The notes: generated by a model not told the origin, from the letters alone. DNA of 64,000 nt from Candidatus Micrarchaeota archaeon (GCA_016212505.1 JACRGB010000039.1:1590-65589); one strand, 5' to 3'. Positions 1 to 64,000 are shown, counted from the first letter of the stretch. A program made the numbers and translations.

Positions 1-997
1 TTACTCCTCCGACTTCTTCTCCTGCAATTGCCCCAGGCTTTTTTACAAATTCCTCGCAAAGGTATGGCGCTCCAATTGCAGTGAATCTGGTTTTTGCCCC
101 ATATTTTTTTGCAACCTCTTCTGCTGCTTTGCTGGTTGCAACAGTGGTTATGATATCATTGTTTCGCTCGCCATTTGTTTTCTGCGCTGCTAATTTCCAA
201 ATGATTGAAAGTGCAAATACTTTATCTCCAATAACATAATTTCCTGTTTCATCAACAAAAATTACCCGGTCCCCATCCCCATCCCAGGCGATTCCTGCAT
301 CTGCTTTAGCGGTTTTTACTGCTGCAATTAGTTCCTTGACATTTGCTTCGGTCGGCTCCGAAGGCCGCCCTGGAAATCGTCCATCCATATGGGAATTAAT
401 TGTCAGGACATCCAATCCCAATTCGTTAAATAATTTTGGCGCAATTGTGCATGCTGCGCCATTGCCGCAATCAAGAACAATTTTGTTGTTTTTTATTTTC
501 GCTATTTTTTCGCTCGAAAGTACTTTTTTTATTGCATCGATATGATCCCTAACTGCAAGTTCGTATTTGCTAATTTTTCCTACTTTGTTCCACTCTGCGA
601 GTTTTATTTTGCTATCAAGCATTAATTTTTCAATTTCTTCCCCTCGTTCTTTCGAAACAGCAACCCCTTTTCCGTCAACAACTTTTAGTGCGTTCCACTC
701 GGGCGGATTATGCGATGCAGTAATAATTATGCACCCTGCTGCTTTGGTTTTTTCAATCATAAATTCTGCAGTTGGCGCACTAACTATTCCAAGATCAATA
801 ACTTCGCAGCCAACTGAAGAAAGTCCAGAAATTACTGCTGCATTCAGTGTTGGACCAGTTAATCTGCAATCACCTGCAACAAGAATCTTTCCAAATTTAA
901 AATAAGTTCCAATTGCTTGCGCTAGTTTCAATGTGAGGGTTGGATCAAGTTCATTGAATTTTCCTCTAACTCCGTTAGTACCGAAAAACTTAGCCAT
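1..997 (-). CDS. alpha-D-phosphohexomutase (phosphoglucosamine/phosphomannomutase family), C-terminus beyond window start
   Basis: Open minus-strand frame absent from the ORF track because no stop lies in the window. ATG at 997. Translation starts MAKFFGTNGVRGKFNE and contains the phosphoserine loop TASHNPPEWN and the metal loop WDGDGDR. Confidence 0.85.
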   Translation of the reverse strand, partial: MAKFFGTNGVRGKFNELDPTLTLKLAQAIGTYFKFGKILVAGDCRLTGPTLNAAVISGLSSVGCEVIDLGIVSAPTAEFMIEKTKAAGCIIITASHNPPEWNALKVVDGKGVAVSKERGEEIEKLMLDSKIKLAEWNKVGKISKYELAVRDHIDAIKKVLSSEKIAKIKNNKIVLDCGNGAACTIAPKLFNELGLDVLTINSHMDGRFPGRPSEPTEANVKELIAAVKTAKADAGIAWDGDGDRVIFVDETGNYVIGDKVFALSIIWKLAAQKTNGERNNDIITTVATSKAAEEVAKKYGAKTRFTAIGAPYLCEEFVKKPGAIAGEEVGGV

Positions 998-1095
998 AAA
1001 TATGAAATTGCAGATTGCGCCTTTAAAATCATTGCAAAGAAGACAAATTCCCACAACTAAACCATTTAAAATCTCTTCCTAACACTACCTATCAC

Positions 1096-2790
1096 ATGAG
1101 TGAACCTGGTAAAAAAACACCTCCTGGCCCTGCTGGCCGTCCTCTTACCAGTGCGGCAAAGCCAGCGGCAATAAGAGAAGCTGCAAGGCCTCCACTCCCT
1201 TCTGCCCCATATGCTGAAATTCAAGTTCTTGCCGAAGCTGCCAATGGTTCTCCAAGTGGTTCTTCTGCTCAACCTGTTCCTTCTCCAGCTTCTCCTCCTG
1301 TTTTGGCTGCAGGTGCAGGACCACATGACCACTCTCCCCGTGCATTTCAGAGAACTCCTTTTGTTTCAGGAGCTCAATTAGCCGCAATCCTGAGCGCTGA
1401 CCCATCAGTTTCAGTCCAAATTGTTGACTCGCAGCCTGTCCCACCTGACCCTTTAATCGGTCACGTATGCGAAGGGTATACCATAACTGGCATACTTGGA
1501 AGAGGAGGAATGGGAACGGTTTATCTTGGGGAAAATTCCTCCAATCCTACAACTCCTAAAATTGCAATCAAGGTTTATCAGCTTCCCCCGGAACTGGCTG
1601 CCATCCCCGCGGCGCTAAAAGAAGCAGAAGAGCGATTTTTACGCGAAGCGAGCGTTGCCCTCAAGCTTAGCCACCCAAATATTGTTCAAACATATGAAAT
1701 AATCAAGCTCGATGGCAGGCTAGGTTACACCATGGAGTATCTTCCTGGCGAAGATCTCGAAAGTTATTTAGAAAAAAACACCAAATTCCCTGTCGCTAAA
1801 GCAATCCGAATTGCCAAATCTGCAGCTAAAGCACTTGAAGCGATGCACCAGAAGAGCATAGTCCATAGGGATATAAAACCAAGCAATATTTTTTTGGTAT
1901 CAGGCACTGAAGAAGTAAAAGTTCTTGATTTGGGGTTGGCAAAACCTTTTGATAGGGCAATACCAACAAACCAAGCCCTCACCCGGCAAGGGACTGCTCT
2001 GGGTACCCCTGAATATATGTCCCCTGAAGCTGCAGTGGGTGCTGAAATTGACCAGCGGTCAGATGTCTATGCTTTGGGTGCTGTTCTTTACGTCCTTCTT
2101 TCGGGACGCTCGCCTTTCCGTGCTCCTAATGAGGATACTGTGACCTCAGCTGAATTATTGTCCCGTCATGTTAAATTAAAAGCAATCCCGCTAAATGATC
2201 TGGACCCAGCTATCCCAAAAAAGCTAAGTGATCTTGTCCAGCGCACATTGGAAAAACTACCACCCGCCCGGTTCCAGTCAATGGGTGAATTTCACGATGC
2301 ATTAACTGAATGTGAAAGAGCTCTCGGTTTAAGTGGCGATGAACCAATCTCAACACCTTCTGCAGAATCTACAGTTAACGCACCTAAAAGAAAATCTCCT
2401 TCCAGGTTGGTTGTTGGTTTAACCTTCGCTGGAGCATTGGCGACTATTGCAGGTTCATATTATGGTATCACTCACCTTGTGCGTTCCACAACTTCGCCTG
2501 CAGAAATAAACCTCCCGACCCCTTCAGTTGATCAGAATTCATTTCCGCTTTCCATAACCAATATTCAAGAAGGAACTGTTGTTGATTTAATCGATAGGGC
2601 TCCTGATGGAACCATTTTCAGAAGGAAACTGGGAGAATCTCCGCTTGTTAAGGTGGTGTTGTCTTCAGGAAAACACATAGTCCGCTTAAGTGCACCGGGC
2701 CGCATGCCAGTTTATTTGGACGTTTCTCGAGAAAATAGAGATTTTCAGAATCTTCCTCCACTCGAAGAACTCAAAATTTCAAATAAATAA
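1096..2790 (+). CDS. Hanks-type Ser/Thr protein kinase, membrane-anchored, with Pro/Ala-rich N-terminus and PEGA-like C-terminal domain
   Basis: Glycine loop GRGGMGTVYLG, catalytic loop HRDIKPSNIF, DLGLAK, and activation/P+1 segment GTPEYMSPE. One TM helix (LVVGLTFAGALATIAGSYYGI). The C-terminal segment GKHIVRLSAPGRMPVYLDV resembles a PEGA domain. Confidence 0.9.
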   Translation: MSEPGKKTPPGPAGRPLTSAAKPAAIREAARPPLPSAPYAEIQVLAEAANGSPSGSSAQPVPSPASPPVLAAGAGPHDHSPRAFQRTPFVSGAQLAAILSADPSVSVQIVDSQPVPPDPLIGHVCEGYTITGILGRGGMGTVYLGENSSNPTTPKIAIKVYQLPPELAAIPAALKEAEERFLREASVALKLSHPNIVQTYEIIKLDGRLGYTMEYLPGEDLESYLEKNTKFPVAKAIRIAKSAAKALEAMHQKSIVHRDIKPSNIFLVSGTEEVKVLDLGLAKPFDRAIPTNQALTRQGTALGTPEYMSPEAAVGAEIDQRSDVYALGAVLYVLLSGRSPFRAPNEDTVTSAELLSRHVKLKAIPLNDLDPAIPKKLSDLVQRTLEKLPPARFQSMGEFHDALTECERALGLSGDEPISTPSAESTVNAPKRKSPSRLVVGLTFAGALATIAGSYYGITHLVRSTTSPAEINLPTPSVDQNSFPLSITNIQEGTVVDLIDRAPDGTIFRRKLGESPLVKVVLSSGKHIVRLSAPGRMPVYLDVSRENRDFQNLPPLEELKISNK

Positions 2791-2831
2791 GTGTTTTAAT
2801 CTTTGCTTCCTAATACTTCGTTGGCGATTAT

Positions 2832-3194
2832 ATGGCACTTAAAGAAGAAGAAAAAATAACAAAAAAACCATTTGAAGATGCTAGTTTGGCAAAACCTGAT
2901 GTTCTTACTAAACCTTCGGCAGCTGCTCAGGCTGGAAAACCATATGCAGAAGTGCGCCCTAAAGCCGCCCGTGGGGAATCCACAACTACCTTAACCCTTT
3001 CTGGCGCCGCTTCCCAAAAAGGCAATGCTTATCCTGAAGTTACAACCATGCGTGGTGCAACTTCCCAGGCTGGAACTGCTGTGGAAGCTCCTGCCCCTAA
3101 GAGTGCAACCCCAGGAAAAGCTGAGCCCTACTCTGAAGTTACAACAATAGGTGAAAAATCAAAAACCAGAGAAAAAAAACCTCCCGGCGAATAA
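2832..3194 (+). CDS. small repeat protein with three P-Y-x-E-V motifs (hypothetical)
   Basis: 120-aa ORF 41 nt after the kinase. It has about 30-residue repeats centred on KPYAEV (Y38), NAYPEV (Y67) and EPYSEV (Y100). No TM helix, low complexity. Confidence 0.6.
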   Translation: MALKEEEKITKKPFEDASLAKPDVLTKPSAAAQAGKPYAEVRPKAARGESTTTLTLSGAASQKGNAYPEVTTMRGATSQAGTAVEAPAPKSATPGKAEPYSEVTTIGEKSKTREKKPPGE

Positions 3195-3261
3195 CTTCCG
3201 AAAAATACACAAAAAATGACCAGTCCCCACTATATTTATATTTTTTGGTTCTAATATCTTT

Positions 3262-4293
3262 GTGGCAAAAACAGAAAGTTCAAGATCCAGGTTGATTCTA
3301 AGGCGTCTACTCATAGGTGCAGCTGCATTAGTTGTTGGGGGTGCCGCAGCATTTGCTATTGATCAAATAAAAATCTCTGACCAAAAGCCTCCGATAGTTA
3401 AATCCGTAAAACCAGAAAAACGCAGGATCTGGTGTGATTTTGATCCCAAAGCTGATGGCATAATCGTTTCGGTCGAGAAGGCAACCAAAACCAAAGGGGC
3501 ATCGCTCACTGACTCTTACATTATCCCGTCCTCTTCTGTTTTTTCCGGAAGTAAACCGCTGGCCGCGCAATGCCATGAGGATGGGACCCTCTGGTGGCTA
3601 AATGATAAGCAGATCTACAGGCATACGATTACCCCTACCCCGAGCGGTTGTTGTGATGTCGAACTCAATCAGGCATTTCCACATACCTCTTCCTTTCCAG
3701 AATATGCGGCTCCTGGCGCCGGGGTTATTGCGGCTGCAATGTGGTGGCCAGCAAACCAGCCAAGCCCCTCGGTTGCTGAGGTTTCCAAAAACGGGCTTCT
3801 TCAAATATTTAAACCCCCGACCGATCAACCTGATATAGCAGAGCATTTCCTTTTGGAATTATCCGCTATTTTTAAAAACGAGGAAAGTTGGCCCCGCGAC
3901 CTTTCCCGGGTTGTTCTTGGTGTTACCGGCCATGATGGGTTTTCAATTATTCCGTTGGATCATCCTGCTCAAACTGCCGCTCAAAATGCAGATTCATCTT
4001 CGCCTTCTCCACCAAATAATATTGTTTTTAGGTATTACTTCCAATGGTCTGGTGGTTCATATTCTGGCGAGAAGCGAATCCGGCCGTGGGTTCTAAACCT
4101 TAGGGAACTTGAGCCTGACGCCAAGACAACTATAGCTGCTGAAGAAATTGTTTTCAATCCCATACGGGGCGGCTGGGTAACCAACCTGACTTTTTTAACT
4201 AATGATGGCAGGATAAGGCAAAGGGATGTCAATGTTGTTCCGCTTGACGTTTCAACAAAAGGCCAACCAAAAGACATGAGCAGTTCGGATTAG
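3262..4293 (+). CDS. hypothetical exported/anchored protein with twin-arginine-like signal
   Basis: GTG start. The N-terminus SRSRLILRRLLIGAAALVVGGAAAFA-ID has an RR plus hydrophobic core plus AxA pattern. The remainder matches no family I recognise. Confidence 0.55.
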   Translation: MAKTESSRSRLILRRLLIGAAALVVGGAAAFAIDQIKISDQKPPIVKSVKPEKRRIWCDFDPKADGIIVSVEKATKTKGASLTDSYIIPSSSVFSGSKPLAAQCHEDGTLWWLNDKQIYRHTITPTPSGCCDVELNQAFPHTSSFPEYAAPGAGVIAAAMWWPANQPSPSVAEVSKNGLLQIFKPPTDQPDIAEHFLLELSAIFKNEESWPRDLSRVVLGVTGHDGFSIIPLDHPAQTAAQNADSSSPSPPNNIVFRYYFQWSGGSYSGEKRIRPWVLNLRELEPDAKTTIAAEEIVFNPIRGGWVTNLTFLTNDGRIRQRDVNVVPLDVSTKGQPKDMSSSD

Positions 4294-4341
4294 TATTGCA
4301 TCGTTCTCCTCTACAACATTTTTAATTGAGTAATTCGATTT

Positions 4342-4908
4342 ATGTTTATGGAAATAACGATTCTCCGCCTTGGCCACCGCCTTCCTCGCGATGAGCGAAT
4401 CTCAACCCATGTAGCTTTAGTTGCACGGGCGTTTGGTGCAAGTTCATTTGTTTATTCTGGCCAAATTGATCATGGGCTAGAGGAAAGCATCGAGCGGATT
4501 TGTGAAAGTTGGGGCGGATCAGTAAATGGTTCCCTGTTTTCTGTTTGCTATGAAAAAAATCCGCTTTCGGTAATTAAAAAATTCAAAAAGAGCGGATTTG
4601 TAATTCTTCATTTGACTATGTACGGAGTTTCTATAACAAGCGCGCTCGAAAAAATAAAAATTAGCAAGGAAAAAGAAAAACTATTAATCATTGTCGGCTC
4701 GGAAAAAGTCCCTGGCGAAGTCTATCAATTAGCAGATTACAATATTAGCATAACCAACCAACCGCACAGCGAAGTTGCAGCTTTGGCAATCGCGCTCGAC
4801 CGCATCCAGGAAGGGAAAGAACTTAGCGAAAAAGGGTTTGATTTTAAGGGTAAAATAAAAATTGTGCCAACTGAAAAAGGGAAGAAGATTGTTGAAAATC
4901 AATCGTAA
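4342..4908 (+). CDS. trm56: tRNA (cytidine56-2'-O)-methyltransferase aTrm56 (SPOUT)
   Basis: The N-terminus ITILRLGHRLPRDERISTHVALVARAFGA matches the conserved aTrm56 motif. Size is about 185 aa. Confidence 0.8.
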   Translation: MFMEITILRLGHRLPRDERISTHVALVARAFGASSFVYSGQIDHGLEESIERICESWGGSVNGSLFSVCYEKNPLSVIKKFKKSGFVILHLTMYGVSITSALEKIKISKEKEKLLIIVGSEKVPGEVYQLADYNISITNQPHSEVAALAIALDRIQEGKELSEKGFDFKGKIKIVPTEKGKKIVENQS

Positions 4909-5162
4909 ATATTTTCCCTATGTCCTATTTCAAGTATAACTATTACTTTTTCATTTTCAAAAGTTTCATAAGTTACCCTATAATTCCCCATTCGCATTCT
5001 ATATCTGTGATAAGTTCCTTCAAGTTTTTTATATTTACGAACGAAAGGGCCTTCTTTCAATTGCGCTAAAGCTTTTAGTAATTTTTCTAAATCCGTTCTA
5101 AGTTTTAATTTCTTCAGAAACTTCTCAGCATTATTGGATAATCTTATTTCCCAATCACTCAT
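4899..5162 (-). CDS. relE: RelE/ParE-family type II toxin
   Basis: 87 aa. The C-terminal pattern YRMRMGNYRVTYE....VIVILEIGHRENIY is typical of RelE/ParE. It overlaps the upstream small ORF by 8 nt. Confidence 0.8.
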   Translation of the reverse strand: MSDWEIRLSNNAEKFLKKLKLRTDLEKLLKALAQLKEGPFVRKYKKLEGTYHRYRMRMGNYRVTYETFENEKVIVILEIGHRENIYD

Positions 5163-5379
5163 GAAGCTTCACTTCTAATTCCTGTGCGAGTTTATCCAAG
5201 GGCTTATAATTTTTCTTACTTCTTGCACTTATCCTGTTTAGGTTTTCAACTTCTTTTTTAGAAATAGCCTCAAAACCAATAAAATTCTCTATTTTTTGGT
5301 CTACCCTTTGAACTGTTTTTTCTATTTTTTTTAATTCTTCATATAGCATATTTAAAGTTACATTTTCCATAATCTTCAC
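5155..5379 (-). CDS. putative antitoxin of the RelE-type module
   Basis: 74-aa helical ORF directly upstream of the toxin and overlapping it. The call rests on position; no motif was recognised. Confidence 0.55.
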   Translation of the reverse strand: MKIMENVTLNMLYEELKKIEKTVQRVDQKIENFIGFEAISKKEVENLNRISARSKKNYKPLDKLAQELEVKLHE

Positions 5380-5513
5380 AACTAACTTATTTGTTTTTAG
5401 ACATTAAAAAGGTATGTTTTCATTAAACAAAACAGTTATAAACCGTCATAACCTGTGACATACTTTTATAATCTTATCCCGACACTATTTTTATCGAAAA
5501 TCATTGAGTCCTA

Positions 5514-8500
5514 GTGGATAAAATGGCTCTAATCAGAAGAAGGGATAAGGATGGGCAGGGGGCAGTAGGTGATCCCCTTTCTCACTCAACTCCCGTTCCA
5601 TCACCAAGATCTTCAAAATCAGCATTTTCAAGATGGTTTTCAAGTAGGGCTGTTGCGGCAGCAACTGCGATTGTACTTAGCATAACCAATATAAATGCAG
5701 GAATGCCTAATTTGGCATACGGTAAACCTCCTTCCGGAGGGAGTGCAGGAATTATGGCACCAGGTCCAACATTAGTTTCACAAACTGAAGCAGAACTACG
5801 GGCAAAAGCGCAAGAGGCAGTTTCTATTTTAGTTAGCTTTGTCTCTTCTGGTGGCAACGATTCACAGGGAAAATTTTACTCAAGATATTATGCGATATTC
5901 ACTGATCTTGTAACAAAATATAATATGGCAGATCCAATACAAAAAGTTGCATTTTATGATACTTTTAAACATGCATTTGAAAATAACTCTATTCTTTTTG
6001 ATTTTCAAAGCAGATACGCTGCAGATAAAGGACTTCTTGGAGCTGATCCGCTCCTTATCGGCACAATGCTTTTTGATTGTATCCGGATGATTGCACAAGG
6101 AAAAAGAGGGGACGCAGAAGCACAGTTTGGCCCTAATTTTGTTGCTAAAATCAACCAGATAATAGCGGTGCAGTCTTCACCAGTTCTGATTGATATACGT
6201 GCGAAAATGTCTTCTGGTCAACTAAGAGAAATAAACGAATTTTTCCAGAGAATGGGTCTTCCTGCATGTGCCCCTAAAGATAACGTCGCAATGATGCAAC
6301 TGGTGGATGCAACTACTTCGGCATTTGGTTTAACCGATCCAATTCAAGCAACCCAATTCCTAAATGCAGTTGTTTATGCTTATCTTTGGTTAAAAAGCGG
6401 GGAAAAACAAAGTTTTGAATACTGGGTCAGCCAATTAAAGGCCGATAGCAAAAAAGCACAGGAGCTTGCACAGAGGGCTCATTATGCATCAAAAGGTCCC
6501 GGCCAGCAATCATATGAAATTTTCTATTCGGAATATAAAAAATATTATGAAACCCCAGAAGCACAAATACCAAAAAAAGTTGATCAGTTTGAAGAATTAA
6601 AAAAACGCTATCCTCCTCATGTCCAAACTAGTGAGATGCATCTTGCCAAGCTGACAAAAATTTTTGAAACTTCACCTTCAGGTATGGTTTTGCAGGAAAT
6701 AGTAAATCGCTTCAATTTTGCCAGTGAAGCGGTTTTAGTTTTGGGGCAAGATCCATCAAGAAAGGCGGATCTTGCAAAATTTAAGGCAGAGCTTGATCCT
6801 CTTAGCAAATGGCTCGACAAATTTGACCTAAAAAAATTCATGGCAGAAGAGGCGCAGGCCCGAATGGAATTTCTTTCTGCACTTGGTATGGCAAAAATAG
6901 ACCCACGTATAGTATTTGAAGGGTATAAAACAAAACAGTTTGCAGCAATCGATGAATTAAATACACTTATTCAAAATAAGCGTTTTGCTGATGCAAGGGA
7001 AAAATTAACTGAAATTAAACAAGATCTCAATCCCCTTCGTGATATGCTGGCAAAAACCCCTGCAGCGCGCGAATGGGCAGATAAGATTGGCCAGCACCTT
7101 ACAGTTATAAAAACTTCCATTTCTTCTGCTTCGGTAACTAAAAAGGCAACAGATTCTCTATCAAGTTTAAGATCCAATTTCAATGAACTTTCTGCAAATG
7201 CGATAACAATTGTATTATTTGGTGAAAGTCAAAAACCAATATCAGAAAAACTTGCGGCATTTAAATCGTGCTTTATGAAAATCGATTCTGCTTATCTTCT
7301 TCTTGGAGATCCAAAACGATCGCAGATATTTTCATTATTCGGAGAATTAGAGGAAATAGCAGGCCAAAAACAACTTTACAACTTAGTCCTGGCTCATCTT
7401 TTTGCGCTTGATCAGGAAGTGGGCGAAATTTTCACCAACCTTGCAATTGCTGATCCTGATTTAATTGACAAGATGAAAAAACGCGTTGATAAGACTTTCT
7501 CTGCAGATCAAGTCCGAAAAGGCCAGGAAGCCTGGGCAAGAGATTATCATCAAATTGATGTAAGCCCGCTTCTTCTTGATAAAAACGTCCAGGATCTTCA
7601 TACGCGTGTTTCCAGTGCGGTCGCATCAGGAAAAGAATTCAAACCCGGTGATTTAACAACGGATGAAATCGTTATGCTGAAAAAAATGTATGGAGATTTA
7701 CCCCTTGAAGTCCAACTTAGACATTTCAACAATCATTTCAGGCCTCCATCAGAAGTTGACAATCAGCGATATGCAATTGCAGCCGCACTGCCTCCTATAA
7801 CTGCAGCCGCATTTTTCCAGTATGTAAAGACAGTTCAGGAAAATCATGTGGGTTCAGAATATGAGCGAAGGTCTGTTCGCGATACCATAATTTTCCTTAA
7901 TTCGGTAAATCCCATTCTTGTACCAAAATACCTTGCTGCAATAAAAGCAGTGGCAGAATCCTGTGCAAATGCCCCAGACACATATTCGCAGTCGCTCGAT
8001 ATGATACATGCTGGTACAAGAACGGTAGCAGGCCTTGCAGATCCCCTAAACCCAATAAACAGAGGCGCACTAATTGATGTTCGCAGAGTTATTGATGAAC
8101 TTGGTGATGCATTTAATTATATAAGAAGATCAGTTGCTTCAGGAAACCTAATCTATGACCGGCTTGACCTTTTGGATAGGACAATTTATCTTCTTCCGCA
8201 AGAGCCGCATTATATTCTTCATAAGCCATGGGCACTTAAGCCGCCTTTGATAGCCCCAGGTTATGGAGTTCCAGGCGGGTTTTATCCAAGCCCTTTCCCA
8301 AGACTGCTTACTCTTCCGGCACCAATTATTCCAGTAACTTCAGGAAGGGCTAACCTAAGTCCAGGCACAATCTATACTCCTGAAAGCGCAGCAATTGTTC
8401 CAACTACAATTATTCCTTCTTTATATATTAACACTTTTGCAGCTTCAACAGTTGCTAATGCAAGAAGTTGGTTTTATCCGACTCATACTCCAGTAACTAT

Positions 8501-11282
8501 CTCAACTGCTTTCCCAGGTTCAACCATCTGGTTCCCAAGTTTAACTAAATTCGGACTCATAATTCAGGATGCCTTCAGGCCAAAGAGGCCCCTGGAATAC
8601 AGTGCAAAGCCAATTGGCGGCGGCGGGCAATTTGGTTATGCCTGGGGCGATAATATTCCTACTATAGTAGGAGGAGTGGGAAGCTGGGTCACTACTACTG
8701 GTGGTGTTGCTGCTGCACTAAATGCAAGTTCAGAAACAGGTTTTGGAGGGTTAGGCATAGCCGGCCAGCCATTAGGAAGCAAAGGGGGAATAAGAAGTGC
8801 TTCCATAGGCGCTGAAGTAACCCCATCGCAGGCAAATGCGATTGCAAAAACTCTTTTCAGCCAATATGACCCAAAAAATCCAAAAAACATTGCATTCTCT
8901 GCTACTGCAGAAGCTGATCGCCTTCCAGGCGGAACAAAATCCACAGTTACTGGTGTATTTTCTTATACCGATCGTGATATTTATCTAAGGGTTTCCGGAG
9001 GCCATAGCGATTATTATGCTGATCTTAATTCTTTTGTATCTTTCCTCCTTACTGGAAAATATTCTACTGATGAAACTAAAGCAAAAGTTCCATTAACTGC
9101 TGCAGCAAATGTTGAAAATGTTTTGACAGAATCAGAAAAAAGCGGCGGTTCTGCACTGGCAGTAGATCTTGGAAGAACTTCTGTTCTATTGCATTTCCAG
9201 GAACTTTCATCACTTTATCTTTCTGGCTATGCAGCTGGTGGTGCCCAGGGCCAGGCTGCTATGGCGCCAACACAATATTTATGGACTGGTGCATTTGCCC
9301 CAACAGTAAGGGAGGTTGGCAAGACATCGGTTTATGAATTTAAATTCCCCGGGGAGTTGCTACGGTTTGATCGTGGCATGGGTACGGGCACTGGCGCAGG
9401 CCAGAGCGATGATTATTTCATACAGGATGGAGTGTTCACATTAATGCGCAGAAAAACCGATGGCGGAATAACAAGATTGTCCGAGTTTACCATTGGTGCC
9501 GGAGGCGGGTTCTACACCACACTTCCTCCTACTGTTCCTGGCATGCCTCCTCCTACTGAAAGTGTTACGCATGGTGCTGGACGCGGGGGGATACACTACA
9601 AACAAGAAACGATCTGGTCGGATAGGACACATACCAATTGGGGCCTTGGTGCTTCAGTGGAAGCAGGACCTGCAGATGCCCAGGCACTGCAATTTGCCCA
9701 GGCAGCATTCCAAAGAACTTATCTTCAAAACCTCTATAAGATCGGAGTTTATGGCTATGGGAGTAAGAGAGCAAACGAGCTTGTCTATGGTGCTTTGCTC
9801 AGCCTGATCCCACAATTCACTGTGGATCCCCAGAGTGGTGCGAGCTTCGATGCAATGAAATGGCTCTTTATTGGATTTATTGCAGGCGCAAGGGACATTT
9901 ATGGCGAAGATGTTTTCAAAAGAACCCAGGGCGCGCGAGTGGAAATTCAGCGCTACCAGGCAATTGATGTAATTGCAGATAATTTCAATGGTTTAATGTC
10001 TACTTATGGCAACAATCCCCAGCAGATACAGGCATTTATACAAAATTTCAAAAATTATTATGGCGTTATCGACCAGTTCTTTGACCGCTATGCTCTTGCT
10101 GTTAGTGTTTCGGAGAATTTTTCTCTTGATTTTAATATGGTTGCAAGGGAAGTTCCGGTTTCAGGAAAAGGCGGGGATTGGTATAAGCAGGTGCCTGATA
10201 ATGTGAGCGGAAGAGCACTTCTAACATTTAATCGTGGTTTTGCGCGTGCCCAGGCTTTCTTCCCACTTTTTCCGGCCAATCCTCAATTAGGTGGAATGGC
10301 TGGTGCGGTAGGTGCTGATCTTGGGCTTGATTTATTCAATGGGCCGGCATTTAACCGCATGATTGTTGGTGCTGCAGCTATTTTGTCACGCGATCAACTG
10401 GGCGAGCAGTGGAAATACAAAGCAACATTGCTTCAGGGCGGAATAGTTCTTTACAATAATCTGGTTGAAAATTATTCGAGCTACAAATCACTTGTGGCAA
10501 AATATGACCGTGCTGCGCAATATCTTGATAGCCCAAATAAGAAGATCCGGGGATACATAGGAAAAATTGATCCGGAATTAAGGGCCCAGCTTGCTTCTGG
10601 AGCAAATCCATTAATAAAATCCCAAAAAGTACGGGATCTTCTACTTGCTGCAGATGAAAGAACAATAAATCTTGATGAATCAACCTTGCGTGAAATTGGA
10701 GTTGCCTTAGGCCAACTATTTGAGCGGGAAAAATTCGCAATACAGGAAAAATTCAACAAAAGCGTTAAGGAAAATCTTGAAATTTATACTGCTGCCCGTG
10801 TCCTTATAGACGGGGATAAAATGTGGGATGTTGGAATATTTGCACAATATGTTGACCGGATGAAATTATACTTAATTGGAGGGATGCGCGATCAGCCCCA
10901 GTTCTTTGGCGGTTTTGATATCAAGCTGGTTAAGCGCGATAATATAGAATTTAATCTTGGTGCAATCCAGGGTGTAAGAGGAAAAGCAGGAGGCGGGCCA
11001 CCAGACGCTGGCTTTGGAGCTCATTTCCAGCTTAAGTTCCCACAAAGGACTGCTGGCGGCAGGCCAGGGGTTTCGGTTCACTTTGCAGGAGGATATTCAA
11101 CACAAGATAGTCCGACCTATTCAGATATTCTTATGCAAACTTACCAATATGGCGGCTTTGCAGGAGGCTGGGGCTTTATCACTTTATCTATAGGTGATGT
11201 TTATCGCGGTGCAACTCCAATGTTTATCAATCCAGGTCCTACTCCTTACAGCCCAACTCAGGCAAATCCCTACCAGAGATAG
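5514..11282 (+). CDS. giant orphan secreted/anchored protein (1922 aa)
   Basis: Uninterrupted 5.8 kb ORF (GTG 5514 or ATG 5523). Charged N-region followed by the hydrophobic segment AVAAATAIVLSI..AYG. The N-terminal half looks helical, a Pro-rich linker lies near 8221-8560, and the C-terminal half is Gly/aromatic-rich. Confidence 0.8.
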   Translation: MDKMALIRRRDKDGQGAVGDPLSHSTPVPSPRSSKSAFSRWFSSRAVAAATAIVLSITNINAGMPNLAYGKPPSGGSAGIMAPGPTLVSQTEAELRAKAQEAVSILVSFVSSGGNDSQGKFYSRYYAIFTDLVTKYNMADPIQKVAFYDTFKHAFENNSILFDFQSRYAADKGLLGADPLLIGTMLFDCIRMIAQGKRGDAEAQFGPNFVAKINQIIAVQSSPVLIDIRAKMSSGQLREINEFFQRMGLPACAPKDNVAMMQLVDATTSAFGLTDPIQATQFLNAVVYAYLWLKSGEKQSFEYWVSQLKADSKKAQELAQRAHYASKGPGQQSYEIFYSEYKKYYETPEAQIPKKVDQFEELKKRYPPHVQTSEMHLAKLTKIFETSPSGMVLQEIVNRFNFASEAVLVLGQDPSRKADLAKFKAELDPLSKWLDKFDLKKFMAEEAQARMEFLSALGMAKIDPRIVFEGYKTKQFAAIDELNTLIQNKRFADAREKLTEIKQDLNPLRDMLAKTPAAREWADKIGQHLTVIKTSISSASVTKKATDSLSSLRSNFNELSANAITIVLFGESQKPISEKLAAFKSCFMKIDSAYLLLGDPKRSQIFSLFGELEEIAGQKQLYNLVLAHLFALDQEVGEIFTNLAIADPDLIDKMKKRVDKTFSADQVRKGQEAWARDYHQIDVSPLLLDKNVQDLHTRVSSAVASGKEFKPGDLTTDEIVMLKKMYGDLPLEVQLRHFNNHFRPPSEVDNQRYAIAAALPPITAAAFFQYVKTVQENHVGSEYERRSVRDTIIFLNSVNPILVPKYLAAIKAVAESCANAPDTYSQSLDMIHAGTRTVAGLADPLNPINRGALIDVRRVIDELGDAFNYIRRSVASGNLIYDRLDLLDRTIYLLPQEPHYILHKPWALKPPLIAPGYGVPGGFYPSPFPRLLTLPAPIIPVTSGRANLSPGTIYTPESAAIVPTTIIPSLYINTFAASTVANARSWFYPTHTPVTISTAFPGSTIWFPSLTKFGLIIQDAFRPKRPLEYSAKPIGGGGQFGYAWGDNIPTIVGGVGSWVTTTGGVAAALNASSETGFGGLGIAGQPLGSKGGIRSASIGAEVTPSQANAIAKTLFSQYDPKNPKNIAFSATAEADRLPGGTKSTVTGVFSYTDRDIYLRVSGGHSDYYADLNSFVSFLLTGKYSTDETKAKVPLTAAANVENVLTESEKSGGSALAVDLGRTSVLLHFQELSSLYLSGYAAGGAQGQAAMAPTQYLWTGAFAPTVREVGKTSVYEFKFPGELLRFDRGMGTGTGAGQSDDYFIQDGVFTLMRRKTDGGITRLSEFTIGAGGGFYTTLPPTVPGMPPPTESVTHGAGRGGIHYKQETIWSDRTHTNWGLGASVEAGPADAQALQFAQAAFQRTYLQNLYKIGVYGYGSKRANELVYGALLSLIPQFTVDPQSGASFDAMKWLFIGFIAGARDIYGEDVFKRTQGARVEIQRYQAIDVIADNFNGLMSTYGNNPQQIQAFIQNFKNYYGVIDQFFDRYALAVSVSENFSLDFNMVAREVPVSGKGGDWYKQVPDNVSGRALLTFNRGFARAQAFFPLFPANPQLGGMAGAVGADLGLDLFNGPAFNRMIVGAAAILSRDQLGEQWKYKATLLQGGIVLYNNLVENYSSYKSLVAKYDRAAQYLDSPNKKIRGYIGKIDPELRAQLASGANPLIKSQKVRDLLLAADERTINLDESTLREIGVALGQLFEREKFAIQEKFNKSVKENLEIYTAARVLIDGDKMWDVGIFAQYVDRMKLYLIGGMRDQPQFFGGFDIKLVKRDNIEFNLGAIQGVRGKAGGGPPDAGFGAHFQLKFPQRTAGGRPGVSVHFAGGYSTQDSPTYSDILMQTYQYGGFAGGWGFITLSIGDVYRGATPMFINPGPTPYSPTQANPYQR

Positions 11283-11335
11283 CATGGAGTAAGGTTTTAT
11301 AATCCATTTGTGAATGTACTTCAGAGGTCGATAGT

Positions 11336-11740
11336 ATGAGATTAGATTTTATTGATTTTAATTTTTCTGAAACCAGAAAAGTTGGGCCAAATCTTCATCA
11401 AGGAGTTGCAACTAATATTGATGTCAATAATGTAAAAATGGAAGAAAATATGCTTTCAATGGATTTTGTCTTTACTGCAATTTATTCACCGAGCAATAGC
11501 AACATAACAATTGGCGGCAGCGTAAAATTTAGCGGTGATGAAATAAAGGCTGCATATTCAGATTATACAAAAAACAAGAAATTTTCCCCTACCTATGGCG
11601 AGGAAATAGTCAATGCAATAAATTATCATGCTTCTATGAACGCGATATTAATCGGAAGGGCAGTTAATCTTCCTCCTCCAGTAATATTACCAACAATAAA
11701 GTTCCAAAACAACCAAGTTCCTGCAAAAAGCAAAAAATAA
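11336..11740 (+). CDS. small hypothetical protein, possible SecB-like chaperone fold
   Basis: 134 aa with its own TATA (ggttttataatcc) and a GAGG before the ATG. The layout and the C-terminal ...AVNLPPPVILPTIKF resemble the SecB ...[11 protein letters not shown] region. This is a weak by-eye similarity only. Confidence 0.5.
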   Translation: MRLDFIDFNFSETRKVGPNLHQGVATNIDVNNVKMEENMLSMDFVFTAIYSPSNSNITIGGSVKFSGDEIKAAYSDYTKNKKFSPTYGEEIVNAINYHASMNAILIGRAVNLPPPVILPTIKFQNNQVPAKSKK

Positions 11741-11770
11741 TCGAATAATCGCCCAGAAAGTTCGGCAAAA

Positions 11771-13012
11771 TTAGCGCCTTAAAGGCGCAGCCTTTTCCTT
11801 ATTTTTCTCAACAAAATTTGTCCATTCGATTATCAATGCAGATGAATCACGCATTCCTTCTGGAATATTTATTCCCTGGGTTTTTAGAAATGTACTGACA
11901 ACTCCTATTGCCAGTTTTCTTTTTTGTTCATCCATCGGAGCGCTGATCATCATAAGAATAGACCCAGTTCCCTGAGTAACTTTTCCGAACAGATCATTCT
12001 TTACAATTGAACTGAAATATAGTTTTTCAAAAGCACTATCCACAACTTTTTTCTCTGCCTTATCTAATAATGCTTCGACTTCTTTTGCTTTTCCAGCATT
12101 TACGTTTTGGATAATCAATTCTTCTGTAACTTTTGGTTGAGCAACCGCCGGAGCAGCTGCTGGCGCCACTACTCTTGCTGGAGGAGCGGCACTGTCAGTT
12201 TCTTGTCGCGGAGCAGCCGCCTCAACTTTCGGTTCCCATCTCTTTATCCTTTGGTCTTCCTTCCCTTCTGCGTTAAATCGCCTTGCATAAAGTGCAGTCC
12301 CGATCACTGCCCTGCTAATTTCGCCAAAAGACCTAATCGCGTACAGTTCATCCCCAAATGCAGATGATCCATTTTGTGCAAAATATTCATTTAGCCCCTT
12401 GACCAGTGCATCCAAATTTTCTGTACTTACTTTACTTCCTTTTGCTGCTCCCCCCAGAAATAATGCTAGTCGCATATATGCGCCGCTGGTTTGTCCATCA
12501 ACGTATTGTTTGAACTTGTTTCCCTTCTCCGATGATACAAATTCTATGAGTGCTTGGGCGGTTTCATTTTTAGGCATTTTTTCAATATCATCTGCCCGCT
12601 GATAAAGAGCATCGATTTCTCCCTTTTCTATTCTTTTGGTGAGCCATTTTAGGTCTATTTTTTCTAATTTGGCCACTTTTACCCAGGCAAGTTCGCCTTC
12701 CCTTCTTGCAGGAGTTGCATGTATTGTTTCAGAAGGTTCTTTTTCCCCTCCTTCGATTCCGAGTTTTGCTTTGATCAGAAGAATGGCGCGATTTATTTCA
12801 GCATCCTCCCGTTTGAGTTTGCGTATTTCGGCTTTTGATTTCTCATCCCCTCCATCACCAGCGTCCCGGTATGCACTATTTAATGCTTTTATTATTTTTT
12901 CTCTTATTGCTGAATCATCATCTGTTGCATTTACTTTAATTTTAGTTGGAAAATTCTGCGCTGTACAGTTTACCGTAAGGACTCCACTTTTGTCTGCAAC
13001 TATTCCTGTCAT
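11771..13012 (-). CDS. hypothetical protein (413 aa) translationally coupled to the 2700-aa gene
   Basis: Its ATG overlaps the stop of the upstream giant gene (ATGA at 13009-13012). It has the Pro/Ala linker AAPPARVVAPAAAPAVAQP. No recognised domain. Confidence 0.7.
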   Translation of the reverse strand: MTGIVADKSGVLTVNCTAQNFPTKIKVNATDDDSAIREKIIKALNSAYRDAGDGGDEKSKAEIRKLKREDAEINRAILLIKAKLGIEGGEKEPSETIHATPARREGELAWVKVAKLEKIDLKWLTKRIEKGEIDALYQRADDIEKMPKNETAQALIEFVSSEKGNKFKQYVDGQTSGAYMRLALFLGGAAKGSKVSTENLDALVKGLNEYFAQNGSSAFGDELYAIRSFGEISRAVIGTALYARRFNAEGKEDQRIKRWEPKVEAAAPRQETDSAAPPARVVAPAAAPAVAQPKVTEELIIQNVNAGKAKEVEALLDKAEKKVVDSAFEKLYFSSIVKNDLFGKVTQGTGSILMMISAPMDEQKRKLAIGVVSTFLKTQGINIPEGMRDSSALIIEWTNFVEKNKEKAAPLRR

Positions 13013-16000
13013 TTTTTCACCGCGTCTCGTCTTAAATTGTCACCCTTTGTTTTTAGTGCTGACTCGCTCGGTTCAAGGCCATCAATTTTTGCATCTTCTC
13101 CGTGGCCTTCTTTTATATGAATGCCATACCTATCATAAAGCTCTTTCGGGTCCGGATGTTTCAGCACTATTTCGAAGTATATGAGTTTCCTTGCGGTTTT
13201 TCTCTGCTCTCCTTCATCTGCACCAAGGCTATTTTTAAAAGGGGCTTTGGCAAGCAAATTTTCTATACGGAGTCTAACTTTAGAAGATATGTTCTTTTTA
13301 AAAAACGCATCCGCTTCAACCTGTTTCTGCTCCTCGCTTTTGCCGAATGTCGGGGCTGGCGTTGGCGCTTGGGCGGGCGCTGCGCCTTGTGCTGAAGTGC
13401 CTGTTGGCAAGGGCGCAGTAAGAAGCGCTTTTACATGTGCTACCCGGTCGGTTTTCTCCTCCGGAATAGTAAGCTCCAGTTCCAATCCTCCGCCTTCAGT
13501 TGCTTTAACCCTTATTCCAATATCTTTGAGCACTTGCGGGGTATTGTCCTGCTCGCCCTTTTGCGCAGTTTTTGGCACATGGTATTGTCCTGCTCCGCGT
13601 GCTGCGGCTGCATGCCTATATATTGTATCATATATCTGTTGTTCTACTATCCCCGGCGCGATGCTTCCCGCTTTCTCCTTCAGCACCTCTCTTAGCTTAG
13701 TATCTGTTCCGATTGCCTTTAGCAGCCATCCATTTTCTGAAAGTCCGCTATTAAAGTATTCCCTTATGCGCGGGGTTATTGCCGCCCCCTTACTGACTTC
13801 ATAAAGCCCTAAAGAGTCACCTGCCCTTGAAATGGCAAGGCCACCCGGCAATATGTATGTCGGGTTTAATGGGGCCAGCCGGAGCTGCACTGCTTGCGGG
13901 GCGCTTGGTTTTGGTGCTTTAACTTTGAGCTGCTCAATGGAATCAAATATGCGCTTTACCTCTTTTTCAACATTTCCTCTTCCCCAGGTTTCTGTGCCGC
14001 TCCCAAGCAGTTTTAGCAATGCCAAAACCAGTTTTCCAGGGGCATCAAACTTGTCTTTTTCCGCAATTATCGCCTTAACCAGCCCTTGCCCGAACCTTGG
14101 ATCATTTGCCAAAGCCACAAGTTCCGGATGATCAAGCATTTTCGGATCAAGCTCTGCAAGTAAGCTTGGTCCCACCAATCCTTTGGCCTTTGCCTTTTCC
14201 ATTGCTTTGGCAGAATCACTTCCTATTATCTCCGAAGCAAGGTCTCTTGGATTGCCATATACCATTTGTGCATTATTTGGGTCAGCCCCAAGGGCAAAGC
14301 CATCAAGCCCGTTAAGTTTTGCCCAGTTCGCAACTTTTAATTTATAATTTTCCATGAGCCTTGCCGTGTCTGCTTCTGAAACCTTATACTCATCAACAAG
14401 CGCTTTGAACGCGGCCCTAAATTCAGGGTGCTGCGTTGCCCGATTATCCATAGCTGCAAGGAATGAATATGTGTTTGTTGAAGCAAGAGGATTTTCAAGA
14501 TAAAGGCCCGCAACTTCCAGCTGTTTTCTGATTCCATCCGCTGTTTCTGCTGGAGTTGATTTTCTTAGGTTTGCAACAGCATCAGCCATATATGACTGAG
14601 GTATATGGCCTCCAAGCACTCCTTCAGCATATAATATCCTGAATAGCTGTGGGTGGGTGCGTAAGAACTTTATATCTTCTTCCTGCTGCGATCCTACTAC
14701 CGGAACCTTGCCTTGCATTTGCACTATCCCTGTGGAAATACAGAATTTCAGCACCATGCCGTCGTATCCCCTCAAAAGGGCTTGCCTTGCAACCATCTGG
14801 TTGCTGAATGCTGAGAAGTACTTGAGGTCTTCTAAGTCAAATTTCGAATCTGGATTCAGCTTCCGTTTCTGGTTAATGTATTCTGTTAAGGCAGCAGTCA
14901 TAGGATACCCTTTCACCTGCCCATTCATGAGCGGATCTTGCAAATACCCTCTGTAAAATTTTTGTGCAAGCGTTCCACGGACAGTCTGGACATCCAAAGT
15001 TGGTATCTCTCCCTGCGCTCTTATCACTGCCAGTAATGACCCTCTGTCAAATGTCCTGCCGCTTACATCAGCATAATTCAAACCGAATATGCCTAATGTT
15101 TCCTTTACATATCCTTCTGCTTCTGGTTTTGGTAAATTAGCGTACCTGTTTAGTTTTTCCAAATCAATATACGCAATCTGCTGCTCAAGGATAGCACCCA
15201 AATAAGGGAAATCCTTCTGGAGTTTTGCAAATGCATCATCTGATCTTTTTACTGCATCATGAAGTTCTTTTGCCAGTTTTTCAATTTTTGATCCTGATTC
15301 CGGATGTCCGGCCTCTTTCCCTTTTTCTTTCCTCTCTGTTTCTTCCCTGGCTGCTGCTAAAGCTCCTCTTTTTTCTGTTTCTGCCTTTCTGGCTGCATTT
15401 AATTCTTCGATATCATCTTTTACTTCTACAAACCGGACTTCCCTTAGCATAACTGCCTCTGCTTTTCGGTGTGCCGTAGCAAGCAGGACATCATCTTTTG
15501 TTATACTTGCGGCTGTTAGGTCTTTTGTGAAACCAGCCTCAACTTCAGCTTTTTTCTCAGCTTTTACGGCCGGTCCTTGCAACTCCGCAAACTTATCGTT
15601 TATTCCCAATATTTTTCCCGCACCTGTTGCTGCTAAAAATGCCGGCCGCGGATCTATTACATAAATATTTGTATCTCCTATCTGCAAATCAAGCTTACCT
15701 TTATCACTTGGCTGCAACGTCTCCCTTTTGAGAGGTTCTGTAGGCAACATCCAAACATATTTTTCACCTTCTCCCCTATTTGGAAGAGGAATCCGGTAAC
15801 TTCCGAACCTATCGCTAATGCCCCCTTTTTCTTCAAGACCCCATGCTTCTGCCATTTTTTCTTTCCTTTCATACTCTGGGTCCAACCCAAAATGATAAGC
15901 TGGCCAAGCCAAACTCATTGCTGCTGGCAGGAAATATGCATAGGGCCATCCTCCTCCCCTGAAAAATGCCCTTCCCCTGCTCGGGCTTGCTTTAAAGCCC

Positions 16001-19000
16001 CTCCATCCAGCATACCCAATAGCCGCAGGTACTCCTACTGCTGCAATTCCTCCGAGCCCTATGGTGTATAAACCAACACCTAGGGTCGCTACTCCAGCGG
16101 CACCTAGTCCTACTTTTGTTACCCTTTTCCAGGTTAGTTTTCTTGTATAACCCGGCGCAGTTGGGCCAGTGCCACTCGGGCCTTCTGTTGCAGACTTAAG
16201 ATGGCTTGCAGCATTAAATTCTACTGAAAATTGTGCATTTATTTTTATCTGGTTGGACAGCCTTCTTGTATAATCTACAAATCCATTTGCTTCCCCTACC
16301 ACTTCGGACGGGTTCGGGCCGCTGGCTTTTCCGGCCTCATTGATTTTGTTTCCAATCCGCTCGATCTTGGATGGATCTACTACTTGGCCTTTGCCATCAG
16401 CACCAGCTGCTTTATCTCCTGCCGCCAAGCGCAAAGCTTCGCTATGGACCTCATCGAGCAATCTCCCGATGTCCCTTATTGCTCCGCCCCTTTCGCTGTC
16501 TATGAATGAACGTGTTCCCCCTTCGATCACGTTAGTTATTGCTGTTTTATATCTGGCCTTTGCATCTGCAGTTACATCTACCCCATCAACCAGGGCATTT
16601 AATCTTGCTCCAATTATTGCATTTGCTGCCCGATTCGGTTCTCCAAGTGCTTTTGCACAATCTGCTGCTACTGTTCCTTCTCCAACCAATGCCTTAAGTG
16701 CAGTTCTTGCAGGTTTGCCATCTTCGCCAACTTTTACCTTTCCTTCTATGTCTTTTCCTAAGGCTTCACTGCCAAGATACTCGCTAACCGCCCCATTAAA
16801 GCCTCCAGCGCCAATATTTCCGCTGTCTGCTTTTTGCCTAAGGTCGGCAAATAAGTTATCCGGCCTTTGGCCAGTTTCTACCGCCCGTGAGTTATTCAGC
16901 CTGGCTATCTCTCTGGAGTAATGGTCGATAATCGCCCTTCTTTCATTTCCAACCGTCTCACCCGCCTCACCAACGGCCGGAGCGCCCCTTAGTACGGCGG
17001 CATCATTAGGATCCATTCGCGGGAGCATTTGGGCAAGGAGTTCAGGGTTCCGTTCCATTAATGCTTTCACTTGTTCTTCAGTTAGGGGTTTTGCCTGGTA
17101 TTCCTGAGTAACTTCCCTAGGGTTAACTCCTCTTGCGCGGGCTTCATCTTTAATTGTTTTTTCTGCTAATTCCTTGGCTTGAGCAGGAAGGTCTACCCCG
17201 ATCTCTCCTGATTTTGCATAAAGCGCTGCAAGGGTCTCTCCCTCTGCCCTTGTGCTCATGCTTCTCCTTAAATTGCCTACAGCATCATCGTATCTTTGTG
17301 CGATTTCCGCTGGTTTTAGCGCGCCTGCCTTGCCTAACTGCCCATCTACTGCTGCCCTCTCTTCAACCGTAATTGTTTTGAATACGTCTCCGACAAGAGA
17401 CGGCCTGGCTTCTAACAATGCCTTAACCTGGCCTTCGCTTAATGTTTTTGCCCTATACTCATCCTCAATTGCCTTTGCTTCGACTGCCCTGCCTGCACGC
17501 GCTGATCTTTGCTTTGCCGCAGCATTTATTATGTCCCGTGCTTCTCTTGCAGCGTCTAATCCGAAGCCAGCTTTACTTTTTGCATAAAGTGTTGCAAGTA
17601 TTTCCCTGTAGCTGGATGGATCTTTCTCCTGAGGGTCAGTTGCCCTTCTTGCCAATTCTTGCGTTAATTTTTCAAACTCTTGTGGGTTAGCCCTGCGCAT
17701 CTCTTCAAGCGAAGCTACGCATTCTCCCTTATGTTCTTTGAGGAATTTATCTGCAATTTCTTTTGTGGGATCTATTGTTTGTTCTCTTGCTCTGGCTGCC
17801 GCTATTTCAGCTTCTGTTTTTCCAGCTTCAGCAGGCTCTGCGCCTTTAGGTCCCTTACCTTCAGGAATCGAAGCTACTTGTTTTACTTCTGGAGGTGCGG
17901 CGGTACTGTCTTTCATGAACCATCCGCCAACGGTTTTCAATGTCCCTCCAACTGCTCTACCCACTCGTCCTGCCCGTGTTCCTTGCGCTCCAACTTGTTC
18001 TGGGGGTACTTCGCCAGTTCTTGTCGGAATTATCTGGCCCCTAAGGTCTGTAAATTGTCCTTCTGGTGTAGTTCCGCCACCCGCTGCTGCCCGTGCAGCT
18101 TGTTCTGCAGGCTCGTCCACAATTCGTACTTTGCCTCGCAAATCCTTAAGATCATTTTCAAATCTTCTTCCTAAGAAACTATTAGCATCCAATCCTTGTT
18201 CTGAACCTAATGCATCCATTAGTTGTTTATTGTTTGCCCAGATTTCCATTCTTCTTCGCATTTCCGGAACCATTTCTTCCAGACGCCCTTGCGCGGCTTT
18301 TTGTGCATCCGCTCCTTTTCTTCCTGATAATGCGCTAAGATAATCCTGCAAAGTAGCTGTATCATTAAGGATTGCGCCTTTTGTTGGTGCCTCATATGCC
18401 CTTACTTCGGGTTTAACAATTCCAAGGTTCGCCATCTGCTCTTCAAGCAAGCTTGCCCTTACTGCCCGCATTCTCCAGTATCTTGAAATGCGGTTTGCAA
18501 TTGAATGCGCTACGCCCACTCCCGCCATCCCATACTGCAGATATGCCTCCCTTCTAAGTGAATCTGCCTCGTTGATTAATTCCCTCCTCCTCACTTCATC
18601 CACCTCTCCTTCTGCTTTAGCATAAAGTTCATTTGAATTTGCCTGTAGTTCGAGTGCATCCCCAGTCATTTTTAAGGTATATAACCATCCCATTCCTTTT
18701 GCAATTTGCTCTGCTGATACTGTCACATTTTCTGCTGCTTTTAAGGCCTTAAGTGCACCTGCTGTTGCACCTGCCCCAACTAGTGCAGCTGTTATAGCAA
18801 CATTGGCCCACGTTTCATTGCTTACTTTTCCAGTGGCCTCATATTCAGTTACCACATCATCGGTAGTTGTTCCTATTATCAATGCGCCAGATATCCAGGG
18901 GCCAACTACTGGGATGAAACCGCTTCCTATAGTTGCAGCTATTAAAGCCACTTTGCCTGCGAACTTTGCCTTTTCTGCCTCTTTTTCCATCTGCTGGAGT

Positions 19001-21111
19001 ATTTTTGTTGCTTCATTAAGCGTATCTATGCTCGTTTCTTTTCCTCCACTTTCTGCTGCAAGCGTACCTATTTCTGCCCCCTCTATTTTGAATTTTGGAC
19101 CTCCGCCTGATCCCCCACCCCCTTTTGGTGAAAATGGGCCGAAAGTACCTGCGCCTCCCACCCCTGCAAGTACAAGCCAGACTACTGCCTTTTCATGCTC
19201 TGCCATCCCTCCAAGAGGAGTTATTGAATGGGCAGGAGTTGCAAATATTGCAGTTTCAATTAATTTCGTGCCTTTAAATCTTCTTTGAAGGTCTTCCCCA
19301 TCTATAATCCCAAAAAGGATATTGTGCATTGCATCAGTGTGAATTCTTTCATATGCTTCAAGGTCTGGTTTGAAATTATAAAGATATCTTACCCAATCCT
19401 CAGCTTTCATATCAATGCCCAAAGTGGCACTGAGCATCCTGCCTTGCTCTAGAAGCGTTGTTTTTTCCACTGCGCCGCTTTCAAAATTCGGTGCACCATA
19501 TATTTGTAGTGCCTGCCTTCTTGCCTTTATTGCCAAAGAATATAATTTTTCGGCCTCCTCAAATTTACCTGCCCGCAAAAATCCTACTGCAGCATCTAAT
19601 CTGGATTTGCTATCTGCAAGATAATCAAGGGCCTTATAGCTCTGGCCTGCAAAATGTTCTTTATTTAATGCCCGATAATACGCTTCATGCCGGGTCAATT
19701 CCCCATCCATTATCTGGAGCCCTACTGTTTTTCTTTTGAGTTCTACGCTTTGCCGGATAAGTTCCCTATATTCATCATACGGGATTTTTTCATCCGGTTT
19801 AAGCCCTGCTATTTTTGCACTAAACTGGTGAACCTGTTTGAATAAATGTTCCCATTCTGAGCGTAGCATCGGATCCAATTTTTTAAAGTCTGGCGTATCC
19901 TCATAACGTGTGATTTCCCCAAAGCGGTCAACTGAAATTGGGTACGGAAAAGGCAGGGTATCCCCGACAATTTCGAAAGGCGCTGCCAACTGCTTTTTCC
20001 CTTTCCATCCGCTTAAGAGAATGCTGCTCATTTGCCCTAATCCATTATCAATGCCTTTTTTTATGGCTTCAATATCCTGCGCTCTTGCGGCATCGGCAAC
20101 TAAATTACCCCTTAATATGATCCGCTTTCTCTCTTCACTATATCCCCTTAAATCCCCTTTTATTGCAGCAAGATGGGCGTTACGAAGGAGCTCTTTAAGC
20201 GTAGTCCCCCCCTTTAATCGGGAATCGGTCTTATGGATTTTTTCTTCATATCCTGAGGCACCTTCATAAATTTTTTTCATGTTATAGTAATCCGTAAGCG
20301 CATTGCATATGTCTATATTTCTTGAAACGCCCTTATCGAAAGTCTCTTCCTTTGCAGCCCATTTTTCTGCAAGTTTTTCTTCTTTCCTTTCGCCCTCTTT
20401 GCCTTGAGGAATTTCCCAGTTTTCCGAAGCATAATCTGCAAGCATTTCCTCCATTACAGAACCTTTGAACCCTAAGCTTACCGAATCGATTTTATTCCCT
20501 TTCCTGACTCCGAATTCCTCGATACTTGCAACATAGGTGATTGCAAAACCCATCCCATGATCTGCATAGACAAATTCCCCTTTCCTGGCAAGTTCTTCTG
20601 CTGTGCGGAGAACTTTTTCGGCAAGGGCTTTCTGCCTGGTAAGGCCTTTTCCCCAGTTTGAAAGGGATGCGCGCAGGCCAGCAGCCTGCTCGCTGTATTC
20701 CGAATAAGCTACTTCCTTCGAAAATTGAGCCAGCATTTCCGGGGTTAGCGGAGTTCTGTTTTCTACAATTGTCTGGAATCTGGACTGGAATTTTTTCTTC
20801 TCATCCTCGTTCAATAGCGGCAGGAGCATTCCTACGCTGATCGCAAACCCAGCAACATCCAGCCGCCCTTCCTTTATCGCAGATAGCGCCTGCTCGCCGA
20901 ACCATTTTGTTTTTGGGTTTTTTACCTGCACTTTTGCAGCCTTAGACAAAAGCTCGGTATACCCTGTAATTTTTGCCCGGACTTCCGGAGCCTGGGCAAC
21001 TGCTTCTGCGCCCCTGGCCAAGTCAGCTATCTCTGCAAGCACTTTTTTCATGTCCTGCTCATAAGGATTTTCCCTAACTCTTTGTGGACTTTGTGGAGAA
21101 CCGCTCATCAT
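13009..21111 (-). CDS. giant orphan membrane-associated protein (2700 aa)
   Basis: Uninterrupted 8.1 kb ORF with no N-terminal signal. It has two internal clusters of hydrophobic helices (coding about 18745-19200 and 15890-16125), an internal 122-aa tandem repeat and long charged helical stretches. Confidence 0.85.
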   Translation of the reverse strand: MMSGSPQSPQRVRENPYEQDMKKVLAEIADLARGAEAVAQAPEVRAKITGYTELLSKAAKVQVKNPKTKWFGEQALSAIKEGRLDVAGFAISVGMLLPLLNEDEKKKFQSRFQTIVENRTPLTPEMLAQFSKEVAYSEYSEQAAGLRASLSNWGKGLTRQKALAEKVLRTAEELARKGEFVYADHGMGFAITYVASIEEFGVRKGNKIDSVSLGFKGSVMEEMLADYASENWEIPQGKEGERKEEKLAEKWAAKEETFDKGVSRNIDICNALTDYYNMKKIYEGASGYEEKIHKTDSRLKGGTTLKELLRNAHLAAIKGDLRGYSEERKRIILRGNLVADAARAQDIEAIKKGIDNGLGQMSSILLSGWKGKKQLAAPFEIVGDTLPFPYPISVDRFGEITRYEDTPDFKKLDPMLRSEWEHLFKQVHQFSAKIAGLKPDEKIPYDEYRELIRQSVELKRKTVGLQIMDGELTRHEAYYRALNKEHFAGQSYKALDYLADSKSRLDAAVGFLRAGKFEEAEKLYSLAIKARRQALQIYGAPNFESGAVEKTTLLEQGRMLSATLGIDMKAEDWVRYLYNFKPDLEAYERIHTDAMHNILFGIIDGEDLQRRFKGTKLIETAIFATPAHSITPLGGMAEHEKAVVWLVLAGVGGAGTFGPFSPKGGGGSGGGPKFKIEGAEIGTLAAESGGKETSIDTLNEATKILQQMEKEAEKAKFAGKVALIAATIGSGFIPVVGPWISGALIIGTTTDDVVTEYEATGKVSNETWANVAITAALVGAGATAGALKALKAAENVTVSAEQIAKGMGWLYTLKMTGDALELQANSNELYAKAEGEVDEVRRRELINEADSLRREAYLQYGMAGVGVAHSIANRISRYWRMRAVRASLLEEQMANLGIVKPEVRAYEAPTKGAILNDTATLQDYLSALSGRKGADAQKAAQGRLEEMVPEMRRRMEIWANNKQLMDALGSEQGLDANSFLGRRFENDLKDLRGKVRIVDEPAEQAARAAAGGGTTPEGQFTDLRGQIIPTRTGEVPPEQVGAQGTRAGRVGRAVGGTLKTVGGWFMKDSTAAPPEVKQVASIPEGKGPKGAEPAEAGKTEAEIAAARAREQTIDPTKEIADKFLKEHKGECVASLEEMRRANPQEFEKLTQELARRATDPQEKDPSSYREILATLYAKSKAGFGLDAAREARDIINAAAKQRSARAGRAVEAKAIEDEYRAKTLSEGQVKALLEARPSLVGDVFKTITVEERAAVDGQLGKAGALKPAEIAQRYDDAVGNLRRSMSTRAEGETLAALYAKSGEIGVDLPAQAKELAEKTIKDEARARGVNPREVTQEYQAKPLTEEQVKALMERNPELLAQMLPRMDPNDAAVLRGAPAVGEAGETVGNERRAIIDHYSREIARLNNSRAVETGQRPDNLFADLRQKADSGNIGAGGFNGAVSEYLGSEALGKDIEGKVKVGEDGKPARTALKALVGEGTVAADCAKALGEPNRAANAIIGARLNALVDGVDVTADAKARYKTAITNVIEGGTRSFIDSERGGAIRDIGRLLDEVHSEALRLAAGDKAAGADGKGQVVDPSKIERIGNKINEAGKASGPNPSEVVGEANGFVDYTRRLSNQIKINAQFSVEFNAASHLKSATEGPSGTGPTAPGYTRKLTWKRVTKVGLGAAGVATLGVGLYTIGLGGIAAVGVPAAIGYAGWRGFKASPSRGRAFFRGGGWPYAYFLPAAMSLAWPAYHFGLDPEYERKEKMAEAWGLEEKGGISDRFGSYRIPLPNRGEGEKYVWMLPTEPLKRETLQPSDKGKLDLQIGDTNIYVIDPRPAFLAATGAGKILGINDKFAELQGPAVKAEKKAEVEAGFTKDLTAASITKDDVLLATAHRKAEAVMLREVRFVEVKDDIEELNAARKAETEKRGALAAAREETERKEKGKEAGHPESGSKIEKLAKELHDAVKRSDDAFAKLQKDFPYLGAILEQQIAYIDLEKLNRYANLPKPEAEGYVKETLGIFGLNYADVSGRTFDRGSLLAVIRAQGEIPTLDVQTVRGTLAQKFYRGYLQDPLMNGQVKGYPMTAALTEYINQKRKLNPDSKFDLEDLKYFSAFSNQMVARQALLRGYDGMVLKFCISTGIVQMQGKVPVVGSQQEEDIKFLRTHPQLFRILYAEGVLGGHIPQSYMADAVANLRKSTPAETADGIRKQLEVAGLYLENPLASTNTYSFLAAMDNRATQHPEFRAAFKALVDEYKVSEADTARLMENYKLKVANWAKLNGLDGFALGADPNNAQMVYGNPRDLASEIIGSDSAKAMEKAKAKGLVGPSLLAELDPKMLDHPELVALANDPRFGQGLVKAIIAEKDKFDAPGKLVLALLKLLGSGTETWGRGNVEKEVKRIFDSIEQLKVKAPKPSAPQAVQLRLAPLNPTYILPGGLAISRAGDSLGLYEVSKGAAITPRIREYFNSGLSENGWLLKAIGTDTKLREVLKEKAGSIAPGIVEQQIYDTIYRHAAAARGAGQYHVPKTAQKGEQDNTPQVLKDIGIRVKATEGGGLELELTIPEEKTDRVAHVKALLTAPLPTGTSAQGAAPAQAPTPAPTFGKSEEQKQVEADAFFKKNISSKVRLRIENLLAKAPFKNSLGADEGEQRKTARKLIYFEIVLKHPDPKELYDRYGIHIKEGHGEDAKIDGLEPSESALKTKGDNLRRDAVKK
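16990..17600 (-). repeat. in-frame tandem duplication (2 x about 122 aa) inside the 2700-aa gene
   Basis: Copy 1 reads ATLYAKSKAGFGLD...EYRAKTLSEGQVKALLEARPSL and copy 2 reads AALYAKSGEIGVDL...EYQAKPLTEEQVKALMERNPEL. The shared DNA string ttgcataaag recurs 366 nt apart (17215 and 17581). Confidence 0.65.
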
Positions 21112-21155
21112 TTCACCAATTTTTATCAGTAACTTTCACACTCATCATTAACTCT

Positions 21156-21479
21156 TCACCAGTAACTTCTGCAGATTGTTACGAAATTAACCAATCGGGC
21201 TAATCGCTCTTCCCGCTCTTTCTCATCGCCCTCTACGCTCACTTCATCATACCAGACCCGAAGCGTATTATAGAAATTTTTTATCTTATCGACCTGGTTA
21301 ATCATGCCAGATGGCCTGGATTTTGCCTTTTCCCATTTTATTAGGAATTCAGAAATAGAATCTAGTGTGCTTCTTGTGCGCATGAGCGCTTCCTTTTCCA
21401 TCGAATTAAGGTCTGTCCTGACTGGGATTGCAGTTTTTGCCCTCCAGTCCCGCCCTTTTTTAGTGACCATTACTATCAC
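21156..21479 (-). CDS. hypothetical small protein, first gene of the giant minus-strand operon
   Basis: 107-aa ORF 44 nt upstream of the 2700-aa gene. A TATA-like tttataaa lies about 25-30 nt upstream of its ATG. Confidence 0.55.
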   Translation of the reverse strand: MIVMVTKKGRDWRAKTAIPVRTDLNSMEKEALMRTRSTLDSISEFLIKWEKAKSRPSGMINQVDKIKNFYNTLRVWYDEVSVEGDEKEREERLARLVNFVTICRSYW

Positions 21480-21594
21480 TTATCTATGATTCTGCGACTT
21501 TTATAAACGCTTAGCCTGTCAAAACAACTGTGCTGTACTTGACTATAATTAGCACGATTATGTTATTAAAGTCTTGTTTCATGGCCCTTTGTGG

Positions 21595-22032
21595 TTATTT
21601 TGCCCCTTGTTGTGTAAAAACAATTCTTTTTGCAGCACTTAAGAACTTTTTTGCATCTTTTATCGCTTCAACTGCACTAGACTCTGAACATAATGATCCT
21701 TCGTATTGTATCATATGCCTTGTTTCACGATAATTTTGTGATATCTCACCTAACCTGGAAAGTTCGCTGTCTGCTTTGAACTCCACCCTGACAAATTCGA
21801 ATAGGCAAAAATGGCTTCGTTCCTTATAGTTTCTACTATAAAGAAGCGCCCGTGCAGAATGAAAGATGCTTATGTAAGAAGTAAGAAAGGATATGTCATA
21901 TACGTCCTTATCCATTATTTTCTCTGCTTTTTTTATGTACTCCTGCGCTATTTTTATTTGGTTTTCTGTCTCTTCCTTTACGACCGGGATTTTTCTTAGC
22001 AACCCCCTTTCAATGCAATTACGGTAACTCAT
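21595..22032 (-). CDS. HEPN domain protein (toxin of HEPN/MNT pair)
   Basis: Helical protein with the pattern ...YISIFHSARALLYSRNYKERSH.. typical of HEPN. The ATG at 22032 overlaps the MNT stop (ATGA). The ORF track starts it at an upstream GTG (22047). Confidence 0.75.
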   Translation of the reverse strand: MSYRNCIERGLLRKIPVVKEETENQIKIAQEYIKKAEKIMDKDVYDISFLTSYISIFHSARALLYSRNYKERSHFCLFEFVRVEFKADSELSRLGEISQNYRETRHMIQYEGSLCSESSAVEAIKDAKKFLSAAKRIVFTQQGAK

Positions 22033-22589
22033 ATAGGATTCCCCCACACCCTCACATTATTTTTCATTATGGAAATGAAAAAATTATCCTTTTTTCTTTC
22101 TAATTCTCTCCATCTTGGAAAACTTATAGTTGTTACATTCGCAGCTCTTCCAAGTTTTAACTCTATTCTTGAAAAGTCATGCGTATCAGGCTTTTTTTCA
22201 TCACCCGTTAAGATTAGGATGTCTATGTCACTGCTATCTCCGTAGTCTCCTGATGCAAAACTACCGTATAAGGAAATAGAAAGAATATTTTTATTCTTTT
22301 TAAGAAATGGTTTTAGGTATTCCCCATCTGCCAAAATATATGGCCCAATAAATTTTTTGAGCGTTTTTATTCTTGAATCCTCATCATTTAAGGAGAATTG
22401 ATGAACGTTTCCAATTTCTTTCTTAATGAGGATGCCCTCATCAGCGTATTTCGTGCAAAAGCGATGTGCGGTCTGTAAACCTATCTTAAGTTTTTTTGCC
22501 AGTTCATTTACATGAATGTTCGTATTGGGGTAGAGGAGAAAATACTCCAGGACCGTCCATCCCCTGAACTTGTTAAATTCCTCAATCAT
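22029..22589 (-). CDS. minimal nucleotidyltransferase (MNT) with N-terminal winged-helix
   Basis: NTase motif LYGSFASGDYGDSSDIDILIL. The start was chosen at ATG 22589, which has ttttatatag about 30 nt upstream. The ORF track extends to 22688. Confidence 0.8.
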   Translation of the reverse strand: MIEEFNKFRGWTVLEYFLLYPNTNIHVNELAKKLKIGLQTAHRFCTKYADEGILIKKEIGNVHQFSLNDEDSRIKTLKKFIGPYILADGEYLKPFLKKNKNILSISLYGSFASGDYGDSSDIDILILTGDEKKPDTHDFSRIELKLGRAANVTTISFPRWRELERKKDNFFISIMKNNVRVWGNPI

Positions 22590-22724
22590 ACCATATATGG
22601 TACGTTCATACTCTATATAAAATGATCGTTTTATTAATAATATGATAATTTTTATTGTATTGGAATTTGCAAATTCCAATGCGGACAAATTTTTGCGAAA
22701 ATTTGTCCTTGAGTAATGAAAAGC

Positions 22725-24119
22725 TTATTCAATTATCCTATCCACGATTTTTTTCGCATCAAAAAGTTCAAGATCCTCATATTTCTGTCCGGTTCCAATG
22801 TAGACTATCGGGATTCCTGTTGCTTTATTTATCGAAAGAACGGTCCCGCCCTTTGCATCGCAATCTAATTTTGTTAAAATTACCCCGTCTATCCCGATTT
22901 CCCTGTTAAATGTTGAAACCTGCTCAATTATCGCATTTCCTGCAATGCTTTCACCAACATAAATTTTTAGCGTGGGAGAAATGACGCGGTTCATTTTCTT
23001 AATTTCATTGATCAGGCTGATATTTGTGTCCTGCCTTCCTGCCGTGTCAATAAGTACTGCGTCTATGGCGTGGGCTTTTGCATAATTGGCAGCATCATAT
23101 GCAACAGAAGTAGGATCAGACCCATAGTCCCGCTTTATCATTTTTACCCCAAGTCTGGTGGCATGGACATCCATCTGCTCAATTGCTGCTGCCCTAAATG
23201 TATCTGCTGCTGCAAAAACGACCTTATGGCCATTGTTCATAAGCAGCTTTGCGACCTTGGCTATAGTTGTGGTTTTTCCCGCGCCATTAATTCCGATAAA
23301 CATTATTTTTACTGGTTTTTCGGTTTTTTGGACAACTTCAAGAATGTCAAAAGCCCGGTCATTTTGCAAGACCCCTATCAGCGTTTCCCTTATTGCAGAC
23401 CCAATAAACGAATGGAGGTTTTTCTTTTCGATTTTCTTCCCAAGCAGTTTTTCCTTTATCTCTCTCACGATAGCCTCGGAAACAGAAAGCTCAACATCTG
23501 CTTCAAGAAGCTCCAGCTCCAGGTTGTCCAAAAGTTCCTTAAGGTCGCTTTCTTTTACCTCAACCTCACTGGTAATGAAACTTTTGATGACTGTAAATGG
23601 GCTTAACTTTATCCTTTCCTTTTCCGGCTCGGTTTTTTGCTTTGCCGGCTCAACCTTTTCCTTTAACTGTTCGAGTTTTTCTTTTGCTGGCTCGATTTGT
23701 TCTTTTACCGGTTCAATTTTTGGTATGATTTTGTGCCCTACTTTTTCTTTTGGTTGTTCTATTTTAGGCTCTTGTGGTTTTGGTTCTATTTTTTGCTCGA
23801 TCTTAGGTTCGATTTTTCTTTCAATAATTTTTGGTTCAGTGATTTTTGGTTTTTCGATAATTGGTTGTTGAAGTTCTTTTTCTTTTTTCGGCGCTACTAA
23901 TTTTGGCTCCTCAATTTTAGGTTTTGGTTTTTCTTGTTCGATCGGTTTAGTTTGCGGAATAGGCTTTTGTTTTATTTCCGGTTTTTCTTCCTCAATCTTC
24001 GGTTCTTTTATTAGTTCTTTCGGAGGCTTCTGTACTTCTTCAACCTTTTTTTCTGCTTCTTCCTTGCCCTTTATGCCGTCTATAAAATTAGTTATCTTTT
24101 TCTTTAAAAAGTCGAACAT
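22725..24119 (-). CDS. ftsY: signal recognition particle receptor FtsY
   Basis: GTPase motifs GINGAGKTTTIAK, DTAGRQ and TKLDCDAKGG. The N-terminal domain is a Lys/Pro/Glu repeat (EPKIEQKIEPK...). Confidence 0.95.
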   Translation of the reverse strand: MFDFLKKKITNFIDGIKGKEEAEKKVEEVQKPPKELIKEPKIEEEKPEIKQKPIPQTKPIEQEKPKPKIEEPKLVAPKKEKELQQPIIEKPKITEPKIIERKIEPKIEQKIEPKPQEPKIEQPKEKVGHKIIPKIEPVKEQIEPAKEKLEQLKEKVEPAKQKTEPEKERIKLSPFTVIKSFITSEVEVKESDLKELLDNLELELLEADVELSVSEAIVREIKEKLLGKKIEKKNLHSFIGSAIRETLIGVLQNDRAFDILEVVQKTEKPVKIMFIGINGAGKTTTIAKVAKLLMNNGHKVVFAAADTFRAAAIEQMDVHATRLGVKMIKRDYGSDPTSVAYDAANYAKAHAIDAVLIDTAGRQDTNISLINEIKKMNRVISPTLKIYVGESIAGNAIIEQVSTFNREIGIDGVILTKLDCDAKGGTVLSINKATGIPIVYIGTGQKYEDLELFDAKKIVDRIIE

Positions 24120-24152
24120 GATCCCGCCTTCAAACTAGCTTTTTCCGGGGCT

Positions 24153-24599
24153 TTAGAGGTAATCTTCCCTCATGGTCTCTTTACCGCGCTCGCTTATCTT
24201 TGCCTGCGCATCTGTCTGCTGCATCTGCAGTGAAAGTTCCTGGAAGCGGTTCACTATCTTGTTAAATTCCTCATTTAATTTTTCAAGTGCCTTTTTAGTA
24301 GCATCAATCCGGTGGTTCAGTTCTACTGTGGCCTTGGCCTTATCCATTTCAACTGAATATCCGCCGCCAATCGGTATGATGACCATGGTGTCTGTTATTT
24401 TTCCCCTGATCATTGCGCCGCCACCAATTGGCATCATGACTTTTTCTTCCCCTAACTCTTCTACTGTTTTAAGCGCGTTCGTAAGATCGAGAGTTGTAAG
24501 GCTTATCCTTTCGGTTTCCCGCTTGAGCATGGCCATCTGTTCCCTATACACTGCCAGCTCGTAGTTGATCTGGCCCTGTGCTTCTTCTAAGGTCGCCAT
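24153..24599 (-). CDS. pfdA: prefoldin alpha subunit
   Basis: Coiled coil, then two beta-hairpins (MPIGGGAMIRGKI..IIPIGGGYSVEM), then coiled coil. It sits in the conserved position upstream of ftsY. Confidence 0.9.
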   Translation of the reverse strand: MATLEEAQGQINYELAVYREQMAMLKRETERISLTTLDLTNALKTVEELGEEKVMMPIGGGAMIRGKITDTMVIIPIGGGYSVEMDKAKATVELNHRIDATKKALEKLNEEFNKIVNRFQELSLQMQQTDAQAKISERGKETMREDYL

Positions 24600-24600
24600 T

Positions 24601-24777
24601 CTACTGCACCTTTGTGATTTTTTCTATTTTTATCTTGTTCCTGGTTAGCCCATTGTTGGACCCAATAAGCGCATATGTCTTATCTTTTGCAGCATTTTCG
24701 CTTGGTGCACTTACTTTCTTGCTAAATATGCGCTCAACTGGGCCTAAGACCATTTTTCCTTCAACTACAAAATCCAT
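24601..24777 (-). CDS. rplX: ribosomal protein LX (eL20/L18Ae), 58 aa, below the ORF-track cutoff
   Basis: Hand translation gives MDFVVEGKMVLGPVERIFSKKVSAPSENAAKDKTYALIGSNNGLTRNKIKIEKITKVQ*. It lies exactly where rplX sits between eif6 and pfdA in archaea, and the C-terminal pattern Y..IGS......R..IKIE.I fits LX. Confidence 0.7.
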   Translation of the reverse strand: MDFVVEGKMVLGPVERIFSKKVSAPSENAAKDKTYALIGSNNGLTRNKIKIEKITKVQ

Positions 24778-24851
24778 ATTTATCCCTCGCTAGAAATGTT
24801 ATTTTATCCAATATGCTTCTAACTTGTTTATTTGATATTATTTATCATCCA

Positions 24852-25514
24852 TCACTTTATTAAGCCGAACGCTTCCTCGATCCGCCCTAATTCAAATGCG
24901 GTTGTGGCCTCTCCTGCGATGTAGCCCTTGTTATTTACTATTGCGCCATACGAAACAAAACCGGTTCCAGTATTTACTGTGCCGCGCGTTCCTGGAACTT
25001 TGAGTATGCTTTCAATTTCCTTCACTTCGTTCGGGGTCGTTTTGTGATGGACTAAAAACCCGCTGTTATTGGCAAGGCATGCACTACCGACCGTGCTATG
25101 GTTTGCAATCATCTGGGGAACTAATTCAACTCCAAGGACATCCTGGATTTTCGTCATTTCCTCCCGGCTTACTTCCGGATTGATCAGGCCGCCCAAATCA
25201 TTAACTGACAAATTGTTGCCGTGGGCATTATGCCTTTCTTTCGAGACGTAAACATTAAGGCCTGCCTTCCTGATCAGTGCCACTTCATTCTCATTGGCTA
25301 TGTTAGGTAGAATTATCCCATTGGAATTCATGACCGCATATATTCCAAGCAGATTCGAATCCCCAAAACTAGACCTTACTATTTCTGTCCCAAGACATTC
25401 GCTGATTTTCTCAGTGAGCTTGTCCATGGCATCGATCGGAACTATCGTTATTTTGTCGTTAGTTTTTATGAACATTCCAAGCCATGAGTTTCCATAATAA
25501 GTGGATGTTCGCAT
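24852..25514 (-). CDS. eif6: translation initiation factor 6 (aIF6)
   Basis: 220 aa with pentein-like repeats, starting MRTSTYYGNSWLGMFIKTND. Conserved synteny with rpl31e and rplX. Confidence 0.9.
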   Translation of the reverse strand: MRTSTYYGNSWLGMFIKTNDKITIVPIDAMDKLTEKISECLGTEIVRSSFGDSNLLGIYAVMNSNGIILPNIANENEVALIRKAGLNVYVSKERHNAHGNNLSVNDLGGLINPEVSREEMTKIQDVLGVELVPQMIANHSTVGSACLANNSGFLVHHKTTPNEVKEIESILKVPGTRGTVNTGTGFVSYGAIVNNKGYIAGEATTAFELGRIEEAFGLIK

Positions 25515-25525
25515 TATTTTTTCTC

Positions 25526-25972
25526 CTAAGCTTTCTGGCCAGCATTCAGCTTTTCTTTTTTTGCCTCTGTTTTCTCTTCTTTTTTGGCTTCCTCTTTTTT
25601 AGGCTCAGTTTTCTTTTCCCCGCCCTTCCCCTCTTTTTTCTCATCGGCCTTTGTTTCCTTTTTATCGCTTCCCTTCTTCTCTTCAGATGGCAATTCATCG
25701 CTCATATAAACTTTTATCGAGCTGCCATCTTCCTTTATTGCCCTTACCTTGACTCTCCGGGGGGGTTTTTCTATCCCGTATTTAAGAATGTAGCTGTTAA
25801 TTGCCATGCTGATTGTTAATCGCTCATCTTTTGCCTTCATGTGCCTTAAGATGAATGATTTTACTAAATTGACTGCCCTTTTTCCCCTCTTGTTTCTTGG
25901 GACCTCATAAGCATCCCCAAGAGGTATAGTGTAAATTCTTTCTAAGACCATATCATCATCACCATCATTCAA
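25526..25972 (-). CDS. rpl31e: ribosomal protein eL31 with Lys/Glu-rich C-terminal tail
   Basis: The core ERIYTIPLGDAYEVPRNKRGKRAVNLVKSFILRHMK...VKVRA is typical of L31e. It has an extra C-terminal KKE-rich tail of about 50 aa. The start may be the internal MVLERIY. Confidence 0.9.
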   Translation of the reverse strand: MNDGDDDMVLERIYTIPLGDAYEVPRNKRGKRAVNLVKSFILRHMKAKDERLTISMAINSYILKYGIEKPPRRVKVRAIKEDGSSIKVYMSDELPSEEKKGSDKKETKADEKKEGKGGEKKTEPKKEEAKKEEKTEAKKEKLNAGQKA

Positions 25973-25980
25973 GTATATGT

Positions 25981-26166
25981 TTAGTTAATTCCTAACTTAT
26001 CCGTTCTCCAGTCTCTTCTCCTTCTATTGTAACTTACTTTCCTTTTTGTCCTGATCATGACAAATGCAGGTATTCTTTTAATCTGCCTGTTTGCTTTCGA
26101 AAGCTTCATTTTTTTTGTTAGTGTAGTTACGCCCATAAGTTTCCCTCTAATCTTTTTTGCTTCCAA
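25981..26166 (-). CDS. rpl39e: ribosomal protein eL39
   Basis: KLSKANRQIKRIPAFVMIRTKRKVSYNRRRRDWRTDKL matches the L39e pattern. The true start is probably an internal Met, giving about 51 aa. Confidence 0.85.
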   Translation of the reverse strand: MEAKKIRGKLMGVTTLTKKMKLSKANRQIKRIPAFVMIRTKRKVSYNRRRRDWRTDKLGIN

Positions 26167-26195
26167 TAAATTTTGTCCGTTCTTTGTCCCATTAC

Positions 26196-26474
26196 CTATT
26201 TCTTGTGAAACGTTATTCTTGTTTCAACCGGCTCATTTATTTTTTTTAATACCATAATGACTTCTTCTTCTTTTATCTTCCTTCCAATCCTTTGGTATGC
26301 CATGAGCAGCTGTTTTGCGGTATTTGTATATAGCTCCTTATTGGCAATTGCCACGTTCATAAGGCGCTCATACGCCGGCTCTTCAAGTGCGCTGCGCAGA
26401 ACGCTTTTTAATTGTGCTTCGGCGTTTTTTGCCTCAGCCGCCCGTTCTTTTGCATTGCCTTCACGTTCACTCAT
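26196..26474 (-). CDS. PDCD5/TFAR19-like DNA-binding protein (COG2118 family)
   Basis: ...LRSALEEPAYERLMNVAIANKELYTNTAKQLLMAYQRIGRKIKEEEVIMVLKKI... It occupies the conserved slot between rps19e and rpl39e. The start was taken at the Met abutting the rps19e stop. Confidence 0.75.
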   Translation of the reverse strand: MSEREGNAKERAAEAKNAEAQLKSVLRSALEEPAYERLMNVAIANKELYTNTAKQLLMAYQRIGRKIKEEEVIMVLKKINEPVETRITFHKK

Positions 26475-26878
26475 ATCCCGCTCTCTTTTGCACAATGATC
26501 AAGGAACTTCCTTCCTTTGGCTGAAATCTGCCTTCCTTGCTTTGTTTTTGTTAACAAACCTGCCTTTTCAAGTTCCTGCATTGCCTTTCTGATCGTGGAG
26601 CCGCCTGCAGGTACGTGCTTTTCAGGTCTTACCCCCTGTTTTTTTCTTCCGCCGTAATGGCGTCTTAATCTGTTAGTGCCAACGTTTCCCTGGACATATG
26701 CCTGTCTTAATATTGAAGCGCATCTGATGTACCAGAAATCCTGCTGGGATGGTGGTCTCTCTGCATGTGGACCGGTTTTAACTATCCCTACAAAAGCGGG
26801 TTTTTTTACCTCGCTTTTAAGTTTCGCTGCCGCATTTGCGATTAATTTGTTTGCGTCTACATCAAATACTGTAACCAT
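26471..26878 (-). CDS. rps19e: ribosomal protein eS19
   Basis: MVTVFDVDANKLI...PPSQQDFWYIRCASILRQAYV..GTNRLRRHYGGRK is typical of S19e. Confidence 0.9.
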   Translation of the reverse strand: MVTVFDVDANKLIANAAAKLKSEVKKPAFVGIVKTGPHAERPPSQQDFWYIRCASILRQAYVQGNVGTNRLRRHYGGRKKQGVRPEKHVPAGGSTIRKAMQELEKAGLLTKTKQGRQISAKGRKFLDHCAKESGI

Positions 26879-26955
26879 TCAATCACTCCAACTAGAAGTT
26901 GCATAAAAATTTGCAGAGATGAATTAGTTCATAATGCTATTTAAAGTTATGGTTT

Positions 26956-27309
26956 CTACCCAGTTTTCTCTACTAAAGGCACTACAGCGGCAAATTTTTG
27001 GCTTCCTCCCCTGCTTTCTATCTCTCTTCGAAGTGCCACAAGCAGTTCCCCTATCTCTTTGGCTCTATTTTTAAATAAAACCGTAGTTACTGCAACAGGC
27101 AGATCTACTTCCAATTCTTCCTTCAGTCCTCCGCTATTTACTATCCTTGCCCCAAAACGTTTTAATAGTTCTCTGCTCAAGCCGGATAATCTGCAATCAT
27201 GTTCCTTTGCGAGCAAAGTAAAATATGCCTTTACATTTCGAGCATACCCTTCCCTAAGTTGTTGTGATTTGACATTAGGTTTAACAGTCATGATCATCAT
27301 TTGAAACAA
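26956..27309 (-). CDS. hypothetical protein
   Basis: 117-aa ORF divergent from fibrillarin. No recognisable motif. The N-terminus is uncertain. Confidence 0.4.
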   Translation of the reverse strand: MFQMMIMTVKPNVKSQQLREGYARNVKAYFTLLAKEHDCRLSGLSRELLKRFGARIVNSGGLKEELEVDLPVAVTTVLFKNRAKEIGELLVALRREIESRGGSQKFAAVVPLVEKTG

Positions 27310-27345
27310 AATGAATTAAAATACCAAGCGATAAGACATAATTTG

Positions 27346-28014
27346 ATGGTATCTGGTTCCCAATCCTCATTTTATGGCACAGTACAGATAAAAGGCTCTT
27401 TCGCCACCCGTAATGCTGATAAGGGCAGGCGCGTTTATGGCGAGCGCCTGGTAAAAACTGACGACTTTGAATACCGGCTCTGGGATCCGCACCGAAGCAA
27501 GCTCTGCGGGGCGATGAAAAAAGGCCTCAAAACATTCCCGTTCAAATACGGGAGCAAAATCCTTTACCTAGGTGCATCTACCGGAACAACCATCTCGCAC
27601 CTTTCGGATATTATTGGTGATGAAGGCGAACTCTACGCCGTTGAAATTGCCCCACAATGTATGAAGAGCTTGATCAGTCTTTCCGAGCGCCGTAATAATA
27701 TTATACCAATCCATGCCGATGCCCGCCACCCCGAGGAATACGTTGATGTTGGCAAAGTTGAGATAATATATATGGATGTTGCGCAGCCTGATCAGGACGA
27801 GATCCTGATAAAAAATGCAAAAGAATTCCTGCAAAAGGACGGGATCGCGTTCTTTTGCGTAAAGAGTCAGTCCATTGATGTTACAAAAGAGCCTCAGGTC
27901 GTCTTTGACCAGGTGATAAAGAAGCTCGAGCCGCATTTTGAAGTTTTGGAAAAAATAAAACTTGAGCCATTTGATAAGGATCATTTGTTTCTTGCCTTAA
28001 GATTTTTGGCTTAG
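27346..28014 (+). CDS. flpA: fibrillarin (rRNA/tRNA 2'-O-methyltransferase)
   Basis: VYGERLV...EYRLWDPHRSKLCGA, the SAM motif ILYLGASTGTTISHLSD, and DVAQPDQ. The start was taken at ATG 27346; the ORF-track TTG 27301 overlaps the divergent ORF. Confidence 0.9.
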   Translation: MVSGSQSSFYGTVQIKGSFATRNADKGRRVYGERLVKTDDFEYRLWDPHRSKLCGAMKKGLKTFPFKYGSKILYLGASTGTTISHLSDIIGDEGELYAVEIAPQCMKSLISLSERRNNIIPIHADARHPEEYVDVGKVEIIYMDVAQPDQDEILIKNAKEFLQKDGIAFFCVKSQSIDVTKEPQVVFDQVIKKLEPHFEVLEKIKLEPFDKDHLFLALRFLA

Positions 28015-28031
28015 ATAATCCGACATTTTAC

Positions 28032-28451
28032 TCAAAACCTTTGCAAATTCAGCCCTGTTTTTTCATCAAAGCGCCTTTCTATTTTTATGTCGTGCAAATT
28101 AAGCACGATTTCGCAGTTTGGGTAAATTATGCCGCTCATCAAATGGCCTGAAACTGTTGAAAAATCCTCCTTGCTTATCGACATGTGGATGTGGATTGCG
28201 ATTTCGCCATCCTGCATCGCCATGTTCCCGTTTAGCGAGATAATTTCGAGCATCCCTTCGAATCTTTTTGTATTGTATTTCTTTTCGCGGCTGTCATAGT
28301 GCGATAGCTCGGCGAGTTTTGCAGCGCCAAGGCCCATTATGCTCGCGCCAGTTATTTTTTCTTTCCTGCCGATCGCTTTTAATGACCCGATTATCTCATC
28401 GCCATCATCAAGACGGATAGTGATCGTTTGCTTATTTTTTTTGTATTCCAT
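28032..28451 (-). CDS. PPC (DUF296) domain protein
   Basis: 139 aa with the pattern ..IRLDDGDEIIGSLKAI......GASIMGLGAA....L.HYD...K.Y......G.LEI.SL.GN.......IHIHMS... typical of the PCC/DUF296 fold. Confidence 0.6.
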   Translation of the reverse strand: MEYKKNKQTITIRLDDGDEIIGSLKAIGRKEKITGASIMGLGAAKLAELSHYDSREKKYNTKRFEGMLEIISLNGNMAMQDGEIAIHIHMSISKEDFSTVSGHLMSGIIYPNCEIVLNLHDIKIERRFDEKTGLNLQRF

Positions 28452-28480
28452 ATGGGCTGCCCCCCGTCATCCTTACTTTA

Positions 28481-28906
28481 CTAAACCAATTCGTCCGCTC
28501 TAAAAAGCCTTTCACAATAGTAGCACCGGTATTTTTTGTTATCCAGCTTAAAGAATGCGGTTTTTTCCTCATTGCTCATGCAATTGGGATTCGGGCATTT
28601 TTCCATTCCTCCAAGTTCTTTTGGCATAGTTATCGGGTATTTCCTCTCAACTTTGCCGCCCTTAATTATATTTATGGTAACTTCAGGGGCAATTAACCCA
28701 AGTGCATTTGCAGCTTCAGGAGAAACAATTTTTCCTTCGATTTTTACGATATCCTTAGTCCCCATTGCCTTGCTAGGGACATTAAGAACAACCGCGACAC
28801 GATGATTATAATCTTCCCCAATCCCAAGAATTTTCATGACCCGGTATGCCTGGCCCGAGCGGATATGGTCGACAACTGTCCCCATTTCTATCTTATCAAC
28901 TTGCAT
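28481..28906 (-). CDS. pyrI: aspartate carbamoyltransferase regulatory subunit
   Basis: GTVVDHI..G.A..V..IL, plus the C-terminal Zn site CPNPNC....YRCYYCE. It lies immediately downstream of pyrB. Confidence 0.9.
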   Translation of the reverse strand: MQVDKIEMGTVVDHIRSGQAYRVMKILGIGEDYNHRVAVVLNVPSKAMGTKDIVKIEGKIVSPEAANALGLIAPEVTINIIKGGKVERKYPITMPKELGGMEKCPNPNCMSNEEKTAFFKLDNKKYRCYYCERLFRADELV

Positions 28907-28920
28907 AAATTTCTCCTCAT

Positions 28921-29820
28921 CTATGCCCTGAGTACGTATTCGAGCACTGCCTGGCGTACTACCGGGCCGCAGTGGGCCTGCTCAAAATATTTTGCCTCCT
29001 CTAATTCATCCACTTCCTTATCTATCTCATTTAATTTTGGAAGCGGGTTAAGTATGATCATGCCTTCTTTTGCCTTTTTCAGGTCTTCCTTGCCTATTTT
29101 GTATTTTCCCACTGTCTTTGTTGCCTCATAGGGGTCTGCAAAGCGCTCCTGCTGTATCCTGCACATATACAATACGTCTGTTTTTGCAAGATTTGGCTCT
29201 TTTTGCTCCTCGAACTTTACTTTGAATTTGGCTTCTACTTCCTGGGCATAATCCTTATCCATCTCAAGGCTTGATGGTGCAACTAATGTTACCTTTGCAC
29301 CGAACATTGCCAGCCCATATAAGAGTGAACGCATTGTTCTTGCATGTTTTAGGTCACCCATAAGCGTTACATTGAGGTTGGCGAGCCTGCCCTTGTTTTT
29401 TTTCATTACAAAAAGGTCGATTAGGGTTTGCGTCGGGTGCTGGTTTGCCCCATCCCCGCAGTTTATTACCGGTTTATCGCTTATGTCTGCGGCTAACCTT
29501 GCAGACCCTTCCTTTGGGTGCCTTATTGCAAGGACATCTGCGTATCCTGAGATTACTTTTATCGTATCAGTAAACGTTTCGCCTTTTTTTAACGAGCTCA
29601 TTTCCGGATCAAAATCCAAATATCCCATCCCTGCCCTTAATGCAGCAGACTGGAAGGATAGTTTGGTTCTGGTAGATGGTTCAAAAAACAGTGTAGCCAA
29701 TATTTTCCCTTTTAGGCCGACTTTCTCGCTTTTATTATCGCCTTTGCTTATTTTTTCCGCTCGGTCAAGAATGCTTTCAATGTCTTTTTTTTCAAGGTCT
29801 CTAATTGAAACTAGGTCCAT
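28921..29820 (-). CDS. pyrB: aspartate carbamoyltransferase catalytic subunit
   Basis: FFEPSTRTKLSF (STRT motif), HPTQTLIDL, and the carbamoyl-phosphate and aspartate binding halves. Confidence 0.95.
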   Translation of the reverse strand: MDLVSIRDLEKKDIESILDRAEKISKGDNKSEKVGLKGKILATLFFEPSTRTKLSFQSAALRAGMGYLDFDPEMSSLKKGETFTDTIKVISGYADVLAIRHPKEGSARLAADISDKPVINCGDGANQHPTQTLIDLFVMKKNKGRLANLNVTLMGDLKHARTMRSLLYGLAMFGAKVTLVAPSSLEMDKDYAQEVEAKFKVKFEEQKEPNLAKTDVLYMCRIQQERFADPYEATKTVGKYKIGKEDLKKAKEGMIILNPLPKLNEIDKEVDELEEAKYFEQAHCGPVVRQAVLEYVLRA

Positions 29821-29886
29821 ATGTATCTTTATATTAATCTATAGACAAATTTTAAAATTTGTCCTTTGAAGTTTAAACGGTTCATT

Positions 29887-30465
29887 ATGGCTAAAAAAGG
29901 AAAACTCGTAGTTTTTGAAGGCTTAGACGGATCTGGCAAAAGCGCACAGATAGATTTACTTAAGGAGAAATTCCCCGAACTTGTGCTTTTCAAATTCCCA
30001 ACCCGCAACTACCCGATGCTAAACGATTATCTGGAAAAGAAAATTTCCATTGACCCGAAATCCTTATTCCTGCTGTTTCTGGCAGATATTGCAGAGCAAC
30101 AACAAAAAATAAAAGAATCGCTCGATGCTGGGAAACTGGTTGTACTCGACCGCTATGTTTTTTCGACAATCGCATACGAATGTAATGGCATTGATCATCA
30201 GCGAGCGAAAAAAATTGTTGAAAGTGTTGGTTATCTGGTTCCTGATTTGGTAATCCTTTTGGATATTGACGGAAAAACTTCGCAAGAACGAAAGAAGAAA
30301 CAAAAACAGCTCGATCGCTATGAGGAAAATATCATTTATCTGGATAAAGTACGCGAAAATTTCCTAAAACTGGATTCAGAAAAGTTTTTAACCAAAAACT
30401 GGCATAAAATCAATGCTAATAAAGACATATCCCAGATAAATAAAGAAATACTAGCTCTATTGTGA
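29887..30465 (+). CDS. tmk: thymidylate kinase
   Basis: P-loop FEGLDGSGKS and DRY motif LDRYVFSTIAY. ATG at 29887; the ORF track begins at an upstream TTG. Confidence 0.85.
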   Translation: MAKKGKLVVFEGLDGSGKSAQIDLLKEKFPELVLFKFPTRNYPMLNDYLEKKISIDPKSLFLLFLADIAEQQQKIKESLDAGKLVVLDRYVFSTIAYECNGIDHQRAKKIVESVGYLVPDLVILLDIDGKTSQERKKKQKQLDRYEENIIYLDKVRENFLKLDSEKFLTKNWHKINANKDISQINKEILALL

Positions 30466-30479
30466 ACTCATTTTATGTT

Positions 30480-30554
30480 GCTTCGCTCGTCTAGACCGGT
30501 CAAGGATTGTGGACTTTCACTCCACCGACCTGGGTTCAAATCCCAGGCGAAGCA
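30480..30554 (+). tRNA. tRNA-Glu (anticodon UUC)
   Basis: Hand fold gives acceptor GCTTCGC/GCGAAGC, anticodon stem GTGGA/TCCAC with loop CT-TTC-AC, T-arm CTGGG-TTCAAAT-CCCAG and discriminator A. No encoded CCA. 75 nt. Confidence 0.9.
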
Positions 30555-30571
30555 TTTATTTTTCGTTAATC
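30541..30571 (+). repeat. left copy of direct repeat (tRNA-Glu 3-prime end plus 17 nt downstream)
   Basis: tcccaggcgaagcatttatttttcgttaatc aligns with 31326-31356 with 4 mismatches in 31 nt. Confidence 0.65.
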
Positions 30572-30672
30572 GTTTCCTGTTTCGGGTTTTTCGGTTTCGT
30601 TGCTGTATCGATCTCAAAACTGATCTTAAACCTACCCTAACCTTTTTATTTTATGCCAGGGTTTGCCTAAGT

Positions 30673-31242
30673 ATGACTAATATGAAAAGCCTCGCAATTA
30701 TTGCACTCATTTTGCTTTTTGGCTGCCTTGGCCAAAACCCATCATCGCAAAATACGCAAACTTCCACGCAAGAGCCTGCCACAATTTCCCTTCCGAGGGG
30801 TACTGCGGATTATACATATTATTCATCCCCGCTATATCTTTTATATTATCCTCGTGGATGGTATTTGGCAGAACCCCAGAACGGTGTTGTTATTATCGAT
30901 TCACCGGCAGATGGCCCAGATAATTTTTCACAGCAATTTGTGGTTGAAATATGGGCAGGCAACCAGTCAACAGCAGAAGAATTTGAATCCTACGAGCGCT
31001 CGCTACTTACACCGCAAGACAAAATAATCAGCAAGAACCAAACAACTTTTCATAATACGGCCGCCTTTGTGATTGAGTACCAGAGCCCTCTCTCCAGCCC
31101 GCCGCTTCAATATAAGACTATTTTTTTCAGGAACGGCAAATGGGTTTATCGTTTAAGTTATGCTGTGGAACAAAGCAGGCTTGATAAATTCCGGCCAACA
31201 ATGGAATCAATTCTGGAGAAGTTCCAAATTGGTAACGGATAG
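30673..31242 (+). CDS. secreted lipoprotein-like hypothetical protein
   Basis: MTNMKSLAIIALILLFGC is a signal peptide with a lipobox-like LFGC. The longer track ORF (from 30475) would run through the tRNA gene. Confidence 0.6.
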   Translation: MTNMKSLAIIALILLFGCLGQNPSSQNTQTSTQEPATISLPRGTADYTYYSSPLYLLYYPRGWYLAEPQNGVVIIDSPADGPDNFSQQFVVEIWAGNQSTAEEFESYERSLLTPQDKIISKNQTTFHNTAAFVIEYQSPLSSPPLQYKTIFFRNGKWVYRLSYAVEQSRLDKFRPTMESILEKFQIGNG

Positions 31243-31325
31243 ATTCAAAAGAGTTTTCAGTTTTATTCCTCGGGTTTCCCGTTTCGTGCGGGGAACTGGA
31301 AACAGGAAACCGGAAACTTGGAATC

Positions 31326-31356
31326 TCCCAGGTGAAGCAATTATTTTTCTATAATC
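31326..31356 (+). repeat. right copy of the tRNA-Glu 3-prime-end direct repeat
   Basis: tcccaggtgaagcaattatttttctataatc. It is preceded by the GAAAC-rich element ggaactggaaacaggaaaccggaaacttgg. Confidence 0.65.
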
Positions 31357-31432
31357 ATTATTATTTTGAGTTTACACTTTCGTAACCAGATTACCGTGGT
31401 TTTTTAAGGTCATCTGTAGTAATCATTAGGTT

Positions 31433-32362
31433 ATGCCACAATCTGGAAAAACCAAAGCAGCGTGGTCTGCAGTTGCTAGAAATCCGAAATCTCTATTTGA
31501 TTTTGATCGCTACAAGGAAGTAGTTGACTTTGTAGATCGGACGGTTCCATCAAGCTCCAGAACTATTCTTTTGGGTGGTGGTCGAGGCTATCTCGGTCAC
31601 TTGATGAGCAAGGGCCAAAGATCTTTTGTAAATGTAGATCTTGTTTTGTTATCTGAGCCTTTTCTACCAACTATTCAATTGGATATCGAGTTCCCAATCC
31701 CCCCAGAAACTATTACTCGCATTAGAACTGGCTCTTCACTTGCAACCGTAATTACTCCTTTCTCATTAGAATATACTGAAATTGAACTTTCACTCAGAGC
31801 CATTTCTGCTCTTTTAACTAAAGGCGAATTATGGATTTGGCTTTGCCACCATTCTGATGCGGATATTGTTCAAAACTTACGACGTGTGCACACAATGCTC
31901 CCGATAATAAAACAAACAGTAGAACAAATTCAACGAGAATCCCCTTCCAAATGGTTTGGCATAGCAACAGCATTTGAATCATCCATCAGGTCTATTTACC
32001 CTGATATGGAAGACATTACCATCGTTAACGCTTCATCACTGGTGTTTATGGAGCTTTTACGCAATGTATTTCAGAGAAAGCACATTCCAATTGGTCATTT
32101 GCTTTTTTTAGCCGGAACTTTACGCCGTGCATATGAGCATCCTGAACTCAGAGATTCTGCAATAAAGATAATACGACAAGGTGAAGAAAGATTTGAAACT
32201 GATGTATCATACTCCTTACTCATGGTGGGTCGAGATTTGAGGAAACCCGCTGATTTGAACAATTCTGTAGGAAAAGATTTCCACCTTGTTGAAGGAACAA
32301 CCTTTATCAATCCGGATAGCGGAAATCCTGCAGTTTTAGTAGGAATTTTTGAAAAATATTAA
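31433..32362 (+). CDS. hypothetical protein, possibly a class I methyltransferase-like fold
   Basis: 309 aa. ILLGGGRGYLG then VNVDLV then ATVITPFSLEYT loosely resemble SAM-MTase motifs I, II and IV. Weak. Confidence 0.45.
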   Translation: MPQSGKTKAAWSAVARNPKSLFDFDRYKEVVDFVDRTVPSSSRTILLGGGRGYLGHLMSKGQRSFVNVDLVLLSEPFLPTIQLDIEFPIPPETITRIRTGSSLATVITPFSLEYTEIELSLRAISALLTKGELWIWLCHHSDADIVQNLRRVHTMLPIIKQTVEQIQRESPSKWFGIATAFESSIRSIYPDMEDITIVNASSLVFMELLRNVFQRKHIPIGHLLFLAGTLRRAYEHPELRDSAIKIIRQGEERFETDVSYSLLMVGRDLRKPADLNNSVGKDFHLVEGTTFINPDSGNPAVLVGIFEKY

Positions 32363-33975
32363 ATATTTTTCCCCGCCCTTGCATTTTCCGAATAATCCAC
32401 AGGAACATCAACAATAGCAACTTCGCCGCTCTTTGCAGCTAAACTAAGGGTTTCTTCCAGCTCACTCATCCGCTCAACCCGGTATCCCTTTACGCCAAAG
32501 CTTTCAGCAAACTTGACAAAATCAGGATTACCAAATTTAACGCCAAAAACTTTTTTACCTACTTTTTTCTGGCTCCATTCAATCATCCCATAACCAGAGT
32601 CGTTGAAAATTACACCGACAAAAGGAGCATTAACCCTTTTGGCAGTTTCAATTTCCTGAGCGTTCATCATAAATCCGCCATCGCCATTTGCAGAAAATAC
32701 TGTTTTTTCAGGCTTTGCTAATTTTGCGCCGATTGCGCCGGGTATTGCGATTCCCATCGATGCAAGGCCGTTTGATATTACAACTGTATTTGGCTTATAG
32801 GTAGGAAATAACCTCGAAATCCATATTTTGTGCGATCCGACATCGCTTACTAGAATATCCTCCTCTTTCATGGCCTTCCTCATGGCGACCAAAATCTGCT
32901 GTGGCTTAAATGGAACTGAAGGAGTAAATGATTCGCGTTCCTTGTTGAAGTGAGCGCGCAGCTTTTTTATCGCTTCAAGGTCGGTATTCCGCCTATCTAT
33001 CAGGCCTGCGAGCAACTGGAGGTTGTGTGCTATGCTACCGATCAATTCAATATCAAACTGATAATATGAATCGACAAATTCTTCAGGGACCGTATCGATG
33101 CAGATTATTTTCTTGTTCCTGTCCTTGTTCCAATACTCGGGTGAGTATTCAACTAAATCATATCCGATTGTTATTATCAGGTCCGCCTTTCTGACTTCCT
33201 CGACAATATAATCCTCCTTTGTTCCAAGTGTTCCTAGCGAAAGCGGGTGGATTCCTGATATTGTGCCCTTGCTCATGAACGTTTTTGCAACTGGCAGGTT
33301 GGTTTTTTCCACAAACCCAATAAACTCATCCGCGCAGCGAGTCCGCTCGACACTGTTTCCGCAAATGATGATCGGATTTTTTGAATTGTTTATGAGTTCT
33401 GCCGCCTTTCTGATATCGATTTCATTCGCATACTGTTCAGGAACATCAACAACTTTTAGCGGTTTGGCCTCGGTTTGTGCTTTTGCAATGTCATTTGCTA
33501 TTTCGATGTGCGTTGCGCCGAATTTTTCACTGGTACTTATCCGAAATGCTTTTCTTACTACTTCAGGAACGCTATCTGCACTACTAATTCTTGTATTCCA
33601 TTTTGTTATTGGCTTAAACGCCCTTACAATGTCAATGAACTGGTGCTGTTCCTTGTGCATTTCCTTAAAATCCGCCTGCCCTGTTATTGCGACTAATGGC
33701 GAATGGTCCAAATTTGCACTCGCAACCCCGGTTGCCAAATTCAATGCCCCTGGCCCAAGAGTTGCAAGGCATACTCCTGGTTTGTATTTAATCCTGCCAT
33801 AAACATCTGCCATAAATGCAGCGCCCTGCTCCTGGCGCGCTGTTATGAATTTTATTTTATTCGAGCTGGAAAGCGATTCCATTACTTCTAGGTTTTCCTC
33901 GCCAGGTAAACCAAAAATATATTCAACGCCCTCGTTTTCAAGGCATTTTACCATTAAATCGCTTGCTTTCATCAA
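32359..33975 (-). CDS. thiamine-pyrophosphate enzyme, acetolactate synthase large-subunit family
   Basis: N-terminal Pyr domain (VEYIFGLPGEENL) and TPP-binding motif GDGGFMMNAQEIETA..N. 538 aa. Confidence 0.9.
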   Translation of the reverse strand: MMKASDLMVKCLENEGVEYIFGLPGEENLEVMESLSSSNKIKFITARQEQGAAFMADVYGRIKYKPGVCLATLGPGALNLATGVASANLDHSPLVAITGQADFKEMHKEQHQFIDIVRAFKPITKWNTRISSADSVPEVVRKAFRISTSEKFGATHIEIANDIAKAQTEAKPLKVVDVPEQYANEIDIRKAAELINNSKNPIIICGNSVERTRCADEFIGFVEKTNLPVAKTFMSKGTISGIHPLSLGTLGTKEDYIVEEVRKADLIITIGYDLVEYSPEYWNKDRNKKIICIDTVPEEFVDSYYQFDIELIGSIAHNLQLLAGLIDRRNTDLEAIKKLRAHFNKERESFTPSVPFKPQQILVAMRKAMKEEDILVSDVGSHKIWISRLFPTYKPNTVVISNGLASMGIAIPGAIGAKLAKPEKTVFSANGDGGFMMNAQEIETAKRVNAPFVGVIFNDSGYGMIEWSQKKVGKKVFGVKFGNPDFVKFAESFGVKGYRVERMSELEETLSLAAKSGEVAIVDVPVDYSENARAGKNI

Positions 33976-34025
33976 TCTTCTTTTGCTAAAGCCGATTTAA
34001 AAATTGTTTTCTTGAAAAATAGGGT

Positions 34026-34283
34026 ATGGAGATAATGGGCATAAAGGTCAACCAAGCGGGCATCCTTATGGCCGCAGGAGGCGGGGCTGTAGCTGCTTCC
34101 TCATTAGTTAGTGATGCACGAGGAACACCGTTCGAACTTGCTGGCGCATTTGCACCTGCTCCGGCCCGGGCTGTTTTTGGCGGATTAACCGCGGCAGTCG
34201 GAATTGGATTATTTGCAACGACTTTTTTGGCGTTTAGCTTCTTATCCTCAAGACTCGGAAAGAAACCCCGGAAGAAAAAGTAA
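34026..34283 (+). CDS. possible small Gly/Ala-rich tail-anchored membrane protein
   Basis: 85-aa ORF with tttaaaaa upstream and a C-terminal TM (GIGLFATTFLAFSFL) followed by KKPRKKK. An antisense ORF of similar size exists, so coding status is uncertain. Confidence 0.35.
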   Translation: MEIMGIKVNQAGILMAAGGGAVAASSLVSDARGTPFELAGAFAPAPARAVFGGLTAAVGIGLFATTFLAFSFLSSRLGKKPRKKK

Positions 34284-34291
34284 TTCACAAT

Positions 34292-34690
34292 CTAAAACAC
34301 AGACCCGCAAACTGAAAACTCAAAACAGGAAACAAATGAAATTTTGGGCTTCAGTTTGAAAAACTCATTTAATTCGTTTTTCAAAATCGCCCATAAATCT
34401 GAGACACGAAACATGAAACTGACCAATTGAAACCTCTCAGGTTTCAATGGTCCATTGAACGAGTTGTCGTTCAATTGGAGCACTGCAAATAGTTTATGGG
34501 CTTCAGTTTGTCCTGCGGGACAAATCAGCCCAAGTTTCCTGAGGGCAAAACCCAAAACGGAAAACTGGAAACCAACGAAACTTGGGCTTCCGCTTGAACT
34601 GCGGTTCAAGATCGCCCATAAGTCCTGAGTCACAAAACCCGAAACTGAGAACAGAGAACGACTTATGGGCTTCCCGGTTAGCAATGCACA
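34292..34690 (+). repeat. array of 3-4 degenerate hairpin-containing repeats plus a twin hairpin, GAAAC-rich spacers
   Basis: Units start at gggcttc (34346, 34498, 34584, 34667). Same-position stems differ but stay perfect: TTTGAAAAAC/GTTTTTCAAA, TTTGTCC/GGACAAA and CTTGAAC/GTTCAAG. Two of them have C(UGCG)G loops on the plus strand. Confidence 0.7.
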
Positions 34691-34696
34691 AAATAT

Positions 34697-34918
34697 AAGG
34701 AGCCTATACCATCCACTCAATCCTGTATCTTACAAGCACGGATCATTACGCTTATGGTTGCTTCTTTCGATCTGGCCAGGTTCACGAAGTGCTCCGCCAT
34801 ATAAGGCAGGACTTCAACGCTTCAGAGTACAGGGCATGCATTAAATGCAAAACGCCCCGGGCATTCGAGTCATCTAAGGGGACATATGAAGTCGGGACCC
34901 CTAGCCCCGCTCTAGCCC
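34697..34918 (-). ncRNA. ffs: SRP RNA (7S/4.5S family); ends approximate
   Basis: The minus strand reads ...GUGAACCUGGCCAGAUCGAAAGAAGCAACCAUAAGCGUAAUGAUCCGUG... This closely parallels the universally conserved SRP helix-8 region (E. coli ACCAGGUCAGGUCCGGAAGGAAGCAGCCAAGGCAGAUGACGCGUG), with a GNRA loop GAAA. The 5-prime GGGCUAG begins 26 nt after a TATA box, and an oligo-T run lies at about 34697. Confidence 0.75.
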
Positions 34919-34939
34919 AAAATAACTATGTTTCTAAGG

Positions 34940-34947
34940 TAATTTAA
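34940..34947 (-). promoter_or_regulatory. TATA box for the SRP RNA gene
   Basis: TTAAATTA on the minus strand, centred about 26 nt upstream of the GGGC start. Confidence 0.4.
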
Positions 34948-34959
34948 GGCTAATCTAAT

Positions 34960-35646
34960 TCAGAATACCCGCTCGCCAACGTAAACTTTTACTCCGCTCG
35001 GAGTTACCTTAAACGGCACAAGGTCGCGTGAGTGGTCGGTACCACGCATCTTGAAGATTTCAAGAGCGCGAATGCGGCGATCCTCACGGTCAAGATTGTA
35101 CAAGTTGATTATTCCATCCATTACAAAATGCTCAATATCAAATTTCATTTCTTCTTTTTTGGCAGTATTGGCCTCAACCGTAGTCAGTGTGGTTACTTCA
35201 AGATTTCTTAGCAATGAAAGGAATTCGAACAAAGTCTGCCGGTATTCGTTTTCATTTTTGAACGACAGCCGTATCATCGTTGAAGAATCAATTACTGCCC
35301 GTTTCACATTATTCGAAGTAATCCGATCCTCAAGGAGATTCGCAACTTCCTCAAGCTCGAACTTTTCAGGTTTTACTATTTCGAGCTTTTTTGACTTTAT
35401 CAGTTCGCTTACATCTGCGAGCATTGGGAATGTGCTCTTCATGTTTTCTACGATATCATCTTCAGTTTCCTCCAAAGTAATATACAGCCCGTTTTCCCCT
35501 GTTTTTGCTCCATGGTAAAGGAATTCAAATGCAAAAGAAGTCTTACCGGCACCAGGCCCGCCATAAAGGGCTATGTGCCGGCCTTTGGGGATCCCGCCAT
35601 TTAACATCTCATCCAATCCTGCTATGCCGGTTTTAATTCGATCCAT
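34960..35646 (-). CDS. KaiC/RadA-like RecA-superfamily ATPase (single domain)
   Basis: MDRIKTGIAGLDEMLNGGIPKGRHIALYGGPGAGKTSFAFEFLYHG (Walker A), plus Walker B VIDS. The start was taken at ATG 35646; the track ORF extension overlaps rfcS. Confidence 0.8.
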   Translation of the reverse strand: MDRIKTGIAGLDEMLNGGIPKGRHIALYGGPGAGKTSFAFEFLYHGAKTGENGLYITLEETEDDIVENMKSTFPMLADVSELIKSKKLEIVKPEKFELEEVANLLEDRITSNNVKRAVIDSSTMIRLSFKNENEYRQTLFEFLSLLRNLEVTTLTTVEANTAKKEEMKFDIEHFVMDGIINLYNLDREDRRIRALEIFKMRGTDHSRDLVPFKVTPSGVKVYVGERVF

Positions 35647-35734
35647 AAATCTAATCACCGTGACTTTCAAATGAATTTTTCTAATCACTTTAATCCGATA
35701 ATCTTTATATATGTTCATTCCATTTTCTTTTCCA

Positions 35735-36700
35735 ATGAAAAACATTGACATCTTACCCTGGACCGAGAAATACCGCCCTAAAAAGCTTGATGAAGTTGTG
35801 GGCCAGCTAGATGCAGTCTCAACGCTAGTGGCATTTGTAAAATCAAAGAACATGCCGAACTTACTCTTCGCAGGGCCTCCGGGGGTGGGAAAAACAACCT
35901 GCGCCATGGCTTTGGCTCACGAACTTTATGGAGATAGCCTCCAGGGGAATTTCCTCGAGCTCAATGCGAGCGATGAGCGTGGCATCGAAGTTGTTCGTGG
36001 AAGGATTAAGGATTTTGCCCGGGCAGTCTCAATGGGCGAGGCGCCATTCAAATTAATCTTCCTTGATGAAGGCGATGCACTAACTACTGATGCGCAGCAG
36101 GCATTGCGCAGGACAATGGAATCATCATCAATGGTAAGCCGGTTCATCATATCTGCAAATTACTCCTCAAGAATAATCGAACCGATCCAGAGCAGGTGCG
36201 CAGTATTTCGCTTCATGCCACTAAAGGAAAAGGAAGTAATTGCGGCCCTTGAGCATGTAGCAAAAGCAGAAAAGCTCAAAATTGATGAAGAGGCGTACAA
36301 GGCACTGTTCTATGTATGCGAAGGTGATATGCGAAGGGCACTAACAATCTTGCAGAGCTGCGCCATGCAGTCTAATCATATAAAGGCAGAATTGGTTCAT
36401 AAGATAAGTGCTCAGGCAACTCCGAAAGAAGTAAAAGAGATGATGGAGTTTGCCGTAAAGGGAAAATTCAAGGAAGCAAGGGAGCATCTTGACAAGTTAA
36501 TTATTACTTATGGATTAAGCGGGGAAGATATCCTGATGCAGGTTTACCGCGAAGTTCCGAAATTATCAATTGACGAGCGGGAGAAAATCAAACTAATTGC
36601 CCTAGTTGGCGAATATAATTTTAGATTGGTGCAAGGCGCGAACGAGCGAATTCAGATTGAAGCATTGCTTGCGCAATTTGCGTTAAGTTCTGGGAAATAA
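35735..36700 (+). CDS. rfcS: replication factor C small subunit
   Basis: PWTEKYRPKKLDEVVGQ, Walker A GPPGVGKTT, FLDEGDALT, and the SRC motif (IQSRCAVFRF). Confidence 0.9.
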   Translation: MKNIDILPWTEKYRPKKLDEVVGQLDAVSTLVAFVKSKNMPNLLFAGPPGVGKTTCAMALAHELYGDSLQGNFLELNASDERGIEVVRGRIKDFARAVSMGEAPFKLIFLDEGDALTTDAQQALRRTMESSSMVSRFIISANYSSRIIEPIQSRCAVFRFMPLKEKEVIAALEHVAKAEKLKIDEEAYKALFYVCEGDMRRALTILQSCAMQSNHIKAELVHKISAQATPKEVKEMMEFAVKGKFKEAREHLDKLIITYGLSGEDILMQVYREVPKLSIDEREKIKLIALVGEYNFRLVQGANERIQIEALLAQFALSSGK

Positions 36701-36776
36701 TCTAACCTCACTCATAGGCCTTGATAGAAAGAACCTTTATTATTTCTCCGTTCTTAGGTTAACTTGGTTGATTATT

Positions 36777-37154
36777 ATGGATAAGGTAGTGCATTTTGAA
36801 ATCCCTGCAGATGATATGAAGAGGGCAGAAAAATTCTATAAAGAAAATTTCGGATGGAACATCAACCTTGTACCTCAGTTTAATTATGCAATTCTCCATA
36901 CCGGACCAACTGATGAGAAAGGAATGACTAAAGAGCCTGGCTTTATTAATGGCGGAATGCTGAAAAGAACTGATCCAGTGAAATCACCAGTTATAACAAT
37001 AAATGTTGATTCTATTGACAAATCTTTGCTAAAAATAGAAAAAACCGGCGGCAAAACAATAAGAGGCAAACTACCTGTTGGCGATATGGGCTATGCTGCT
37101 TACTTTTTGGATAGCGAAGGAAATGTAATTGGTTTATGGGAAAATAGGAAGTAG
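36777..37154 (+). CDS. VOC (glyoxalase/bleomycin-resistance) family protein
   Basis: VVHFEIPADDMKRAEKFYKENFGW ... GYAAYFLDSEGNVIGLWE is typical of a VOC fold. Confidence 0.75.
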   Translation: MDKVVHFEIPADDMKRAEKFYKENFGWNINLVPQFNYAILHTGPTDEKGMTKEPGFINGGMLKRTDPVKSPVITINVDSIDKSLLKIEKTGGKTIRGKLPVGDMGYAAYFLDSEGNVIGLWENRK

Positions 37155-37162
37155 CGATCTTT

Positions 37163-38593
37163 ATGTCACGTATTGAAGAAGATTTTATTGGCAAAGTCCA
37201 GATTCCCGCTAATGCTTATTACGGTTCATTTACCGCTCGAGCTCATCAGAACTTTAATTTGAGTGATCACAAAGTCGCTCATGAGATAACTTATTCTGTT
37301 GCTTTGATAAAAAAATGCGCAGCACTGGCCAATTCCGATCTTGGAAAGCTTGACCAAAAAGTTGCAAAGGCAATTGTTCATGCAGCTGATGAAGTAATTA
37401 GCGGCAAATTCAACAAAGAATTTATTCTCGATGCCTTCCAGGCCGGTGCAGGTACTCCGCTGCACATGAATGTTAATGAAGTAATTGCAAATCGGGCAGA
37501 AGAACTCCTTGGTGGCAAGGTCGGCCACTACAAATTTGTTCATCCAAACAACCACGTAAATATGTCTCAAAGTTCAAATGATGTCACTCCAACTGCGATC
37601 CGGCTTGCTTCCTTAACTGTTGCAGTCTCATTCAAAAAACAGGCCCACTCGCTGATAAAAATCTTAGATAAAAGAGGTCAAGACTACAAAAATACATTAA
37701 AAATAGGCAGAACTCATCTTCAGGATGCAGTTCCTATGACTTATGGCCAAACATTTTCTGCTTATGCTAGTGCGCTTTCGAAAGATTTGACTGAACTCGA
37801 CAACGCACTTAAGCGAATTGGCGAACTCGGGATTGGTGGAACAGCAACCGGCTCAGGAATAACCACTCACCCAAAATTCCGCGAAAAAATTGTTCATTAT
37901 ATTCGCAAAGAAACCGGTCTCGATGTCCGGTCATCTAATGATTGCATAGAGCTCACCCAAAATATGAATGCCTTTCTTATGCTATCCGCAGCACTTCGTG
38001 CCTATGCCCTAACTCTTAACCGAATTGCAAATGACCTTCGCTTGCTAGCCTCTGGGCCAAAAGGAGGAATAGCGGAAATAATTTTGGAAGAAGTTGAACC
38101 CGGTTCATCCATAATGCCTGGAAAAGTTAACCCATCTGTTCCTGAAGCAGTGAATATGGTTTGCATGCAGGTTATTGCAAATGACCAGGCCATTCTGCTT
38201 GGCGCGCAAGGCGGGCAACTGGAGCTTAACTTTTGTACTCCTTTAATTGGCCATAACCTACTAGAGGCAGAAAAATTACTCACCCGGTGTAGTGCGATGT
38301 TTGAGCATTGTATTACAAATCTAAAAGTTGATGAAAAACGAACAAAAGAAAATTTTGAGCGTTCTTTTGGCTATGCAACTGCATTCAATCCTTATCTCGG
38401 TTACTCAAGAGTATCGAAATTAGTTAGCGAAGCGTACAAAAGAAAAACTTCTTTGCGCGAGTTAATTATTGAAAAAGGTATTCTTAGCGAAAATGATGTT
38501 GATAAAATAATTGCAAGTGCAACCGGCCCCTCAATAGTTGATGAATCGATGAAAAAATCTGTGGAAAGATTTTTTCAGCATCGTAAATTATAA
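37163..38593 (+). CDS. class II fumarate hydratase / aspartate ammonia-lyase family enzyme
   Basis: Signature GSSIMPGKVNP, the SSND loop (SQSSNDVTPTA) and an N-terminal E.D..G...IP...YYG pattern. I cannot separate FumC from AspA by eye. Confidence 0.9.
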   Translation: MSRIEEDFIGKVQIPANAYYGSFTARAHQNFNLSDHKVAHEITYSVALIKKCAALANSDLGKLDQKVAKAIVHAADEVISGKFNKEFILDAFQAGAGTPLHMNVNEVIANRAEELLGGKVGHYKFVHPNNHVNMSQSSNDVTPTAIRLASLTVAVSFKKQAHSLIKILDKRGQDYKNTLKIGRTHLQDAVPMTYGQTFSAYASALSKDLTELDNALKRIGELGIGGTATGSGITTHPKFREKIVHYIRKETGLDVRSSNDCIELTQNMNAFLMLSAALRAYALTLNRIANDLRLLASGPKGGIAEIILEEVEPGSSIMPGKVNPSVPEAVNMVCMQVIANDQAILLGAQGGQLELNFCTPLIGHNLLEAEKLLTRCSAMFEHCITNLKVDEKRTKENFERSFGYATAFNPYLGYSRVSKLVSEAYKRKTSLRELIIEKGILSENDVDKIIASATGPSIVDESMKKSVERFFQHRKL

Positions 38594-38619
38594 AATTTAC
38601 GATACAATCAAAAAACGGG

Positions 38620-39198
38620 TCAAGGATTGACTTGTGGCATAACTAAAGTTGTCCCACCAGAAGATCCAATCAAAAGTACAATAAAGGCCGCAAATATTAT
38701 CACTACAAATAGATAGGCCAAAATGGCAATAACGGCACGTCCTTTATCTAGTCTTTGTACTGCCTTTACACTAAGATATCTTAGATATAAGAGATAGATT
38801 CCCACTAGGATTCCCAATATTCCAATTATGGAAATCGTACCGATAATAAAAGTCAATAGTTGTATCAATATACTAATAGGTAGTATTCCCAACTCGATTA
38901 AACTAAGTGAATACAACTGCTCGACATGCCTCCCTTTTCCTCCAAGTGCTTTTCCTACTTCATAAAGTACTGACCCGAGTATGAAAAAAGATACAAATGA
39001 AAGTATCATTGCTCCTACTAAGGAAGATATTGAGTCTCCTTTTAAATGAATTAAAATTCCTAGCATAACTGTGTTCAGTATAATGGCTATTGACACATTT
39101 ATTGTAGTACTTCTCCAGTTAGCGTTTTTTAACTGGCTAGAAAAAAACTTTTCAGCCTTATTAGGATAAAACAAATCTAGGAGCTCTAAAAAGTTCAT
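38620..39198 (-). CDS. polytopic membrane protein (Yip1-like topology)
   Basis: 192 aa with about 5 hydrophobic helices. No catalytic motif. Confidence 0.5.
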   Translation of the reverse strand: MNFLELLDLFYPNKAEKFFSSQLKNANWRSTTINVSIAIILNTVMLGILIHLKGDSISSLVGAMILSFVSFFILGSVLYEVGKALGGKGRHVEQLYSLSLIELGILPISILIQLLTFIIGTISIIGILGILVGIYLLYLRYLSVKAVQRLDKGRAVIAILAYLFVVIIFAAFIVLLIGSSGGTTLVMPQVNP

Positions 39199-39237
39199 TA
39201 TTTATCCTCTCTGCCGGAGCTTCTTTTGCCCAGTCTT

Positions 39238-39660
39238 CTAATATATATCGCTACTTATAAGGTACTCTTTCAGCAAAGTCGTTGCCCTTTTCGGTTTGTC
39301 CACGCTTAATGAGAGTATTGTCGCATTCCCGTCTCTGGAAAGCGTTTGCGCATTGTTGATGTTTATCCCTTCTTTTGAGAGCATTGTCGTTATCTTGCTA
39401 AGTTCCCCTGGCTGGTCGGTCAATTTCACAATTACTGCATTGACTGCCTCAACTTTATAATTTGCAGATTCAAGGACGGTTTTCCCCTTTTCGGCGTCAC
39501 TAAGGTTCAAGGTGATTATTGCTTTTCCTGCAACTACTTCGACATTAACTGATTCTATGTTTATTTTTGATTTGCTTAGTACGTAAGAGATGTCCGCTAA
39601 AAGTCCAACCTTATCTTCAGATACTATTGTCAGTGTTTTCATTTCCCCCACCTTAAACAA
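39238..39660 (-). CDS. tandem ACT-domain protein
   Basis: Two copies of the pattern L.I...D.vG.La.is..L....iNI (TIVSEDKVGLLADISYVLSKSKINI and VKLTDQPGELSKITTMLSKEGINI). Confidence 0.7.
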   Translation of the reverse strand: MFKVGEMKTLTIVSEDKVGLLADISYVLSKSKINIESVNVEVVAGKAIITLNLSDAEKGKTVLESANYKVEAVNAVIVKLTDQPGELSKITTMLSKEGININNAQTLSRDGNATILSLSVDKPKRATTLLKEYLISSDIY

Positions 39661-39706
39661 TGATTTCCTTATTTTTACTTATATTTACCTATAAATTCTA
39701 CTGATT

Positions 39707-40057
39707 CTACTGTATATTATAGATTTGAATATGAGGGATTCTATTTATATAGATAACCTCTTCCTTGGTGACTAAACTCATATCAAGCGCAACTTTTACT
39801 GAATTTTTTCCCACTAAGTTTACTGATCCAAAATTTTTCAGCGCTTCCTTTACTTTTTCCGCATTTACTTTTTCTCCAATGTAAAAATTCCTGTGCTTAT
39901 CAAGATCCATAAAATGATTCTTGTCCTCAAGAACTTTTCCGATGAGCTCTTCATCGCATACTGCAACAATTTTGCCTCTTGGATTTTCGTGTATTTTCAA
40001 GTATAACAAATACTCACCAAACTTTCTTGATTTACGCTTAGCAACTCCTCTGCTCAC
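39707..40057 (-). CDS. DUF424-like archaeal protein
   Basis: LYLKIHE..GKIVAVCDEELIGKVL......FYIGEKV......SVNLVGKNSV......IPHIQIY fits the DUF424 pattern as I recall it. Confidence 0.5.
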   Translation of the reverse strand: MSRGVAKRKSRKFGEYLLYLKIHENPRGKIVAVCDEELIGKVLEDKNHFMDLDKHRNFYIGEKVNAEKVKEALKNFGSVNLVGKNSVKVALDMSLVTKEEVIYINRIPHIQIYNIQ

Positions 40058-40088
40058 ATATTTAATTACTAACTTGCCTCATTTTTCT

Positions 40089-41135
40089 ATGCGTACAAAA
40101 ATCCTAAAATTAACAAATACAAAAAATCCCCGCTCGCTAAATTCAAAACTAAAATCTTCGGCAAAAATAATCCGTTCCGGAGGACTCGTTGTTTTTCCAA
40201 CTGAAACCGTTTATGGGATTGGTGCTAATGGATTAGATGCAAAAGCAGTAAAGAAAATATTTATTGCAAAAGGAAGACCCTCAGATAACCCGTTGATTGT
40301 CCATATTGCTGATGAAAAAGATCTTTCTCTGCTAGTTCGTTCGATTCCTCAAAAAGCAAAAGTTTTAATGAAAAAATTCTGGCCCGGTCCTCTGACAATT
40401 ATTTTGAAAAAAAAGTCTGGTGTTCCGAGTTCTGTGACTGCTGGACTTGATTCAGTCGCAATAAGGATGCCGTCAAATAAAATTGCAAGGTCGCTCATAA
40501 GACTTGCTAAAACTCCAATTGCAGCACCAAGTGCAAATCTTTCTGGAAGACCAAGTCCGACTTCCGCAGAGCATGTTATTACTGATCTTGCTGGAAGAGT
40601 GGATATGATCATTGATGGCGGGCAAACAAAGATTGGGCTCGAATCTACGGTGATCGACTTGACCACCAAGGTACCGACAATATTAAGGCCCGGAAAAATA
40701 ACTTTAGCGCAAATCAAAAAAGTTATTGGTTCGGTTAAATTGCATAAGCACAAACAAAATAGCAAAATTAGCAAAGCAAGATCTCCCGGAATGAAATATC
40801 GCCATTATGCTCCGAATGCAAAATTGTTCGTCATTAAAGGAAATAAAAACAAAGTCAGAAACGAAATAATTAAATTAGTAAAACAATTCAAAAAACAAAA
40901 ATCTCGCGTTGGAATTATTTCATTTAATTATTCTAATTATAGAGCGGATTTAGTTAAGTTTTTTGGCAAAAATTATTTGTTAGCAGCGAAATCCCTTTAT
41001 TCAACATTGAGAGATTTCGATAAGAAAAAGATTGATATTATTCTTTGCGAATCCATTCCAAAAAAAGATTTTGGTTTAGCGATAATGGATCGGTTGGAAA
41101 GAGCTGCAGGTAAGAATGTTATTGAAATTATTTGA
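40089..41135 (+). CDS. sua5: L-threonylcarbamoyladenylate synthase Sua5/TsaC with C-terminal Sua5 domain
   Basis: GGLVVFPTETVYGIGANGLD..AV.KIF.AKGRPSDNPLIVHI, and SANLSGRPSPT. ATG at 40089; the track ORF N-extension overlaps the opposite-strand gene. Confidence 0.9.
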   Translation: MRTKILKLTNTKNPRSLNSKLKSSAKIIRSGGLVVFPTETVYGIGANGLDAKAVKKIFIAKGRPSDNPLIVHIADEKDLSLLVRSIPQKAKVLMKKFWPGPLTIILKKKSGVPSSVTAGLDSVAIRMPSNKIARSLIRLAKTPIAAPSANLSGRPSPTSAEHVITDLAGRVDMIIDGGQTKIGLESTVIDLTTKVPTILRPGKITLAQIKKVIGSVKLHKHKQNSKISKARSPGMKYRHYAPNAKLFVIKGNKNKVRNEIIKLVKQFKKQKSRVGIISFNYSNYRADLVKFFGKNYLLAAKSLYSTLRDFDKKKIDIILCESIPKKDFGLAIMDRLERAAGKNVIEII

Positions 41136-41142
41136 TTTTTAT

Positions 41143-42231
41143 CTACGCAGTTTCTACACCTATTCGTTCTAATGCTGCAAGTGTTGCTTCTCCTGATCTT
41201 TCTCTAACTCCTAAACACCTTATAGTTATTGGCTGAACCAGAAAACCACCGTCAAATCCGTATCCTTCCAAAGTACTATAGTTGACCGCTTCTCTTGCAG
41301 TACCGGCACTTACTCTTGTTTCTCCAACTTCTGCAGCTACTGAGGCAGGGTCTGAAACAGTTGGTCTCTGGCCATCGCCAGCTATGCTAGTAAGACCTGC
41401 TCTCCTCATTGGCGATGGATCAAGCCCACGACTTGAAATAGTCGGACTAAGACCGCATTCACCACTTCCAAAATCATATATTGTGGCATCAAAAGCTATT
41501 TTTTTCCTTGTTTCGCCTTTTGTTATTCGATATAAGTAAATTTCCAGTTTTCCTGCATTTTCCGGTGTTCTTGCAAGTTCTTCTGCATTCAAATTCATCA
41601 GCATTTCTGATTTGAATAAAGTACTATGATATGGATCAGCAAGAACTATCACTGAGCTTCTATCAGAAGTAACAAATTGAGAAATTATTTTTCCTCCAAC
41701 TCTTACTACTGCTGTAAAATAACTATCTCCACTTCCAAGCTGCTTTGGATCTATTCCTAATGATATATAGAATTCTGGCGCAAACATTTCTTCTACAGGC
41801 GCATCTGCCTTTGGGAATGGTAAAAATGTCACCACCTCTATACCTGGCCGTGGCCGAGGGTTTCCAAGAAATCCGCCTATTTCCAATTTTACCTCGTGAG
41901 GTAATTCCTGAGTCGGATTTAATCTAGTTAAAATTGGCATTGTCCAAGTAAAATTCATATTTTCGTTTGGAACCAAAACATTGGCTGGCGCAACGACACT
42001 AATACTCATAGGTACTGGCATCAAAACATCTACGCCTTCTGGAAATTCTTTTGCAAAGTCGACTCTTCTTGATGGTCCTTTTTCTGTTTGTGCTGGTTCA
42101 ACCCATGCTAGCCCACTAATCTTCGGTCTGTTTCCTTCGTGTTCTTTAGCAACTCTCCATGCACGTTCAACTGCCTGTGCCTTTCTGCTTCCAGCAATTC
42201 TTTCAGTTAGTGAAACTAGTTGTCCTGCCAT
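41143..42231 (-). CDS. hypothetical protein (orphan)
   Basis: Long ORF. The start was taken at MAGQLVS (ATG 42231), with TATA-like ctttataaat upstream. No recognised motif. Ala/Gly/Pro/Arg-rich compared with neighbouring genes. Confidence 0.6.
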   Translation of the reverse strand: MAGQLVSLTERIAGSRKAQAVERAWRVAKEHEGNRPKISGLAWVEPAQTEKGPSRRVDFAKEFPEGVDVLMPVPMSISVVAPANVLVPNENMNFTWTMPILTRLNPTQELPHEVKLEIGGFLGNPRPRPGIEVVTFLPFPKADAPVEEMFAPEFYISLGIDPKQLGSGDSYFTAVVRVGGKIISQFVTSDRSSVIVLADPYHSTLFKSEMLMNLNAEELARTPENAGKLEIYLYRITKGETRKKIAFDATIYDFGSGECGLSPTISSRGLDPSPMRRAGLTSIAGDGQRPTVSDPASVAAEVGETRVSAGTAREAVNYSTLEGYGFDGGFLVQPITIRCLGVRERSGEATLAALERIGVETA

Positions 42232-42377
42232 AGTTTTACTATAAACAAAAATCTTTATAAATCTACTTTTTACACTTTTAGCCACATAAAAATTCAATAT
42301 CATAATTTTTTCCGAATTATTCATAAATGTTACGCTACACCAACAATTCCATAGGGGAAATGGTTGGAGAAATATTT

Positions 42378-43100
42378 ATGTCCGTTTTAGCAGCTAGGGC
42401 AACATTAATGCCAGCAGGAAGCAAAAGAACCGCTGAATCTGGTCTTTCGTTATTTATCTCCTCTTCAGAAAGAGTTCCAGTTCACGAAGGTTTGGCTCGT
42501 GCAGATGCGCAAGGTTTAATTGTTGCTTCCAGATTCGATTGGGCCACAAAAAAGGGCGCTGAAGATGCTTTGCCCGCCATAACTGGAACTGCATATGCTT
42601 ATGCTGAGCCTGGAAAAACCTTTAGAGAAGCAGCAAAGAGAATCGCTTCGCTTGGCGGTGGTTATTTTGTTGACGCTGTTTTTGATCAAGGCGGAGAATT
42701 TCAAAAATCCAGATTCTTTCCAGTTCCAGAAGAACATCTAGACCACAGCGGACTTTTGGTCATGAATCATCCTGATTATACTATACATATTGATATTTCT
42801 GGCGAACAAACTTACGTTCCAAGGCCGGGTGCAGTTATTGATCTGCTTGATCTTCCAACAACTTCTGGTCTCTATCATATTCCTGACCCGAAATACGGAA
42901 TCGGTCAGGGAAAAGCAGTTCCAGGTCATGTAAAAGGAGTGGTTATGCTCGTAAGAATTGCCCGGGCGGTTGGCAACATCACAGTTGGAAAACTGAATTT
43001 TGATCATTTTGGCAGTGCGACAATTCTTTATGATTGGGTTTCCGGTCCGTATGGCATGGCTACTTCCGGCTCGGTTGGTCCGGCTGCTCCGATCGTGTAA
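42378..43100 (+). CDS. hypothetical protein (orphan), divergent from 41143-42231
   Basis: ORF with GGAG about 10 nt before ATG 42378. No recognised motif. Confidence 0.6.
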   Translation: MSVLAARATLMPAGSKRTAESGLSLFISSSERVPVHEGLARADAQGLIVASRFDWATKKGAEDALPAITGTAYAYAEPGKTFREAAKRIASLGGGYFVDAVFDQGGEFQKSRFFPVPEEHLDHSGLLVMNHPDYTIHIDISGEQTYVPRPGAVIDLLDLPTTSGLYHIPDPKYGIGQGKAVPGHVKGVVMLVRIARAVGNITVGKLNFDHFGSATILYDWVSGPYGMATSGSVGPAAPIV

Positions 43101-43181
43101 TTATACACACTTTAAAAAACGCTTCGTGTCCTTGTTTATGTACACTTGTTAATAACTGCTAATTAGTTGGTGAACTATTTT

Positions 43182-46055
43182 ATGTATGATCACAAGAAGA
43201 GCGAAAAGGAAATTTTGGAATATTGGGAAAAGAACAAAATATTCGAAAAAGTCAAAAAGAAAAATTCCGGCAACCCGACATTTTATTTCTGCGATGGCCC
43301 ACCGTACGCGACTGGCCAAATACATCCGGGTACCGGCTGGAACAAAACCATCAAGGACTCGCTTTGCCGATATTATCGTGCGATAGGTCGCGATGTAAGA
43401 GCTCAGCCAGGTTATGATACTCACGGCTTGCCAATAGAAGTAAAGGTCGAGCAGGAATTAAAATTCAAGCACAAAAGCGACATAGAAGAATACGGGATTG
43501 ATAAATTTATAGAAAAATGCAAGGCATTTGCAACAAAATATATCGGCATAATGAACGGCCAATTCCAATCCTTGGGCGTATGGATGAATTTTGATGATCC
43601 TTATATCACCTATCATGATTCTTACATCAATTCCTCTTGGTCAACATTGAAAATGGCTCATGAAAAAGGCCTGATGTATGAAGATGTTTATGTTTTGCCA
43701 TATTGTTATCGGTGCGAAACTACAATAGCAAACTATGAGCTCGAATACGGGGATGAAACTGACCCGAGCATATTTGTTAAATTTAAATTAAAAACAAATG
43801 AGGGAAAAAGCGAGCGAAAAGGTGAGGGGAAAAGCGAAAGCGAGAACGAATTTCTTGTTATTTGGACAACCACTCCATGGACTTTGCCTGCAAATCTGGC
43901 AGTAATGGTTCATCCGACTTTGCCTTATGTAAAGGCCAAGGTGGGCGATGAAGTCTGGATAGTTGCAAAAGACCGATTGGACTATTTGATGAACTTGGTT
44001 GATAAGAGCGCCACTGTTTTGGAAGAAATTCCAGGAAGAAAATTAAATGGTCTTGAATACCACCATCCGTTCCAGGACAAAATCCACAAATTTTATAATC
44101 GAAAAGTAGTTTTGAGCGATGAATTTGTAACCCTTGAAGAAGGTACTGGGTTAGTCCATACCTCGCCGGGACATGGGCCAGCGGACTTCATAATCGGAAA
44201 GCGGTTTGGCATTGAAGCATTTTGTCCTGTTGATGGGACAGGCAGCTACACTCAGGATGCAGGGATATTTGCAGGAAAGAATGTCCGTGCATGCAATCCC
44301 GAAATAATCGCCTTGATAAGAAGCAATGGCTCATTAGTCCATGAGCAAAGGATAAAGCACCGCTACCCGCATTGCTGGAGATGCAAGACGCCGTTGATTT
44401 TCCTCACAACCAAACAATGGTTCATATCAATTTCAAAAATAAAGGACCAGATGATCAGTGAAATCGAAAAAACCGAGTGGCATCCTGATTTTGCAAAAGA
44501 ACGTTTCAAGGAATTCGTATCCGGCGCGCCGGATTGGTGCATATCAAGGCAAAGATATTGGGGAATCCCATTGCCGATCTGGAAATGCACTTGTGGCGAA
44601 GTTCAGGTCATAGGTTCATCGAAGGACTTGCCAAAAATGAAAGAACTTCATAAACCATATATTGATGAAATCGAGCTTCCATGCAAAAAATGCAAAAAGA
44701 AAACAAAGCGAATCCCGGATGTTTTAGATGTCTGGTTCGATTCAGGTAATGCAATATGGGCATCACTAAGTGAAAATGATGCAGAAAAATATTCCGAACG
44801 TGCTGATCTTATCCTTGAAGGCCAGGACCAAATCCGTGGATGGTTCTATTCCTTACTAGGTTCAGGTGTAATCCGATACAACCAGTGCCCTTACAAAAAA
44901 ATCCTTATGCACGGATTTTTCGTGGATGAAAAAGGGGAAAAAATGAGCAAGTCAGTTGGAAATTTTGTTCCACTTGAGCAGATCCTGGAAAAATACGGTG
45001 CAGACAGCTTCAGAATGTGGGGATTAAGCAGCACGGTTTGGGATGAACTTAAGTTCAGCTGGGATGAAATGAAAAAATGCAGCTCCGACCTTAATATAAT
45101 TCTGAACATGATTGTTTTCCTTGACCGCTTTTATCCAAAGAAGAAACTTATAAAGGCAAATCTTAATTCCACTGATGAATGGATCTTAAGCAGGTTGAAT
45201 TCCACACTTAAGACATTCAGATCTGCAATGGAAAACTGCGAGCTTAACAATGCAGTAAAGGCCCTCCGGTCATTTATCGTTGATGATGTGAGCCGCTTCT
45301 ATATGAAAATAGCTAAAGACCGGATTTCGGGCGGCGGGGAAGATTCTGAAGGCGCGTTATTTGCACTTTACGAAGTCATGCTAACCTCGCTAAAAATGCT
45401 TGGTTGCGTTTGTCCGTTAATCAGTGAACATCTTTATCAGTTCTTCTTCAAGAAATATGAAAATGAAGATTCTCTGTTTTTACTATCTTTGCCAGGAGAA
45501 AATTCTAACCTGATAAATACTCAATCAGAAAAACAAATGAGGGCAATAAATCAAATATTTTCTGCTGCAATGGTAGGAAGGCAGGCTGCAAACATAAAAG
45601 TGCGCTGGCCAATACGTACATTGCACCTTGAAACTACTTCACATGAAGTTTCTGAAGCAGCAAAAGCTTTTGAAGATGTTTTGCTTTTGCTGATAAATGC
45701 AAAATCCCTATCAGTTGCAAATGTAAAGCCAACTGGCGATCTTGCACTAGCTGCATTTGAGTCAGGGAACGTTTATGTTGATAAGAAAATCGATGAGAGC
45801 CTTTACGAAGAAGGAATGATGAACGAAGTAAAGCGCCGTGTGCAGATGCTCAGGAAAGAGGCACAGCTGGTTGAAAGTGATAAGATCGAGATCAGCTTCA
45901 ATTCCGAAAAGGAACTTGAAGAAATAGTAAAAAGAAATGAGAAAATGCTAAAAGACGGTGTCAATGCTTCGAAGGTAAATTACGAAATCGAAAAGAAAAT
46001 GACCGAGTACACGCTTGATGGCAGGCTGGTAAAGATCGCAATAAAAAAACTATAA
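43182..46055 (+). CDS. ileS: isoleucyl-tRNA synthetase
   Basis: FCDGPPYATGQIHPGTGWNK (HIGH region), KMSKSVGN, Zn-knuckle CxxC pairs and an editing-domain insertion. Confidence 0.95.
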   Translation: MYDHKKSEKEILEYWEKNKIFEKVKKKNSGNPTFYFCDGPPYATGQIHPGTGWNKTIKDSLCRYYRAIGRDVRAQPGYDTHGLPIEVKVEQELKFKHKSDIEEYGIDKFIEKCKAFATKYIGIMNGQFQSLGVWMNFDDPYITYHDSYINSSWSTLKMAHEKGLMYEDVYVLPYCYRCETTIANYELEYGDETDPSIFVKFKLKTNEGKSERKGEGKSESENEFLVIWTTTPWTLPANLAVMVHPTLPYVKAKVGDEVWIVAKDRLDYLMNLVDKSATVLEEIPGRKLNGLEYHHPFQDKIHKFYNRKVVLSDEFVTLEEGTGLVHTSPGHGPADFIIGKRFGIEAFCPVDGTGSYTQDAGIFAGKNVRACNPEIIALIRSNGSLVHEQRIKHRYPHCWRCKTPLIFLTTKQWFISISKIKDQMISEIEKTEWHPDFAKERFKEFVSGAPDWCISRQRYWGIPLPIWKCTCGEVQVIGSSKDLPKMKELHKPYIDEIELPCKKCKKKTKRIPDVLDVWFDSGNAIWASLSENDAEKYSERADLILEGQDQIRGWFYSLLGSGVIRYNQCPYKKILMHGFFVDEKGEKMSKSVGNFVPLEQILEKYGADSFRMWGLSSTVWDELKFSWDEMKKCSSDLNIILNMIVFLDRFYPKKKLIKANLNSTDEWILSRLNSTLKTFRSAMENCELNNAVKALRSFIVDDVSRFYMKIAKDRISGGGEDSEGALFALYEVMLTSLKMLGCVCPLISEHLYQFFFKKYENEDSLFLLSLPGENSNLINTQSEKQMRAINQIFSAAMVGRQAANIKVRWPIRTLHLETTSHEVSEAAKAFEDVLLLLINAKSLSVANVKPTGDLALAAFESGNVYVDKKIDESLYEEGMMNEVKRRVQMLRKEAQLVESDKIEISFNSEKELEEIVKRNEKMLKDGVNASKVNYEIEKKMTEYTLDGRLVKIAIKKL

Positions 46056-46089
46056 AAGAAAGTTCGATAAAGCTTGCTGGATCGAAAAG

Positions 46090-46953
46090 TTATTTGAATA
46101 TTCCATTTCTCATTTGGTCTGCTTCCTGGTCGGTTACCAGTTTGCCTAAACTAGGATATCTTTTGAGTGCCATGTATAAATCGCACCACATTCGTATTCT
46201 CGTCCTGACTCTATCATCAGATAATGCGGGCATTCCCCTCCTATCTTTGATTCCCATTGTTTCTAGAATAGCTGGCTCTAATCCTGCCTTTATGATTATT
46301 TCGTCTTCCAACATTCTCTGAACGCTAACTTTTGGATATGGTGAAAATACACATGCACTTAAAAATTTCACTACTCCCTCGCTTCTACCTGCGCCATTTT
46401 CTATTGATCTTCCATTAGCCAACTGACCCATCGCCATATCAAAAGCAGCAATGTTGAGCAACAAATCCCTGTCCAATCCAGATAAAACTGAAGTTGCACT
46501 TAAGTTTATACTAAGTTTATCTACAAAAATTGCCATCAGCGCTGGATACAAAGTACCTTCTCTGTCCATGAATAAAGTAGTATTCGCTTGCCTTATTATC
46601 GAATCATTGCAATCATTTTCTTCGTCTATAACTGCATTTATATTTACTCGGCCGACATTAAATTTATGAACTGTGTTTCCTACAATGTATGATGGTGCTA
46701 TGCCTTCTCTATGGTCCAAAATCATCCCATAAGTATCTTCTGAGGCTACTGATATACTCCCTAAAACAATCATTAGTTGTTGTACGGTTGTAACTATTTT
46801 TCTTTCTGGTTCTTGACCTGCTCTTTGGACTAAAAAAGTAGTTCTTCCCCTTTCTCCAAATTCTAAGACCCTCTCTTTTAGATGATCTCGCAATGTTCTA
46901 GGCAAAGGTAATGCGCCTGATTTTGCAGCTTTCACACTAAGTGCTAAACTCAT
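46090..46953 (-). CDS. hypothetical protein (orphan)
   Basis: 287-aa ORF with no motif recognised. Confidence 0.6.
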   Translation of the reverse strand: MSLALSVKAAKSGALPLPRTLRDHLKERVLEFGERGRTTFLVQRAGQEPERKIVTTVQQLMIVLGSISVASEDTYGMILDHREGIAPSYIVGNTVHKFNVGRVNINAVIDEENDCNDSIIRQANTTLFMDREGTLYPALMAIFVDKLSINLSATSVLSGLDRDLLLNIAAFDMAMGQLANGRSIENGAGRSEGVVKFLSACVFSPYPKVSVQRMLEDEIIIKAGLEPAILETMGIKDRRGMPALSDDRVRTRIRMWCDLYMALKRYPSLGKLVTDQEADQMRNGIFK

Positions 46954-47116
46954 AAGGATTTATTGTTTAAATGTGTTTATTAATGTTATTATTTGTTCAC
47001 TTACAAAATCCAACTCTGTAAACCAATGAAATGAAAAAGTGTCATAAAGATCCAAAGGCCACACTTACTTTAACTCTTTCTATAACTTTAAAAATCCTTT
47101 GTGCTATCATATTCCC

Positions 47117-48259
47117 ATGACCAATCGTAGAATTACTCCAACTCAAGCTTTGCCTGCAGCTAGTACTGCCTCAAGACCCTCTGAATTAGTACTTGCAGGT
47201 GAAAGTGGAAGGGCAGTTTTGGTTCGAACAAGAATGGAGCTAAGCATAAGTTTGCCATTGCTCAAAGACCGGGCAGAAGCTTTAGGCAGAGATGCTGAAG
47301 ATGCCAGAAAGGCATTGTCTGAAGAAAGAGAAAAAATGAGGCTATTGAGAAATAAAAGAGACATTGAAGCAAAGTTTGCAAGACTTAGTGGAGAGCAAAA
47401 AGCTCTTGAAGAACAGATGGCAGTAATCGAGCAAAAAGAAAATGAAATTTTGAATCCAGCATTTAGATATAATGTTAGGGATCTTTTAATTTGGAACAGA
47501 ATCGACAGAATAATCGGAACTCAGGATTTTCTGGTAATTAAAAAAGCGTCTTCACAAGCGAGAGCACTTTTTAGTCAAGGTTCCGATGATGCTACTTGTC
47601 TTCATCTTCAGGATTCTAATGGCGAATGGCATGTAGTCTGGGCAGCTACGCTAGAAACTGCTATCAAGTTGTTAGAAGAAGAGCTGCCAAACGTTAAGCA
47701 ACAACCCGTTGAGCAAAAAGAAACCCTTACAGAACGCTTAGACAAAAACGAAGTTTATCAACAACTAAGGTCCAAACGTGACCAGTTACTTGCAAAAGTT
47801 GCAGAAGCTAGTGCAGAACTCGCCAGCCTGCAGGTTTATATGAAAGATTGGAGAGCGTTAATAACCTCCAATCTCGAAGGTAATCTAAACAAAGAAGCTG
47901 ATCGACATGATGCCAAATACAAAGTTCCACGGACTGCACTTGTATTAAGCGGTGGCGCAGCAGGAGTAGCAGGAACAATAATAATGGTTATTGCAGATGC
48001 AATAACTACGGGTGGCATGGCAACTATAGGGGTAGGTGTAGCCGCATTATTATTTTCTGACAAGCTTAAAAAGTCCCGTTCTTTGCCAACTTTATCAGAA
48101 CAAGAATTAGAAGCATACGCAAAAGTTTTATGCGAAACAAGAATAACCGAACTCGAAGAAAGATTTGCTGAACTAAATAGATCGCATGCTGAAGCGCTTG
48201 AGCATATTCAAGCAGAAGAAGCAGAACTTCGTGCACTTAGTCCTGGAGATGCCCGCTAA
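47117..48259 (+). CDS. hypothetical coiled-coil membrane protein (orphan)
   Basis: Heptad-like region EEREKMRLLRNKRDIEAKFARLSGEQKALEEQMAVIEQKENEI and the TM pair ALVLSGGAAGVAGTIIMVIADAITTGGMATIGVGVAALLF. Confidence 0.6.
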   Translation: MTNRRITPTQALPAASTASRPSELVLAGESGRAVLVRTRMELSISLPLLKDRAEALGRDAEDARKALSEEREKMRLLRNKRDIEAKFARLSGEQKALEEQMAVIEQKENEILNPAFRYNVRDLLIWNRIDRIIGTQDFLVIKKASSQARALFSQGSDDATCLHLQDSNGEWHVVWAATLETAIKLLEEELPNVKQQPVEQKETLTERLDKNEVYQQLRSKRDQLLAKVAEASAELASLQVYMKDWRALITSNLEGNLNKEADRHDAKYKVPRTALVLSGGAAGVAGTIIMVIADAITTGGMATIGVGVAALLFSDKLKKSRSLPTLSEQELEAYAKVLCETRITELEERFAELNRSHAEALEHIQAEEAELRALSPGDAR

Positions 48260-48284
48260 ATAAATAGAAAAATATTAATAAAAT

Positions 48285-48482
48285 TTAGTTCGCACTCTTA
48301 TACATGCTTCGCTTTGTGATGCTGCCCCAGCATCCTTTGCAAATGTAGCGATGACCGATTTTTCTTCGTTTTTGACTTTTTAAGCAAGGGTTGCAAACCA
48401 ACCGATTGCAATAATCGCACTTCTGCAACTTTGCACTTTGGCTGCCGCATCTTGCGCATGTTTCAATAGCCATTATAATCAC
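48285..48482 (-). CDS. small zinc-ribbon protein
   Basis: CxxC..CxxC..CxxC..CxxC pattern: CARCGS...CDYCNRLVCNPC...CKGCW. Confidence 0.5.
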   Translation of the reverse strand: MIIMAIETCARCGSQSAKLQKCDYCNRLVCNPCLKSQKRRKIGHRYICKGCWGSITKRSMYKSAN

Positions 48483-48521
48483 TCCAATTAAGGTTTCATT
48501 AAGATTTAGCAGAAATATACT

Positions 48522-48544
48522 GTGCCAAATTAGTTATTTGGCAC
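48522..48544. promoter_or_regulatory. perfect 9-bp inverted repeat in a divergent promoter region
   Basis: GTGCCAAAT-tagtt-ATTTGGCAC, between the Zn-ribbon gene and the pilin-like gene. Confidence 0.4.
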
Positions 48545-48658
48545 AACTATCCTCAACCAACTGAGGTAAAACTTCTGAAACGAAGTCCAGAAAACTTCCT
48601 TGCTTGAGTATAAGATGGATAGAAAGCTATTTAATATATGTTTAGAGAAGGTTTTCTC

Positions 48659-49147
48659 ATGAAGCGCGGGCAGGCTACAATAGAATTTTTGATGACTTAT
48701 GGCTGGGCAATTCTGGTTTTGCTAATTGTTATCGGAGTTATCCTATCGAGCGGCATACTTTCACCAACCTTTGTCCTTTCTGAGCAATGCGGATTTGGGA
48801 ATAATATGCCCTGTAATGTGGCAATTTACAATCAAAATGGCGTTTCTCATGTTTCTTTAAGCCTCTACAATTCCTTGCCCTACAAAATAGATGTAACTAA
48901 AGCAGTACTAACTTCTGAAAATGGCCAAGGTACCTTTGTCCTAGATGGAGGATTGGGCCCGATCGAGAGCGCCTCTTCCATAAATGTCTCTTTCACAGTG
49001 CAGGGAGACCCGCTAACTGCCAAAAGCGTGAAAAAACTTATCGGATCTATTACCTACCGATCCTGTGCGCCTGAACTTGCTAATGGCTGTAACAATCCAG
49101 AGCACACGGTTACAGGAACGGTTGTTGCAAGAGTTATTGGGGAGTAG
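48659..49147 (+). CDS. archaeal type IV pilin-like protein (class III signal peptide)
   Basis: MKRGQATIEFLMTYGWAILVLLIVIGVIL has a short charged N-terminus, a G/Q cleavage context, and an E at +5-like position followed by a hydrophobic helix. Confidence 0.65.
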   Translation: MKRGQATIEFLMTYGWAILVLLIVIGVILSSGILSPTFVLSEQCGFGNNMPCNVAIYNQNGVSHVSLSLYNSLPYKIDVTKAVLTSENGQGTFVLDGGLGPIESASSINVSFTVQGDPLTAKSVKKLIGSITYRSCAPELANGCNNPEHTVTGTVVARVIGE

Positions 49148-49185
49148 ATCTTGCTTTGGAAGCTAAAATTTCCTGTAAATTCAAA

Positions 49186-50259
49186 TTATTTACCCAATTT
49201 CCTAAGCAGCTCTATTGCTTCTCTTTGCCCGTACCCTGCAGATGCCTCAAATTTTTTTAATGCATCACCTTGCTTTCCTAAACTATGTAGATACGCTCCC
49301 CAATTATAATAAAGAAATCCGTACTCTTTCGTTGTTTCTTGTTCGCTCATCAATGGCTTAGCTTGTTTAAGGTGAGAAAGTGCTTTTTCAAAATCATTAT
49401 TTGTACTTGCTACGTTTGCAGCATTTGTCAATGCTACCATATAATTTCTTTTATAGACTTCATCATTTGGCCGTAATTTGTATGCGGCTTCGGCATGAAC
49501 AATTGCCATTCCAATATTCTTTTTATTATACATGACATTTAGCATGTGATGGGCATTGAAATTATTTGGGTCCATTTTTACTGCCTTGATTAGGAGCTTT
49601 TCTGCAAATTTTTCATCATTACTTTTCTTTGCAAAAGCGCCTTGCTCCTGATAATATGCTGAATAAACTCCGGTCAGTCGTACTGGATAGTATTCATCAA
49701 TATCTACACTCATTTTCCCTAAAACTCCAATTTGTGGATCTGCTAGCACTACTTGCCAGTCTGGTCTGAATCCAACTTTTTTTAGTGCATCCTGAAATTT
49801 TTGGTCATCATTTAAACCTGATTTCATTTCTTGAGGGATATCTGTAGCAACAATAATAGGGGTTAGGTGCCAAAGTTCCGGAGGATCACCCCTAAAATGA
49901 ATTTTTATTGCACCTATTTCGATATCTTTTGAATCATATGCGCGTAAAAGTTCTTTGAGCCCAGAAATCATAAAATATCCCAAATCGCTGCAGTCTCCTC
50001 CTTTCTGTTCCAATACTTCTTGCGCCGTTCTTGGTTCTCTGTTGTTTTCTTCCCATTTAATTCTGAATTTTCCACCTACTGAAAGAGAAGCATAAATCTC
50101 CCTTATCCCATCCCATTCGGGTTTTTTAGCCACTTCTTTTACAAGGCCAGTTATCTCTTTGGGTGGCTTCAAAGGATCATTTTTAGGCGTCACTATCACC
50201 ATTAGCTTCGGTTCTGACGGTTTTTCTTCTTCTCTTAGAACCGGTTTAAATTGAAACAA
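49186..50259 (-). CDS. transglutaminase-like domain plus TPR repeat protein
   Basis: GGDCSDLGYF, a downstream WH, and D are a candidate Cys-His-Asp core. The C-terminal half has TPR-like A..Y.KA....P.N repeats. Confidence 0.5.
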   Translation of the reverse strand: MFQFKPVLREEEKPSEPKLMVIVTPKNDPLKPPKEITGLVKEVAKKPEWDGIREIYASLSVGGKFRIKWEENNREPRTAQEVLEQKGGDCSDLGYFMISGLKELLRAYDSKDIEIGAIKIHFRGDPPELWHLTPIIVATDIPQEMKSGLNDDQKFQDALKKVGFRPDWQVVLADPQIGVLGKMSVDIDEYYPVRLTGVYSAYYQEQGAFAKKSNDEKFAEKLLIKAVKMDPNNFNAHHMLNVMYNKKNIGMAIVHAEAAYKLRPNDEVYKRNYMVALTNAANVASTNNDFEKALSHLKQAKPLMSEQETTKEYGFLYYNWGAYLHSLGKQGDALKKFEASAGYGQREAIELLRKLGK

Positions 50260-50281
50260 TAGCAGAAAATCATCCTCTAAA

Positions 50282-52618
50282 TTATTGCACCATTACCGCA
50301 AATTCGCCTTTTGTAATTTCCACTTCTTTTATTTTGCTGATTTTCTTCAGTTCCTCTATGAGTAGTGGATCTATTTCCTCAGGAAGCGAGAGCCTCACTT
50401 TGCCGAGTTCAGCATTTTGCGCCATACGGTTCTTGGATTTGTGTTGCCTAAGCTCAGAAACAATTTGGACCAAAACTTCAACCTTTGTTACTTCTTCAGA
50501 AAACTTTTCGCCAGCTGTTGGCCAACTCAATTTGTGGATGCTTTGATTTTTGCCATAAAGTTCTCCATGGATTTCTTCAGATACATGAGGCATTATTGGT
50601 GCAAATAACAACATCGTCTCGCTCAATACCTTATTCAAGGCATAAAGTGCCGCGTCCTTATCTTCTGATTCAGAATAAACTCTATGTTTTACAAATTCAA
50701 TATAATTATCGCAAAAATCGTTCCAGAAGAATTTTTGCAGTTTGCTCATTGCATAATGGAACTCGAATTTTTCCATATGGTCTGTGCAATCTGCTATTAA
50801 TGAATTTAATTTGCCCAAAATCCACTTATCAATCATGCTGAGATTTGGTGCTTTATTTCCAGGCTTGGGCAAACCCACAATGAACTTTGCTGCATTCCAA
50901 ACCTTACTTAGGAAGCTTTTGGCATGTTTAATATCTTCATAACTAAATGGTCGGTCCTTTGCCATTGCGCCACTTAGTGCAGCCCATTGCCTGATTGCAT
51001 CAGCAGGATATTCACAAAGTAAATCGGTTGGCGAAATTATGTTTCCTGCACTTTTGCTCATCTTCTTTCCATCAGGAGCAAGGACGTTTCCATTAAGGAG
51101 TATCGATTTGAAAGGTGGCATTCCGGTTAGTGCCACTCCGCTTCTGTAAATTGTATAAAACGCCCATGTACGAACTATTTCCACTCCTTGCGGCCGCAAA
51201 GATGCCGGATACAACCGTTCCATTTTCTTTTCATCCGGCCAACCCGCGATAATAAGTGGGGTGATACTTGAATCAACCCAACAATCACAAGTGCTTGTTT
51301 CAGCGATCATGTGTTTTCCGCATTTGCAGATTTTTCCCTTTGCTTTTTCAGCATAAAATGGTAATTCAGAATGATCGGCTGCAGCAGTTAATCCGCATTC
51401 ACAATGATAAAATGGCAGAGGCGTTCCGAAAACTCTTTGTCTTGAAATAACCCAGTCCCATTCTGCCCCTTCCACCCAGTCAATAAGGTAGCTGATCCCA
51501 AATTCAGGAACCCACTTTATTTTTTCTGCGAGCGCCTTGATGTGTTTTCCAGTTGTTCGGATATCAGCAAACCACTGTAGCGAAGGAATAAGTTCAACTG
51601 GAGTTTTGCATCGATCATGAACCTTTACTGTTTGCTTTAGCGGCGTTTTTTTGACAACCTTATCTCCGAGCAACTCAACCATTTTCTTTTTTGCATCCTC
51701 GACCTTAAGTCCGTTTAATTCGCCAGAGTTCTGCATTTTTCCGTATTGATTAATTACTTCGATTAATGGCAATTTGTACCTATTCATCCAGACGATATCG
51801 CCCTTATCACCAAAGGTACAGACCATAACTAGTCCGGTACCGAATTCAATATCAACATCTTTATCTGGTAAAAGTGGAACTGATTTTCCTAGTGGAGTTG
51901 TGACTTTTGCGATTGTTTTACCATCTAAACTTTTGTATCGCTCATCTTGTGGATTGAACAAAACTGCACCGCATGCGTGGAGCATTTCCGGCCGAGTGGT
52001 TCCAATAACTAGTTCTTCTCCGCTTGGCCCAACAAATTTCACATGATACATGTTACCGTCTTTTGGTTCATCCTCAAGTTCTGCTTTTGCAACTGCAGAA
52101 ACGCATCTTGGACAGAAATAAACAGGATATTTGTCTCGATAAACTAATTTATCATTAAACATTTTTATTAACGAAGATTGAACTTTTTTATGATATTCTG
52201 GATCCATTGTGCGATATTCATATTTCCAGTCCGGTGAAAGGCCGATCTGGTTCATCTGGTTTTTCATTTTTCCAATCATTTCAATGGTCCATTCAATACA
52301 TTTTGCCCGAAACTCAAGTGGTGGCAGCCTCCCATATTTCTTTTCCACTTTAACTTCGGTAGGAAAACCTTGTGTATCCCAGCCTTGCGGATAATAAACG
52401 TTGAACCCACGCATCCGCATAAACCGCGCGACAAAATCAATGTAACTATAGGATAGAACATGGCCCATGTGCAGTTCGCCGCTTGTAAATGGCGGAGGAG
52501 TATCTATCGAATATATTGGCCTAACTGTATCATTTTCATCAAAAGCGTAACGGTTGGCCTCTTGCCATGCTTTCTGTATTTTTTCTTCGACTGCTCGGTC
52601 GTATCTTTCTTGCAACAT
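50282..52618 (-). CDS. valS: valyl-tRNA synthetase
   Basis: IDTPPPFTSGELHMGHV (HIGH), WDTQGFPTEVKVEK, and KMSKSAGN. Short at 778 aa. Confidence 0.9.
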   Translation of the reverse strand: MLQERYDRAVEEKIQKAWQEANRYAFDENDTVRPIYSIDTPPPFTSGELHMGHVLSYSYIDFVARFMRMRGFNVYYPQGWDTQGFPTEVKVEKKYGRLPPLEFRAKCIEWTIEMIGKMKNQMNQIGLSPDWKYEYRTMDPEYHKKVQSSLIKMFNDKLVYRDKYPVYFCPRCVSAVAKAELEDEPKDGNMYHVKFVGPSGEELVIGTTRPEMLHACGAVLFNPQDERYKSLDGKTIAKVTTPLGKSVPLLPDKDVDIEFGTGLVMVCTFGDKGDIVWMNRYKLPLIEVINQYGKMQNSGELNGLKVEDAKKKMVELLGDKVVKKTPLKQTVKVHDRCKTPVELIPSLQWFADIRTTGKHIKALAEKIKWVPEFGISYLIDWVEGAEWDWVISRQRVFGTPLPFYHCECGLTAAADHSELPFYAEKAKGKICKCGKHMIAETSTCDCWVDSSITPLIIAGWPDEKKMERLYPASLRPQGVEIVRTWAFYTIYRSGVALTGMPPFKSILLNGNVLAPDGKKMSKSAGNIISPTDLLCEYPADAIRQWAALSGAMAKDRPFSYEDIKHAKSFLSKVWNAAKFIVGLPKPGNKAPNLSMIDKWILGKLNSLIADCTDHMEKFEFHYAMSKLQKFFWNDFCDNYIEFVKHRVYSESEDKDAALYALNKVLSETMLLFAPIMPHVSEEIHGELYGKNQSIHKLSWPTAGEKFSEEVTKVEVLVQIVSELRQHKSKNRMAQNAELGKVRLSLPEEIDPLLIEELKKISKIKEVEITKGEFAVMVQ

Positions 52619-52739
52619 AAGTATCAGAAGAAATTATCAGTAGAATTGTTTAAAAGAAGCTGTATCGTTGGCTCATTCTCGACATTGTATGAAAGAGCCA
52701 TAATTTCCGCAGTAATGGGTATTTTCAATAGAGTGATTT

Positions 52740-52755
52740 CATTTCCGCGGAAATG
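52740..52755. promoter_or_regulatory. perfect 16-bp palindrome just upstream of a TATA box
   Basis: CATTTCCGCGGAAATG, with a half-site copy (aatttccgc) 40 nt upstream. tttataa lies at about 52773, and the GTG start of the DUF3800 gene follows about 25 nt later. Confidence 0.5.
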
Positions 52756-52803
52756 ATGTGTGTCACCTCTTCTTTATAACCGACCTTTCAAACAAACTAT
52801 GTT

Positions 52804-53454
52804 GTGATATTTCAACTCTACCGAAACAACAAACACGTTGAATATATATTCATTGATGAAAGCGGAGATCTAGGACAACTTGGGTCAAAGTTTTTTTCCA
52901 TTGTAGCACTTTCAACTCACGAACCAATAAAGATAGGGAGAATAATTAAGCGTCTAAGGGAAAGAAAAATCAAGAAAAAACTCAAGGAATTAGCTGAAAT
53001 AAAGGCAAATAATTCTACTGAGGAAATACGAAAATTCGTTCTACGAAGACTTTTATCCATCGAATGTTCGATTTCTGCAATAGCTATTCCAAAAGAAAAA
53101 ATCAGTTCTGTTCTATTCTCGGAAAAAAATAAATTATACAATATAATTTGTGGCACTCTTTTTGAGCATATAAGCATCAGTACTGACAAAATAATAATTA
53201 CAATTGATAAGAAAGACAGTAACCAGTTGATCCGGAAAGATTTTGATAATTATATTTCCAATAAAATTATCGAGAAACAAAAGAATATCATTTTAGAGAT
53301 AAAACATCTCGAATCCCATGTGTGTCAAGAGCTACAGGTTGTTGATTTCATTGCTTGGACTATAAATCGTAAATTTACTCATGGGGATAATTCCTATTAT
53401 GACCTGATAAAAATCCGAATCAAAAATTGTGGTAAGGAAGAAATTAGTTTATGA
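52804..53454 (+). CDS. DUF3800-like protein
   Basis: N-terminal YIFIDESGDLG and C-terminal QVVDFIAW match the DUF3800 pattern as I recall it. Confidence 0.6.
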   Translation: MIFQLYRNNKHVEYIFIDESGDLGQLGSKFFSIVALSTHEPIKIGRIIKRLRERKIKKKLKELAEIKANNSTEEIRKFVLRRLLSIECSISAIAIPKEKISSVLFSEKNKLYNIICGTLFEHISISTDKIIITIDKKDSNQLIRKDFDNYISNKIIEKQKNIILEIKHLESHVCQELQVVDFIAWTINRKFTHGDNSYYDLIKIRIKNCGKEEISL

Positions 53455-53724
53455 TGATAAAGCGGCCCCACAGATAAGCAAAACGTGCACCATCCGGTAC
53501 ACAGTTATCCGTGGACTTACCCGCATTCAAGATAGTATATCAAACTGTTTATAAAATGGGTTGATGAGAGCAAAAGCAGACTTATAATTGGTAAGCTCTT
53601 CATTCTGCTCGTGTACTCTAGTTCGGAGCCCTTACATACCGGCTAGGCCGGATTCCGTTTCTCAACGGCACGCAGATACAAGGTCAGCTTACCAGATAAT
53701 GTTATCACTTAACTGCTTAAAAAG

Positions 53725-54486
53725 CTACCGAAATGGTTTTGACCGTTTCCAAAACTCAAGAAAATATGCCTTAAACGAATCTGCAATGTCCTGGCTGACT
53801 ATTTCTATTGCAATGGGTTCTTTTGATGCAATCGCTATCATTACTGTATCTTTATAGATCAGAAAATATGCAGGTGTTTTGATATCTGTAGGCATATATC
53901 TTGCTTCGCATCTGGGTTGGCTATTCCTGTGCTGCAGTACTTCTTTTTGCGTATCTTTATTGAACAAAAGCCTGCACTTTATTCCCTCCTCTGCCCTCCT
54001 CAAGTGATCTTTTCTCCAGTAATTGTGGATGCCCTCTGCCTGGTAGGACGGTATCCCCAAATAATAATACTCATCGCCTTTTTTCAATTTCAAATAAGTG
54101 TGTTCATGTGCAACAGCAAGACCTTTCGTTCCCTGATAAAAACTGACATTCTGGACTTTCTCTGCATTTTGATAGTAACCTTGCAACTGAGGCAAGAATT
54201 TATCAAAGTCTTCTTCTAGTTTTCTTAAAGAATTTTCCTTTTCTTTTAAATAATCCTTGATTTTGGATGGTTCAACTGCCTGAAAATATATCACTCCGCT
54301 TTTTTCTATGTGAGAGGCAAGTCCTTTCTTTTCTAACTTATCAAGAATTGAGTACAACTTAGATCGCGATACTTGAGATTGTTTTGCAATTGGGCCTGTG
54401 GAGCTGGAACCTAGCTTTAACAATGCAAGATAGGTCTTTATCTCGCCATTTGTAAGGCCAATTTCTTCCAGAATTTTTACGTTCAT
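53725..54486 (-). CDS. TrmB-family transcriptional regulator
   Basis: ILEEIGLTNGEIKTYLALLKLGSSSTGPIAKQSQVSRSKLYSILDKLEKKGL is the TrmB wHTH. The start was taken at ATG 54486; the track ORF extends further. Confidence 0.8.
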   Translation of the reverse strand: MNVKILEEIGLTNGEIKTYLALLKLGSSSTGPIAKQSQVSRSKLYSILDKLEKKGLASHIEKSGVIYFQAVEPSKIKDYLKEKENSLRKLEEDFDKFLPQLQGYYQNAEKVQNVSFYQGTKGLAVAHEHTYLKLKKGDEYYYLGIPSYQAEGIHNYWRKDHLRRAEEGIKCRLLFNKDTQKEVLQHRNSQPRCEARYMPTDIKTPAYFLIYKDTVMIAIASKEPIAIEIVSQDIADSFKAYFLEFWKRSKPFR

Positions 54487-54579
54487 GTTGTATCCCACTA
54501 AGGGGAACACATTCTTTAAATATAAGGTTGTCGTGGTTAGTTTAGGAAAGTGGATTAGGAAGAGAGTGGAGTTGGTTAG

Positions 54580-55230
54580 ATGAGAAAAAACGCAACCGAA
54601 TATCATATTCATGTCAATTGCTACCAAACAAATCGAGCGCTAGGCAGGCGATTAATTGGGCTTGGTCTTTTTGAAGATCCGATAACTCCAGATCCAAAAG
54701 TAAATCATTCTTGCCCTACCCATCATTTTACTTTCAAGGGAGATGAAAAACACAAAGTCGATGAGGTATGGACTAAAGTAGCGCTGGCATTAAAAAAAGA
54801 CCGCTCGTTCAGAGGATACGTTGAAGAGGAAGCAATAGCAACCGATCGAAGAATCCATTTTCCAATAACACAATTTAAATCTGTGATTCCATTTCCATTT
54901 AGGATAACTGGACTCGTTTCAGTTCCTTCTGGAAAAAGTAAAGCAACAGATATTCATCTTGAAGCTCCGCTAGAACTAGAGCTTGGATTTCTTCAAGAAC
55001 AACTTATAGAAAACGGATTTTTCAAAATTCTTACTCCCAAAGAACAGATATTTACCCTACAGCTAGCACACGTGGGAGATGCAAAAGCAATTGTTGAAGC
55101 TCTTAGGAAATATTTCGAAATATGCGGTGGAATAACCACTATTGAAATGGAAATCACCAGTAGATTTCTTCGATTCCCAGCTGACTTTGAAGTTGCACCA
55201 ATTGTTCCCTTTGGAGGGTTGATATTCTGA
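54580..55230 (+). CDS. hypothetical protein (orphan)
   Basis: 216-aa ORF divergent from the TrmB gene. No recognised motif. Confidence 0.5.
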   Translation: MRKNATEYHIHVNCYQTNRALGRRLIGLGLFEDPITPDPKVNHSCPTHHFTFKGDEKHKVDEVWTKVALALKKDRSFRGYVEEEAIATDRRIHFPITQFKSVIPFPFRITGLVSVPSGKSKATDIHLEAPLELELGFLQEQLIENGFFKILTPKEQIFTLQLAHVGDAKAIVEALRKYFEICGGITTIEMEITSRFLRFPADFEVAPIVPFGGLIF

Positions 55231-55313
55231 CTGTTTCTAAGCAGAAATCAACTTCCATTTTCATACTTACTCCAATTACTGGAGCGTTAGGTGACTCCAA
55301 AGCAATTACTAGA

Positions 55314-55694
55314 GTGAGAAATCTTGTAGAAGCGATCGATAGAGCCGCAGAAGCAAGAGGCGTAGCAACCTGGTGCGCATTTAGAGAAGAAAAATGGGGC
55401 AAAGAGATTGATCCAAATATTTTTATGAAAAGGGATTTGGAATGGTGCAGAACTTGTGATGGTGCAATACTGATTCCACAGGATTCATATGGAGTAAGAA
55501 TCGAATTAGGATTGCTTACTGCTTTTACAAAACCAATTTTGCGTCTCCATGAAGGAAAAATTAGCCATAAAACGCCTTTTGAGGAACATTTAGGATTACT
55601 TGCCACGATCTTTGATCATGCGTTTCAATCTTTAGGCGATGTAAGAAGGCAAGTGGACGAGTTTATATCTTTCTTGGAAAACATCAAAAGTTGA
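55314..55694 (+). CDS. nucleoside 2-deoxyribosyltransferase-like domain protein (N-terminus unresolved)
   Basis: ...CDGAILIPQDSYGVRIELGLLTAFTKPIL resembles the NDT-family D..v...d....dsGT.fElG.a.a.gKPi pattern. The frame is open back to 55191 and encodes SIFILTPITG without a canonical start. Confidence 0.5.
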   Translation: MRNLVEAIDRAAEARGVATWCAFREEKWGKEIDPNIFMKRDLEWCRTCDGAILIPQDSYGVRIELGLLTAFTKPILRLHEGKISHKTPFEEHLGLLATIFDHAFQSLGDVRRQVDEFISFLENIKS

Positions 55695-55864
55695 TTAGTG
55701 GGTTATGCTCCAATAGTTTTTACAGTTCCCTTAAGCTTAGTTTTCTGCACTTTTCAAATTGAGAGCAGGTTTTTTATTGCGCCTATGGAATTAGGGTTAA
55801 GGCTGCATTGCTTTCCATAAGAAGTAGGATGTAAAAGGATTTAGGTTAATAATTAGTTTAAGTG

Positions 55865-56143
55865 ATGAAAATGATGGAAGATTTATTTAACAACAATGCA
55901 TTGTCGAAGGTTCTTGATTTTCTTTTAGATGAACCAAGTTTTGATTTTTCCCAAGCCGACATAGCTAGGGAAACCGGTCTTAGCTGGAAGACCGTTCATG
56001 AAATTTTTCCAACCCTTGAAAAATTCCAAATCATCAGTCCGACTAGGACAATAAACCGTGCAAAATTGTATAAAATTAACCTTGACTCAAAAGTACTTAA
56101 ATTTTTTGCAACAATTAGATCTGGAAGTTTCTGCGATAATTAA
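55865..56143 (+). CDS. small winged-helix DNA-binding protein
   Basis: LSKVLDFLLDEP..DFSQADIARETGLSWKTVHEIFPTLEKFQII is a wHTH pattern. Confidence 0.6.
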   Translation: MKMMEDLFNNNALSKVLDFLLDEPSFDFSQADIARETGLSWKTVHEIFPTLEKFQIISPTRTINRAKLYKINLDSKVLKFFATIRSGSFCDN

Positions 56144-56243
56144 TGAGAAAATTGCTGCAGATGAAATTGCTAAAATACAAGTTGCAAAGGCAGTTGCCAA
56201 TTAATTTGCAACGTTTTATTACCGGTAAACTATTTCATTTTAA

Positions 56244-56912
56244 CTATTTTTCTTGAGCCAACAGATTTCCAATCGTAGAATATGCATCAACAAGTACTTC
56301 CTCTTTGAATAGCAACATCATCTCCGCGCCAATAGTATGCATCGCTTGAATTGAAATATTTTTTAGTGCAAGTTCTCGTGTAATCCGATAGTAAACTCCT
56401 GGAATATCCTTGGTTATTTTTGCCCAGTTTACCGTTACATACGCCAGATTGTCCAACTCCGAAGTTATAATCTGGCCTTTAATGGCCTCTAGGACATATT
56501 TCTTATTCGTCTGATTAGTAAATATTGCAATTTCATAAGTGCCTTCAATAACTGATAAGACCTCTCCTTTCTGCCTTTTTATGTGCTTGTAAAGATGGTC
56601 CAGTATTTTGGGTATGTCTGGAGTCTTCTCAATTGCAACTTCATAAATTTTTGATTTTGTTGAAACTTCAAGATCCTTTGGAAAATTCCACTGGAATATT
56701 GCTTTGCCTAAATACTCCTCCATAAATCTTCTGATTGCCATGCCGATGGCAGGCAATTCTACTTTCTTACCGCGTTTTTTCTCTATTTTAGTATGAAGCT
56801 TAGTTGCTACCGCATTAACATTGACAAGTTCCTGCTGAAGCATGTCTACAAGTATTGGGCTTTTTCTAAGTTCTTCATTAACTAATTCCTGTATGGTGAC
56901 CATATTGCTCAT
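56244..56912 (-). CDS. hypothetical protein, possibly with C-terminal ACT-like segment
   Basis: 222-aa ORF. The weak pattern VTVNWAKITKDIPGVYYRITRELALKNISIQAMH resembles an ACT beta-alpha-beta unit. Confidence 0.45.
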   Translation of the reverse strand: MSNMVTIQELVNEELRKSPILVDMLQQELVNVNAVATKLHTKIEKKRGKKVELPAIGMAIRRFMEEYLGKAIFQWNFPKDLEVSTKSKIYEVAIEKTPDIPKILDHLYKHIKRQKGEVLSVIEGTYEIAIFTNQTNKKYVLEAIKGQIITSELDNLAYVTVNWAKITKDIPGVYYRITRELALKNISIQAMHTIGAEMMLLFKEEVLVDAYSTIGNLLAQEK

Positions 56913-57006
56913 TGGTTTTAGTGTTTGTTAGAATTTAAAAACATTTCTAAAATATTGTTAAGAAAATAACAGAACGTATAAATATTAACATTGATTATAA
57001 CTTATT

Positions 57007-57402
57007 ATGAAAATTGCCATCGTATTAAATGAAAATTTGGGCCCGGGCTTTTTGGCAAATGCGGCAGCTTGCATTGCTTCAGGCTTGTTCAACAAGGAAG
57101 AAAATCTCTTAGGCGAGCAGATTGAAGGAAAAGATATTACTTATATTCCAATCACAAAAATTCCCATCCTTATTCTCAAGCAAAATAAGAATAACTGGAA
57201 AAATCTTCTTGAGCGTGCTAAGAAGAACAATCTGAAATATATGTTGTTTACTCGAGAAGCGCAGTCAACAACGTACTATGCGGATTATACGAACAGAGTT
57301 GCAGGCAAACCCATTGATCAAGTTGACATCATTGGCTTAGGTGTTCTTGGTGATGATGAGCGCATAACCAAATTTAGCGGAAATATTGCTTTGCTAAGGT
57401 GA
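57007..57402 (+). CDS. DUF2000-like protein (PTH2-like fold)
   Basis: KIAIVLNENLGPGFLANAAACIASGL...IPILILK...FTREAQSTTYYADY...IGLGVLGDDERITKFSGNIALL fits my recollection of DUF2000. Confidence 0.55.
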   Translation: MKIAIVLNENLGPGFLANAAACIASGLFNKEENLLGEQIEGKDITYIPITKIPILILKQNKNNWKNLLERAKKNNLKYMLFTREAQSTTYYADYTNRVAGKPIDQVDIIGLGVLGDDERITKFSGNIALLR

Positions 57403-58268
57403 TTGTACTGACTGCCGACCGTTCACTAAAACTTCGTTTCCGTGAAAGAATTGTTCCAGTAAATCATCAGACTAACTGGATTCGTGCGCGCAATGCTGCT
57501 CATACGCAAGGAGGATTGCCGCCCCTGCGTACTTTATATAAGCATTTTTCCAATCCTGAATATAGGTCTACTTTCAGTTCATACGAAATTAAAATTGTAG
57601 ATGAGGTTGCACCTTTTTGGGCTCGCGAGGTTCTTGCTTGGTCCGGAACCCGTACTTACTCATTTTTCGAGCGGGGAAAGCAACACGATGTCCTATCTGG
57701 GCGTTTTGCTTTGAGATTGGACGATTTGCTCGATCATATACCCGCTGAAGAACTGCCTCTTCTTTCCCAGTCCCACACTGCACTGTTAATCGATCCTCTT
57801 CCAGGGCGTTTCCCGAGCTATGGGCCAACTGATAAAAAAAGAAAACTTATCTCCCCATCATCTATCTTTGTTTCTGGCGGCGTTCCTGATATAGCTAATG
57901 TCGATCCAAAAACCGGGTTTTTCTCTAAAAATGCTTCAGGATCACTTTATTCTTTTGGGTTCGATGTTTACCCATTCATTGGTGGCATATGGCATTCAGG
58001 TACTGCCCGGCATAGATATCCTACTCTCCCTGATCTGTCCGGCCTCGTTTCCCTTCCCTGGATTAATCTAAATCGGCAGCGTGTTTCTTATGTTGTTTAT
58101 GATTTATTGCAGCCTGATAATCGCTTAGTAGTAGGTGGAATCTCAAGCCCAGAAGTGAGAAAATTTGCTCTTGATCCTACCTGTATACCGGATAAGATGC
58201 TAGGACTGAATCTTCCTCCAATTCTTTTGAAAGATCTTTCTGAAAATGCACGAGAATTAGAATTCTAA
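57399..58268 (+). CDS. hypothetical protein (orphan), start overlaps the upstream stop
   Basis: GTG start within GTGA at 57399-57402. 289 aa. No recognised motif. Confidence 0.55.
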   Translation: MIVLTADRSLKLRFRERIVPVNHQTNWIRARNAAHTQGGLPPLRTLYKHFSNPEYRSTFSSYEIKIVDEVAPFWAREVLAWSGTRTYSFFERGKQHDVLSGRFALRLDDLLDHIPAEELPLLSQSHTALLIDPLPGRFPSYGPTDKKRKLISPSSIFVSGGVPDIANVDPKTGFFSKNASGSLYSFGFDVYPFIGGIWHSGTARHRYPTLPDLSGLVSLPWINLNRQRVSYVVYDLLQPDNRLVVGGISSPEVRKFALDPTCIPDKMLGLNLPPILLKDLSENARELEF

Positions 58269-58270
58269 TC

Positions 58271-59041
58271 TCAAACAACCAATTTCATCCCATCTTCTGC
58301 TGCAATAGTTTTTACCCCGCTTTCCTTTTCTATTTTCTTTGCTTCCTTTTCGCCAATGCCAATCATTTTCATCCCTAAATGTGTTATGACACACTGTTTT
58401 GGTTTTGCTCCTTTGAGAATTTTGATTGTATCGCCAGTTGTCAAATGGCCATGATACTTATCTCCTGATGGTTTGAGGCAATTTACAATTAGTAAATCAC
58501 AACCTGAAAACGCTTCCCCAAAGCTTTCCTTATATTCTGTATCAGTTATGTATCCAATCATTTTACCATCCATCTCGAGCTTAAACCCTACCGCAGTTTT
58601 CTCATCGTGGATCATTCCAATAAATTCCATTTCAAAAGATCCCTTTGCAGTCTGGAAAGTTTTCCTATCCCCCGGAGCTGCAGCGTAAACTTCTGCAACC
58701 CGATTTTGATAATAAAGATGAACTGCCCGATCTCCCTTATCTGTACCTTCAATCGCCTGCTTGCTTCCAATAAGTATTCCTCTTTTATTTGAACCAAAGC
58801 CGCTCATTCCTTCCATAAGTACCATTGCATCTGAAAAATGGTCAACATGGCCATGGCTAATGACTATTGCATCAAGTTTAGCAGGATCTTGCTTTGTCTT
58901 TATCGAAGCTAATAATGCACCTGGGCCTGGATCAACATGAATTTTGGCAGAATCAGAACTTATCCTAAATCCTCCTGTGCCGCGTATTTGCTTTACGAGA
59001 TTTACTCGGCCTCCACCACTGCCGAGAAAGATGATTTCCAT
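58271..59041 (-). CDS. metallo-beta-lactamase fold hydrolase
   Basis: MEIIFLGSGGG... and the HxHxDH motif SHGHVDHFSD. Confidence 0.85.
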   Translation of the reverse strand: MEIIFLGSGGGRVNLVKQIRGTGGFRISSDSAKIHVDPGPGALLASIKTKQDPAKLDAIVISHGHVDHFSDAMVLMEGMSGFGSNKRGILIGSKQAIEGTDKGDRAVHLYYQNRVAEVYAAAPGDRKTFQTAKGSFEMEFIGMIHDEKTAVGFKLEMDGKMIGYITDTEYKESFGEAFSGCDLLIVNCLKPSGDKYHGHLTTGDTIKILKGAKPKQCVITHLGMKMIGIGEKEAKKIEKESGVKTIAAEDGMKLVV

Positions 59042-59077
59042 AACTTAAATTAGAAATCAAGATATATATTTGCTGCT

Positions 59078-59998
59078 TTAGACTAATTTTCTGTTCACGA
59101 ACTTAACTGTTTTGCAGTACATGCACAAATTGCTTGAAGATGGTTCTCCACACTTTTCACATGCAGAAAGCACTGCTCCTTTGGAATATTTTGCACGTAA
59201 AGCATCTTCCATTTCCAGCAAAGAATTAACTATTTTGAATTTTGTTCCTGGATATTTCTCTTCTGCTTCATTGATCATCTTTCTAATATGTCCGCGAAAC
59301 GCAAAACGTGCGTAGGGGCATTCCATCCTTTCTAATTCAATATCTTTCATGATGGCATAAATTGCAACTTCGCGCTCTGGTGTAACCATTAATGGTCTAA
59401 TCCGCTGAACAAACTTTGCGTCCTTGAGCATTGGTTCATTTAATCTTGCTAATCTAGCTGGTTCATTGCGCATGATATTCATCATTATTGTTTGGGCCAT
59501 ATCATCCAGGTTATGGCCAGTTGCCATTTTTGTTGCATTGACTTCCCTTGCGCTTCGGTTCAGCAAATATCTTCTCATTACTCCACAATGGCTGCATGGA
59601 ATATCTTCAGAATTGTCACTAACTATTTCATCCATTGTTTTTCCTGCTTCTTTTTCATAAGAGAAAACAAAGTGCTCGACGCCAAGCTTAACACATTCAG
59701 CTTTCGCAACCTTTATGGTTTTTTCCCGATATCCCTTGATCCCTTCATCAATTGTAATTGCAACAAGTTCGAATGGCAAATCTTTTTTTAGTTCGGCTAA
59801 AGAATGCAGCAAAACCATGCTGTCTTTTCCGCCTGATAAACCAATTGCAACCCTATCATTTTTCTTTATCATTTGGTTATTCCTGACCGTAGCACGGAAC
59901 CTTTTGTCAAACATATGAATGAAATGCTGCTGGCAAAGGTGTGCATTTGAATAATTAAGAAAAACAGACGGCTCAGCACCGCAATGGCATTTATCCAC
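59078..59998 (-). CDS. ncsA: tRNA 2-thiolation PP-loop ATPase (NcsA/Ncs6/TtcA family)
   Basis: PP-loop VAIGLSGGKDSMVLL, an N-terminal CxxxxxxxxxxxxxC/H Zn finger and a C-terminal CEKCG...CMYC. GTG start overlaps the upstream beta-grasp gene by 8 nt. Confidence 0.85.
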   Translation of the reverse strand: MDKCHCGAEPSVFLNYSNAHLCQQHFIHMFDKRFRATVRNNQMIKKNDRVAIGLSGGKDSMVLLHSLAELKKDLPFELVAITIDEGIKGYREKTIKVAKAECVKLGVEHFVFSYEKEAGKTMDEIVSDNSEDIPCSHCGVMRRYLLNRSAREVNATKMATGHNLDDMAQTIMMNIMRNEPARLARLNEPMLKDAKFVQRIRPLMVTPEREVAIYAIMKDIELERMECPYARFAFRGHIRKMINEAEEKYPGTKFKIVNSLLEMEDALRAKYSKGAVLSACEKCGEPSSSNLCMYCKTVKFVNRKLV

Positions 59999-60179
59999 CG
60001 AAAACTACCTTGATTATTTCAACAGAATCGTTTTTTCCTACCTTCAATGTTTCAGGAGCTAACTTTCCATTAACTTTTACGACTACCTCTTCGCGCATCA
60101 CTTTCAGTTCGCGCAAAAGCGAACTTATAGGGCCAACGAATTCTTTATCCATCTTCTGATTGTCAAATACTAGTTCCAT
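59991..60179 (-). CDS. ubiquitin-like beta-grasp sulfur carrier (SAMP/ThiS/MoaD-like) ending in Gly-Gly
   Basis: 62 aa ending ...VEIIKVVFGG*. It lies directly upstream of ncsA and overlaps it. Confidence 0.7.
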   Translation of the reverse strand: MELVFDNQKMDKEFVGPISSLLRELKVMREEVVVKVNGKLAPETLKVGKNDSVEIIKVVFGG

Positions 60180-60288
60180 TATTTGTCCTCTCCGTCTAAT
60201 TTCTATTGATTAAATGAAAATAAATAATTATAGTTGTGGTAAATTACATAAAGAAAGTGTTAAAAAGCATTCATAGCACATCAAACTT

Positions 60289-60915
60289 ATGTCTGATCAA
60301 AGTTTAAAGGATGCTTCAATTTCCAGAGTCAATCCATTTGTCAGATGGCGAACTTATCGGCAAGGAGTTCGGGAAAGACGAGCAGAACTAGCTAGACTTC
60401 AAGAAAACTTAGCTCCGTATGATTATCTTTTACAAAAAGATCGAAAAGGAAATCCTGTTTTTGCACTTAAGCCTGGAGTTGTAAGTATGAGCAAGGAAGC
60501 AGCGGATTCCACTCCTCTGAAAATACACTTGTTCCAGATCTTATCATCTGATGGTGAGTTATCCGGCTTTATAGAAACTCGAATAATTCCACCAGAAGAA
60601 AGATTAATTCTTGCAAATGAGGCAATTGATAGTATTAATCTTTTTAAGCGCGGTTTAGAATTTTTTAAATATGTATTTATTGCACTTGGCCCTCTTTCTT
60701 TACTCGCTCCAACAACTCAGTTATTTGATTATATCTACGCTGCTGTGGCAGTTGCAGCTACGATAAAAGCTCATTTAGTAAAAAACACTCATCTTATGAA
60801 ACTTGAAGTTCGAGCTAAAACCGGATTCTTAGCCTCTCTTGAACTTTATATCAAAGCCCCTGCAGCTTCTGAGCAAGAAGATCCAGATCAGGTTGCAGGT
60901 CGAACGTTACACTAG
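60289..60915 (+). CDS. hypothetical membrane protein (orphan)
   Basis: 208 aa with the hydrophobic stretch YVFIALGPLSLLAPTTQLFDYIYAAVAVAATI. Confidence 0.5.
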   Translation: MSDQSLKDASISRVNPFVRWRTYRQGVRERRAELARLQENLAPYDYLLQKDRKGNPVFALKPGVVSMSKEAADSTPLKIHLFQILSSDGELSGFIETRIIPPEERLILANEAIDSINLFKRGLEFFKYVFIALGPLSLLAPTTQLFDYIYAAVAVAATIKAHLVKNTHLMKLEVRAKTGFLASLELYIKAPAASEQEDPDQVAGRTLH

Positions 60916-60969
60916 TCGAACCCTACAATAAATACTAATTATTAACTTTATCTTCGTTTAGTATTTTCT

Positions 60970-62211
60970 ATGAAAATTACTGCTATCTGGGCCCGGGAGA
61001 TATTAGATTCACGCGGAAATCCTACTGTTGAAGTTGAAGTATTTTCCGAAGATGGTTTTGGAAGTGCAGCAGCACCAAGCGGAGCTTCAACTGGAAAATA
61101 CGAGGCATATGAACTTCGTGACGGCGAGCCGAGATATTTAGGCAAAGGGGTTCTGCGGGCAGTTGAAAATGTTAATTCAATAATTGCACCCGCCTTAATA
61201 GGGATGGATATTTCCAACCAGCAGGAGCTGGATAAGAAGATGATAGCACTAGACGGGACCCCGAATAAAAGTAACCTTGGTGCCAATGCAATTGTCGCAA
61301 CCTCGATGGCCCTGCTGAGGGCAGCCGCCGGATCAAACAAAAAACTCCTTCATGATTATTTGGGAGGAAAAACTCTTCCACATGCAATGTTCAATGTCAT
61401 AAATGGAGGAAAACATGCCGGAGGAAAACTGGCAGTTCAGGAATTTATGATTATTCCAGAATCCGACTCATTTTCCGAGCGCCTGGCCATGGCCTCGGAG
61501 ATTTACCACGTTCTTGGCAAACAGCTTGCAAAGAATTACGGGGTAACTGCAAGAAACGTTGGCGATGAAGGTGGTTATGCCCCTCCAATTGACAATACCT
61601 ATAAGGCACTCGATTCGCTTGTTGCTGCAGCAGATGAGGCAGGATATAGCAAGGAATGCTCATTTGCATTAGATTGCGCTGCATCATCTTTTTTTTCCAA
61701 TGACCGCTATATGATAGATTCGAAAACGCTTCGGGATAGCGAATTGCTCGATTATTATGTTGATTTGGCAAAAGCATACCCGATAAAAAGCATCGAGGAC
61801 CCTTTTGATGAGGAGAATTTTTCCGCATTTTCTGCTCTAGCTAAAGCTATTCGCGGAGTGCAGATTGTTGGAGATGATTTAGTCGTTACAAATCCGGTTC
61901 GTATAAAGAAAGCAATAGAAGAGGGCTCGATGACCGCACTTCTATTGAAAATAAACCAGATCGGAACGGTTACTGAGGCATTAAGTGCTGCAAAAATGTG
62001 TAAAGATAACCGCATTAATATAATCGTAAGCCACCGCTCAGGTGAGACCGAAGATTGTTTCATCAGTGATTTTGCAGTGGGAATTAATGCCAGTTATATT
62101 AAGGCCGGAGCACCCGCCCGGGGCGAGCGAACTGCAAAATACAACCAGTTGCTAAGGATCGAAGAGCAGATTACCCTGCAGGCACTTGCGCAATCGGAGC
62201 AAGGAAATTGA
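60970..62211 (+). CDS. eno: enolase
   Basis: MKITAIWAREILDSRGNPTVEVEV, and the SHRSGETED signature (VSHRSGETEDCFISD). Confidence 0.95.
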   Translation: MKITAIWAREILDSRGNPTVEVEVFSEDGFGSAAAPSGASTGKYEAYELRDGEPRYLGKGVLRAVENVNSIIAPALIGMDISNQQELDKKMIALDGTPNKSNLGANAIVATSMALLRAAAGSNKKLLHDYLGGKTLPHAMFNVINGGKHAGGKLAVQEFMIIPESDSFSERLAMASEIYHVLGKQLAKNYGVTARNVGDEGGYAPPIDNTYKALDSLVAAADEAGYSKECSFALDCAASSFFSNDRYMIDSKTLRDSELLDYYVDLAKAYPIKSIEDPFDEENFSAFSALAKAIRGVQIVGDDLVVTNPVRIKKAIEEGSMTALLLKINQIGTVTEALSAAKMCKDNRINIIVSHRSGETEDCFISDFAVGINASYIKAGAPARGERTAKYNQLLRIEEQITLQALAQSEQGN

Positions 62212-62367
62212 AGTAAGGGAAAATTTATACAAACCACAGGAGATAAAATATTAACTGCAAGAGTAGTAACTCTCAGGTTGGTTTTGTATAAGCTTAAAAA
62301 GATAGTTGTGCATCTGTAATAACGCGAATAATGCGAGCATAAATTAGCAAACTCAAAGTGATTGCAG

Positions 62368-64000
62368 ATGGTAGAGCGAAAACCAAACCCGACTGACGCA
62401 AAAACATACTACCAGATGGGTAACGATTATTATGAAAAGTCAGATTACGAGAAAGGAATAGAAAACTATAACATGGCTATCCTTCTGAATCCGGTTTTCT
62501 CAGAAGCCTACTTTAATCGGGCCCTATCGTACTACCAACTAAAGAATTTCGACAAATCAACCGCAGATTACACCAAGTCGATGGAATTGGACCCCCAAAA
62601 CCCGATAATATACAATAACCGGGGGGATGCATTCTACCGAAAGCAGGATTTCCAGAGCGCGATAAAAGATTATGATAAGGCAATCAACCTAAATCCGAAT
62701 TATCTTAAGGCATTTTACAACCGCGGGCTTTCTTATGCGAGTATAGAGGAATATGAGAAAGCAATTGATGATTTTACAAAAGTTATCTCACTTAAGGCTG
62801 ATTTTGCAGAAGCATATCATCTAAGGGGGCTTGCATACGAATATGCGGGCGGCATTGCAAGCGCAATAACCGATTACACAAAAGCTTTGGAACTAAACCC
62901 CGATCTTACTGAAGCGAAAACCCACTTAGAGAGTGCCAAGGCCAAAAAAGATCAGGAAGGAAAAGGCGGCGGTGGCGAAGGAGGCACTGCAGATGTAAAG
63001 ATGCTTACCAAGCCGAATATGACTTTCAATGATGTTGCCGGCATGACCAAAATGAAGGAAGAAATCCGCAAGTCCATTGTTTACCCTATGATGAATCCCG
63101 AACTTGCACGCAAATACGGCAAATTGGGCGGCGGCGGGATTTTGATGTACGGTCCTCCCGGATGCGGGAAAACATTTATTGTAAAAGCAGCAGCGGGCGA
63201 ATGCCAGGCCGGCTTTATCAACGCAAAATTATCCGACTTACTCGACATGTACGTGGGTAATACCGAAAAAAATATCCACAAAGTTTTCGAGCTCGCTAGA
63301 AAAAACACCCCCTGCTTATTGTTCTTTGATGAAGTCGATGCCATTGGTGGCCGAAGGGACCAGCAGGAAGGTCAGCAATACATGCGCATGGCAGTAAATC
63401 AGATGCTTTATGAAATAGATGGTGTTGAAGCCAACAATGCCAATGTGCTTATTATTGCAGCAACCAACGCTCCCTGGGATGTTGATCCTGCATTAAGGCG
63501 ATCGGGCCGTTTCAGCAAAACCATACTTATTCCGGAACCAGATTACGAATCACGCGTTGCAATCCTGAAAATGCATGCAAAGAAGAGACCGGTTTCGTCA
63601 TTTATCCCATTCAACTTGCTTGCAATGGCAACCCTCAGTTACGCTTCAGCAGACCACAAGGCCATAGTAGATGATGCAGCAACTTTGCCCTGGATGGAGG
63701 CATTCAGTTCCATTCAAAAAAGGACAAATGAACTTATGAAAGGCGGCATGCCAAAAGACCAGGCAGAAGAGCTTGCAAAGAAACAGGTCAGCCAACGGGT
63801 ACTTACCCTTGGTGATTTTGTCTTTGCGATTGCAAAGAAGCGTTCATCCCTTCCTCCTTGGTATGAGCAGGCAAAGAAACAAATAGGAAAACAGGAAGAA
63901 GTCACGATAATTGATGGCAAAGAGCACAAGAAAGTAACTGAAAGCAAGATGGGCCCTGGTGAAAAAGAGGCGTTCAAGGACCTCCTAAGCACCATCAACC
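62368..64000 (+). CDS. TPR-repeat plus AAA+ ATPase protein, C-terminus beyond window end
   Basis: Open frame not in the ORF track because no stop lies in the window. About five TPR units (YYQMGNDYYEKSDYEKGIENYNMAILLNP...), a Gly-rich linker, Walker A GPPGCGKT, Walker B LLFFDEVD, and second region of homology ATNAPWDVDPALRRSGRF. Confidence 0.85.
   Translation, partial: MVERKPNPTDAKTYYQMGNDYYEKSDYEKGIENYNMAILLNPVFSEAYFNRALSYYQLKNFDKSTADYTKSMELDPQNPIIYNNRGDAFYRKQDFQSAIKDYDKAINLNPNYLKAFYNRGLSYASIEEYEKAIDDFTKVISLKADFAEAYHLRGLAYEYAGGIASAITDYTKALELNPDLTEAKTHLESAKAKKDQEGKGGGGEGGTADVKMLTKPNMTFNDVAGMTKMKEEIRKSIVYPMMNPELARKYGKLGGGGILMYGPPGCGKTFIVKAAAGECQAGFINAKLSDLLDMYVGNTEKNIHKVFELARKNTPCLLFFDEVDAIGGRRDQQEGQQYMRMAVNQMLYEIDGVEANNANVLIIAATNAPWDVDPALRRSGRFSKTILIPEPDYESRVAILKMHAKKRPVSSFIPFNLLAMATLSYASADHKAIVDDAATLPWMEAFSSIQKRTNELMKGGMPKDQAEELAKKQVSQRVLTLGDFVFAIAKKRSSLPPWYEQAKKQIGKQEEVTIIDGKEHKKVTESKMGPGEKEAFKDLLSTIN

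Follow-up and report, generated by a model that had tools for sequence, protein, structure and literature searches.

Does a receptor kinase encoded in a small archaeal genome act on the protein encoded next to it? The question is raised by a 64,000-nt stretch of DNA from Candidatus Micrarchaeota archaeon (GCA_016212505.1 JACRGB010000039.1:1590-65589; a MAG from groundwater, locus-tag prefix HY988), hereafter the window. A Hanks-type (PknB-like) Ser/Thr receptor kinase of 564 aa (1096-2790, plus strand, as are all features mapped below) is followed there by a gap of 41 nt (2791-2831) and an ORF of 120 aa (2832-3194). Both products carry a short motif, P-Y-x-E-[VI], with Ala for Pro in one copy. 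To our knowledge, shared linear motifs have been studied extensively in eukaryotes, scarcely in prokaryotes and not in DPANN archaea.

An earlier note on this DNA had read the two genes as a kinase and its multi-site partner. The kinase, the small ORF of repeats, the gap between them, the motif copies, an HRDIKPSN loop and a KKPFEDA segment (F14) are all present as it described them. The reading built on them is partly supported: the recurrence of the motif, the disorder, the reality of the small gene and the intactness of the kinase held up, and no conservation or synteny was found. The locus is best explained as a lineage-specific block of three genes, the third being orf343, in the genome of a member of the Micrarchaeota, a genome-reduced symbiotic (DPANN) archaeon.

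Results

An intact kinase with a disordered N-terminal tail

The catalytic domain of the kinase (residues 128-394; 1477-2277) is delimited by Pfam Pkinase PF00069 (5.7e-47, 160.8 bits against a cut-off of 31.7), by alignment, by the nearest structures and by an AF2 model with pLDDT >90. It contains GRGGMG, K159, E184, HRDIKPSN at 257-264 (H257-R258-D259-K261-N264), a DLG variant (D278-L279-G280) and GTPEYMSPE with P310-E311, and its catalytic residues are invariant or nearly so across 53 aligned kinases. The nearest solved structures, Stk1, PknB, PknA and StkP, are all Ser/Thr kinases. The protein is predicted to be catalytically intact, with catalytic (HRDIKPSN) and P+1 (GTPEY) loops of the Ser/Thr type, and the caution about tyrosine voiced in the earlier note was therefore justified.

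The protein is modelled as single-pass: a disordered cytoplasmic tail leads into the kinase domain, and a transmembrane helix then connects this to a weak PEGA-like ectodomain. The tail precedes the kinase domain by an extra 125 aa, of which residues 1-90 (1096-1365) are Pro/Ala/Ser-rich and predicted to be disordered (AF2 pLDDT <50 for residues 1-89). The transmembrane helix (residues 443-461; 2422-2478) is an AF2 helix over the hydrophobic stretch LVVGLTFAGALATIAGSYYGI. In the extracellular C-terminus of ~100 aa, a weak PEGA-like stretch (2623-2718) is matched by Pfam PEGA (PF08308) at E=0.012 and 15.9 bits, under the cut-off of 20.8, and AF2 places beta strands at low confidence. Pfam finds no PASTA repeats, and NCBIfam PknB_PASTA_kin (NF033483) scores 227.3 bits against a cut-off of 450, with the kinase domain alone matching, which places the protein outside the PASTA-kinase family. 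Between the kinase domain and the membrane, a disordered linker of low AF2 pLDDT contains A-E-S-T-V (residues 423-427; 2362-2376), an echo of G-E-S-T-T in the small protein. This may be a candidate autophosphorylation site, because the juxtamembrane regions of StkP and PrkC are phosphorylated (PMC12077195; bioRxiv 10.1101/2025.11.01.686061).

A TATA-like box, ATTTAAAA, lies at 1064-1071, 25-32 nt before the ATG of the kinase, a layout shared by several confident genes of the window. Judging by its position, the transcript may be leaderless and begin at or close to 1096. Only two other in-frame starts are available, a TTG at codon 70 and an ATG at codon 139, the second of them within the kinase domain. 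A start that would exclude the tail motif was rejected: only the TTG of codon 70 could serve, and promoter-like sequence lies before the ATG at 1096 and not before that TTG.

A small, repetitive and disordered neighbour

The 120-aa ORF encodes an orphan rich in Ala, Lys, Thr, Glu and Pro and made of three units of ~30 residues. It looks like a genuine gene. Read in its own frame it has a coding score of +0.218 bits/codon, within the range of the window's confident genes, while the other five frames score between -0.07 and -0.87; its codon usage is host-like in that one frame alone. A TATA-like TTTTAAT at 2794-2800, 32-38 nt upstream, could provide the ORF with its own promoter; co-transcription with the kinase is also allowed. 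We considered that the ORF might be a split-off N-terminus of orf343, and this was ruled out because the frames differ and two stops intervene.

The protein falls on the disordered side by the Uversky criterion and its AF2 model has a pTM of 0.20. A folded repeat structure was rejected, as AF2 shows none apart from a beta-hairpin at 100-115. No signal peptide or transmembrane segment was seen in it, and it has no match in Pfam, NCBIfam (E up to 10) or PADLOC; an FHA domain is absent.

Each unit carries one copy of the motif. The first is P37-Y38-A39-E40-V41 (GKPYAEVRP; 2940-2954), followed by a threonine cluster, E49-S-T-T-T53 (2976-2990). The second and third run directly into a Thr pair, as A66-Y67-P-E-V-T71-T72 (GNAYPEVTTMRG, Y67; 3027-3047) and P99-Y100-S-E-V-T104-T105 (AEPYSEVTTIGE, Y100; 3126-3146). 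The KKPFEDA segment, which had been proposed as a degenerate fourth copy, finds no statistical support. An internal duplication (3017-3153) is visible in the DNA as two 38-nt copies, 3017-3054 and 3116-3153, which are 71% identical and spaced by 99 nt, or 33 codons. Within Y-x-E-V-T-T, repeats 2 and 3 differ by two synonymous changes and one at the x position, whereas their flanks differ by five replacements and no synonymous change, a pattern consistent with purifying selection on the core.

The threonines recur as regularly as the tyrosines. E-[VS]-T-T is found once in each repeat, three times in all, a count reached in 0 of 50,000 shuffles (P for two or more, 8e-5). Its presence in every repeat strengthens the idea of a multi-site substrate.

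A motif confined to two adjacent genes

The kinase copy of the motif, P38-Y39-A40-E41-I42 (SAPYAEIQV; 1207-1221), lies in the disordered tail. It encloses the sole tyrosine of the tail, just as all three tyrosines of the small protein lie within motif copies, and the two motif-bearing segments are both predicted to be disordered and cytoplasmic (AF2, Uversky). The first motif stands at a matching distance from the two N-termini (Y39 in the kinase, Y38 in the small protein). The kinase copy is a single five-residue match, with Ile where the small-protein copies have Val. TT follows directly on the copies in repeats 2 and 3 but on neither the kinase copy nor that of repeat 1, so the coupling of motif and TT is loose. 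Written out as 12-mer peptides, the motif gives GKPYAEVRPKAA, NAYPEVTTMRGA and SAPYAEIQVLAE.

The recurrence of the motif in two adjacent genes exceeds chance and is statistically real. In the window, 53 plausible ORFs (18,599 aa) contain four matches to [PA]Y.E[VI], all of them in the kinase and the small protein. The enrichment over shuffled sequence that the earlier note had proposed as a check was borne out, with more than one Y-x-E-[VI] arising in none of 20,000 shuffled versions of the small protein (mean 0.019). An analytic estimate for three copies is ~3e-7, although the three are not independent, because of the internal duplication. One copy in the 125-aa kinase tail has a P of ~0.0007-0.003, and a realistic look-elsewhere P for the motif in a neighbouring gene is ~0.005-0.013. 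In 111 unrelated loci (1.0 Mb, six frames), [PA]Y.E[VI] was found 19 times, a background of ~1e-5 per residue, and no two same-strand copies lay within 2 kb of each other. None of 52 homologues of the kinase has it. When cis-docking of the tail motif onto the kinase domain was modelled by AF2, no confident placement emerged (pLDDT ~33).

Similarity between the two genes beyond the motif

The tail and the small protein have no similarity outside the motif (P=0.64; 383 of 1000 shuffles), a pattern to be expected when a linear motif sits in rapidly evolving disordered sequence, and extended homology is ruled out by alignment against shuffles. Echoes in the DNA had also been claimed. The identities are there, at 12/15 for ccatatgctgaaatt versus ccatatgcagaagtg and 13/15 for cctgaagttacaacc versus tctgaagttacaaca, but they arise because both genes use the same preferred codons, and the two regions give no significant alignment. 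A recent duplication of the kinase 5' region was likewise rejected, the best local alignment being out of register and matched by shuffles.

Upstream of the coding regions, a 12-mer, CTTCCTAACACT, lies at 1075-1086, 10-21 nt before the kinase start, and a second copy, CTTCCTAATACT, at 2806-2817, 15-26 nt before the start of the small ORF. These are the only two matches in 64 kb, each just upstream of one of the two start codons; a count of two is reached by 14 of 100 shuffles and is not significant.

Homologues, synteny and neighbours

Homologues of the small protein were sought by a word-indexed search of 5.8e9 proteins, an exhaustive phmmer search of 1.84e9 representatives and tblastn of JGI metagenomes; all returned only the protein itself. 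The third gene of the block, orf343 (3262-4293; 343 aa), has a positive coding score, no Pfam match and only a self-match among 1.84 and 5.8 billion proteins. Its N-terminus is an Arg-rich signal or anchor, RRLLIGAAALVVGGAAAFA, and the protein is probably extracytoplasmic. For the kinase, the protein searches gave no orthologue (best identity <=43%); its nearest relatives are bacterial, at 33-43% identity, over the kinase domain only and without the tail. None of 31 archaeal trm56 loci has the three-gene block; in the closest Micrarchaeota genomes, which are among them, a PGM/PMM gene adjoins trm56.

The conservation and synteny called for in the earlier note were accordingly not found: the small protein has no homologue, the kinase no orthologue, and the nearest genomes lack the pair. 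As neither protein has orthologues, conservation of the motif or of the pair cannot be shown. Missing orthologues are not the same as loss of the motif, and function is neither confirmed nor refuted by them.

The block has a GC content of 46-47%. The excess sits at codon positions 1 and 2, because the proteins are Ala/Pro/Gly-rich, while GC3 (0.25-0.40) is host-like, and the high GC was therefore ruled out as evidence of recent horizontal transfer. The bacterial affinity of the kinase, together with the absence of the block from relatives, suggests that it may have been acquired horizontally long ago rather than recently.

A scan of ~50 ORFs found no FHA, PP2C, PTP, SH2 or PTB gene in the 64-kb window. 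The window also contains a ParE-like toxin pair at 4899-5379 and a HEPN/nucleotidyltransferase pair at 21595-22688.

Discussion

We tentatively prefer a model, held at somewhat less than an even chance, in which the lineage-specific kinase is served by a disordered, multi-site substrate or adaptor encoded beside it. The small protein would have arisen by internal duplication of a unit of ~30 residues, with only [PA]-Y-x-E-V and E-[VS]-T-T kept in each unit. P-Y-x-E-[VI] would be a short linear recognition (docking) element through which the adjacent kinase engages the small protein, and phosphate would be accepted by the Glu-preceded Thr pairs. In the kinase tail, the motif copy may act in cis, as autoregulation by competition or as a site linked to autophosphorylation. 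It is from the sequences that we infer binding, phosphorylation, the identity of the acceptor residues, co-expression and any downstream output.

A precedent for such acceptors is found in Actinobacteria, where a PknB-like kinase phosphorylates a Glu-preceded Thr pair (ETTS) in an unstructured segment of GarA/OdhI (PMC5448819). The likeness of PknB/PknG and GarA (OdhI) to the present pair lies in E-V-T-T/E-S-T-T within a disordered small protein beside a PknB-like kinase. However, GarA reads its phosphosite and binds enzymes through a folded FHA domain, whereas the small protein here is a domain-less orphan with three Thr sites and a Tyr motif. Phosphorylated disordered regions are functionally important in Hanks receptor kinases (PMC12077195; bioRxiv 10.1101/2025.11.01.686061), and the StkP/PrkC type, with disordered membrane substrates such as MapZ, resembles our kinase in being single-pass, with a kinase domain, a disordered juxtamembrane linker, a transmembrane helix and an ectodomain. 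It differs in that the kinase here has a weak PEGA-like ectodomain instead of PASTA, an archaeal host and a motif-bearing N-terminal tail of 125 aa that StkP and PrkC lack. The best relatives of the kinase domain (33-43% identity) are Ser/Thr kinases with PEGA from Myxococcota and Planctomycetota, and two of the bacterial homologues (P0007 and P0008) carry PEGA (PF08308) in the same order of kinase, transmembrane helix and PEGA. These kinases have neither N-tail nor motif, many occur in tandem, and they are GC-rich, in contrast to the host-like GC3 here.

Among archaea, the ArnC and ArnD kinases of Sulfolobus signal to ArnA and ArnB (PMC5007285, PMC5300886, PMC12852372) and are likewise Ser/Thr kinases with specific partner proteins. 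The statement that no such pair is known in archaea was thus too strong, given ArnC with ArnA/ArnB (PMC5007285, PMC12852372), and the kinase is in any case of bacterial type. ArnA and ArnB, conserved in Sulfolobales, are folded proteins of the FHA and vWA types, unlike the domain-less orphan that is the candidate partner here. The resemblance drawn to EPIYA effectors breaks down. EPIYA proteins and the ligands of Src-SH2 (pYEEI) also present repeated short Tyr motifs in disordered protein, but the EPIYA consensus is E-P-I-Y-A rather than P-Y-x-E-V, the small protein has no visible secretion signal or transmembrane segment, and neither an SH2 reader nor a Tyr kinase was seen in the window.

A serious rival, doubtful rather than improbable, is coincidence: a young, lineage-specific small gene, formed de novo or by repeat expansion, whose duplication has incompletely decayed and which happens to match its neighbour. 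The small protein is a strict orphan, its repeats are visibly related at the DNA level, and its similarity to the tail ends at the motif. Moreover, the motif was noticed in an open-ended scan of 64 kb and takes in the kinase only once its last position is relaxed from V to [VI]. Yet the motif is rare in background sequence, its look-elsewhere probability is low, and the match falls in the sole disordered cytoplasmic segment of the kinase, at the same distance from the N-terminus as in the small protein. The contrast between core and flank substitutions in repeats 2 and 3 would suggest selection, and the small gene is not brand new, given its host-like codon usage and third-position GC. If, instead, the small gene started out as a copy of the kinase 5' end (promoter and ~45 codons) that later expanded, the motif could be a relic or bind a third protein. 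The paired 12-mers, found nowhere else in the window, the first motif at residue 38/39 and the Lys- and Pro-rich N-termini of both proteins would fit such a common descent, which we nevertheless consider improbable, as neither DNA nor protein shows significant colinear similarity beyond the motif, shuffles match the 12-mer count, and the window holds no candidate reader domain. An untranslated spacer, open by chance, might explain why the small ORF is short, low in complexity, without homologue and without a clear Shine-Dalgarno sequence. We regard this as quite improbable, since the frame codes as well as the confident genes do, remains open for 120 codons in DNA of 41% GC, exactly fills the gap between same-strand genes, has a TATA-like box upstream and shows core repeat divergence biased to synonymous and x positions.

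The remaining alternatives concern what the kinase does. A dual-specific kinase might phosphorylate the motif tyrosine of both its own tail and the small protein, creating pY-x-E-[VI] for a reader. Apart from Glu, Tyr is the sole strictly invariant side chain of the motif, and all four tyrosines of the disordered segments lie within it. Its spacing formally resembles that of pYEEI-like ligands of Src-SH2. PrkD and PrkG are bacterial Hanks-type kinases of dual specificity, as cited in PMC6213207, and pTyr is abundant in the phosphoproteomes of Sulfolobus, which lacks classical Tyr kinases (PMC5007285). However, the HRDIKPSN and GTPEYMSPE loops and the closest structures are those of Ser/Thr kinases, and SH2, PTB and PTP were not found in the window, making a tyrosine acceptor very improbable in our view. 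Least credible is a role in antiviral defence, with a PD-T4-6/Stk2-like kinase set among toxin-antitoxin genes, such as the ParE-like and HEPN/nucleotidyltransferase pairs, and the small protein as decoy or sensor. The PADLOC PD-T4-6 models match the kinase at 5.8e-76, but over the generic kinase domain only, and the NCBIfam defence-kinase models MAD6 and PglW score far under their cut-offs. Neither the small protein nor orf343 matches a PADLOC defence model, and a single-pass receptor with an ectodomain would suit an envelope or surface sensor rather than an intracellular phage sensor.

Lineage-specific kinases with two orphan neighbours are common in DPANN genomes, and if the link is not real this locus is merely another. 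If the multi-site substrate or adaptor model is true, a Hanks-type receptor kinase would work with a domain-less orphan built of repeats through a shared linear motif, in a symbiotic archaeon, and the locus would be a compact and testable case of a substrate born beside its own kinase. It is tempting to speculate further, although we think it improbable, that this is a private DPANN signalling module, in which a bacterial-type receptor kinase was acquired and its partner originated on the spot, either de novo or as a duplicate of the kinase's 5' tail, and then grew through repeat duplication. The two would share a docking or phospho-motif, possibly Tyr-phosphorylated and unique in databases. 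Such a module would capture, in the act, the origin of a kinase-substrate pair and of its linear motif.

Results

The kinase and the protein encoded directly after it share a short tyrosine motif. The Hanks-type receptor kinase (1096-2790, + strand, 564 aa) is followed after 41 nt by a small ORF (2832-3194, +) whose 120-aa product carries three repeats of about 30 residues. The motif reads SAPYAEIQV (Y39) in the N-terminal tail of the kinase, and GKPYAEVRP (Y38), GNAYPEVTTMRG (Y67) and AEPYSEVTTIGE (Y100) in the small protein, alongside KKPFEDA (F14). These features had been listed in an earlier note made from the sequence alone; the ORFs, the gap, the four tyrosine motifs, KKPFEDA and the kinase HRDIKPSN are all present.

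The pattern [PA]-Y-x-E-[VI] holds for 3/3 tyrosines of the small protein and for the sole tyrosine of the 125-aa kinase tail. Shuffling the small protein gave at most one copy of Y-x-E-[VI] in all 20,000 shuffles (mean 0.019), three copies are estimated analytically at ~3e-7, and for a single copy in the shuffled tail P is ~0.0007-0.003. Checked for enrichment over shuffled sequence, as the earlier note proposed, the cluster lies beyond chance and the kinase copy does so moderately. In the window (53 plausible ORFs, 18,599 aa) the strict motif has four occurrences, always in the kinase and the small ORF; other loci hold 19 occurrences in 1.0 Mb read in six frames, never two within 2 kb on one strand, and kinase homologues hold none (0/52). 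The motif observation is confirmed and statistically sound.

Within the small ORF, a 38-nt repeat (3017-3054 and 3116-3153) is 71% identical at a distance of 33 codons, and the repeat units align among themselves at P ~0.01-0.02; the three motif copies derive from one another. A "DNA echo" between the two genes had also been described. The tail and the small protein show no similarity beyond the five motif residues and the kinase tail and small ORF no significant DNA-level alignment, so the echo comes down to shared preferred codons.

Each small-protein repeat also contains one E-[VS]-T-T element: E49-STTT in repeat 1 (2976-2990), E69-VTT in repeat 2 (3036-3047) and E102-VTT in repeat 3 (3135-3146). 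Three copies arose in 0/50,000 shuffles (P for two or more = 8e-5), and the window proteome has one further copy only. The juxtamembrane A-E-S-T-V of the kinase (residues 423-427, 2362-2376) echoes G-E-S-T-T of the small protein. Compared codon by codon, the core Y-x-E-V-T-T of repeats 2 and 3 differs at three points, two synonymous and one at x, versus five replacements and zero synonymous changes in the flanks; the numbers are small, and the pattern is that expected if the core were constrained.

The small protein is rich in Ala, Lys, Thr, Glu and Pro, is classed as disordered by the Uversky boundary and matches no family in Pfam, NCBIfam or PADLOC. Its AF2 model has a pTM of 0.20, and its sole structure is a hairpin over motif 3. 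In this single-sequence prediction the hairpin spans residues 100-115 (3129-3176), YSEVTTI-GE-KSKTREK, with pLDDT ~90 at 101-110; beta-strand addition is thus a possible mode of binding for the motif.

The kinase is a Hanks family member, with a Pkinase domain at residues 128-394 (160.8 bits), all catalytic residues kept and HRDIKPSN as its catalytic loop; its nearest solved structures are Stk1, PknB, PknA and StkP. A PASTA kinase identity was rejected by NCBIfam comparison. In the AF2 model, built with 53 sequences, pLDDT exceeds 90 in the kinase domain and is below 50 in residues 1-89; a short helix (92-100), a disordered juxtamembrane linker, a transmembrane helix (443-461) and a beta-rich, poorly defined C-terminus with a sub-threshold PEGA match complete the layout. 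The protein is thus predicted to be a single-pass receptor kinase whose N-tail, with the Y39 motif, is cytoplasmic and disordered. The alternative starts are a TTG at codon 70 or an ATG within the kinase domain, and a TATA-like box precedes 1096 by 25-32 nt, a layout shared with several confident genes; position 1096 is the only sensible start.

A word-indexed search (5.8e9 proteins), an exhaustive phmmer run (1.84e9 representatives) and tblastn of metagenome contigs all failed to find a homologue of the small protein. The next gene, orf343 (3262-4293; GTG start, own TATA-like box ~20-30 nt upstream), encodes an equally orphan 343-aa protein; its N-terminus (SRSRLILRRLLIGAAALVVGGAAAFA) resembles a signal sequence (twin-arginine or Sec) or a membrane anchor. 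The best kinase relatives are bacterial (Myxococcota, Planctomycetota, Gemmatimonadota), at most 43% identical over the kinase domain only, and have no N-tail; some share the kinase/transmembrane helix/PEGA layout. In the two closest available genomes, both Micrarchaeota MAGs (Trm56 63-64% identical, PGM/PMM protein 66%), the PGM/PMM (GlmM-like) gene abuts trm56 divergently (L001 7622-9531; L002 7005-8910). In the window, 1096-4293 sits between these genes, and 0/31 archaeal trm56 loci have the kinase, the small ORF or orf343. From this adjacency, 1096-4293 is a lineage-specific block, by insertion or by loss in others. The check on conservation of motif and gene pair that the earlier note proposed thus found no second pair to compare; nothing like it is in current databases. 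GC of the block is 46-47%, the excess sitting in the first and second codon positions; GC3 resembles that of the host, and any acquisition is therefore not recent.

The window is archaeal, encoding aTrm56, fibrillarin, eIF6, RFC, L31e, prefoldin and a KaiC-like ATPase; its source in public records is a Candidatus Micrarchaeota MAG with the locus-tag prefix HY988_. It contains no FHA, PP2C, PTP or SH2-like genes. The 12-mer CTTCCTAAYACT has just two copies in 64 kb (1075-1086 and 2806-2817), 10-26 nt upstream of the start, one before the kinase and one before the small ORF; it could represent a promoter or leader element common to the two genes, or a duplication trace. Directly after trm56 (4899-5379, -), the genes for an 87-aa ParE-like toxin (Pfam 3e-11) and a 74-aa putative antitoxin overlap. 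Pfam and PADLOC gave no match for ORFs of 1922 aa (5514-11282, +) and 2700 aa (11771-21111, -), which are probably DPANN surface proteins; a 413-aa ORF comes after the larger one and overlaps it, and the 31 trm56 loci contain no relative of the 1922-aa protein. A HEPN-domain gene and a nucleotidyltransferase gene overlap (21595-22688, -), resembling an MNT-HEPN-type toxin-antitoxin module. The mechanically listed KaiC-like (34960-35907, -) and RFC small-subunit (35711-36700, +) ORFs overlap at their 5' ends by ~200 nt, and at least one start probably lies further downstream.

Discussion

We tentatively favor a model where the small protein, disordered and with multiple sites, serves the adjacent kinase as substrate or adaptor, with P-Y-x-E-[VI], common to both, as the recognition element. 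The Glu-preceded Thr pairs would be the likelier phospho-acceptors, since the catalytic loop, correctly described earlier as Ser/Thr-type, and the P+1 loop are both of that type. The cis copy in the kinase tail might act as a competitor of the partner, or it might mark a region linked to autophosphorylation. There is precedent in GarA, whose ETTS site in an unstructured N-terminus is phosphorylated by PknB and PknG (PMC5448819), and in Hanks receptor kinases with phosphorylated, functionally important disordered regions (PMC12077195; bioRxiv 10.1101/2025.11.01.686061). Of the kinase and multi-site partner originally proposed, the motif recurrence stands, and the interpretation is plausible.

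It is somewhat unlikely, and still worth weighing, that the tail matches a young repeat gene by chance; the kinase copy was counted only after V was widened to [VI], and the look-elsewhere probability that some neighboring protein would match is ~0.005-0.013, from the background motif rate in 1.0 Mb and the neighbor lengths. We regard it as rather improbable that the small gene derives from the kinase 5' end, its motif serving a third-party reader or no function; the 12-mer confined to the region upstream of both starts and the matching location of the first motif in both proteins hint in that direction. We doubt that the small ORF is non-coding: its in-frame score is +0.218 bits per codon, with all five other frames negative, under a codon model trained on confident window genes, which score 0.07-0.42.

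A dual-specific kinase with tyrosine as the acceptor would have precedent, as such kinases exist (PMC6213207) and phosphotyrosine is abundant in archaeal Sulfolobus (PMC5007285), and we hold it to be quite unlikely here. A role as a defence kinase is very improbable, since the PADLOC PD-T4-6 match is confined to the generic kinase domain and NCBIfam defence models score under their cut-offs.

The substrate or adaptor model is most similar in its working to PknB/PknG with GarA, or to StkP-type kinases with disordered substrates. Unlike GarA, the candidate partner is an orphan, has no FHA or any other domain and shares its motif with the kinase tail. An earlier comparison with EPIYA motifs fails on consensus, secretion and kinase type. 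The statement that no such pair is known in archaea goes too far, as Hanks kinase-substrate signaling has been described there for ArnC/ArnD with ArnA/ArnB (PMC5007285, PMC12852372), which makes the finding a variant of known signaling at best.

Follow-up and report, generated by a model that had tools for sequence, protein, structure and literature searches.

The stretch of DNA that we analysed (64 kb, hereafter the window) contains a cluster of five genuine genes, A to E, which show conservation, synteny and purifying selection. One of the cluster's two giant proteins, A, is predicted from modelling to fold over its C-terminal ~900 aa into a giant beta-barrel like that of an outer-membrane protein (OMP). 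The dyad hydrophobicity of the predicted A strands is conserved as well. Our preferred reading, a tentative one that falls a little short of probable, is that this cluster, vertically inherited and specific to Micrarchaeota, encodes an apparatus of the envelope or of host contact that consists of two modules, A-B and E-D-C, and has a giant beta-barrel on a stalk at its core. The source organism is the DPANN archaeon Candidatus Micrarchaeota and the neighbouring genes are archaeal and DPANN, in agreement with the initial annotation, which had taken an archaeon of the episymbiotic type as the source.

Gene A (5514..11282, plus strand, 1922 aa by ORF call) is 100% identical to HY988_06365, which starts in GenBank at the ATG at 5523 and has 1919 aa, and it is followed by gene B (11336..11740, plus strand, 134 aa). 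The minus strand carries gene E (21156..21479, 107 aa), a small conserved leader of the D operon, then gene D (13009..21111, 2700 aa by ORF call; 100% identical to HY988_06380, with the GenBank start one codon downstream, giving 2699 aa) and gene C (11771..13012, 413 aa). ORF calls and direct reading of the sequence confirmed all five ORFs with their coordinates, the gap of 30 nt between the stop codons of B and C (11741-11770), and the ATGA overlap of C and D at 13009-13012, which points to translational coupling. By our own arithmetic, the chance of 2700 stop-free codons at 41% GC is about 1e-74.

The initial annotation had called these genes orphans and had treated their convergence as a feature of the design, and neither view held. 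An exhaustive search yielded 41 clusters of A homologues when grouped at 50% identity, and 33 of these have E ≤ 1e-30; all named members of the family are from Micrarchaeota, and B, D and E have homologues too. The window copy of A is 25-29% identical to its homologue at locus L001, and identity between lineages is 25-30%. The dN/dS values were 0.19 for A (L001 versus L002), 0.11 for B and 0.28 for C and, judged from these comparisons, the cluster genes are lineage-specific families under purifying selection. Other Micrarchaeota have the same cluster, also placed between ftsY and trm56. The order ftsY, E-D-C, A-B, trm56 is kept in L001 and L018, while L007, L008 and L016 have variant arrangements. 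All cluster genes are co-directional in L001 and L018; the convergent layout, one of two arrangements, has the A-B module inverted in place. A homologue of B is present at every A-bearing locus, and a D-like gene was not detected next to A in L010/L013, L015 and L017. A metagenome scan with an alignment of six B sequences gave four loci, and a scan of genome contigs recovered the L001 contig alone. Our literature searches did not find a description of the family.

The region had also been described as a compositionally distinct island encoding Ala/Gly/Pro/Arg-rich proteins. Its GC content is 0.439, compared with 0.404 in the remaining window, and the GC content of the single genes lies within about 1.6 SD of that of other genes; the exception is gene B (405 nt), roughly 3 SD below them. 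GC3 of the cluster genes (0.25-0.47) is within the background of 0.354 ± 0.067. Tetranucleotide usage is close to background in the A region; the only deviation (r 0.78 versus 0.93 ± 0.017) is at 14-20 kb, in the central part of D, because the coding sequence there is rich in Ala, Gly and Glu. Among the four residues named, only Ala (10-13% versus 7.9%) and Gly (8.7-9.5% versus 6.7%) are enriched; Pro and Arg are near background, and B and E show no Ala/Gly bias. The deviation in the middle of D and the enrichment of Ala and Gly stood, and an island in the sense of foreign DNA was rejected on the native GC3 and on the conserved position between ftsY and trm56: the cluster is not a foreign island, since it is syntenic in other Micrarchaeota. 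A horizontally acquired island, a viral remnant or a polymorphic-toxin (Rhs-like) locus would fit with the toxin-antitoxin pairs found to either side of the region (ParE at 4899-5379 and HEPN/MNT at 21595-22688) and with the unusual tetranucleotide usage in D. Such an origin is contradicted by the GC3 values, by the same chromosomal position in distant Micrarchaeota, by the purifying selection and by the searches, in which the five proteins had no PHROG match, no significant PADLOC match and no Rhs/YD repeats, and tblastn of the A beta region against phages and plasmids returned no match. We regard it as largely refuted and very improbable.

Sequence searches did not place the proteins in any described family, in line with the lack of recognisable signatures reported initially. 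Pfam, NCBIfam, PHROG, PADLOC and PDB-sequence searches gave no significant match for any of the five proteins, with sub-threshold hits only. The Pfam scan of window A and 28 A homologues revealed no shared family; one of the 28 matches OmpA_like at an E value of 0.094, and window A has no Pfam match. The A profile searched against PDB sequences retrieved only coiled-coil noise, and PDB-sequence searches with A, B, D and E returned nothing meaningful. Profiles of S-layer families, including the N- and C-terminal S-layer domains, and of RHS repeats had no match in the five proteins or the 28 A homologues. Self-BLAST of A and D detected no internal repeats, and the sole tandem DNA repeat of the region is a trivial 18-bp element in two copies; a repeat-adhesin architecture (Ig-like or cadherin-like) was therefore rejected for A and D.

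The predicted architecture of A starts with a hydrophobic segment, continues with a helical region of ~850 aa and a Pro-rich linker, and ends with the beta-rich C-terminal region. The hydrophobic segment, located with a Kyte-Doolittle scan (5637..5705, plus strand; residues 42-64, FSSRAVAAATAIVLSITNINAGM), is preceded by a long basic n-region and is probably a Sec-type signal peptide or signal anchor. Such a segment is present in four of the six A homologues with N-termini examined, with equivalents in L001, L010 and, after extension to an upstream ATG, L007; it is absent in L008 A. The TNIN motif that follows it is kept in L001. These results agree with the N-terminal signal or anchor that had been noted for one of the giant proteins.

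We modelled A residues 750-1922 with AlphaFold2, using an alignment of 32 sequences, and obtained a model with a pLDDT of 71.5 and a pTM of 0.65, in which 191 residues have a pLDDT below 50. On the evidence of AlphaFold2, Foldseek and dyad hydrophobicity, a giant beta-barrel-like region is predicted at 8610..11192 on the plus strand (residues ~1033-1893). According to DSSP, the model has ~37 long amphipathic strands (at least 5 residues; range 5-19) arranged in hairpins, plus three helical inserts, and turns of 2-3 residues alternate with loops of 11-15 residues as in an antiparallel beta-meander. All of the best 50 PDB matches found by Foldseek are bacterial outer-membrane barrels, including SusC, LptD, MtrB and Deinococcus SlpA, and none of these 50 is a sandwich, solenoid, Rhs cocoon, Tc, teneurin or adhesin structure. 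SlpA matched with a probability of 0.98 and the highest TMq (0.20), and LptD was among the best by TMt (0.27). With TM-scores of only 0.10-0.27 against known barrels, we take the likeness as one of architecture and not as a sign of homology. A viral fold library gave the same OMP picture; its matches were only mis-binned outer-membrane proteins, and a viral structural protein was rejected as an identity for A. One face of the strands is apolar (mean Kyte-Doolittle value +1.36, 9% charged residues) and the other polar (-0.60, 20% charged). Averaged over the A family, the period-2 signal is 0.75, compared with 0.553 ± 0.064 and a maximum of 0.738 in 1000 shuffles, a pattern that also occurs in beta-sandwiches and is not unique to membrane barrels.

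It is conceivable, though rather improbable, that the barrel is a modelling artefact, that A is a soluble beta-rich surface protein or adhesin and D a helical fibrous protein, and that the genes are linked by position only. The shallow alignment and the low-confidence residues would fit with this, as would the low TM-scores to real barrels, the occurrence of dyad hydrophobicity in beta-sandwiches and the failure to detect a D-like gene next to A in several lineages. It is at odds with the agreement of the five models (mean pLDDT 66-71.5; pTM 0.65), with the uniform identity of the best 50 PDB matches and with the lack of adhesin-type tandem or internal repeats.

As predicted, A has several features in common with the large bacterial barrels of SusC/TonB-dependent transporters, LptD and MtrB, to which SprA of the type 9 secretion system (36 strands) can be added: a long antiparallel beta-meander in which short loops alternate with long ones, strands that are apolar on one face and polar on the other, and an N-terminal export signal. 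Unlike bacterial outer-membrane barrels, A has no plug domain, no match to an OMP profile and no C-terminal aromatic beta-signal (the protein ends in ...PTQANPYQR, with ~29 low-confidence residues after the last predicted strand), and it carries an extra helical N-terminal half of ~1000 aa. It also belongs to an archaeal lineage without known BAM. We know of no BAM insertase in archaea, and among the ~24 window genes of at least 120 aa that were scanned, with ~30 others left out of the scan, no Omp85/BAM-like gene was found. For cultured Micrarchaeota, an S-layer rather than an outer membrane has been reported, which leaves a lipid-facing barrel without an evident site.

The S-layer itself offers another explanation. 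A could be purely structural and comparable to Deinococcus SlpA or to the SlaB stalk of Sulfolobales: it would tie the S-layer canopy to the cytoplasmic membrane and form its pores, D would be a membrane skeleton, and there would be no dedicated part in contact with the host or in transfer. SlpA of Deinococcus radiodurans, the S-layer deinoxanthin-binding complex (8ae1, 8agd, 7zgx), is among the best fold matches by probability and TMq. It resembles A, as predicted, in its overall plan, which begins with an anchoring part at the N-terminus and continues through a long helical stalk to a very large beta-barrel at the C-terminus, located in the outer envelope layer. However, its barrel has 30 strands and resides in a true outer membrane, whereas ~37 strands are predicted for A in an archaeon with a reported S-layer only; A lacks sequence similarity to SlpA and an SLH domain, and the TM-score between the two is far below the level of a shared fold. 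In Micrarchaeum harzensis, the S-layer is presumed to require a separate stalk protein anchored in the membrane, tomograms of ARM-1 show densities from the outer layer down to the membrane, L003 has an S_layer_C gene at a distance of 4 kb from A-B, and the cluster is located among housekeeping genes, all of which would suit a structural protein. On the other hand, no S-layer family is similar in sequence, a protein S-layer offers no obvious lipid partner to a barrel with an apolar exterior, and the fast divergence (25-30% identity) and the expansion of paralogues in L016 are commoner in interaction proteins than in core wall proteins. We consider a purely structural role unlikely, while taking it seriously.

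The constant neighbour of A, gene B, could be a dedicated chaperone or export adaptor of A, as we propose from its genomic pairing and its predicted fold. Six homologues (P0004-P0009) were found, and B paralogues adjoin proteins that contain the N-terminal domain of A: in L016, a 156-aa B paralogue adjoins a 2114-aa protein that shares 46% identity with A over 250 aa; in L010, both a 659-aa protein and secDF are neighbours of a 150-aa paralogue. The AlphaFold2 model of B (pLDDT 78) has four strands followed by two helices, an arrangement that, with the length of ~130 aa, recalls SecB. SecB-like proteins, among them SecB of E. coli and H. influenzae, M. tuberculosis Rv1957 and SP1558-like proteins (2hng, 2o2a, 5mtw, 1fx3 and 1qyn), are enriched at the top of the fold match list and occupy ranks 1, 2, 9, 13 and 26 with E values of 0.04-0.46 and TM-scores of 0.24-0.42; with a best E value of 0.044 and TM-scores of at most 0.42, the matches are not significant. 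Moreover, B is paired with a putative exported, beta-rich client, as SecB is with outer-membrane proteins. Yet B has no sequence or profile similarity to SecB, and homology was rejected: Pfam, including the SecB family PF02556, had no match for six B members at E ≤ 10, and hhalign against E. coli SecB gave a probability of 0.1%. SecB is acidic, in contrast to B, with its net charge of about +2.

Protein D is giant, rich in helix-forming residues and without signal sequence, repeats or recognisable domain. Its homologues include L001_D and L008_D (24.5% identical over 738 aa, E value 9e-22), and a D-like protein is also present in L018. As had been noticed initially, D lacks a signal and has two internal clusters of hydrophobic segments, of which only the first is conserved. 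This glycine-rich cluster (18745..19188, minus strand, residues ~642-789) contains 3-4 candidate membrane helices; Kyte-Doolittle peaks occur at equivalent positions in window D, L001_D, L007_D and L008_D, and the BLAST alignment spans the region. The second cluster (16006..16113, minus strand, residues ~1667-1702) is window-specific, and a counterpart was not found in L001_D, L007_D or L008_D. Protein E is 44% identical to the product of a 108-aa gene directly upstream of D in L001 and has no PDB match; a relationship of E to B was rejected by comparison.

Gene C matches a family that is better preserved elsewhere. L008_C has an intact SGNH/GDSL hydrolase domain (PF13472, E value 1.7e-24) with its GDS, GxND and DxxH blocks, the gene at the C position in L016 has the domain as well, and the L001 copy is degenerate. 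PF13472 is absent from L007 C (489 aa) and from window C, which has no Pfam match at E ≤ 1. Window C nevertheless aligns with the C-family profile (hhalign E value 1.1e-3, probability 20%) and with L007_C (BLAST E value 0.002). Judged from these alignments, C is a divergent, shortened member of a family that usually bears an SGNH/GDSL domain, which has been lost here. The intact domain in C orthologues raises the possibility that the cluster serves in lipid scavenging or transfer, with A as a hydrophobic groove or lipid-trapping barrel, C processing host lipids and D as the membrane acceptor, so as to provision a symbiont unable to make lipids itself. DPANN archaea commonly lack lipid synthesis, one face of the A beta region is strongly apolar, and LptD, a lipid-transport barrel, is among the best matches by TMt. 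However, the cluster is kept where the SGNH domain is missing (the window and L007) or degenerate (L001), SGNH enzymes also act on glycans and peptides, and the best 50 fold matches of the A model include no bridge-like lipid-transfer structure. We therefore judge a function in lipid transfer quite improbable.

Under our preferred reading of an envelope or host-contact apparatus, A would be exported through its N-terminal Sec-type signal or anchor, the ~850-aa helical region would form a stalk, and the C-terminal ~900 aa would fold into an amphipathic barrel of about 36-38 strands resembling the barrels of bacterial outer membranes. Should that barrel be closed, a pore several nanometres wide would result, placed at the cell surface, in an outer envelope layer or in the membrane of an attached host. 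B, as a small cytoplasmic partner, could bind the N-terminal domain of A or its unfolded chain and keep A export-competent. In the second module, D would be held in the symbiont membrane by the conserved glycine-rich helix cluster and form a membrane-side platform that co-operates with A; E may be a small partner of D, and C an accessory that would be an SGNH esterase or lipase in most lineages, with the domain lost here. The initial annotation had suggested a cell-surface, cell-cell contact or translocation apparatus; the predicted OMP-like barrel (AlphaFold2 and Foldseek) lends this in silico support, and its function we continue to infer.

A bolder version, which we think unlikely, is that A is the first archaeal giant barrel of the outer-membrane type, with a dedicated chaperone, and is inserted into the host membrane as an uptake conduit for lipids, metabolites or macromolecules. 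The single-chain barrel of about 36-38 strands on its helical stalk would then enclose a pore of ~6-7 nm if closed (our own estimate from barrel geometry), and D would form the matching platform in the symbiont membrane. We also considered a possible role as the protein cage or tubular organelle, so far unexplained, of Micrarchaeota cells.

Large, lineage-specific proteins with a presumed place at the cell-cell interface are known from other reduced, host-dependent genomes, namely the SPEARE proteins of Nanohaloarchaeum antarcticum and the giant proteins of Omnitrophota. Domains of protease, nuclease, adhesin or glycoside hydrolase type can be recognised in them, whereas such domains were undetected in the cluster proteins. 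How DPANN archaea attach to their hosts and take up material from them is an open question, for which the cluster is a phylum-wide candidate: it occupies about a quarter of the window in a reduced genome, under purifying selection and at a fixed chromosomal position. No protein has yet been linked to the contact structures, nor to the large unexplained assemblies that tomograms of Micrarchaeota show. Should the predicted fold prove right, A would be the first large outer-membrane-type beta-barrel in Archaea, where such a fold is not expected, and would have a bearing on the folding of such barrels in the absence of BAM and on their site of insertion in a cell that has a single membrane.

The point at which the two operons converge has terminator-like GC hairpins with T-runs on both strands (11774..11795), which overlap the last codons of C. 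A terminator consensus scan detected two sites, compared with 0.3 ± 0.5 in shuffled sequences, and the hairpins were also read directly in the sequence.

The five genes of the initial annotation were reproduced exactly in coordinates, strand and length. Genes A (5514..11282, 1922 aa) and B (11336..11740, 134 aa) are on the plus strand, and genes C (11771..13012, 413 aa), D (13009..21111, 2700 aa) and E (21156..21479, 107 aa) are on the minus strand. The stops of B and C are separated by 30 nt, an ATGA read from the sequence holds both the stop of D and the start codon of C, and terminator-like hairpins for both strands are present at the convergence point of the two operons (11774-11795). The GenBank counterparts in Candidatus Micrarchaeota archaeon are HY988_06365 (1919 aa, start 5523), HY988_06370 and HY988_06380 (2699 aa). 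Neighbours in the window are archaeal housekeeping genes, encoding aTrm56, FtsY, prefoldin, eIF-6, L31e, aminoacyl-tRNA synthetases and enolase.

The two giant genes had been described as orphans, which does not hold, as the cluster is conserved and syntenic in other Micrarchaeota. A distant homologue of D led us to L001, a locus from another Micrarchaeota genome with the order FtsY - 1261 aa - E - D - C - A - B - (179 aa) - Trm56. In pairwise comparisons of the window with L001, A showed 25-29% identity over ~1300 aa (E 3e-44), B 37% identity (E 1e-33), the conserved E 44% identity (E 2e-25) and D 22% identity over 548 aa (E 2e-11), and the similarity of C was not significant. An exhaustive phmmer search with residues 750-1922 of A as query identified 41 representative clusters (E<=1e-3), of which 33 reached E<=1e-30. 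Full-length proteins of this family mostly have 1500-2200 aa, and all named members are from Micrarchaeota or Micrarchaeia. Between L001 and L002, the dN/dS values of A, B and C were 0.19, 0.11 and 0.28, respectively.

Gene order varies between the related loci. L007 and L008/L009 share the convergent layout of the window, with Trm56 - A - B facing C - D on the opposite strand. L018, on a 1.57-Mb contig, has a neighbourhood matching that of the window (L31e - eIF6 - L18A - prefoldin/FtsY - 608 aa - 1203 aa, D-like - 438 aa, C-like - A - B - Trm56). In L016, the order C - A - B includes a C that contains a GDSL domain, and a second giant protein comes next. In L010/L013 and L015, A - B follows a different protein of 659-795 aa, and a D-like gene was not found near A - B. 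The B homologue of L017 is 7 kb from A, and every A-bearing locus examined contains a B homologue. The convergent layout is not a defining feature and thus results from inversion of the A-B module in place; E through B are co-directional in L001. In L007, a radical-SAM wyosine-formation gene (15197-16165, minus strand) separates B from C, hence the junction between A-B and C-D tolerates insertions. Upstream of trm56 in L008 (1-9089), a 1476-aa protein and three paralogues of ~350 aa, all lacking Pfam domains, form a further block of large genes of no assigned family adjoining the cluster.

The initial annotation regarded the region as a compositionally distinct island, which holds only in part. 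The GC content is indeed higher than elsewhere in the window (0.439 vs 0.404), but GC3 is within the background. Gene-wise GC is 0.427, 0.328, 0.413, 0.462 and 0.435 for A to E, respectively, and 0.415 ± 0.029 in 24 other genes; the GC3 values of the cluster genes are inside the background of 0.354 ± 0.067. The only clearly deviant tetranucleotide stretch of the window is the middle of D (14000-20000), where the correlation with the remaining window sequence drops to 0.775-0.78 and GC3 is normal; the correlation is 0.88-0.96 in the A region, with a background of 0.93 ± 0.017. A protein region rich in Ala, Gly, Glu and Arg, possibly of low complexity, would fit this deviation. The proteins had been called Ala/Gly/Pro/Arg-rich; the enrichment in A, C and D is limited to Ala and Gly, with Pro and Arg near background, and B is an Asn-, Ile- and Lys-rich protein. 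Native GC3 and a deviation confined to D argue for an amino-acid bias in D rather than foreign DNA, and we consider a foreign origin of the cluster refuted.

Inspection by eye had revealed no known signature in any of the five proteins, and profile searches agreed. Pfam, NCBIfam, PHROGs and PADLOC gave nothing above noise, and searches of PDB sequences with single sequences and profiles gave no match. Scans of 28 homologues of A and 6 of B revealed no shared family, and we found no phage or plasmid matches and no internal repeats.

The proposed N-terminal signal or anchor of A was present as a hydrophobic segment in four of the six N-termini examined. In A, a long basic region precedes a hydrophobic stretch of 15-20 residues at positions 42-64; equivalent segments occur in L001, L010 and, after extension to an upstream ATG, L007, and the segment is absent from A of L008 and from the called start of L018. 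Helix-forming residues are abundant between positions ~90 and ~900. We modelled residues 750-1922 with AlphaFold2 from a 32-sequence alignment (mean pLDDT 71.5, pTM 0.65; five models spanning 65.9-71.5). The predicted order is ~140 helical residues, a Pro-rich linker and ~37 strands of 5-19 residues, which would form hairpins, interrupted by three helical inserts, in which turns of 2-3 residues alternate with loops of 11-15 residues. The top 50 Foldseek matches in the PDB were exclusively bacterial outer-membrane barrels, including SusC-type transporters (E 2.5e-4), PfeA, PiuA, Deinococcus SlpA (probability 0.98), MtrB and LptD (TMt 0.27). In a viral fold library, the matches were to SusC, OmpC, porin and autotransporter proteins, and none to a virion protein was significant.

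The TM-scores against known barrels were low (0.10-0.27), and a rival explanation is that the barrel is a modelling artefact. The predicted strands have one apolar face (A, V, G, L, F, I; Kyte-Doolittle hydropathy +1.36, 9% charged) and one polar, Gly/Ser/Thr-rich face (-0.60, 20% charged). Averaged over the A homologues, leaving out the window sequence, the period-2 amplitude was 0.75, compared with 0.553 ± 0.064 and a maximum of 0.738 in 1000 within-strand shuffles. These data support the prediction of a very large amphipathic beta-meander of the outer-membrane-barrel type.

The AlphaFold2 model of B (6 sequences; pLDDT 78, pTM 0.74) has four strands followed by two helices. No fold match was significant; members of the SecB-like fold appeared at ranks 1, 2, 9, 13 and 26 of the non-significant matches (TM 0.24-0.42), namely the SP1558-like 2hng and 2o2a, Rv1957 (5mtw) and SecB (1fx3, 1qyn). 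An hhalign comparison with E. coli SecB was negative, and we rejected B as a SecB homologue. Gene context is more informative. The second giant protein of L016 resembles A over ~250 N-terminal residues (46% identity, E 9e-51) and adjoins a B paralogue; within 15337-22154, it has 2114 aa, matches A only in this first part, and the B paralogue (156 aa) is on the opposite strand. L010 has a B paralogue between secDF and a 659-aa protein weakly similar to residues 97-228 of A. Apart from this 150-aa paralogue directly beside secD/secF-like genes (in the stretch 2861-6236), we saw no connection of the B family to Sec. Thus, B-like proteins travel with proteins that contain the N-terminal domain of A. 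The L016 arrangement suggests a modular system of this domain and a B-like partner with exchangeable C-terminal parts. The gene context fits B being a dedicated chaperone or adaptor.

The C orthologues of L008 and L016 contain a GDSL/SGNH hydrolase domain (E 1.7e-24 in L008, with blocks GDS, GGVND and D..LHP), which is degenerate in L001 and absent in C of L007 and of the window. The window's C resembles the C family weakly (hhalign E 1.1e-3, probability 20%; BLAST against C of L007, E 0.002). D is rich in helix-forming residues along its whole length and, as noted initially, lacks a signal sequence. Of its two reported hydrophobic clusters, the glycine-rich one at residues ~642-789 shows conservation across the four D proteins compared, but that at ~1667-1702 occurs only in the window. 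E and B are unrelated by comparison.

The best-supported reading is that the cluster encodes a vertically inherited, Micrarchaeota-specific envelope apparatus whose function we infer. A would be an exported stalk-plus-giant-barrel protein served by B, and D, C and E may form a membrane-anchored module often adjoining A. The closest architectural analogue of A is Deinococcus SlpA, with its anchor, stalk and 30-strand barrel; a rival reading is that A is purely a structural S-layer anchor. The main difficulty is the siting of a lipid-facing barrel; cultured Micrarchaeota have an S-layer instead of an outer membrane. In addition, to our knowledge, Archaea have no BAM, and A has no C-terminal beta-signal. 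One solution could be insertion into a host membrane, which, if true, would give concrete form to the contact or translocation apparatus proposed initially. Alternatively, the cluster could be a lipid-scavenging device, LptD being among the matches of the A model. The cluster failed membership tests for known systems and resembles them only in predicted architecture; hence, we rate it as a new kind of system with inferred function. The searchable literature yielded no account of these families. Tomography of Micrarchaeota ARM-1 co-cultures revealed unexplained large assemblies and envelope densities without assigned genes.

Toxin-antitoxin pairs appear to bracket the five genes. Between trm56 and gene A (4899-5379), the minus strand encodes an 87-aa ParE-family toxin (PF05016, E 3e-11), and a 74-aa ORF upstream, overlapping by 8 nt, is the likely antitoxin; the pair has no counterpart at this position in related loci. 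Between gene E and ftsY, a HEPN protein (150 aa) and a nucleotidyltransferase (219 aa), together at 21595-22688 on the minus strand, are probably a HEPN/MNT toxin-antitoxin module. Prefoldin and FtsY, separate adjacent genes in the window (24153-24599 and 22725-24119), are called as one 619-aa fusion in L018 (1233-3092), which could be real or a gene-calling artefact. The sole tRNA in the 64 kb is tRNA-Glu(UUC) (30479-30555, plus strand), and a mechanically called 255-aa ORF overlapping it (30475-31242) is probably no gene. Upstream of trm56, a eukaryotic-type Ser/Thr protein kinase of 564 aa (1096-2790, plus strand; Pkinase, E 6e-47) precedes two ORFs of 120 and 343 aa without Pfam matches.

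Follow-up and report, generated by a model that had tools for sequence, protein, structure and literature searches.

The giant protein encoded in the window (the whole stretch of 64,000 nucleotides from a Candidatus Micrarchaeota archaeon analysed here) is, at roughly even chances, a Sec-exported envelope protein that combines a barrel of the outer-membrane protein (OMP) type with a dedicated cytoplasmic holdase chaperone. The candidate chaperone is a 134-aa SecB-fold protein encoded directly downstream. This SecB-fold partner gene, new here and missed in the preliminary description of the window, is more informative than any other element of the context. The features of both genes are the following:

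5514..11282, plus strand: giant gene of family A, 1922 aa (ORF list; single 1922-codon ORF)
5514..5720, plus strand: predicted N-terminal export signal region, residues 1-69 (read from sequence)
5721..8219, plus strand: helical half, residues 70-902 (composition, periodicity, tblastn)
8220..8609, plus strand: conserved Pro/aromatic-rich segment, residues 903-1032 (composition, AlphaFold2, alignment)
8610..11192, plus strand: beta module, residues 1033-1893, predicted hairpin meander (AlphaFold2, Foldseek, conservation)
9678..9728, plus strand: predicted helical insertion 1, residues 1389-1405 (DSSP on the model)
9960..10061, plus strand: predicted helical insertion 2, residues 1483-1516 (DSSP on the model)
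10461..10769, plus strand: predicted helical insertion 3, ~100 residues (1650-1752; DSSP on the model)
11193..11279, plus strand: C-terminal Pro-rich tail, residues 1894-1922 (sequence, family alignment)
11336..11740, plus strand: 134-aa partner gene, predicted SecB-fold protein (synteny, AlphaFold2, Foldseek)

The 1922-aa protein of the preliminary description corresponds to this single frame, in which all eight peptides quoted there were located (residues 909-944, 965-971, 1036-1047, 1145-1163, 1810-1821, 1833-1843, 1853-1864, and 1879-1894); an alternative start, the ATG at 5523, is used in the collection's gene call and yields 1919 aa. The sharp change of character noticed after about 900 residues is real and falls at residue ~903, as the composition of residues 1-902 differs from that of residues 903-1922 (chi-square p = 1.3e-6). 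Two components drive the difference: Gly, which rises from 4.9% to 12.1% (p = 4e-8), and the charged residues, which fall from 23.7% to 17.0% (p = 3e-4). Of the residues said to be abundant in the C half, only Gly is enriched in this comparison; the increase in Phe/Trp/Tyr from 9.2 to 12.0% (p = 0.06) and that in Ser/Thr do not reach significance, and Ala is a little less frequent than in the N half (10.0 vs 10.9%). Cys is absent from the C half, which counts in favour of the OMP-like reading. Self-comparison of the giant protein detected no significant internal repeats. The protein has no match in Pfam, NCBIfam, PHROGs, PADLOC, or PDB sequences, its family-A profile has none in Pfam or PDB sequences, and neither of them belongs by sequence to a curated OMBB family (Pfam, NCBIfam, PDB sequences).

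On inspection, the N-terminus exhibits the elements of a Sec signal peptide, namely a basic n-region with an FSRWF motif, a short h-region of 12 residues (AVAAATAIVLSI), and a c-region of small residues (TNINAGMPNLAYG); no 19-residue window reaches the hydrophobicity of a transmembrane helix. Comparable signal-like N-termini, ending in AMA before E or Q, occur in many relatives, as well as in the sister giant families B and C, and the signal of the giant protein would probably be cleaved. The following residues, 70-902, are poor in Gly and hold many charged residues, and their 100 degree amphipathic periodicity (z = 3.7), together with a depletion of period-2, suggests that the first ~900 residues are helical in character, as had been proposed. 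The N-terminal module of this half is common to families A, B, and C (BLASTP, hhalign), and its final ~300 residues are kept within family A (tblastn matches to L001-L010).

The helical half is followed by a segment that had been described as a Pro-rich stalk starting at 8221. The segment is Pro-rich (17% in residues 901-1000), but the coordinate is one base off frame, residue 903 beginning at 8220, and the idea of a low-complexity stalk does not suit a region conserved in family A with a top-residue frequency of 0.50 and an occupancy of 85%. In AlphaFold2, this segment has low pLDDT and two short helices. The prediction covered 1020 residues of the C half, including ~170 disordered ones, and used a shallow MSA of 29 sequences; its best model reached a pLDDT of 71.6 and a pTM of 0.66, with the five models spanning pLDDT 59.7-71.6. 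It contains ~38 predicted strands connected by hairpins, mostly of 8-19 residues, the first ~12 of which are short and Gly-rich. The C module is accordingly modelled as beta-rich, rather than helical or disordered, but it is not uniformly beta: strand accounts for 53% of residues 1033-1893 and helix for 16%, and three helical insertions interrupt the module. In the family alignment, conservation within the module is highest in the predicted strands, and most insertions, which reach 108 aa, are located in loops. As modelled, the C half is predicted to be an OMP-like beta-barrel, which would be closed and might be embedded in lipid.

The leading PDB neighbours of the beta module in Foldseek are bacterial outer-membrane barrels (SprA, MtrB, SusC, OprC, TonB-dependent receptors, Deinococcus SlpA, AlgE, and LptD), with probabilities of up to 1.0 but TM-scores of only 0.11-0.22, which support the fold class and no specific superposition. 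At that level, the outer-membrane beta-barrel resemblance recognised in the preliminary description is supported by the closest solved structures, and we agree that it is unexpected for an archaeon. In the viral fold library BFVD, all entries with any probability were of the porin, SusC, or autotransporter-like kind, and beyond the porin-like ones there were no meaningful relatives of the module.

Other resemblances considered did not survive. Autotransporters are also secreted proteins with a C-terminal beta-barrel behind a large N-terminal part; however, they combine a 12-16-strand barrel with a beta-helical passenger, whereas the giant has ~38 predicted strands in ~860 residues and a helical N half devoid of such a passenger. 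This identity was rejected on the absence of a match to PF03797 or related families, the absence of autotransporters from the top 50 PDB fold matches, and the high strand number. Aerolysin, ETX-MTX2, and leukocidin proteins are missing from the same 50 matches and from the Pfam results, and the aerolysin-like or pore-forming resemblance was discarded with them. An archaeal S-layer or sheath family was rejected as well, as neither Pfam nor NCBIfam gave a match and no archaeal S-layer protein is among the top 50 fold matches; the hallmarks of such proteins are also missing, the giant having no hydrophobic C-terminus and N-glycosylation sequons at chance level, without enrichment (8 in 1922 aa).

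Among the neighbours, SlpA from Deinococcus radiodurans (8agd, 8ae1, and 7zgx) gives the highest query-normalised TM-scores with the beta module (0.21-0.22, far below fold identity). SlpA and the OmpM tethers resemble the giant in the order of their parts: an N-terminal region that is not a barrel, an elongated helical part, and a very large C-terminal barrel, which in SlpA has 30 strands. However, these tethers hold an N-terminal SLH domain and a coiled-coil stalk, whereas the giant has no SLH domain (Pfam), no obvious coiled coil in its ~830-residue helical part, no detectable sequence similarity to SlpA, and comes from an archaeal organism without peptidoglycan. The best Foldseek E-value with the module (1.9e-5; query-normalised TM 0.17) corresponds to SprA, the T9SS translocon (8gl8 and 8gl6), a 36-strand single-chain giant barrel with inserted domains, to which the predicted strand number of the giant is comparable; there is no sequence similarity between them and there are no T9SS genes, and the function of SprA is not transferable. 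TonB-dependent transporters, SusC, MtrB, and LptD (22-26 strands) match the module in their architecture of meandering hairpins, at Foldseek probabilities of 0.9-1.0. The barrel of TonB-dependent transporters and of SusC comes after a conserved plug, the place of which is occupied in the giant by the conserved residues 903-1032. Unlike the TonB-dependent group, the giant exhibits neither plug domain nor TonB box, Pfam match, or terminal aromatic residue, and it has more strands.

The alternating hydrophobic pattern noted by eye is marginal in the single sequence, but it is found in the strands at the family level. For the giant alone, the period-2 moment compared to shuffles gives z = 1.4-1.9 (z = 4.0 for an OmpA control), and the strict lipid-face dyad motif appears 12 times, against 11.5 expected from shuffles (OmpA control, z = 2.9). 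Within the predicted strands of the family, in contrast, the two faces are asymmetric (z = 3.2, p = 0.002), one of them being hydrophobic and charge-poor. At least four alternating charge-poor hydrophobic positions are present in 21/37 strands and at least five in 13/37; a charge-free face of membrane length is absent from 16/37, which counts against the OMP-like reading. The C-terminal third of the module holds clean hydrophobic faces free of charge.

The ends of these proteins also bear on the OMP-like reading. A motif similar to the OMP beta-signal consensus, [E/D/N/Q]-x-G-x-x-hydrophobic-x-hydrophobic, marks the start of the last strand in 19 of the 28 relatives, and is absent from the window protein. 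There, the last strand (GGWGFITLSI) is followed by the 29-residue Pro-rich tail, with pLDDT < 50 and R as its final residue, and there is no C-terminal beta-signal with an aromatic last residue. Members of families B and C end in strands of alternating hydrophobicity, the last residue of which is mostly F or W (...NFKIGAEF, ...WFMISVGIHF, and ...GLYGRIEW), and such ends resemble the insertion signals of bacterial OMPs. No Omp85 or POTRA domain was found among the called neighbours in the 64-kb window and the 20-kb flanks of the loci, and archaea are not known to have an Omp85/BamA-type insertase, a point that counts against the OMP-like reading.

An exhaustive HMMER search of 1.84 billion representatives retrieved 28 relatives of the giant, with ~30% identity and lengths of 1222-2223 aa plus fragments. 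Almost all of them keep the two-module layout, with the C-module placed C-terminally behind a long N-terminal part. Word-index searches returned the identical protein P0001 as sole match when the full giant protein was the query, and just one protein beyond the giant itself with the family profile. All nine GTDB loci of family A are from Micrarchaeota or Bilamarchaeaceae, and the giant represents a lineage-specific Micrarchaeota (DPANN) protein family. Family B is homologous to it across 1065 columns (hhalign probability 97.7%, E = 1.4e-12). Every member found is annotated as 'hypothetical protein', and a literature search found neither a mention of these families in the Micrarchaeota genome papers covered nor a prior account of archaeal or DPANN beta-barrels.

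The partner gene lies directly 3' of the giant gene in 10/10 loci of family A (L001-L010), as well as in L018, and its family comprises 46 clusters. Partner paralogues adjoin other giant ORFs in L011 and L013-L018, with two of them in tandem in L018, each beside a different giant, and the type of paralogue tracks the giant family. The AlphaFold2 model of the partner, built on an alignment of database homologues (pLDDT 90.2), has the four-stranded sheet and two helices of the SecB fold (strands 2-14, 23-36, 39-51, and 55-66; helices 70-80 and 85-109). SecB or SecB-like chaperones are 11 of its 12 best PDB neighbours in Foldseek, headed by the SecB-like chaperone Rv1957, H. influenzae SecB, and E. 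coli SecB; the SecB/TAC chaperones 1qyn, 1fx3, and 5mtw share its topology (two helices after four antiparallel strands), with TM-scores of 0.54-0.58 and a probability of 1.0. The likeness is at the fold level only, since neither Pfam (including PF02556, in any of the 46 family members) nor hhalign of the partner profile against E. coli SecB (E = 0.62) gives a sequence signal.

The partner and SecB are similar in size, and the partner, which has no signal peptide, is predicted to be cytoplasmic like SecB. Beta-barrel-type secretory proteins are the classical substrates of SecB, and the giant would be a client of this type. The C-terminal tail of the partner is basic, whereas that of SecB is acidic. 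On its modelled fold and its position, the partner is proposed to be a dedicated cytoplasmic export chaperone for the giant. Archaea are not known to have SecA, the usual partner of SecB, which counts against the chaperone reading. An archaeal 'SecB homologue', MJ0357, has been mentioned (PMC4361572).

The pair lies within a conserved chromosomal locus of envelope type, other elements of which in the window are:

4342..4908, plus strand: aTrm56 tRNA methyltransferase, syntenic marker (Pfam PF01994, E = 2e-42)
4899-5379, strand opposite to the partner: ParE-like toxin cassette
5464..5471, plus strand: TTTTATAA, TATA-box-like element 5' of the giant gene, putative promoter (read from sequence)
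11295..11302, plus strand: identical TTTTATAA octamer 34 nt 5' of the partner ATG, putative promoter (read from sequence)
11771..13012, minus strand: 413-aa protein between the partner and 2700-aa genes (position; weak L014 match)
13009..21111, minus strand: neighbouring 2700-aa protein with several transmembrane helices (translation)

According to the reading preferred here, the giant would be synthesised with an N-terminal Sec-type signal, bound and held unfolded in the cytoplasm by the SecB-fold chaperone, and exported through SecYEG. SecD/SecF genes are found next to the locus in L001, L015, and L017. Once across the cytoplasmic membrane, the last ~890 residues of the giant would form a very large single-chain meander barrel of the bacterial outer-membrane type, probably closed, built of ~38 strands and variable loops and holding the three helical insertions. 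This barrel might reside in the outer envelope layer, either as a pore for some conducted substance or as an anchoring unit, with the ~830-residue helical half and the Pro-rich segment positioned between the two layers, in a manner similar to Deinococcus SlpA. Micrarchaeota may thus construct part of their envelope in a bacteria-like manner.

Both transmembrane beta-barrels and SecB are taken to be characteristic of diderm bacteria and of the organelles derived from them. Archaea are not known to have outer-membrane beta-barrels, and Ihomp1 from Ignicoccus, the one characterised archaeal outer-membrane pore, is helical. The conserved pairing of giant OMP-like proteins with SecB-fold chaperones offers concrete molecular candidates, open to localisation, purification, refolding, and imaging, for the debate on whether ARMAN and other Micrarchaeota hold an outer membrane or an S-layer, and also a handle on the post-translational export of very large beta-rich proteins in SecA-less archaea. 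In that debate, inner and outer membranes have been reported in ARMAN and in ARM-1 Micrarchaeota (PMC4243693; PMC8784108), whereas cryo-ET of ARM-1 led to a reinterpretation of the 'outer membrane' as an S-layer (PMC11329633), which counts against the membrane reading. A more far-reaching proposal, which we consider doubtful, is that Micrarchaeota have a true lipid-containing second layer, and that the giant barrels, in at least three fast-diverging families each with its cognate SecB-fold chaperone, represent the logic of bacterial-style OMP biogenesis, either invented independently or acquired by a very old transfer. In this proposal, the barrels could correspond to the pores in the hexagonal outer layer, or to the large docking complex, shaped like a barrel, that cryo-ET revealed in a cultivated relative.

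The beta module might instead lie outside any lipid, as the unit from which a monoderm Micrarchaeota cell would build a proteinaceous outer lattice or canopy similar to an S-layer, with the helical half as a spacer towards the cytoplasmic membrane and the barrel-like sheet forming lattice pores or protein-protein contacts. We regard this arrangement as rather unlikely. It agrees with the sixfold lattice of 18.5 nm spacing, with elongated densities towards the membrane, observed by cryo-ET in ARM-1 (PMC11329633), although ARM-1 is a different lineage. The weak dyad signal of the single sequence and the many strands charged on both faces point in the same direction, as does the presence of an S-layer-forming barrel, that of Deinococcus SlpA, among the PDB matches with the best TM-scores. 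However, no archaeal S-layer family match, PGF-CTERM, C-terminal anchor, or array of Ig-like domains was detected (Pfam, NCBIfam, and Foldseek), the sequons are not enriched, and the clean, charge-free hydrophobic faces in the C-terminal third of the module speak against a lattice.

The host-contact role put forward in the preliminary description, in which a stalked barrel inserts into the host membrane and serves as a pore for metabolite uptake, appears quite improbable. In favour of such a role, many members of DPANN live as episymbionts, the module is similar in Foldseek to pore-forming barrels, and its loops are variable with large insertions, as expected of exposed surfaces. Nevertheless, neither Pfam nor Foldseek revealed any likeness to aerolysin, haemolysin, or other beta-pore-forming toxins, which build oligomeric barrels from soluble monomers and not single chains of ~38 strands. 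Moreover, the gene occupies its conserved chromosomal locus beside the housekeeping gene for aTrm56, and homologues are present in genomes of Anstonellales (Bilamarchaeum/Bilamarchaeaceae, L006 and L010), an order that has been described as rich in metabolism and less dependent on hosts (PMC12892359).

It is very unlikely that the barrel is a modelling artefact, that is, a Gly-rich beta adhesin or several smaller beta domains whose OMP neighbours merely reflect generic long antiparallel hairpins. The shallow MSA, the moderate pLDDT, the TM-scores of 0.22 or less, a dyad motif not above shuffles, and the short, Gly-rich first strands are all compatible with such an artefact. On the other hand, a pTM of 0.66 over 1020 residues that include the disordered ones suggests one coherent arrangement, the strand positions coincide with conserved blocks and the indels lie mostly in loops, the terminal strands of the sister families are of the classical OMP type, and no beta-solenoid, Rhs/Tc cocoon, or Ig-array structure is found among the top PDB fold matches. 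Finally, a role of the 134-aa protein as the chaperone of a toxin-antitoxin-chaperone (TAC) system unrelated to the giant, suggested by its best structural match, the TAC chaperone Rv1957, and by the ParE-like cassette in the window, is scarcely credible and was rejected on synteny: the cassette is 6 kb off, on the opposite strand and beyond the giant gene, a giant ORF, and no toxin-antitoxin pair, lies beside the small gene in each of the other 17 loci, and the paralogue type follows the giant family.

Regarding the remaining neighbours, aTrm56 adjoins the giant or SecB-like genes in L006, L007, L009, L011, L013, L014, L016, and L018, and is a marker of the locus without a functional link to either protein. 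Residues 2108-2370 of the 2700-aa protein match the second giant of L013, L014, and L016 (E = 5e-17 to 4e-7), and this protein may be a candidate partner in the locus, although the link is weak: a consistent association with family A was rejected, as the family-A genes of L001-L010 have no relative of it within 10 kb. The 413-aa protein has a weak local match to a 333-aa protein of L014 (E = 1e-3), and its gene may correspond to the gene for a 319-342-aa protein that occupies the same relative position in the family-C loci.

The giant protein and the small protein encoded directly downstream of it, here called its partner, are arranged as follows:

5514-11282, plus strand: giant protein, 1922 uninterrupted codons
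11336-11740: partner protein of 134 aa, 54 nt beyond the stop codon of the giant gene

The composition of the giant shifts at about residue 900. Gly rises from 4.9% in residues 1-902 to 12.1% in residues 903-1922 (p = 4e-8) and charged residues fall from 23.7% to 17.0% (p = 3e-4), while Phe/Trp/Tyr go from 9.2% to 12.0% (p = 0.06), so that the aromatic enrichment claimed in the preliminary description is not significant, and neither is that of Thr and Ala. The eight peptides quoted there are all found in the protein in their places, and the Pro-rich segment is borne out (Pro up to 17% in residues 901-1000), its proposed start at 8221 being one base out of frame, as residue 903 starts at nt 8220. 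The N-terminal half shows helical periodicity (z = 3.7). The alternating hydrophobic pattern described for the C-terminal half is weak in the single sequence, with a period-2 hydrophobic moment of z = 1.4-1.9 versus shuffles (4.0 for an OmpA control) and a strict lipid-face dyad motif observed 12 times versus 11.5 expected. The original observation is, at this level, partly confirmed.

An AlphaFold2 model of the C half, built on a 29-sequence alignment (mean pLDDT 71.6, pTM 0.66), gives two short helices at low confidence for the Pro-rich residues 903-1032, yet these are conserved in family A, to which the giant belongs. Residues 1033-1893 are modeled as approximately 38 successive beta strands, mostly 8-19 residues long and often joined by hairpin turns of only 2-5 residues (53% strand, 16% helix), with helical insertions at residues 1389-1405, 1483-1516, and 1650-1752. 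Foldseek returns 43 PDB matches at E <= 1e-3, led by barrels of bacterial outer membranes: the type 9 secretion system protein SprA, MtrB, SusC, OprC, and other TonB-dependent receptors, as well as Deinococcus SlpA, AlgE, and LptD. These matches reach a probability of up to 1.0 with TM-scores of only 0.11-0.22; in a viral fold library, the sole entries with any probability are porin-, SusC-, and autotransporter-like. The strand succession, together with these neighbors, supports the fold class, predicted to be a very large meander of up-and-down strands like that of outer-membrane barrels, but not superposition on any specific solved barrel. The beta-rich, outer-membrane-protein (OMP)-like module, unexpected in an archaeon, is upheld by prediction, but its elaboration as an autotransporter or an aerolysin is not. 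Among the top 50 fold matches there are no aerolysin-type toxins, Rhs/Tc cocoons, beta-solenoids, or S-layer proteins of archaea.

Evidence on the membrane-like character of the module points both ways. In favor of it, the predicted strands have, at the family level, a face that exceeds the other in hydrophobicity by more than within-strand permutation gives (z = 3.2, p = 0.002), the most conserved elements are strands, the insertions of relatives (up to 108 residues) fall mostly in loops, and the C half contains no cysteine and has a pI of 9.0. Of 37 strands, 21 have four or more hydrophobic, charge-poor positions in alternation and 13 have at least five, the cleanest such faces belonging to the last ~15 strands. 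On the other hand, many central strands bear charges on both faces, and the C-terminus of the giant is formed by a Pro-rich tail of 29 residues, not by an aromatic residue. A motif E/D/N/Q-x-G-x-x-hydrophobic-x-hydrophobic, which we take to resemble the OMP beta-signal consensus, opens the last strand in 19 of 28 relatives, but the giant reads GGWGFITL at this site. The giant lacks the terminal beta-signal, one of the features that define outer-membrane beta-barrels, and its membership of that superfamily is not established.

The window is archaeal chromosomal DNA, carrying aTrm56, eIF-6, fibrillarin, RFC, FtsY, aminoacyl-tRNA synthetases, and tRNA-Glu. The giant has no match in Pfam, NCBIfam, PHROGs, PADLOC, or PDB sequences, and a word-index homology search returned only itself. 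An exhaustive HMMER search with residues 903-1922 against 1.84 billion representatives found 28 relatives (27-33% identity, mostly 1200-2200 aa), labeled "hypothetical protein" where named at all. Nearly all of these relatives carry the matched module at the C-terminal end, and therefore the two-module layout is conserved. All nine loci found by scanning one genome per GTDB species lie in Candidatus Micrarchaeota, Micrarchaeia or Bilamarchaeaceae.

The partner gene is new in this analysis. A homologue (33-48% identity) lies directly 3' of the giant gene in all ten related loci (L001-L010), and the family comprises 46 clusters with no Pfam match. The partner holds no signal peptide, and its AlphaFold2 model (pLDDT 90.2) consists of four antiparallel strands followed by two helices. 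SecB or SecB-like chaperones, including M. tuberculosis Rv1957 and the SecB of H. influenzae and E. coli, make up 11 of its 12 best PDB neighbors (best TM 0.54-0.58, probability up to 1.0, E about 2e-3 to 1e-2); no sequence-level signal between partner and SecB was found. The classical clients of bacterial SecB are unfolded outer-membrane-protein precursors. The octamer TTTTATAA occurs identically before the giant (5464-5471) and before the partner gene (11295-11302), and the two copies may serve as archaeal TATA-box promoters, one for each gene.

When paralogues of the small protein were traced to their contigs, each proved to adjoin a giant ORF of 1568-2935 aa without Pfam match; these giants form two further families, B and C, next to family A:

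Family A: window protein, L001-L010, and L018 (1635 aa); Pro-rich tail past the last strand
Family B: L011 (2824 aa), L015 (2170 aa), L017 (2248 aa), and L018 (2935 aa); endings ...WWFGLYGRIEW, ...WFMISVGIHF, ...WFMISGGIRW, and, in L018, ...WWFMLHAGFRWGP
Family C: L013 (1568 aa), L014 (1825 aa), and L016 (1637 aa); endings ...NFKIGAEF, ...NFGISAGF, and ...NFKATTEF

An hhalign alignment of 1065 columns (probability 97.7%, E = 1.4e-12), which takes in the first two-thirds of the beta module, links families A and B, and the N-terminal helical module is common to all three. The C-termini of families B and C are strands of alternating hydrophobic pattern that have F or W as the last residue in all except L018, and appear similar to the bacterial OMP C-terminal insertion signal, which would be unexpected in archaea. 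A further common trait of the three families, also present on a 734-aa secreted helical protein, is a peculiar and unusually conserved signal peptide (F/S-S/R-R-W/F-F, a short h-region, N-I/F-N, then AMA before and E/Q after the putative cleavage point). It occurs at 5514-5720 in the window, at 3934-6138 in L001, and on the giants of L011 and L015-L018, and may represent a sorting signal specific to the lineage or a Tat-like motif in degenerate form.

The paralogue type of the small protein tracks the giant family, as expected for putative cognate chaperone-client pairs. That each client has its own chaperone is hinted at most clearly by the tandem of SecB-fold paralogues in L018 (4625-19446), in the order aTrm56, A-giant, small-1, small-2, and convergent B-giant; identity to the window's partner is 38% for small-1 but only 26% for small-2. 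SecD/SecF genes adjoin the locus in L001, L015, and L017, and aTrm56 is a recurrent neighbor.

In the mechanism proposed, the SecB-fold holdase would bind the giant precursor in the cytoplasm, the Sec system would export it, and the signal peptide would be cleaved; the C-terminal module would then form a giant barrel in the outer envelope layer, and the inter-layer space would be filled by the helical half together with the conserved Pro-rich segment. Deinococcus SlpA has an analogous arrangement, but the giant is not a member of its family. Of this scheme, the analysis shows the list of parts and predicts the folds; binding, cleavage, localization, and closure we infer. Inner and outer membranes have been reported for ARMAN cells and cultivated ARM-1 (PMC4243693; PMC8784108; PMC8871954). 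Later cryo-ET, which also found a 21-nm barrel-shaped complex in the ARM-1 envelope, interpreted the outer layer as an S-layer that is sixfold, with a spacing of 18.5 nm (PMC11329633), hence the main rival explanation, in which the beta module belongs as a subunit to a layer of protein instead of forming a barrel embedded in lipid. The OMP-like reading, computational and held with moderate confidence, is strengthened by the conservation of the SecB-fold partner and by the OMP-type termini of the sister families. The host-contact or host-pore role suggested earlier finds no direct support.

Other features of the window are the following:

1096-2790: Ser/Thr protein kinase, 564 aa (Pkinase, E = 6e-47), upstream of the 343-aa protein
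3262-4293: 343-aa protein, N-terminal membrane anchor, no family match
4899-5379, minus strand: toxin-antitoxin-like cassette, two genes between aTrm56 and the giant gene
13009-21111, minus strand: 2700-aa protein, several predicted transmembrane helices, long charged helical regions, no Pfam match
21595-22688, minus strand: HEPN/MNT-type pair, HEPN domain protein (150 aa) and overlapping nucleotidyltransferase (219 aa)
30479-30555: tRNA-Glu (UUC)

The 2700-aa protein shows homology, over residues 2108-2370, to a second giant of the family-C loci L013, L014, and L016, and is possibly an inner-membrane partner within the envelope locus. No relative was found near the family-A genes of L001-L010, and therefore its link to the giant is weak. 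The cassette looks like a toxin-antitoxin insertion, with an 87-aa ParE-like toxin (PF05016, E = 3e-11) and an overlapping 74-aa ORF upstream that is probably the antitoxin. Despite this cassette, a role of the partner as a toxin-antitoxin-chaperone component is contradicted by synteny. GC skew and AT skew are persistently negative over 12000-30000 (down to -0.2 and -0.3), coinciding with a long run of minus-strand genes that includes the 2700-aa gene. Finally, the tRNA-Glu lies inside a mechanically listed ORF (30475-31242), and therefore at least the start of this ORF is probably non-coding.
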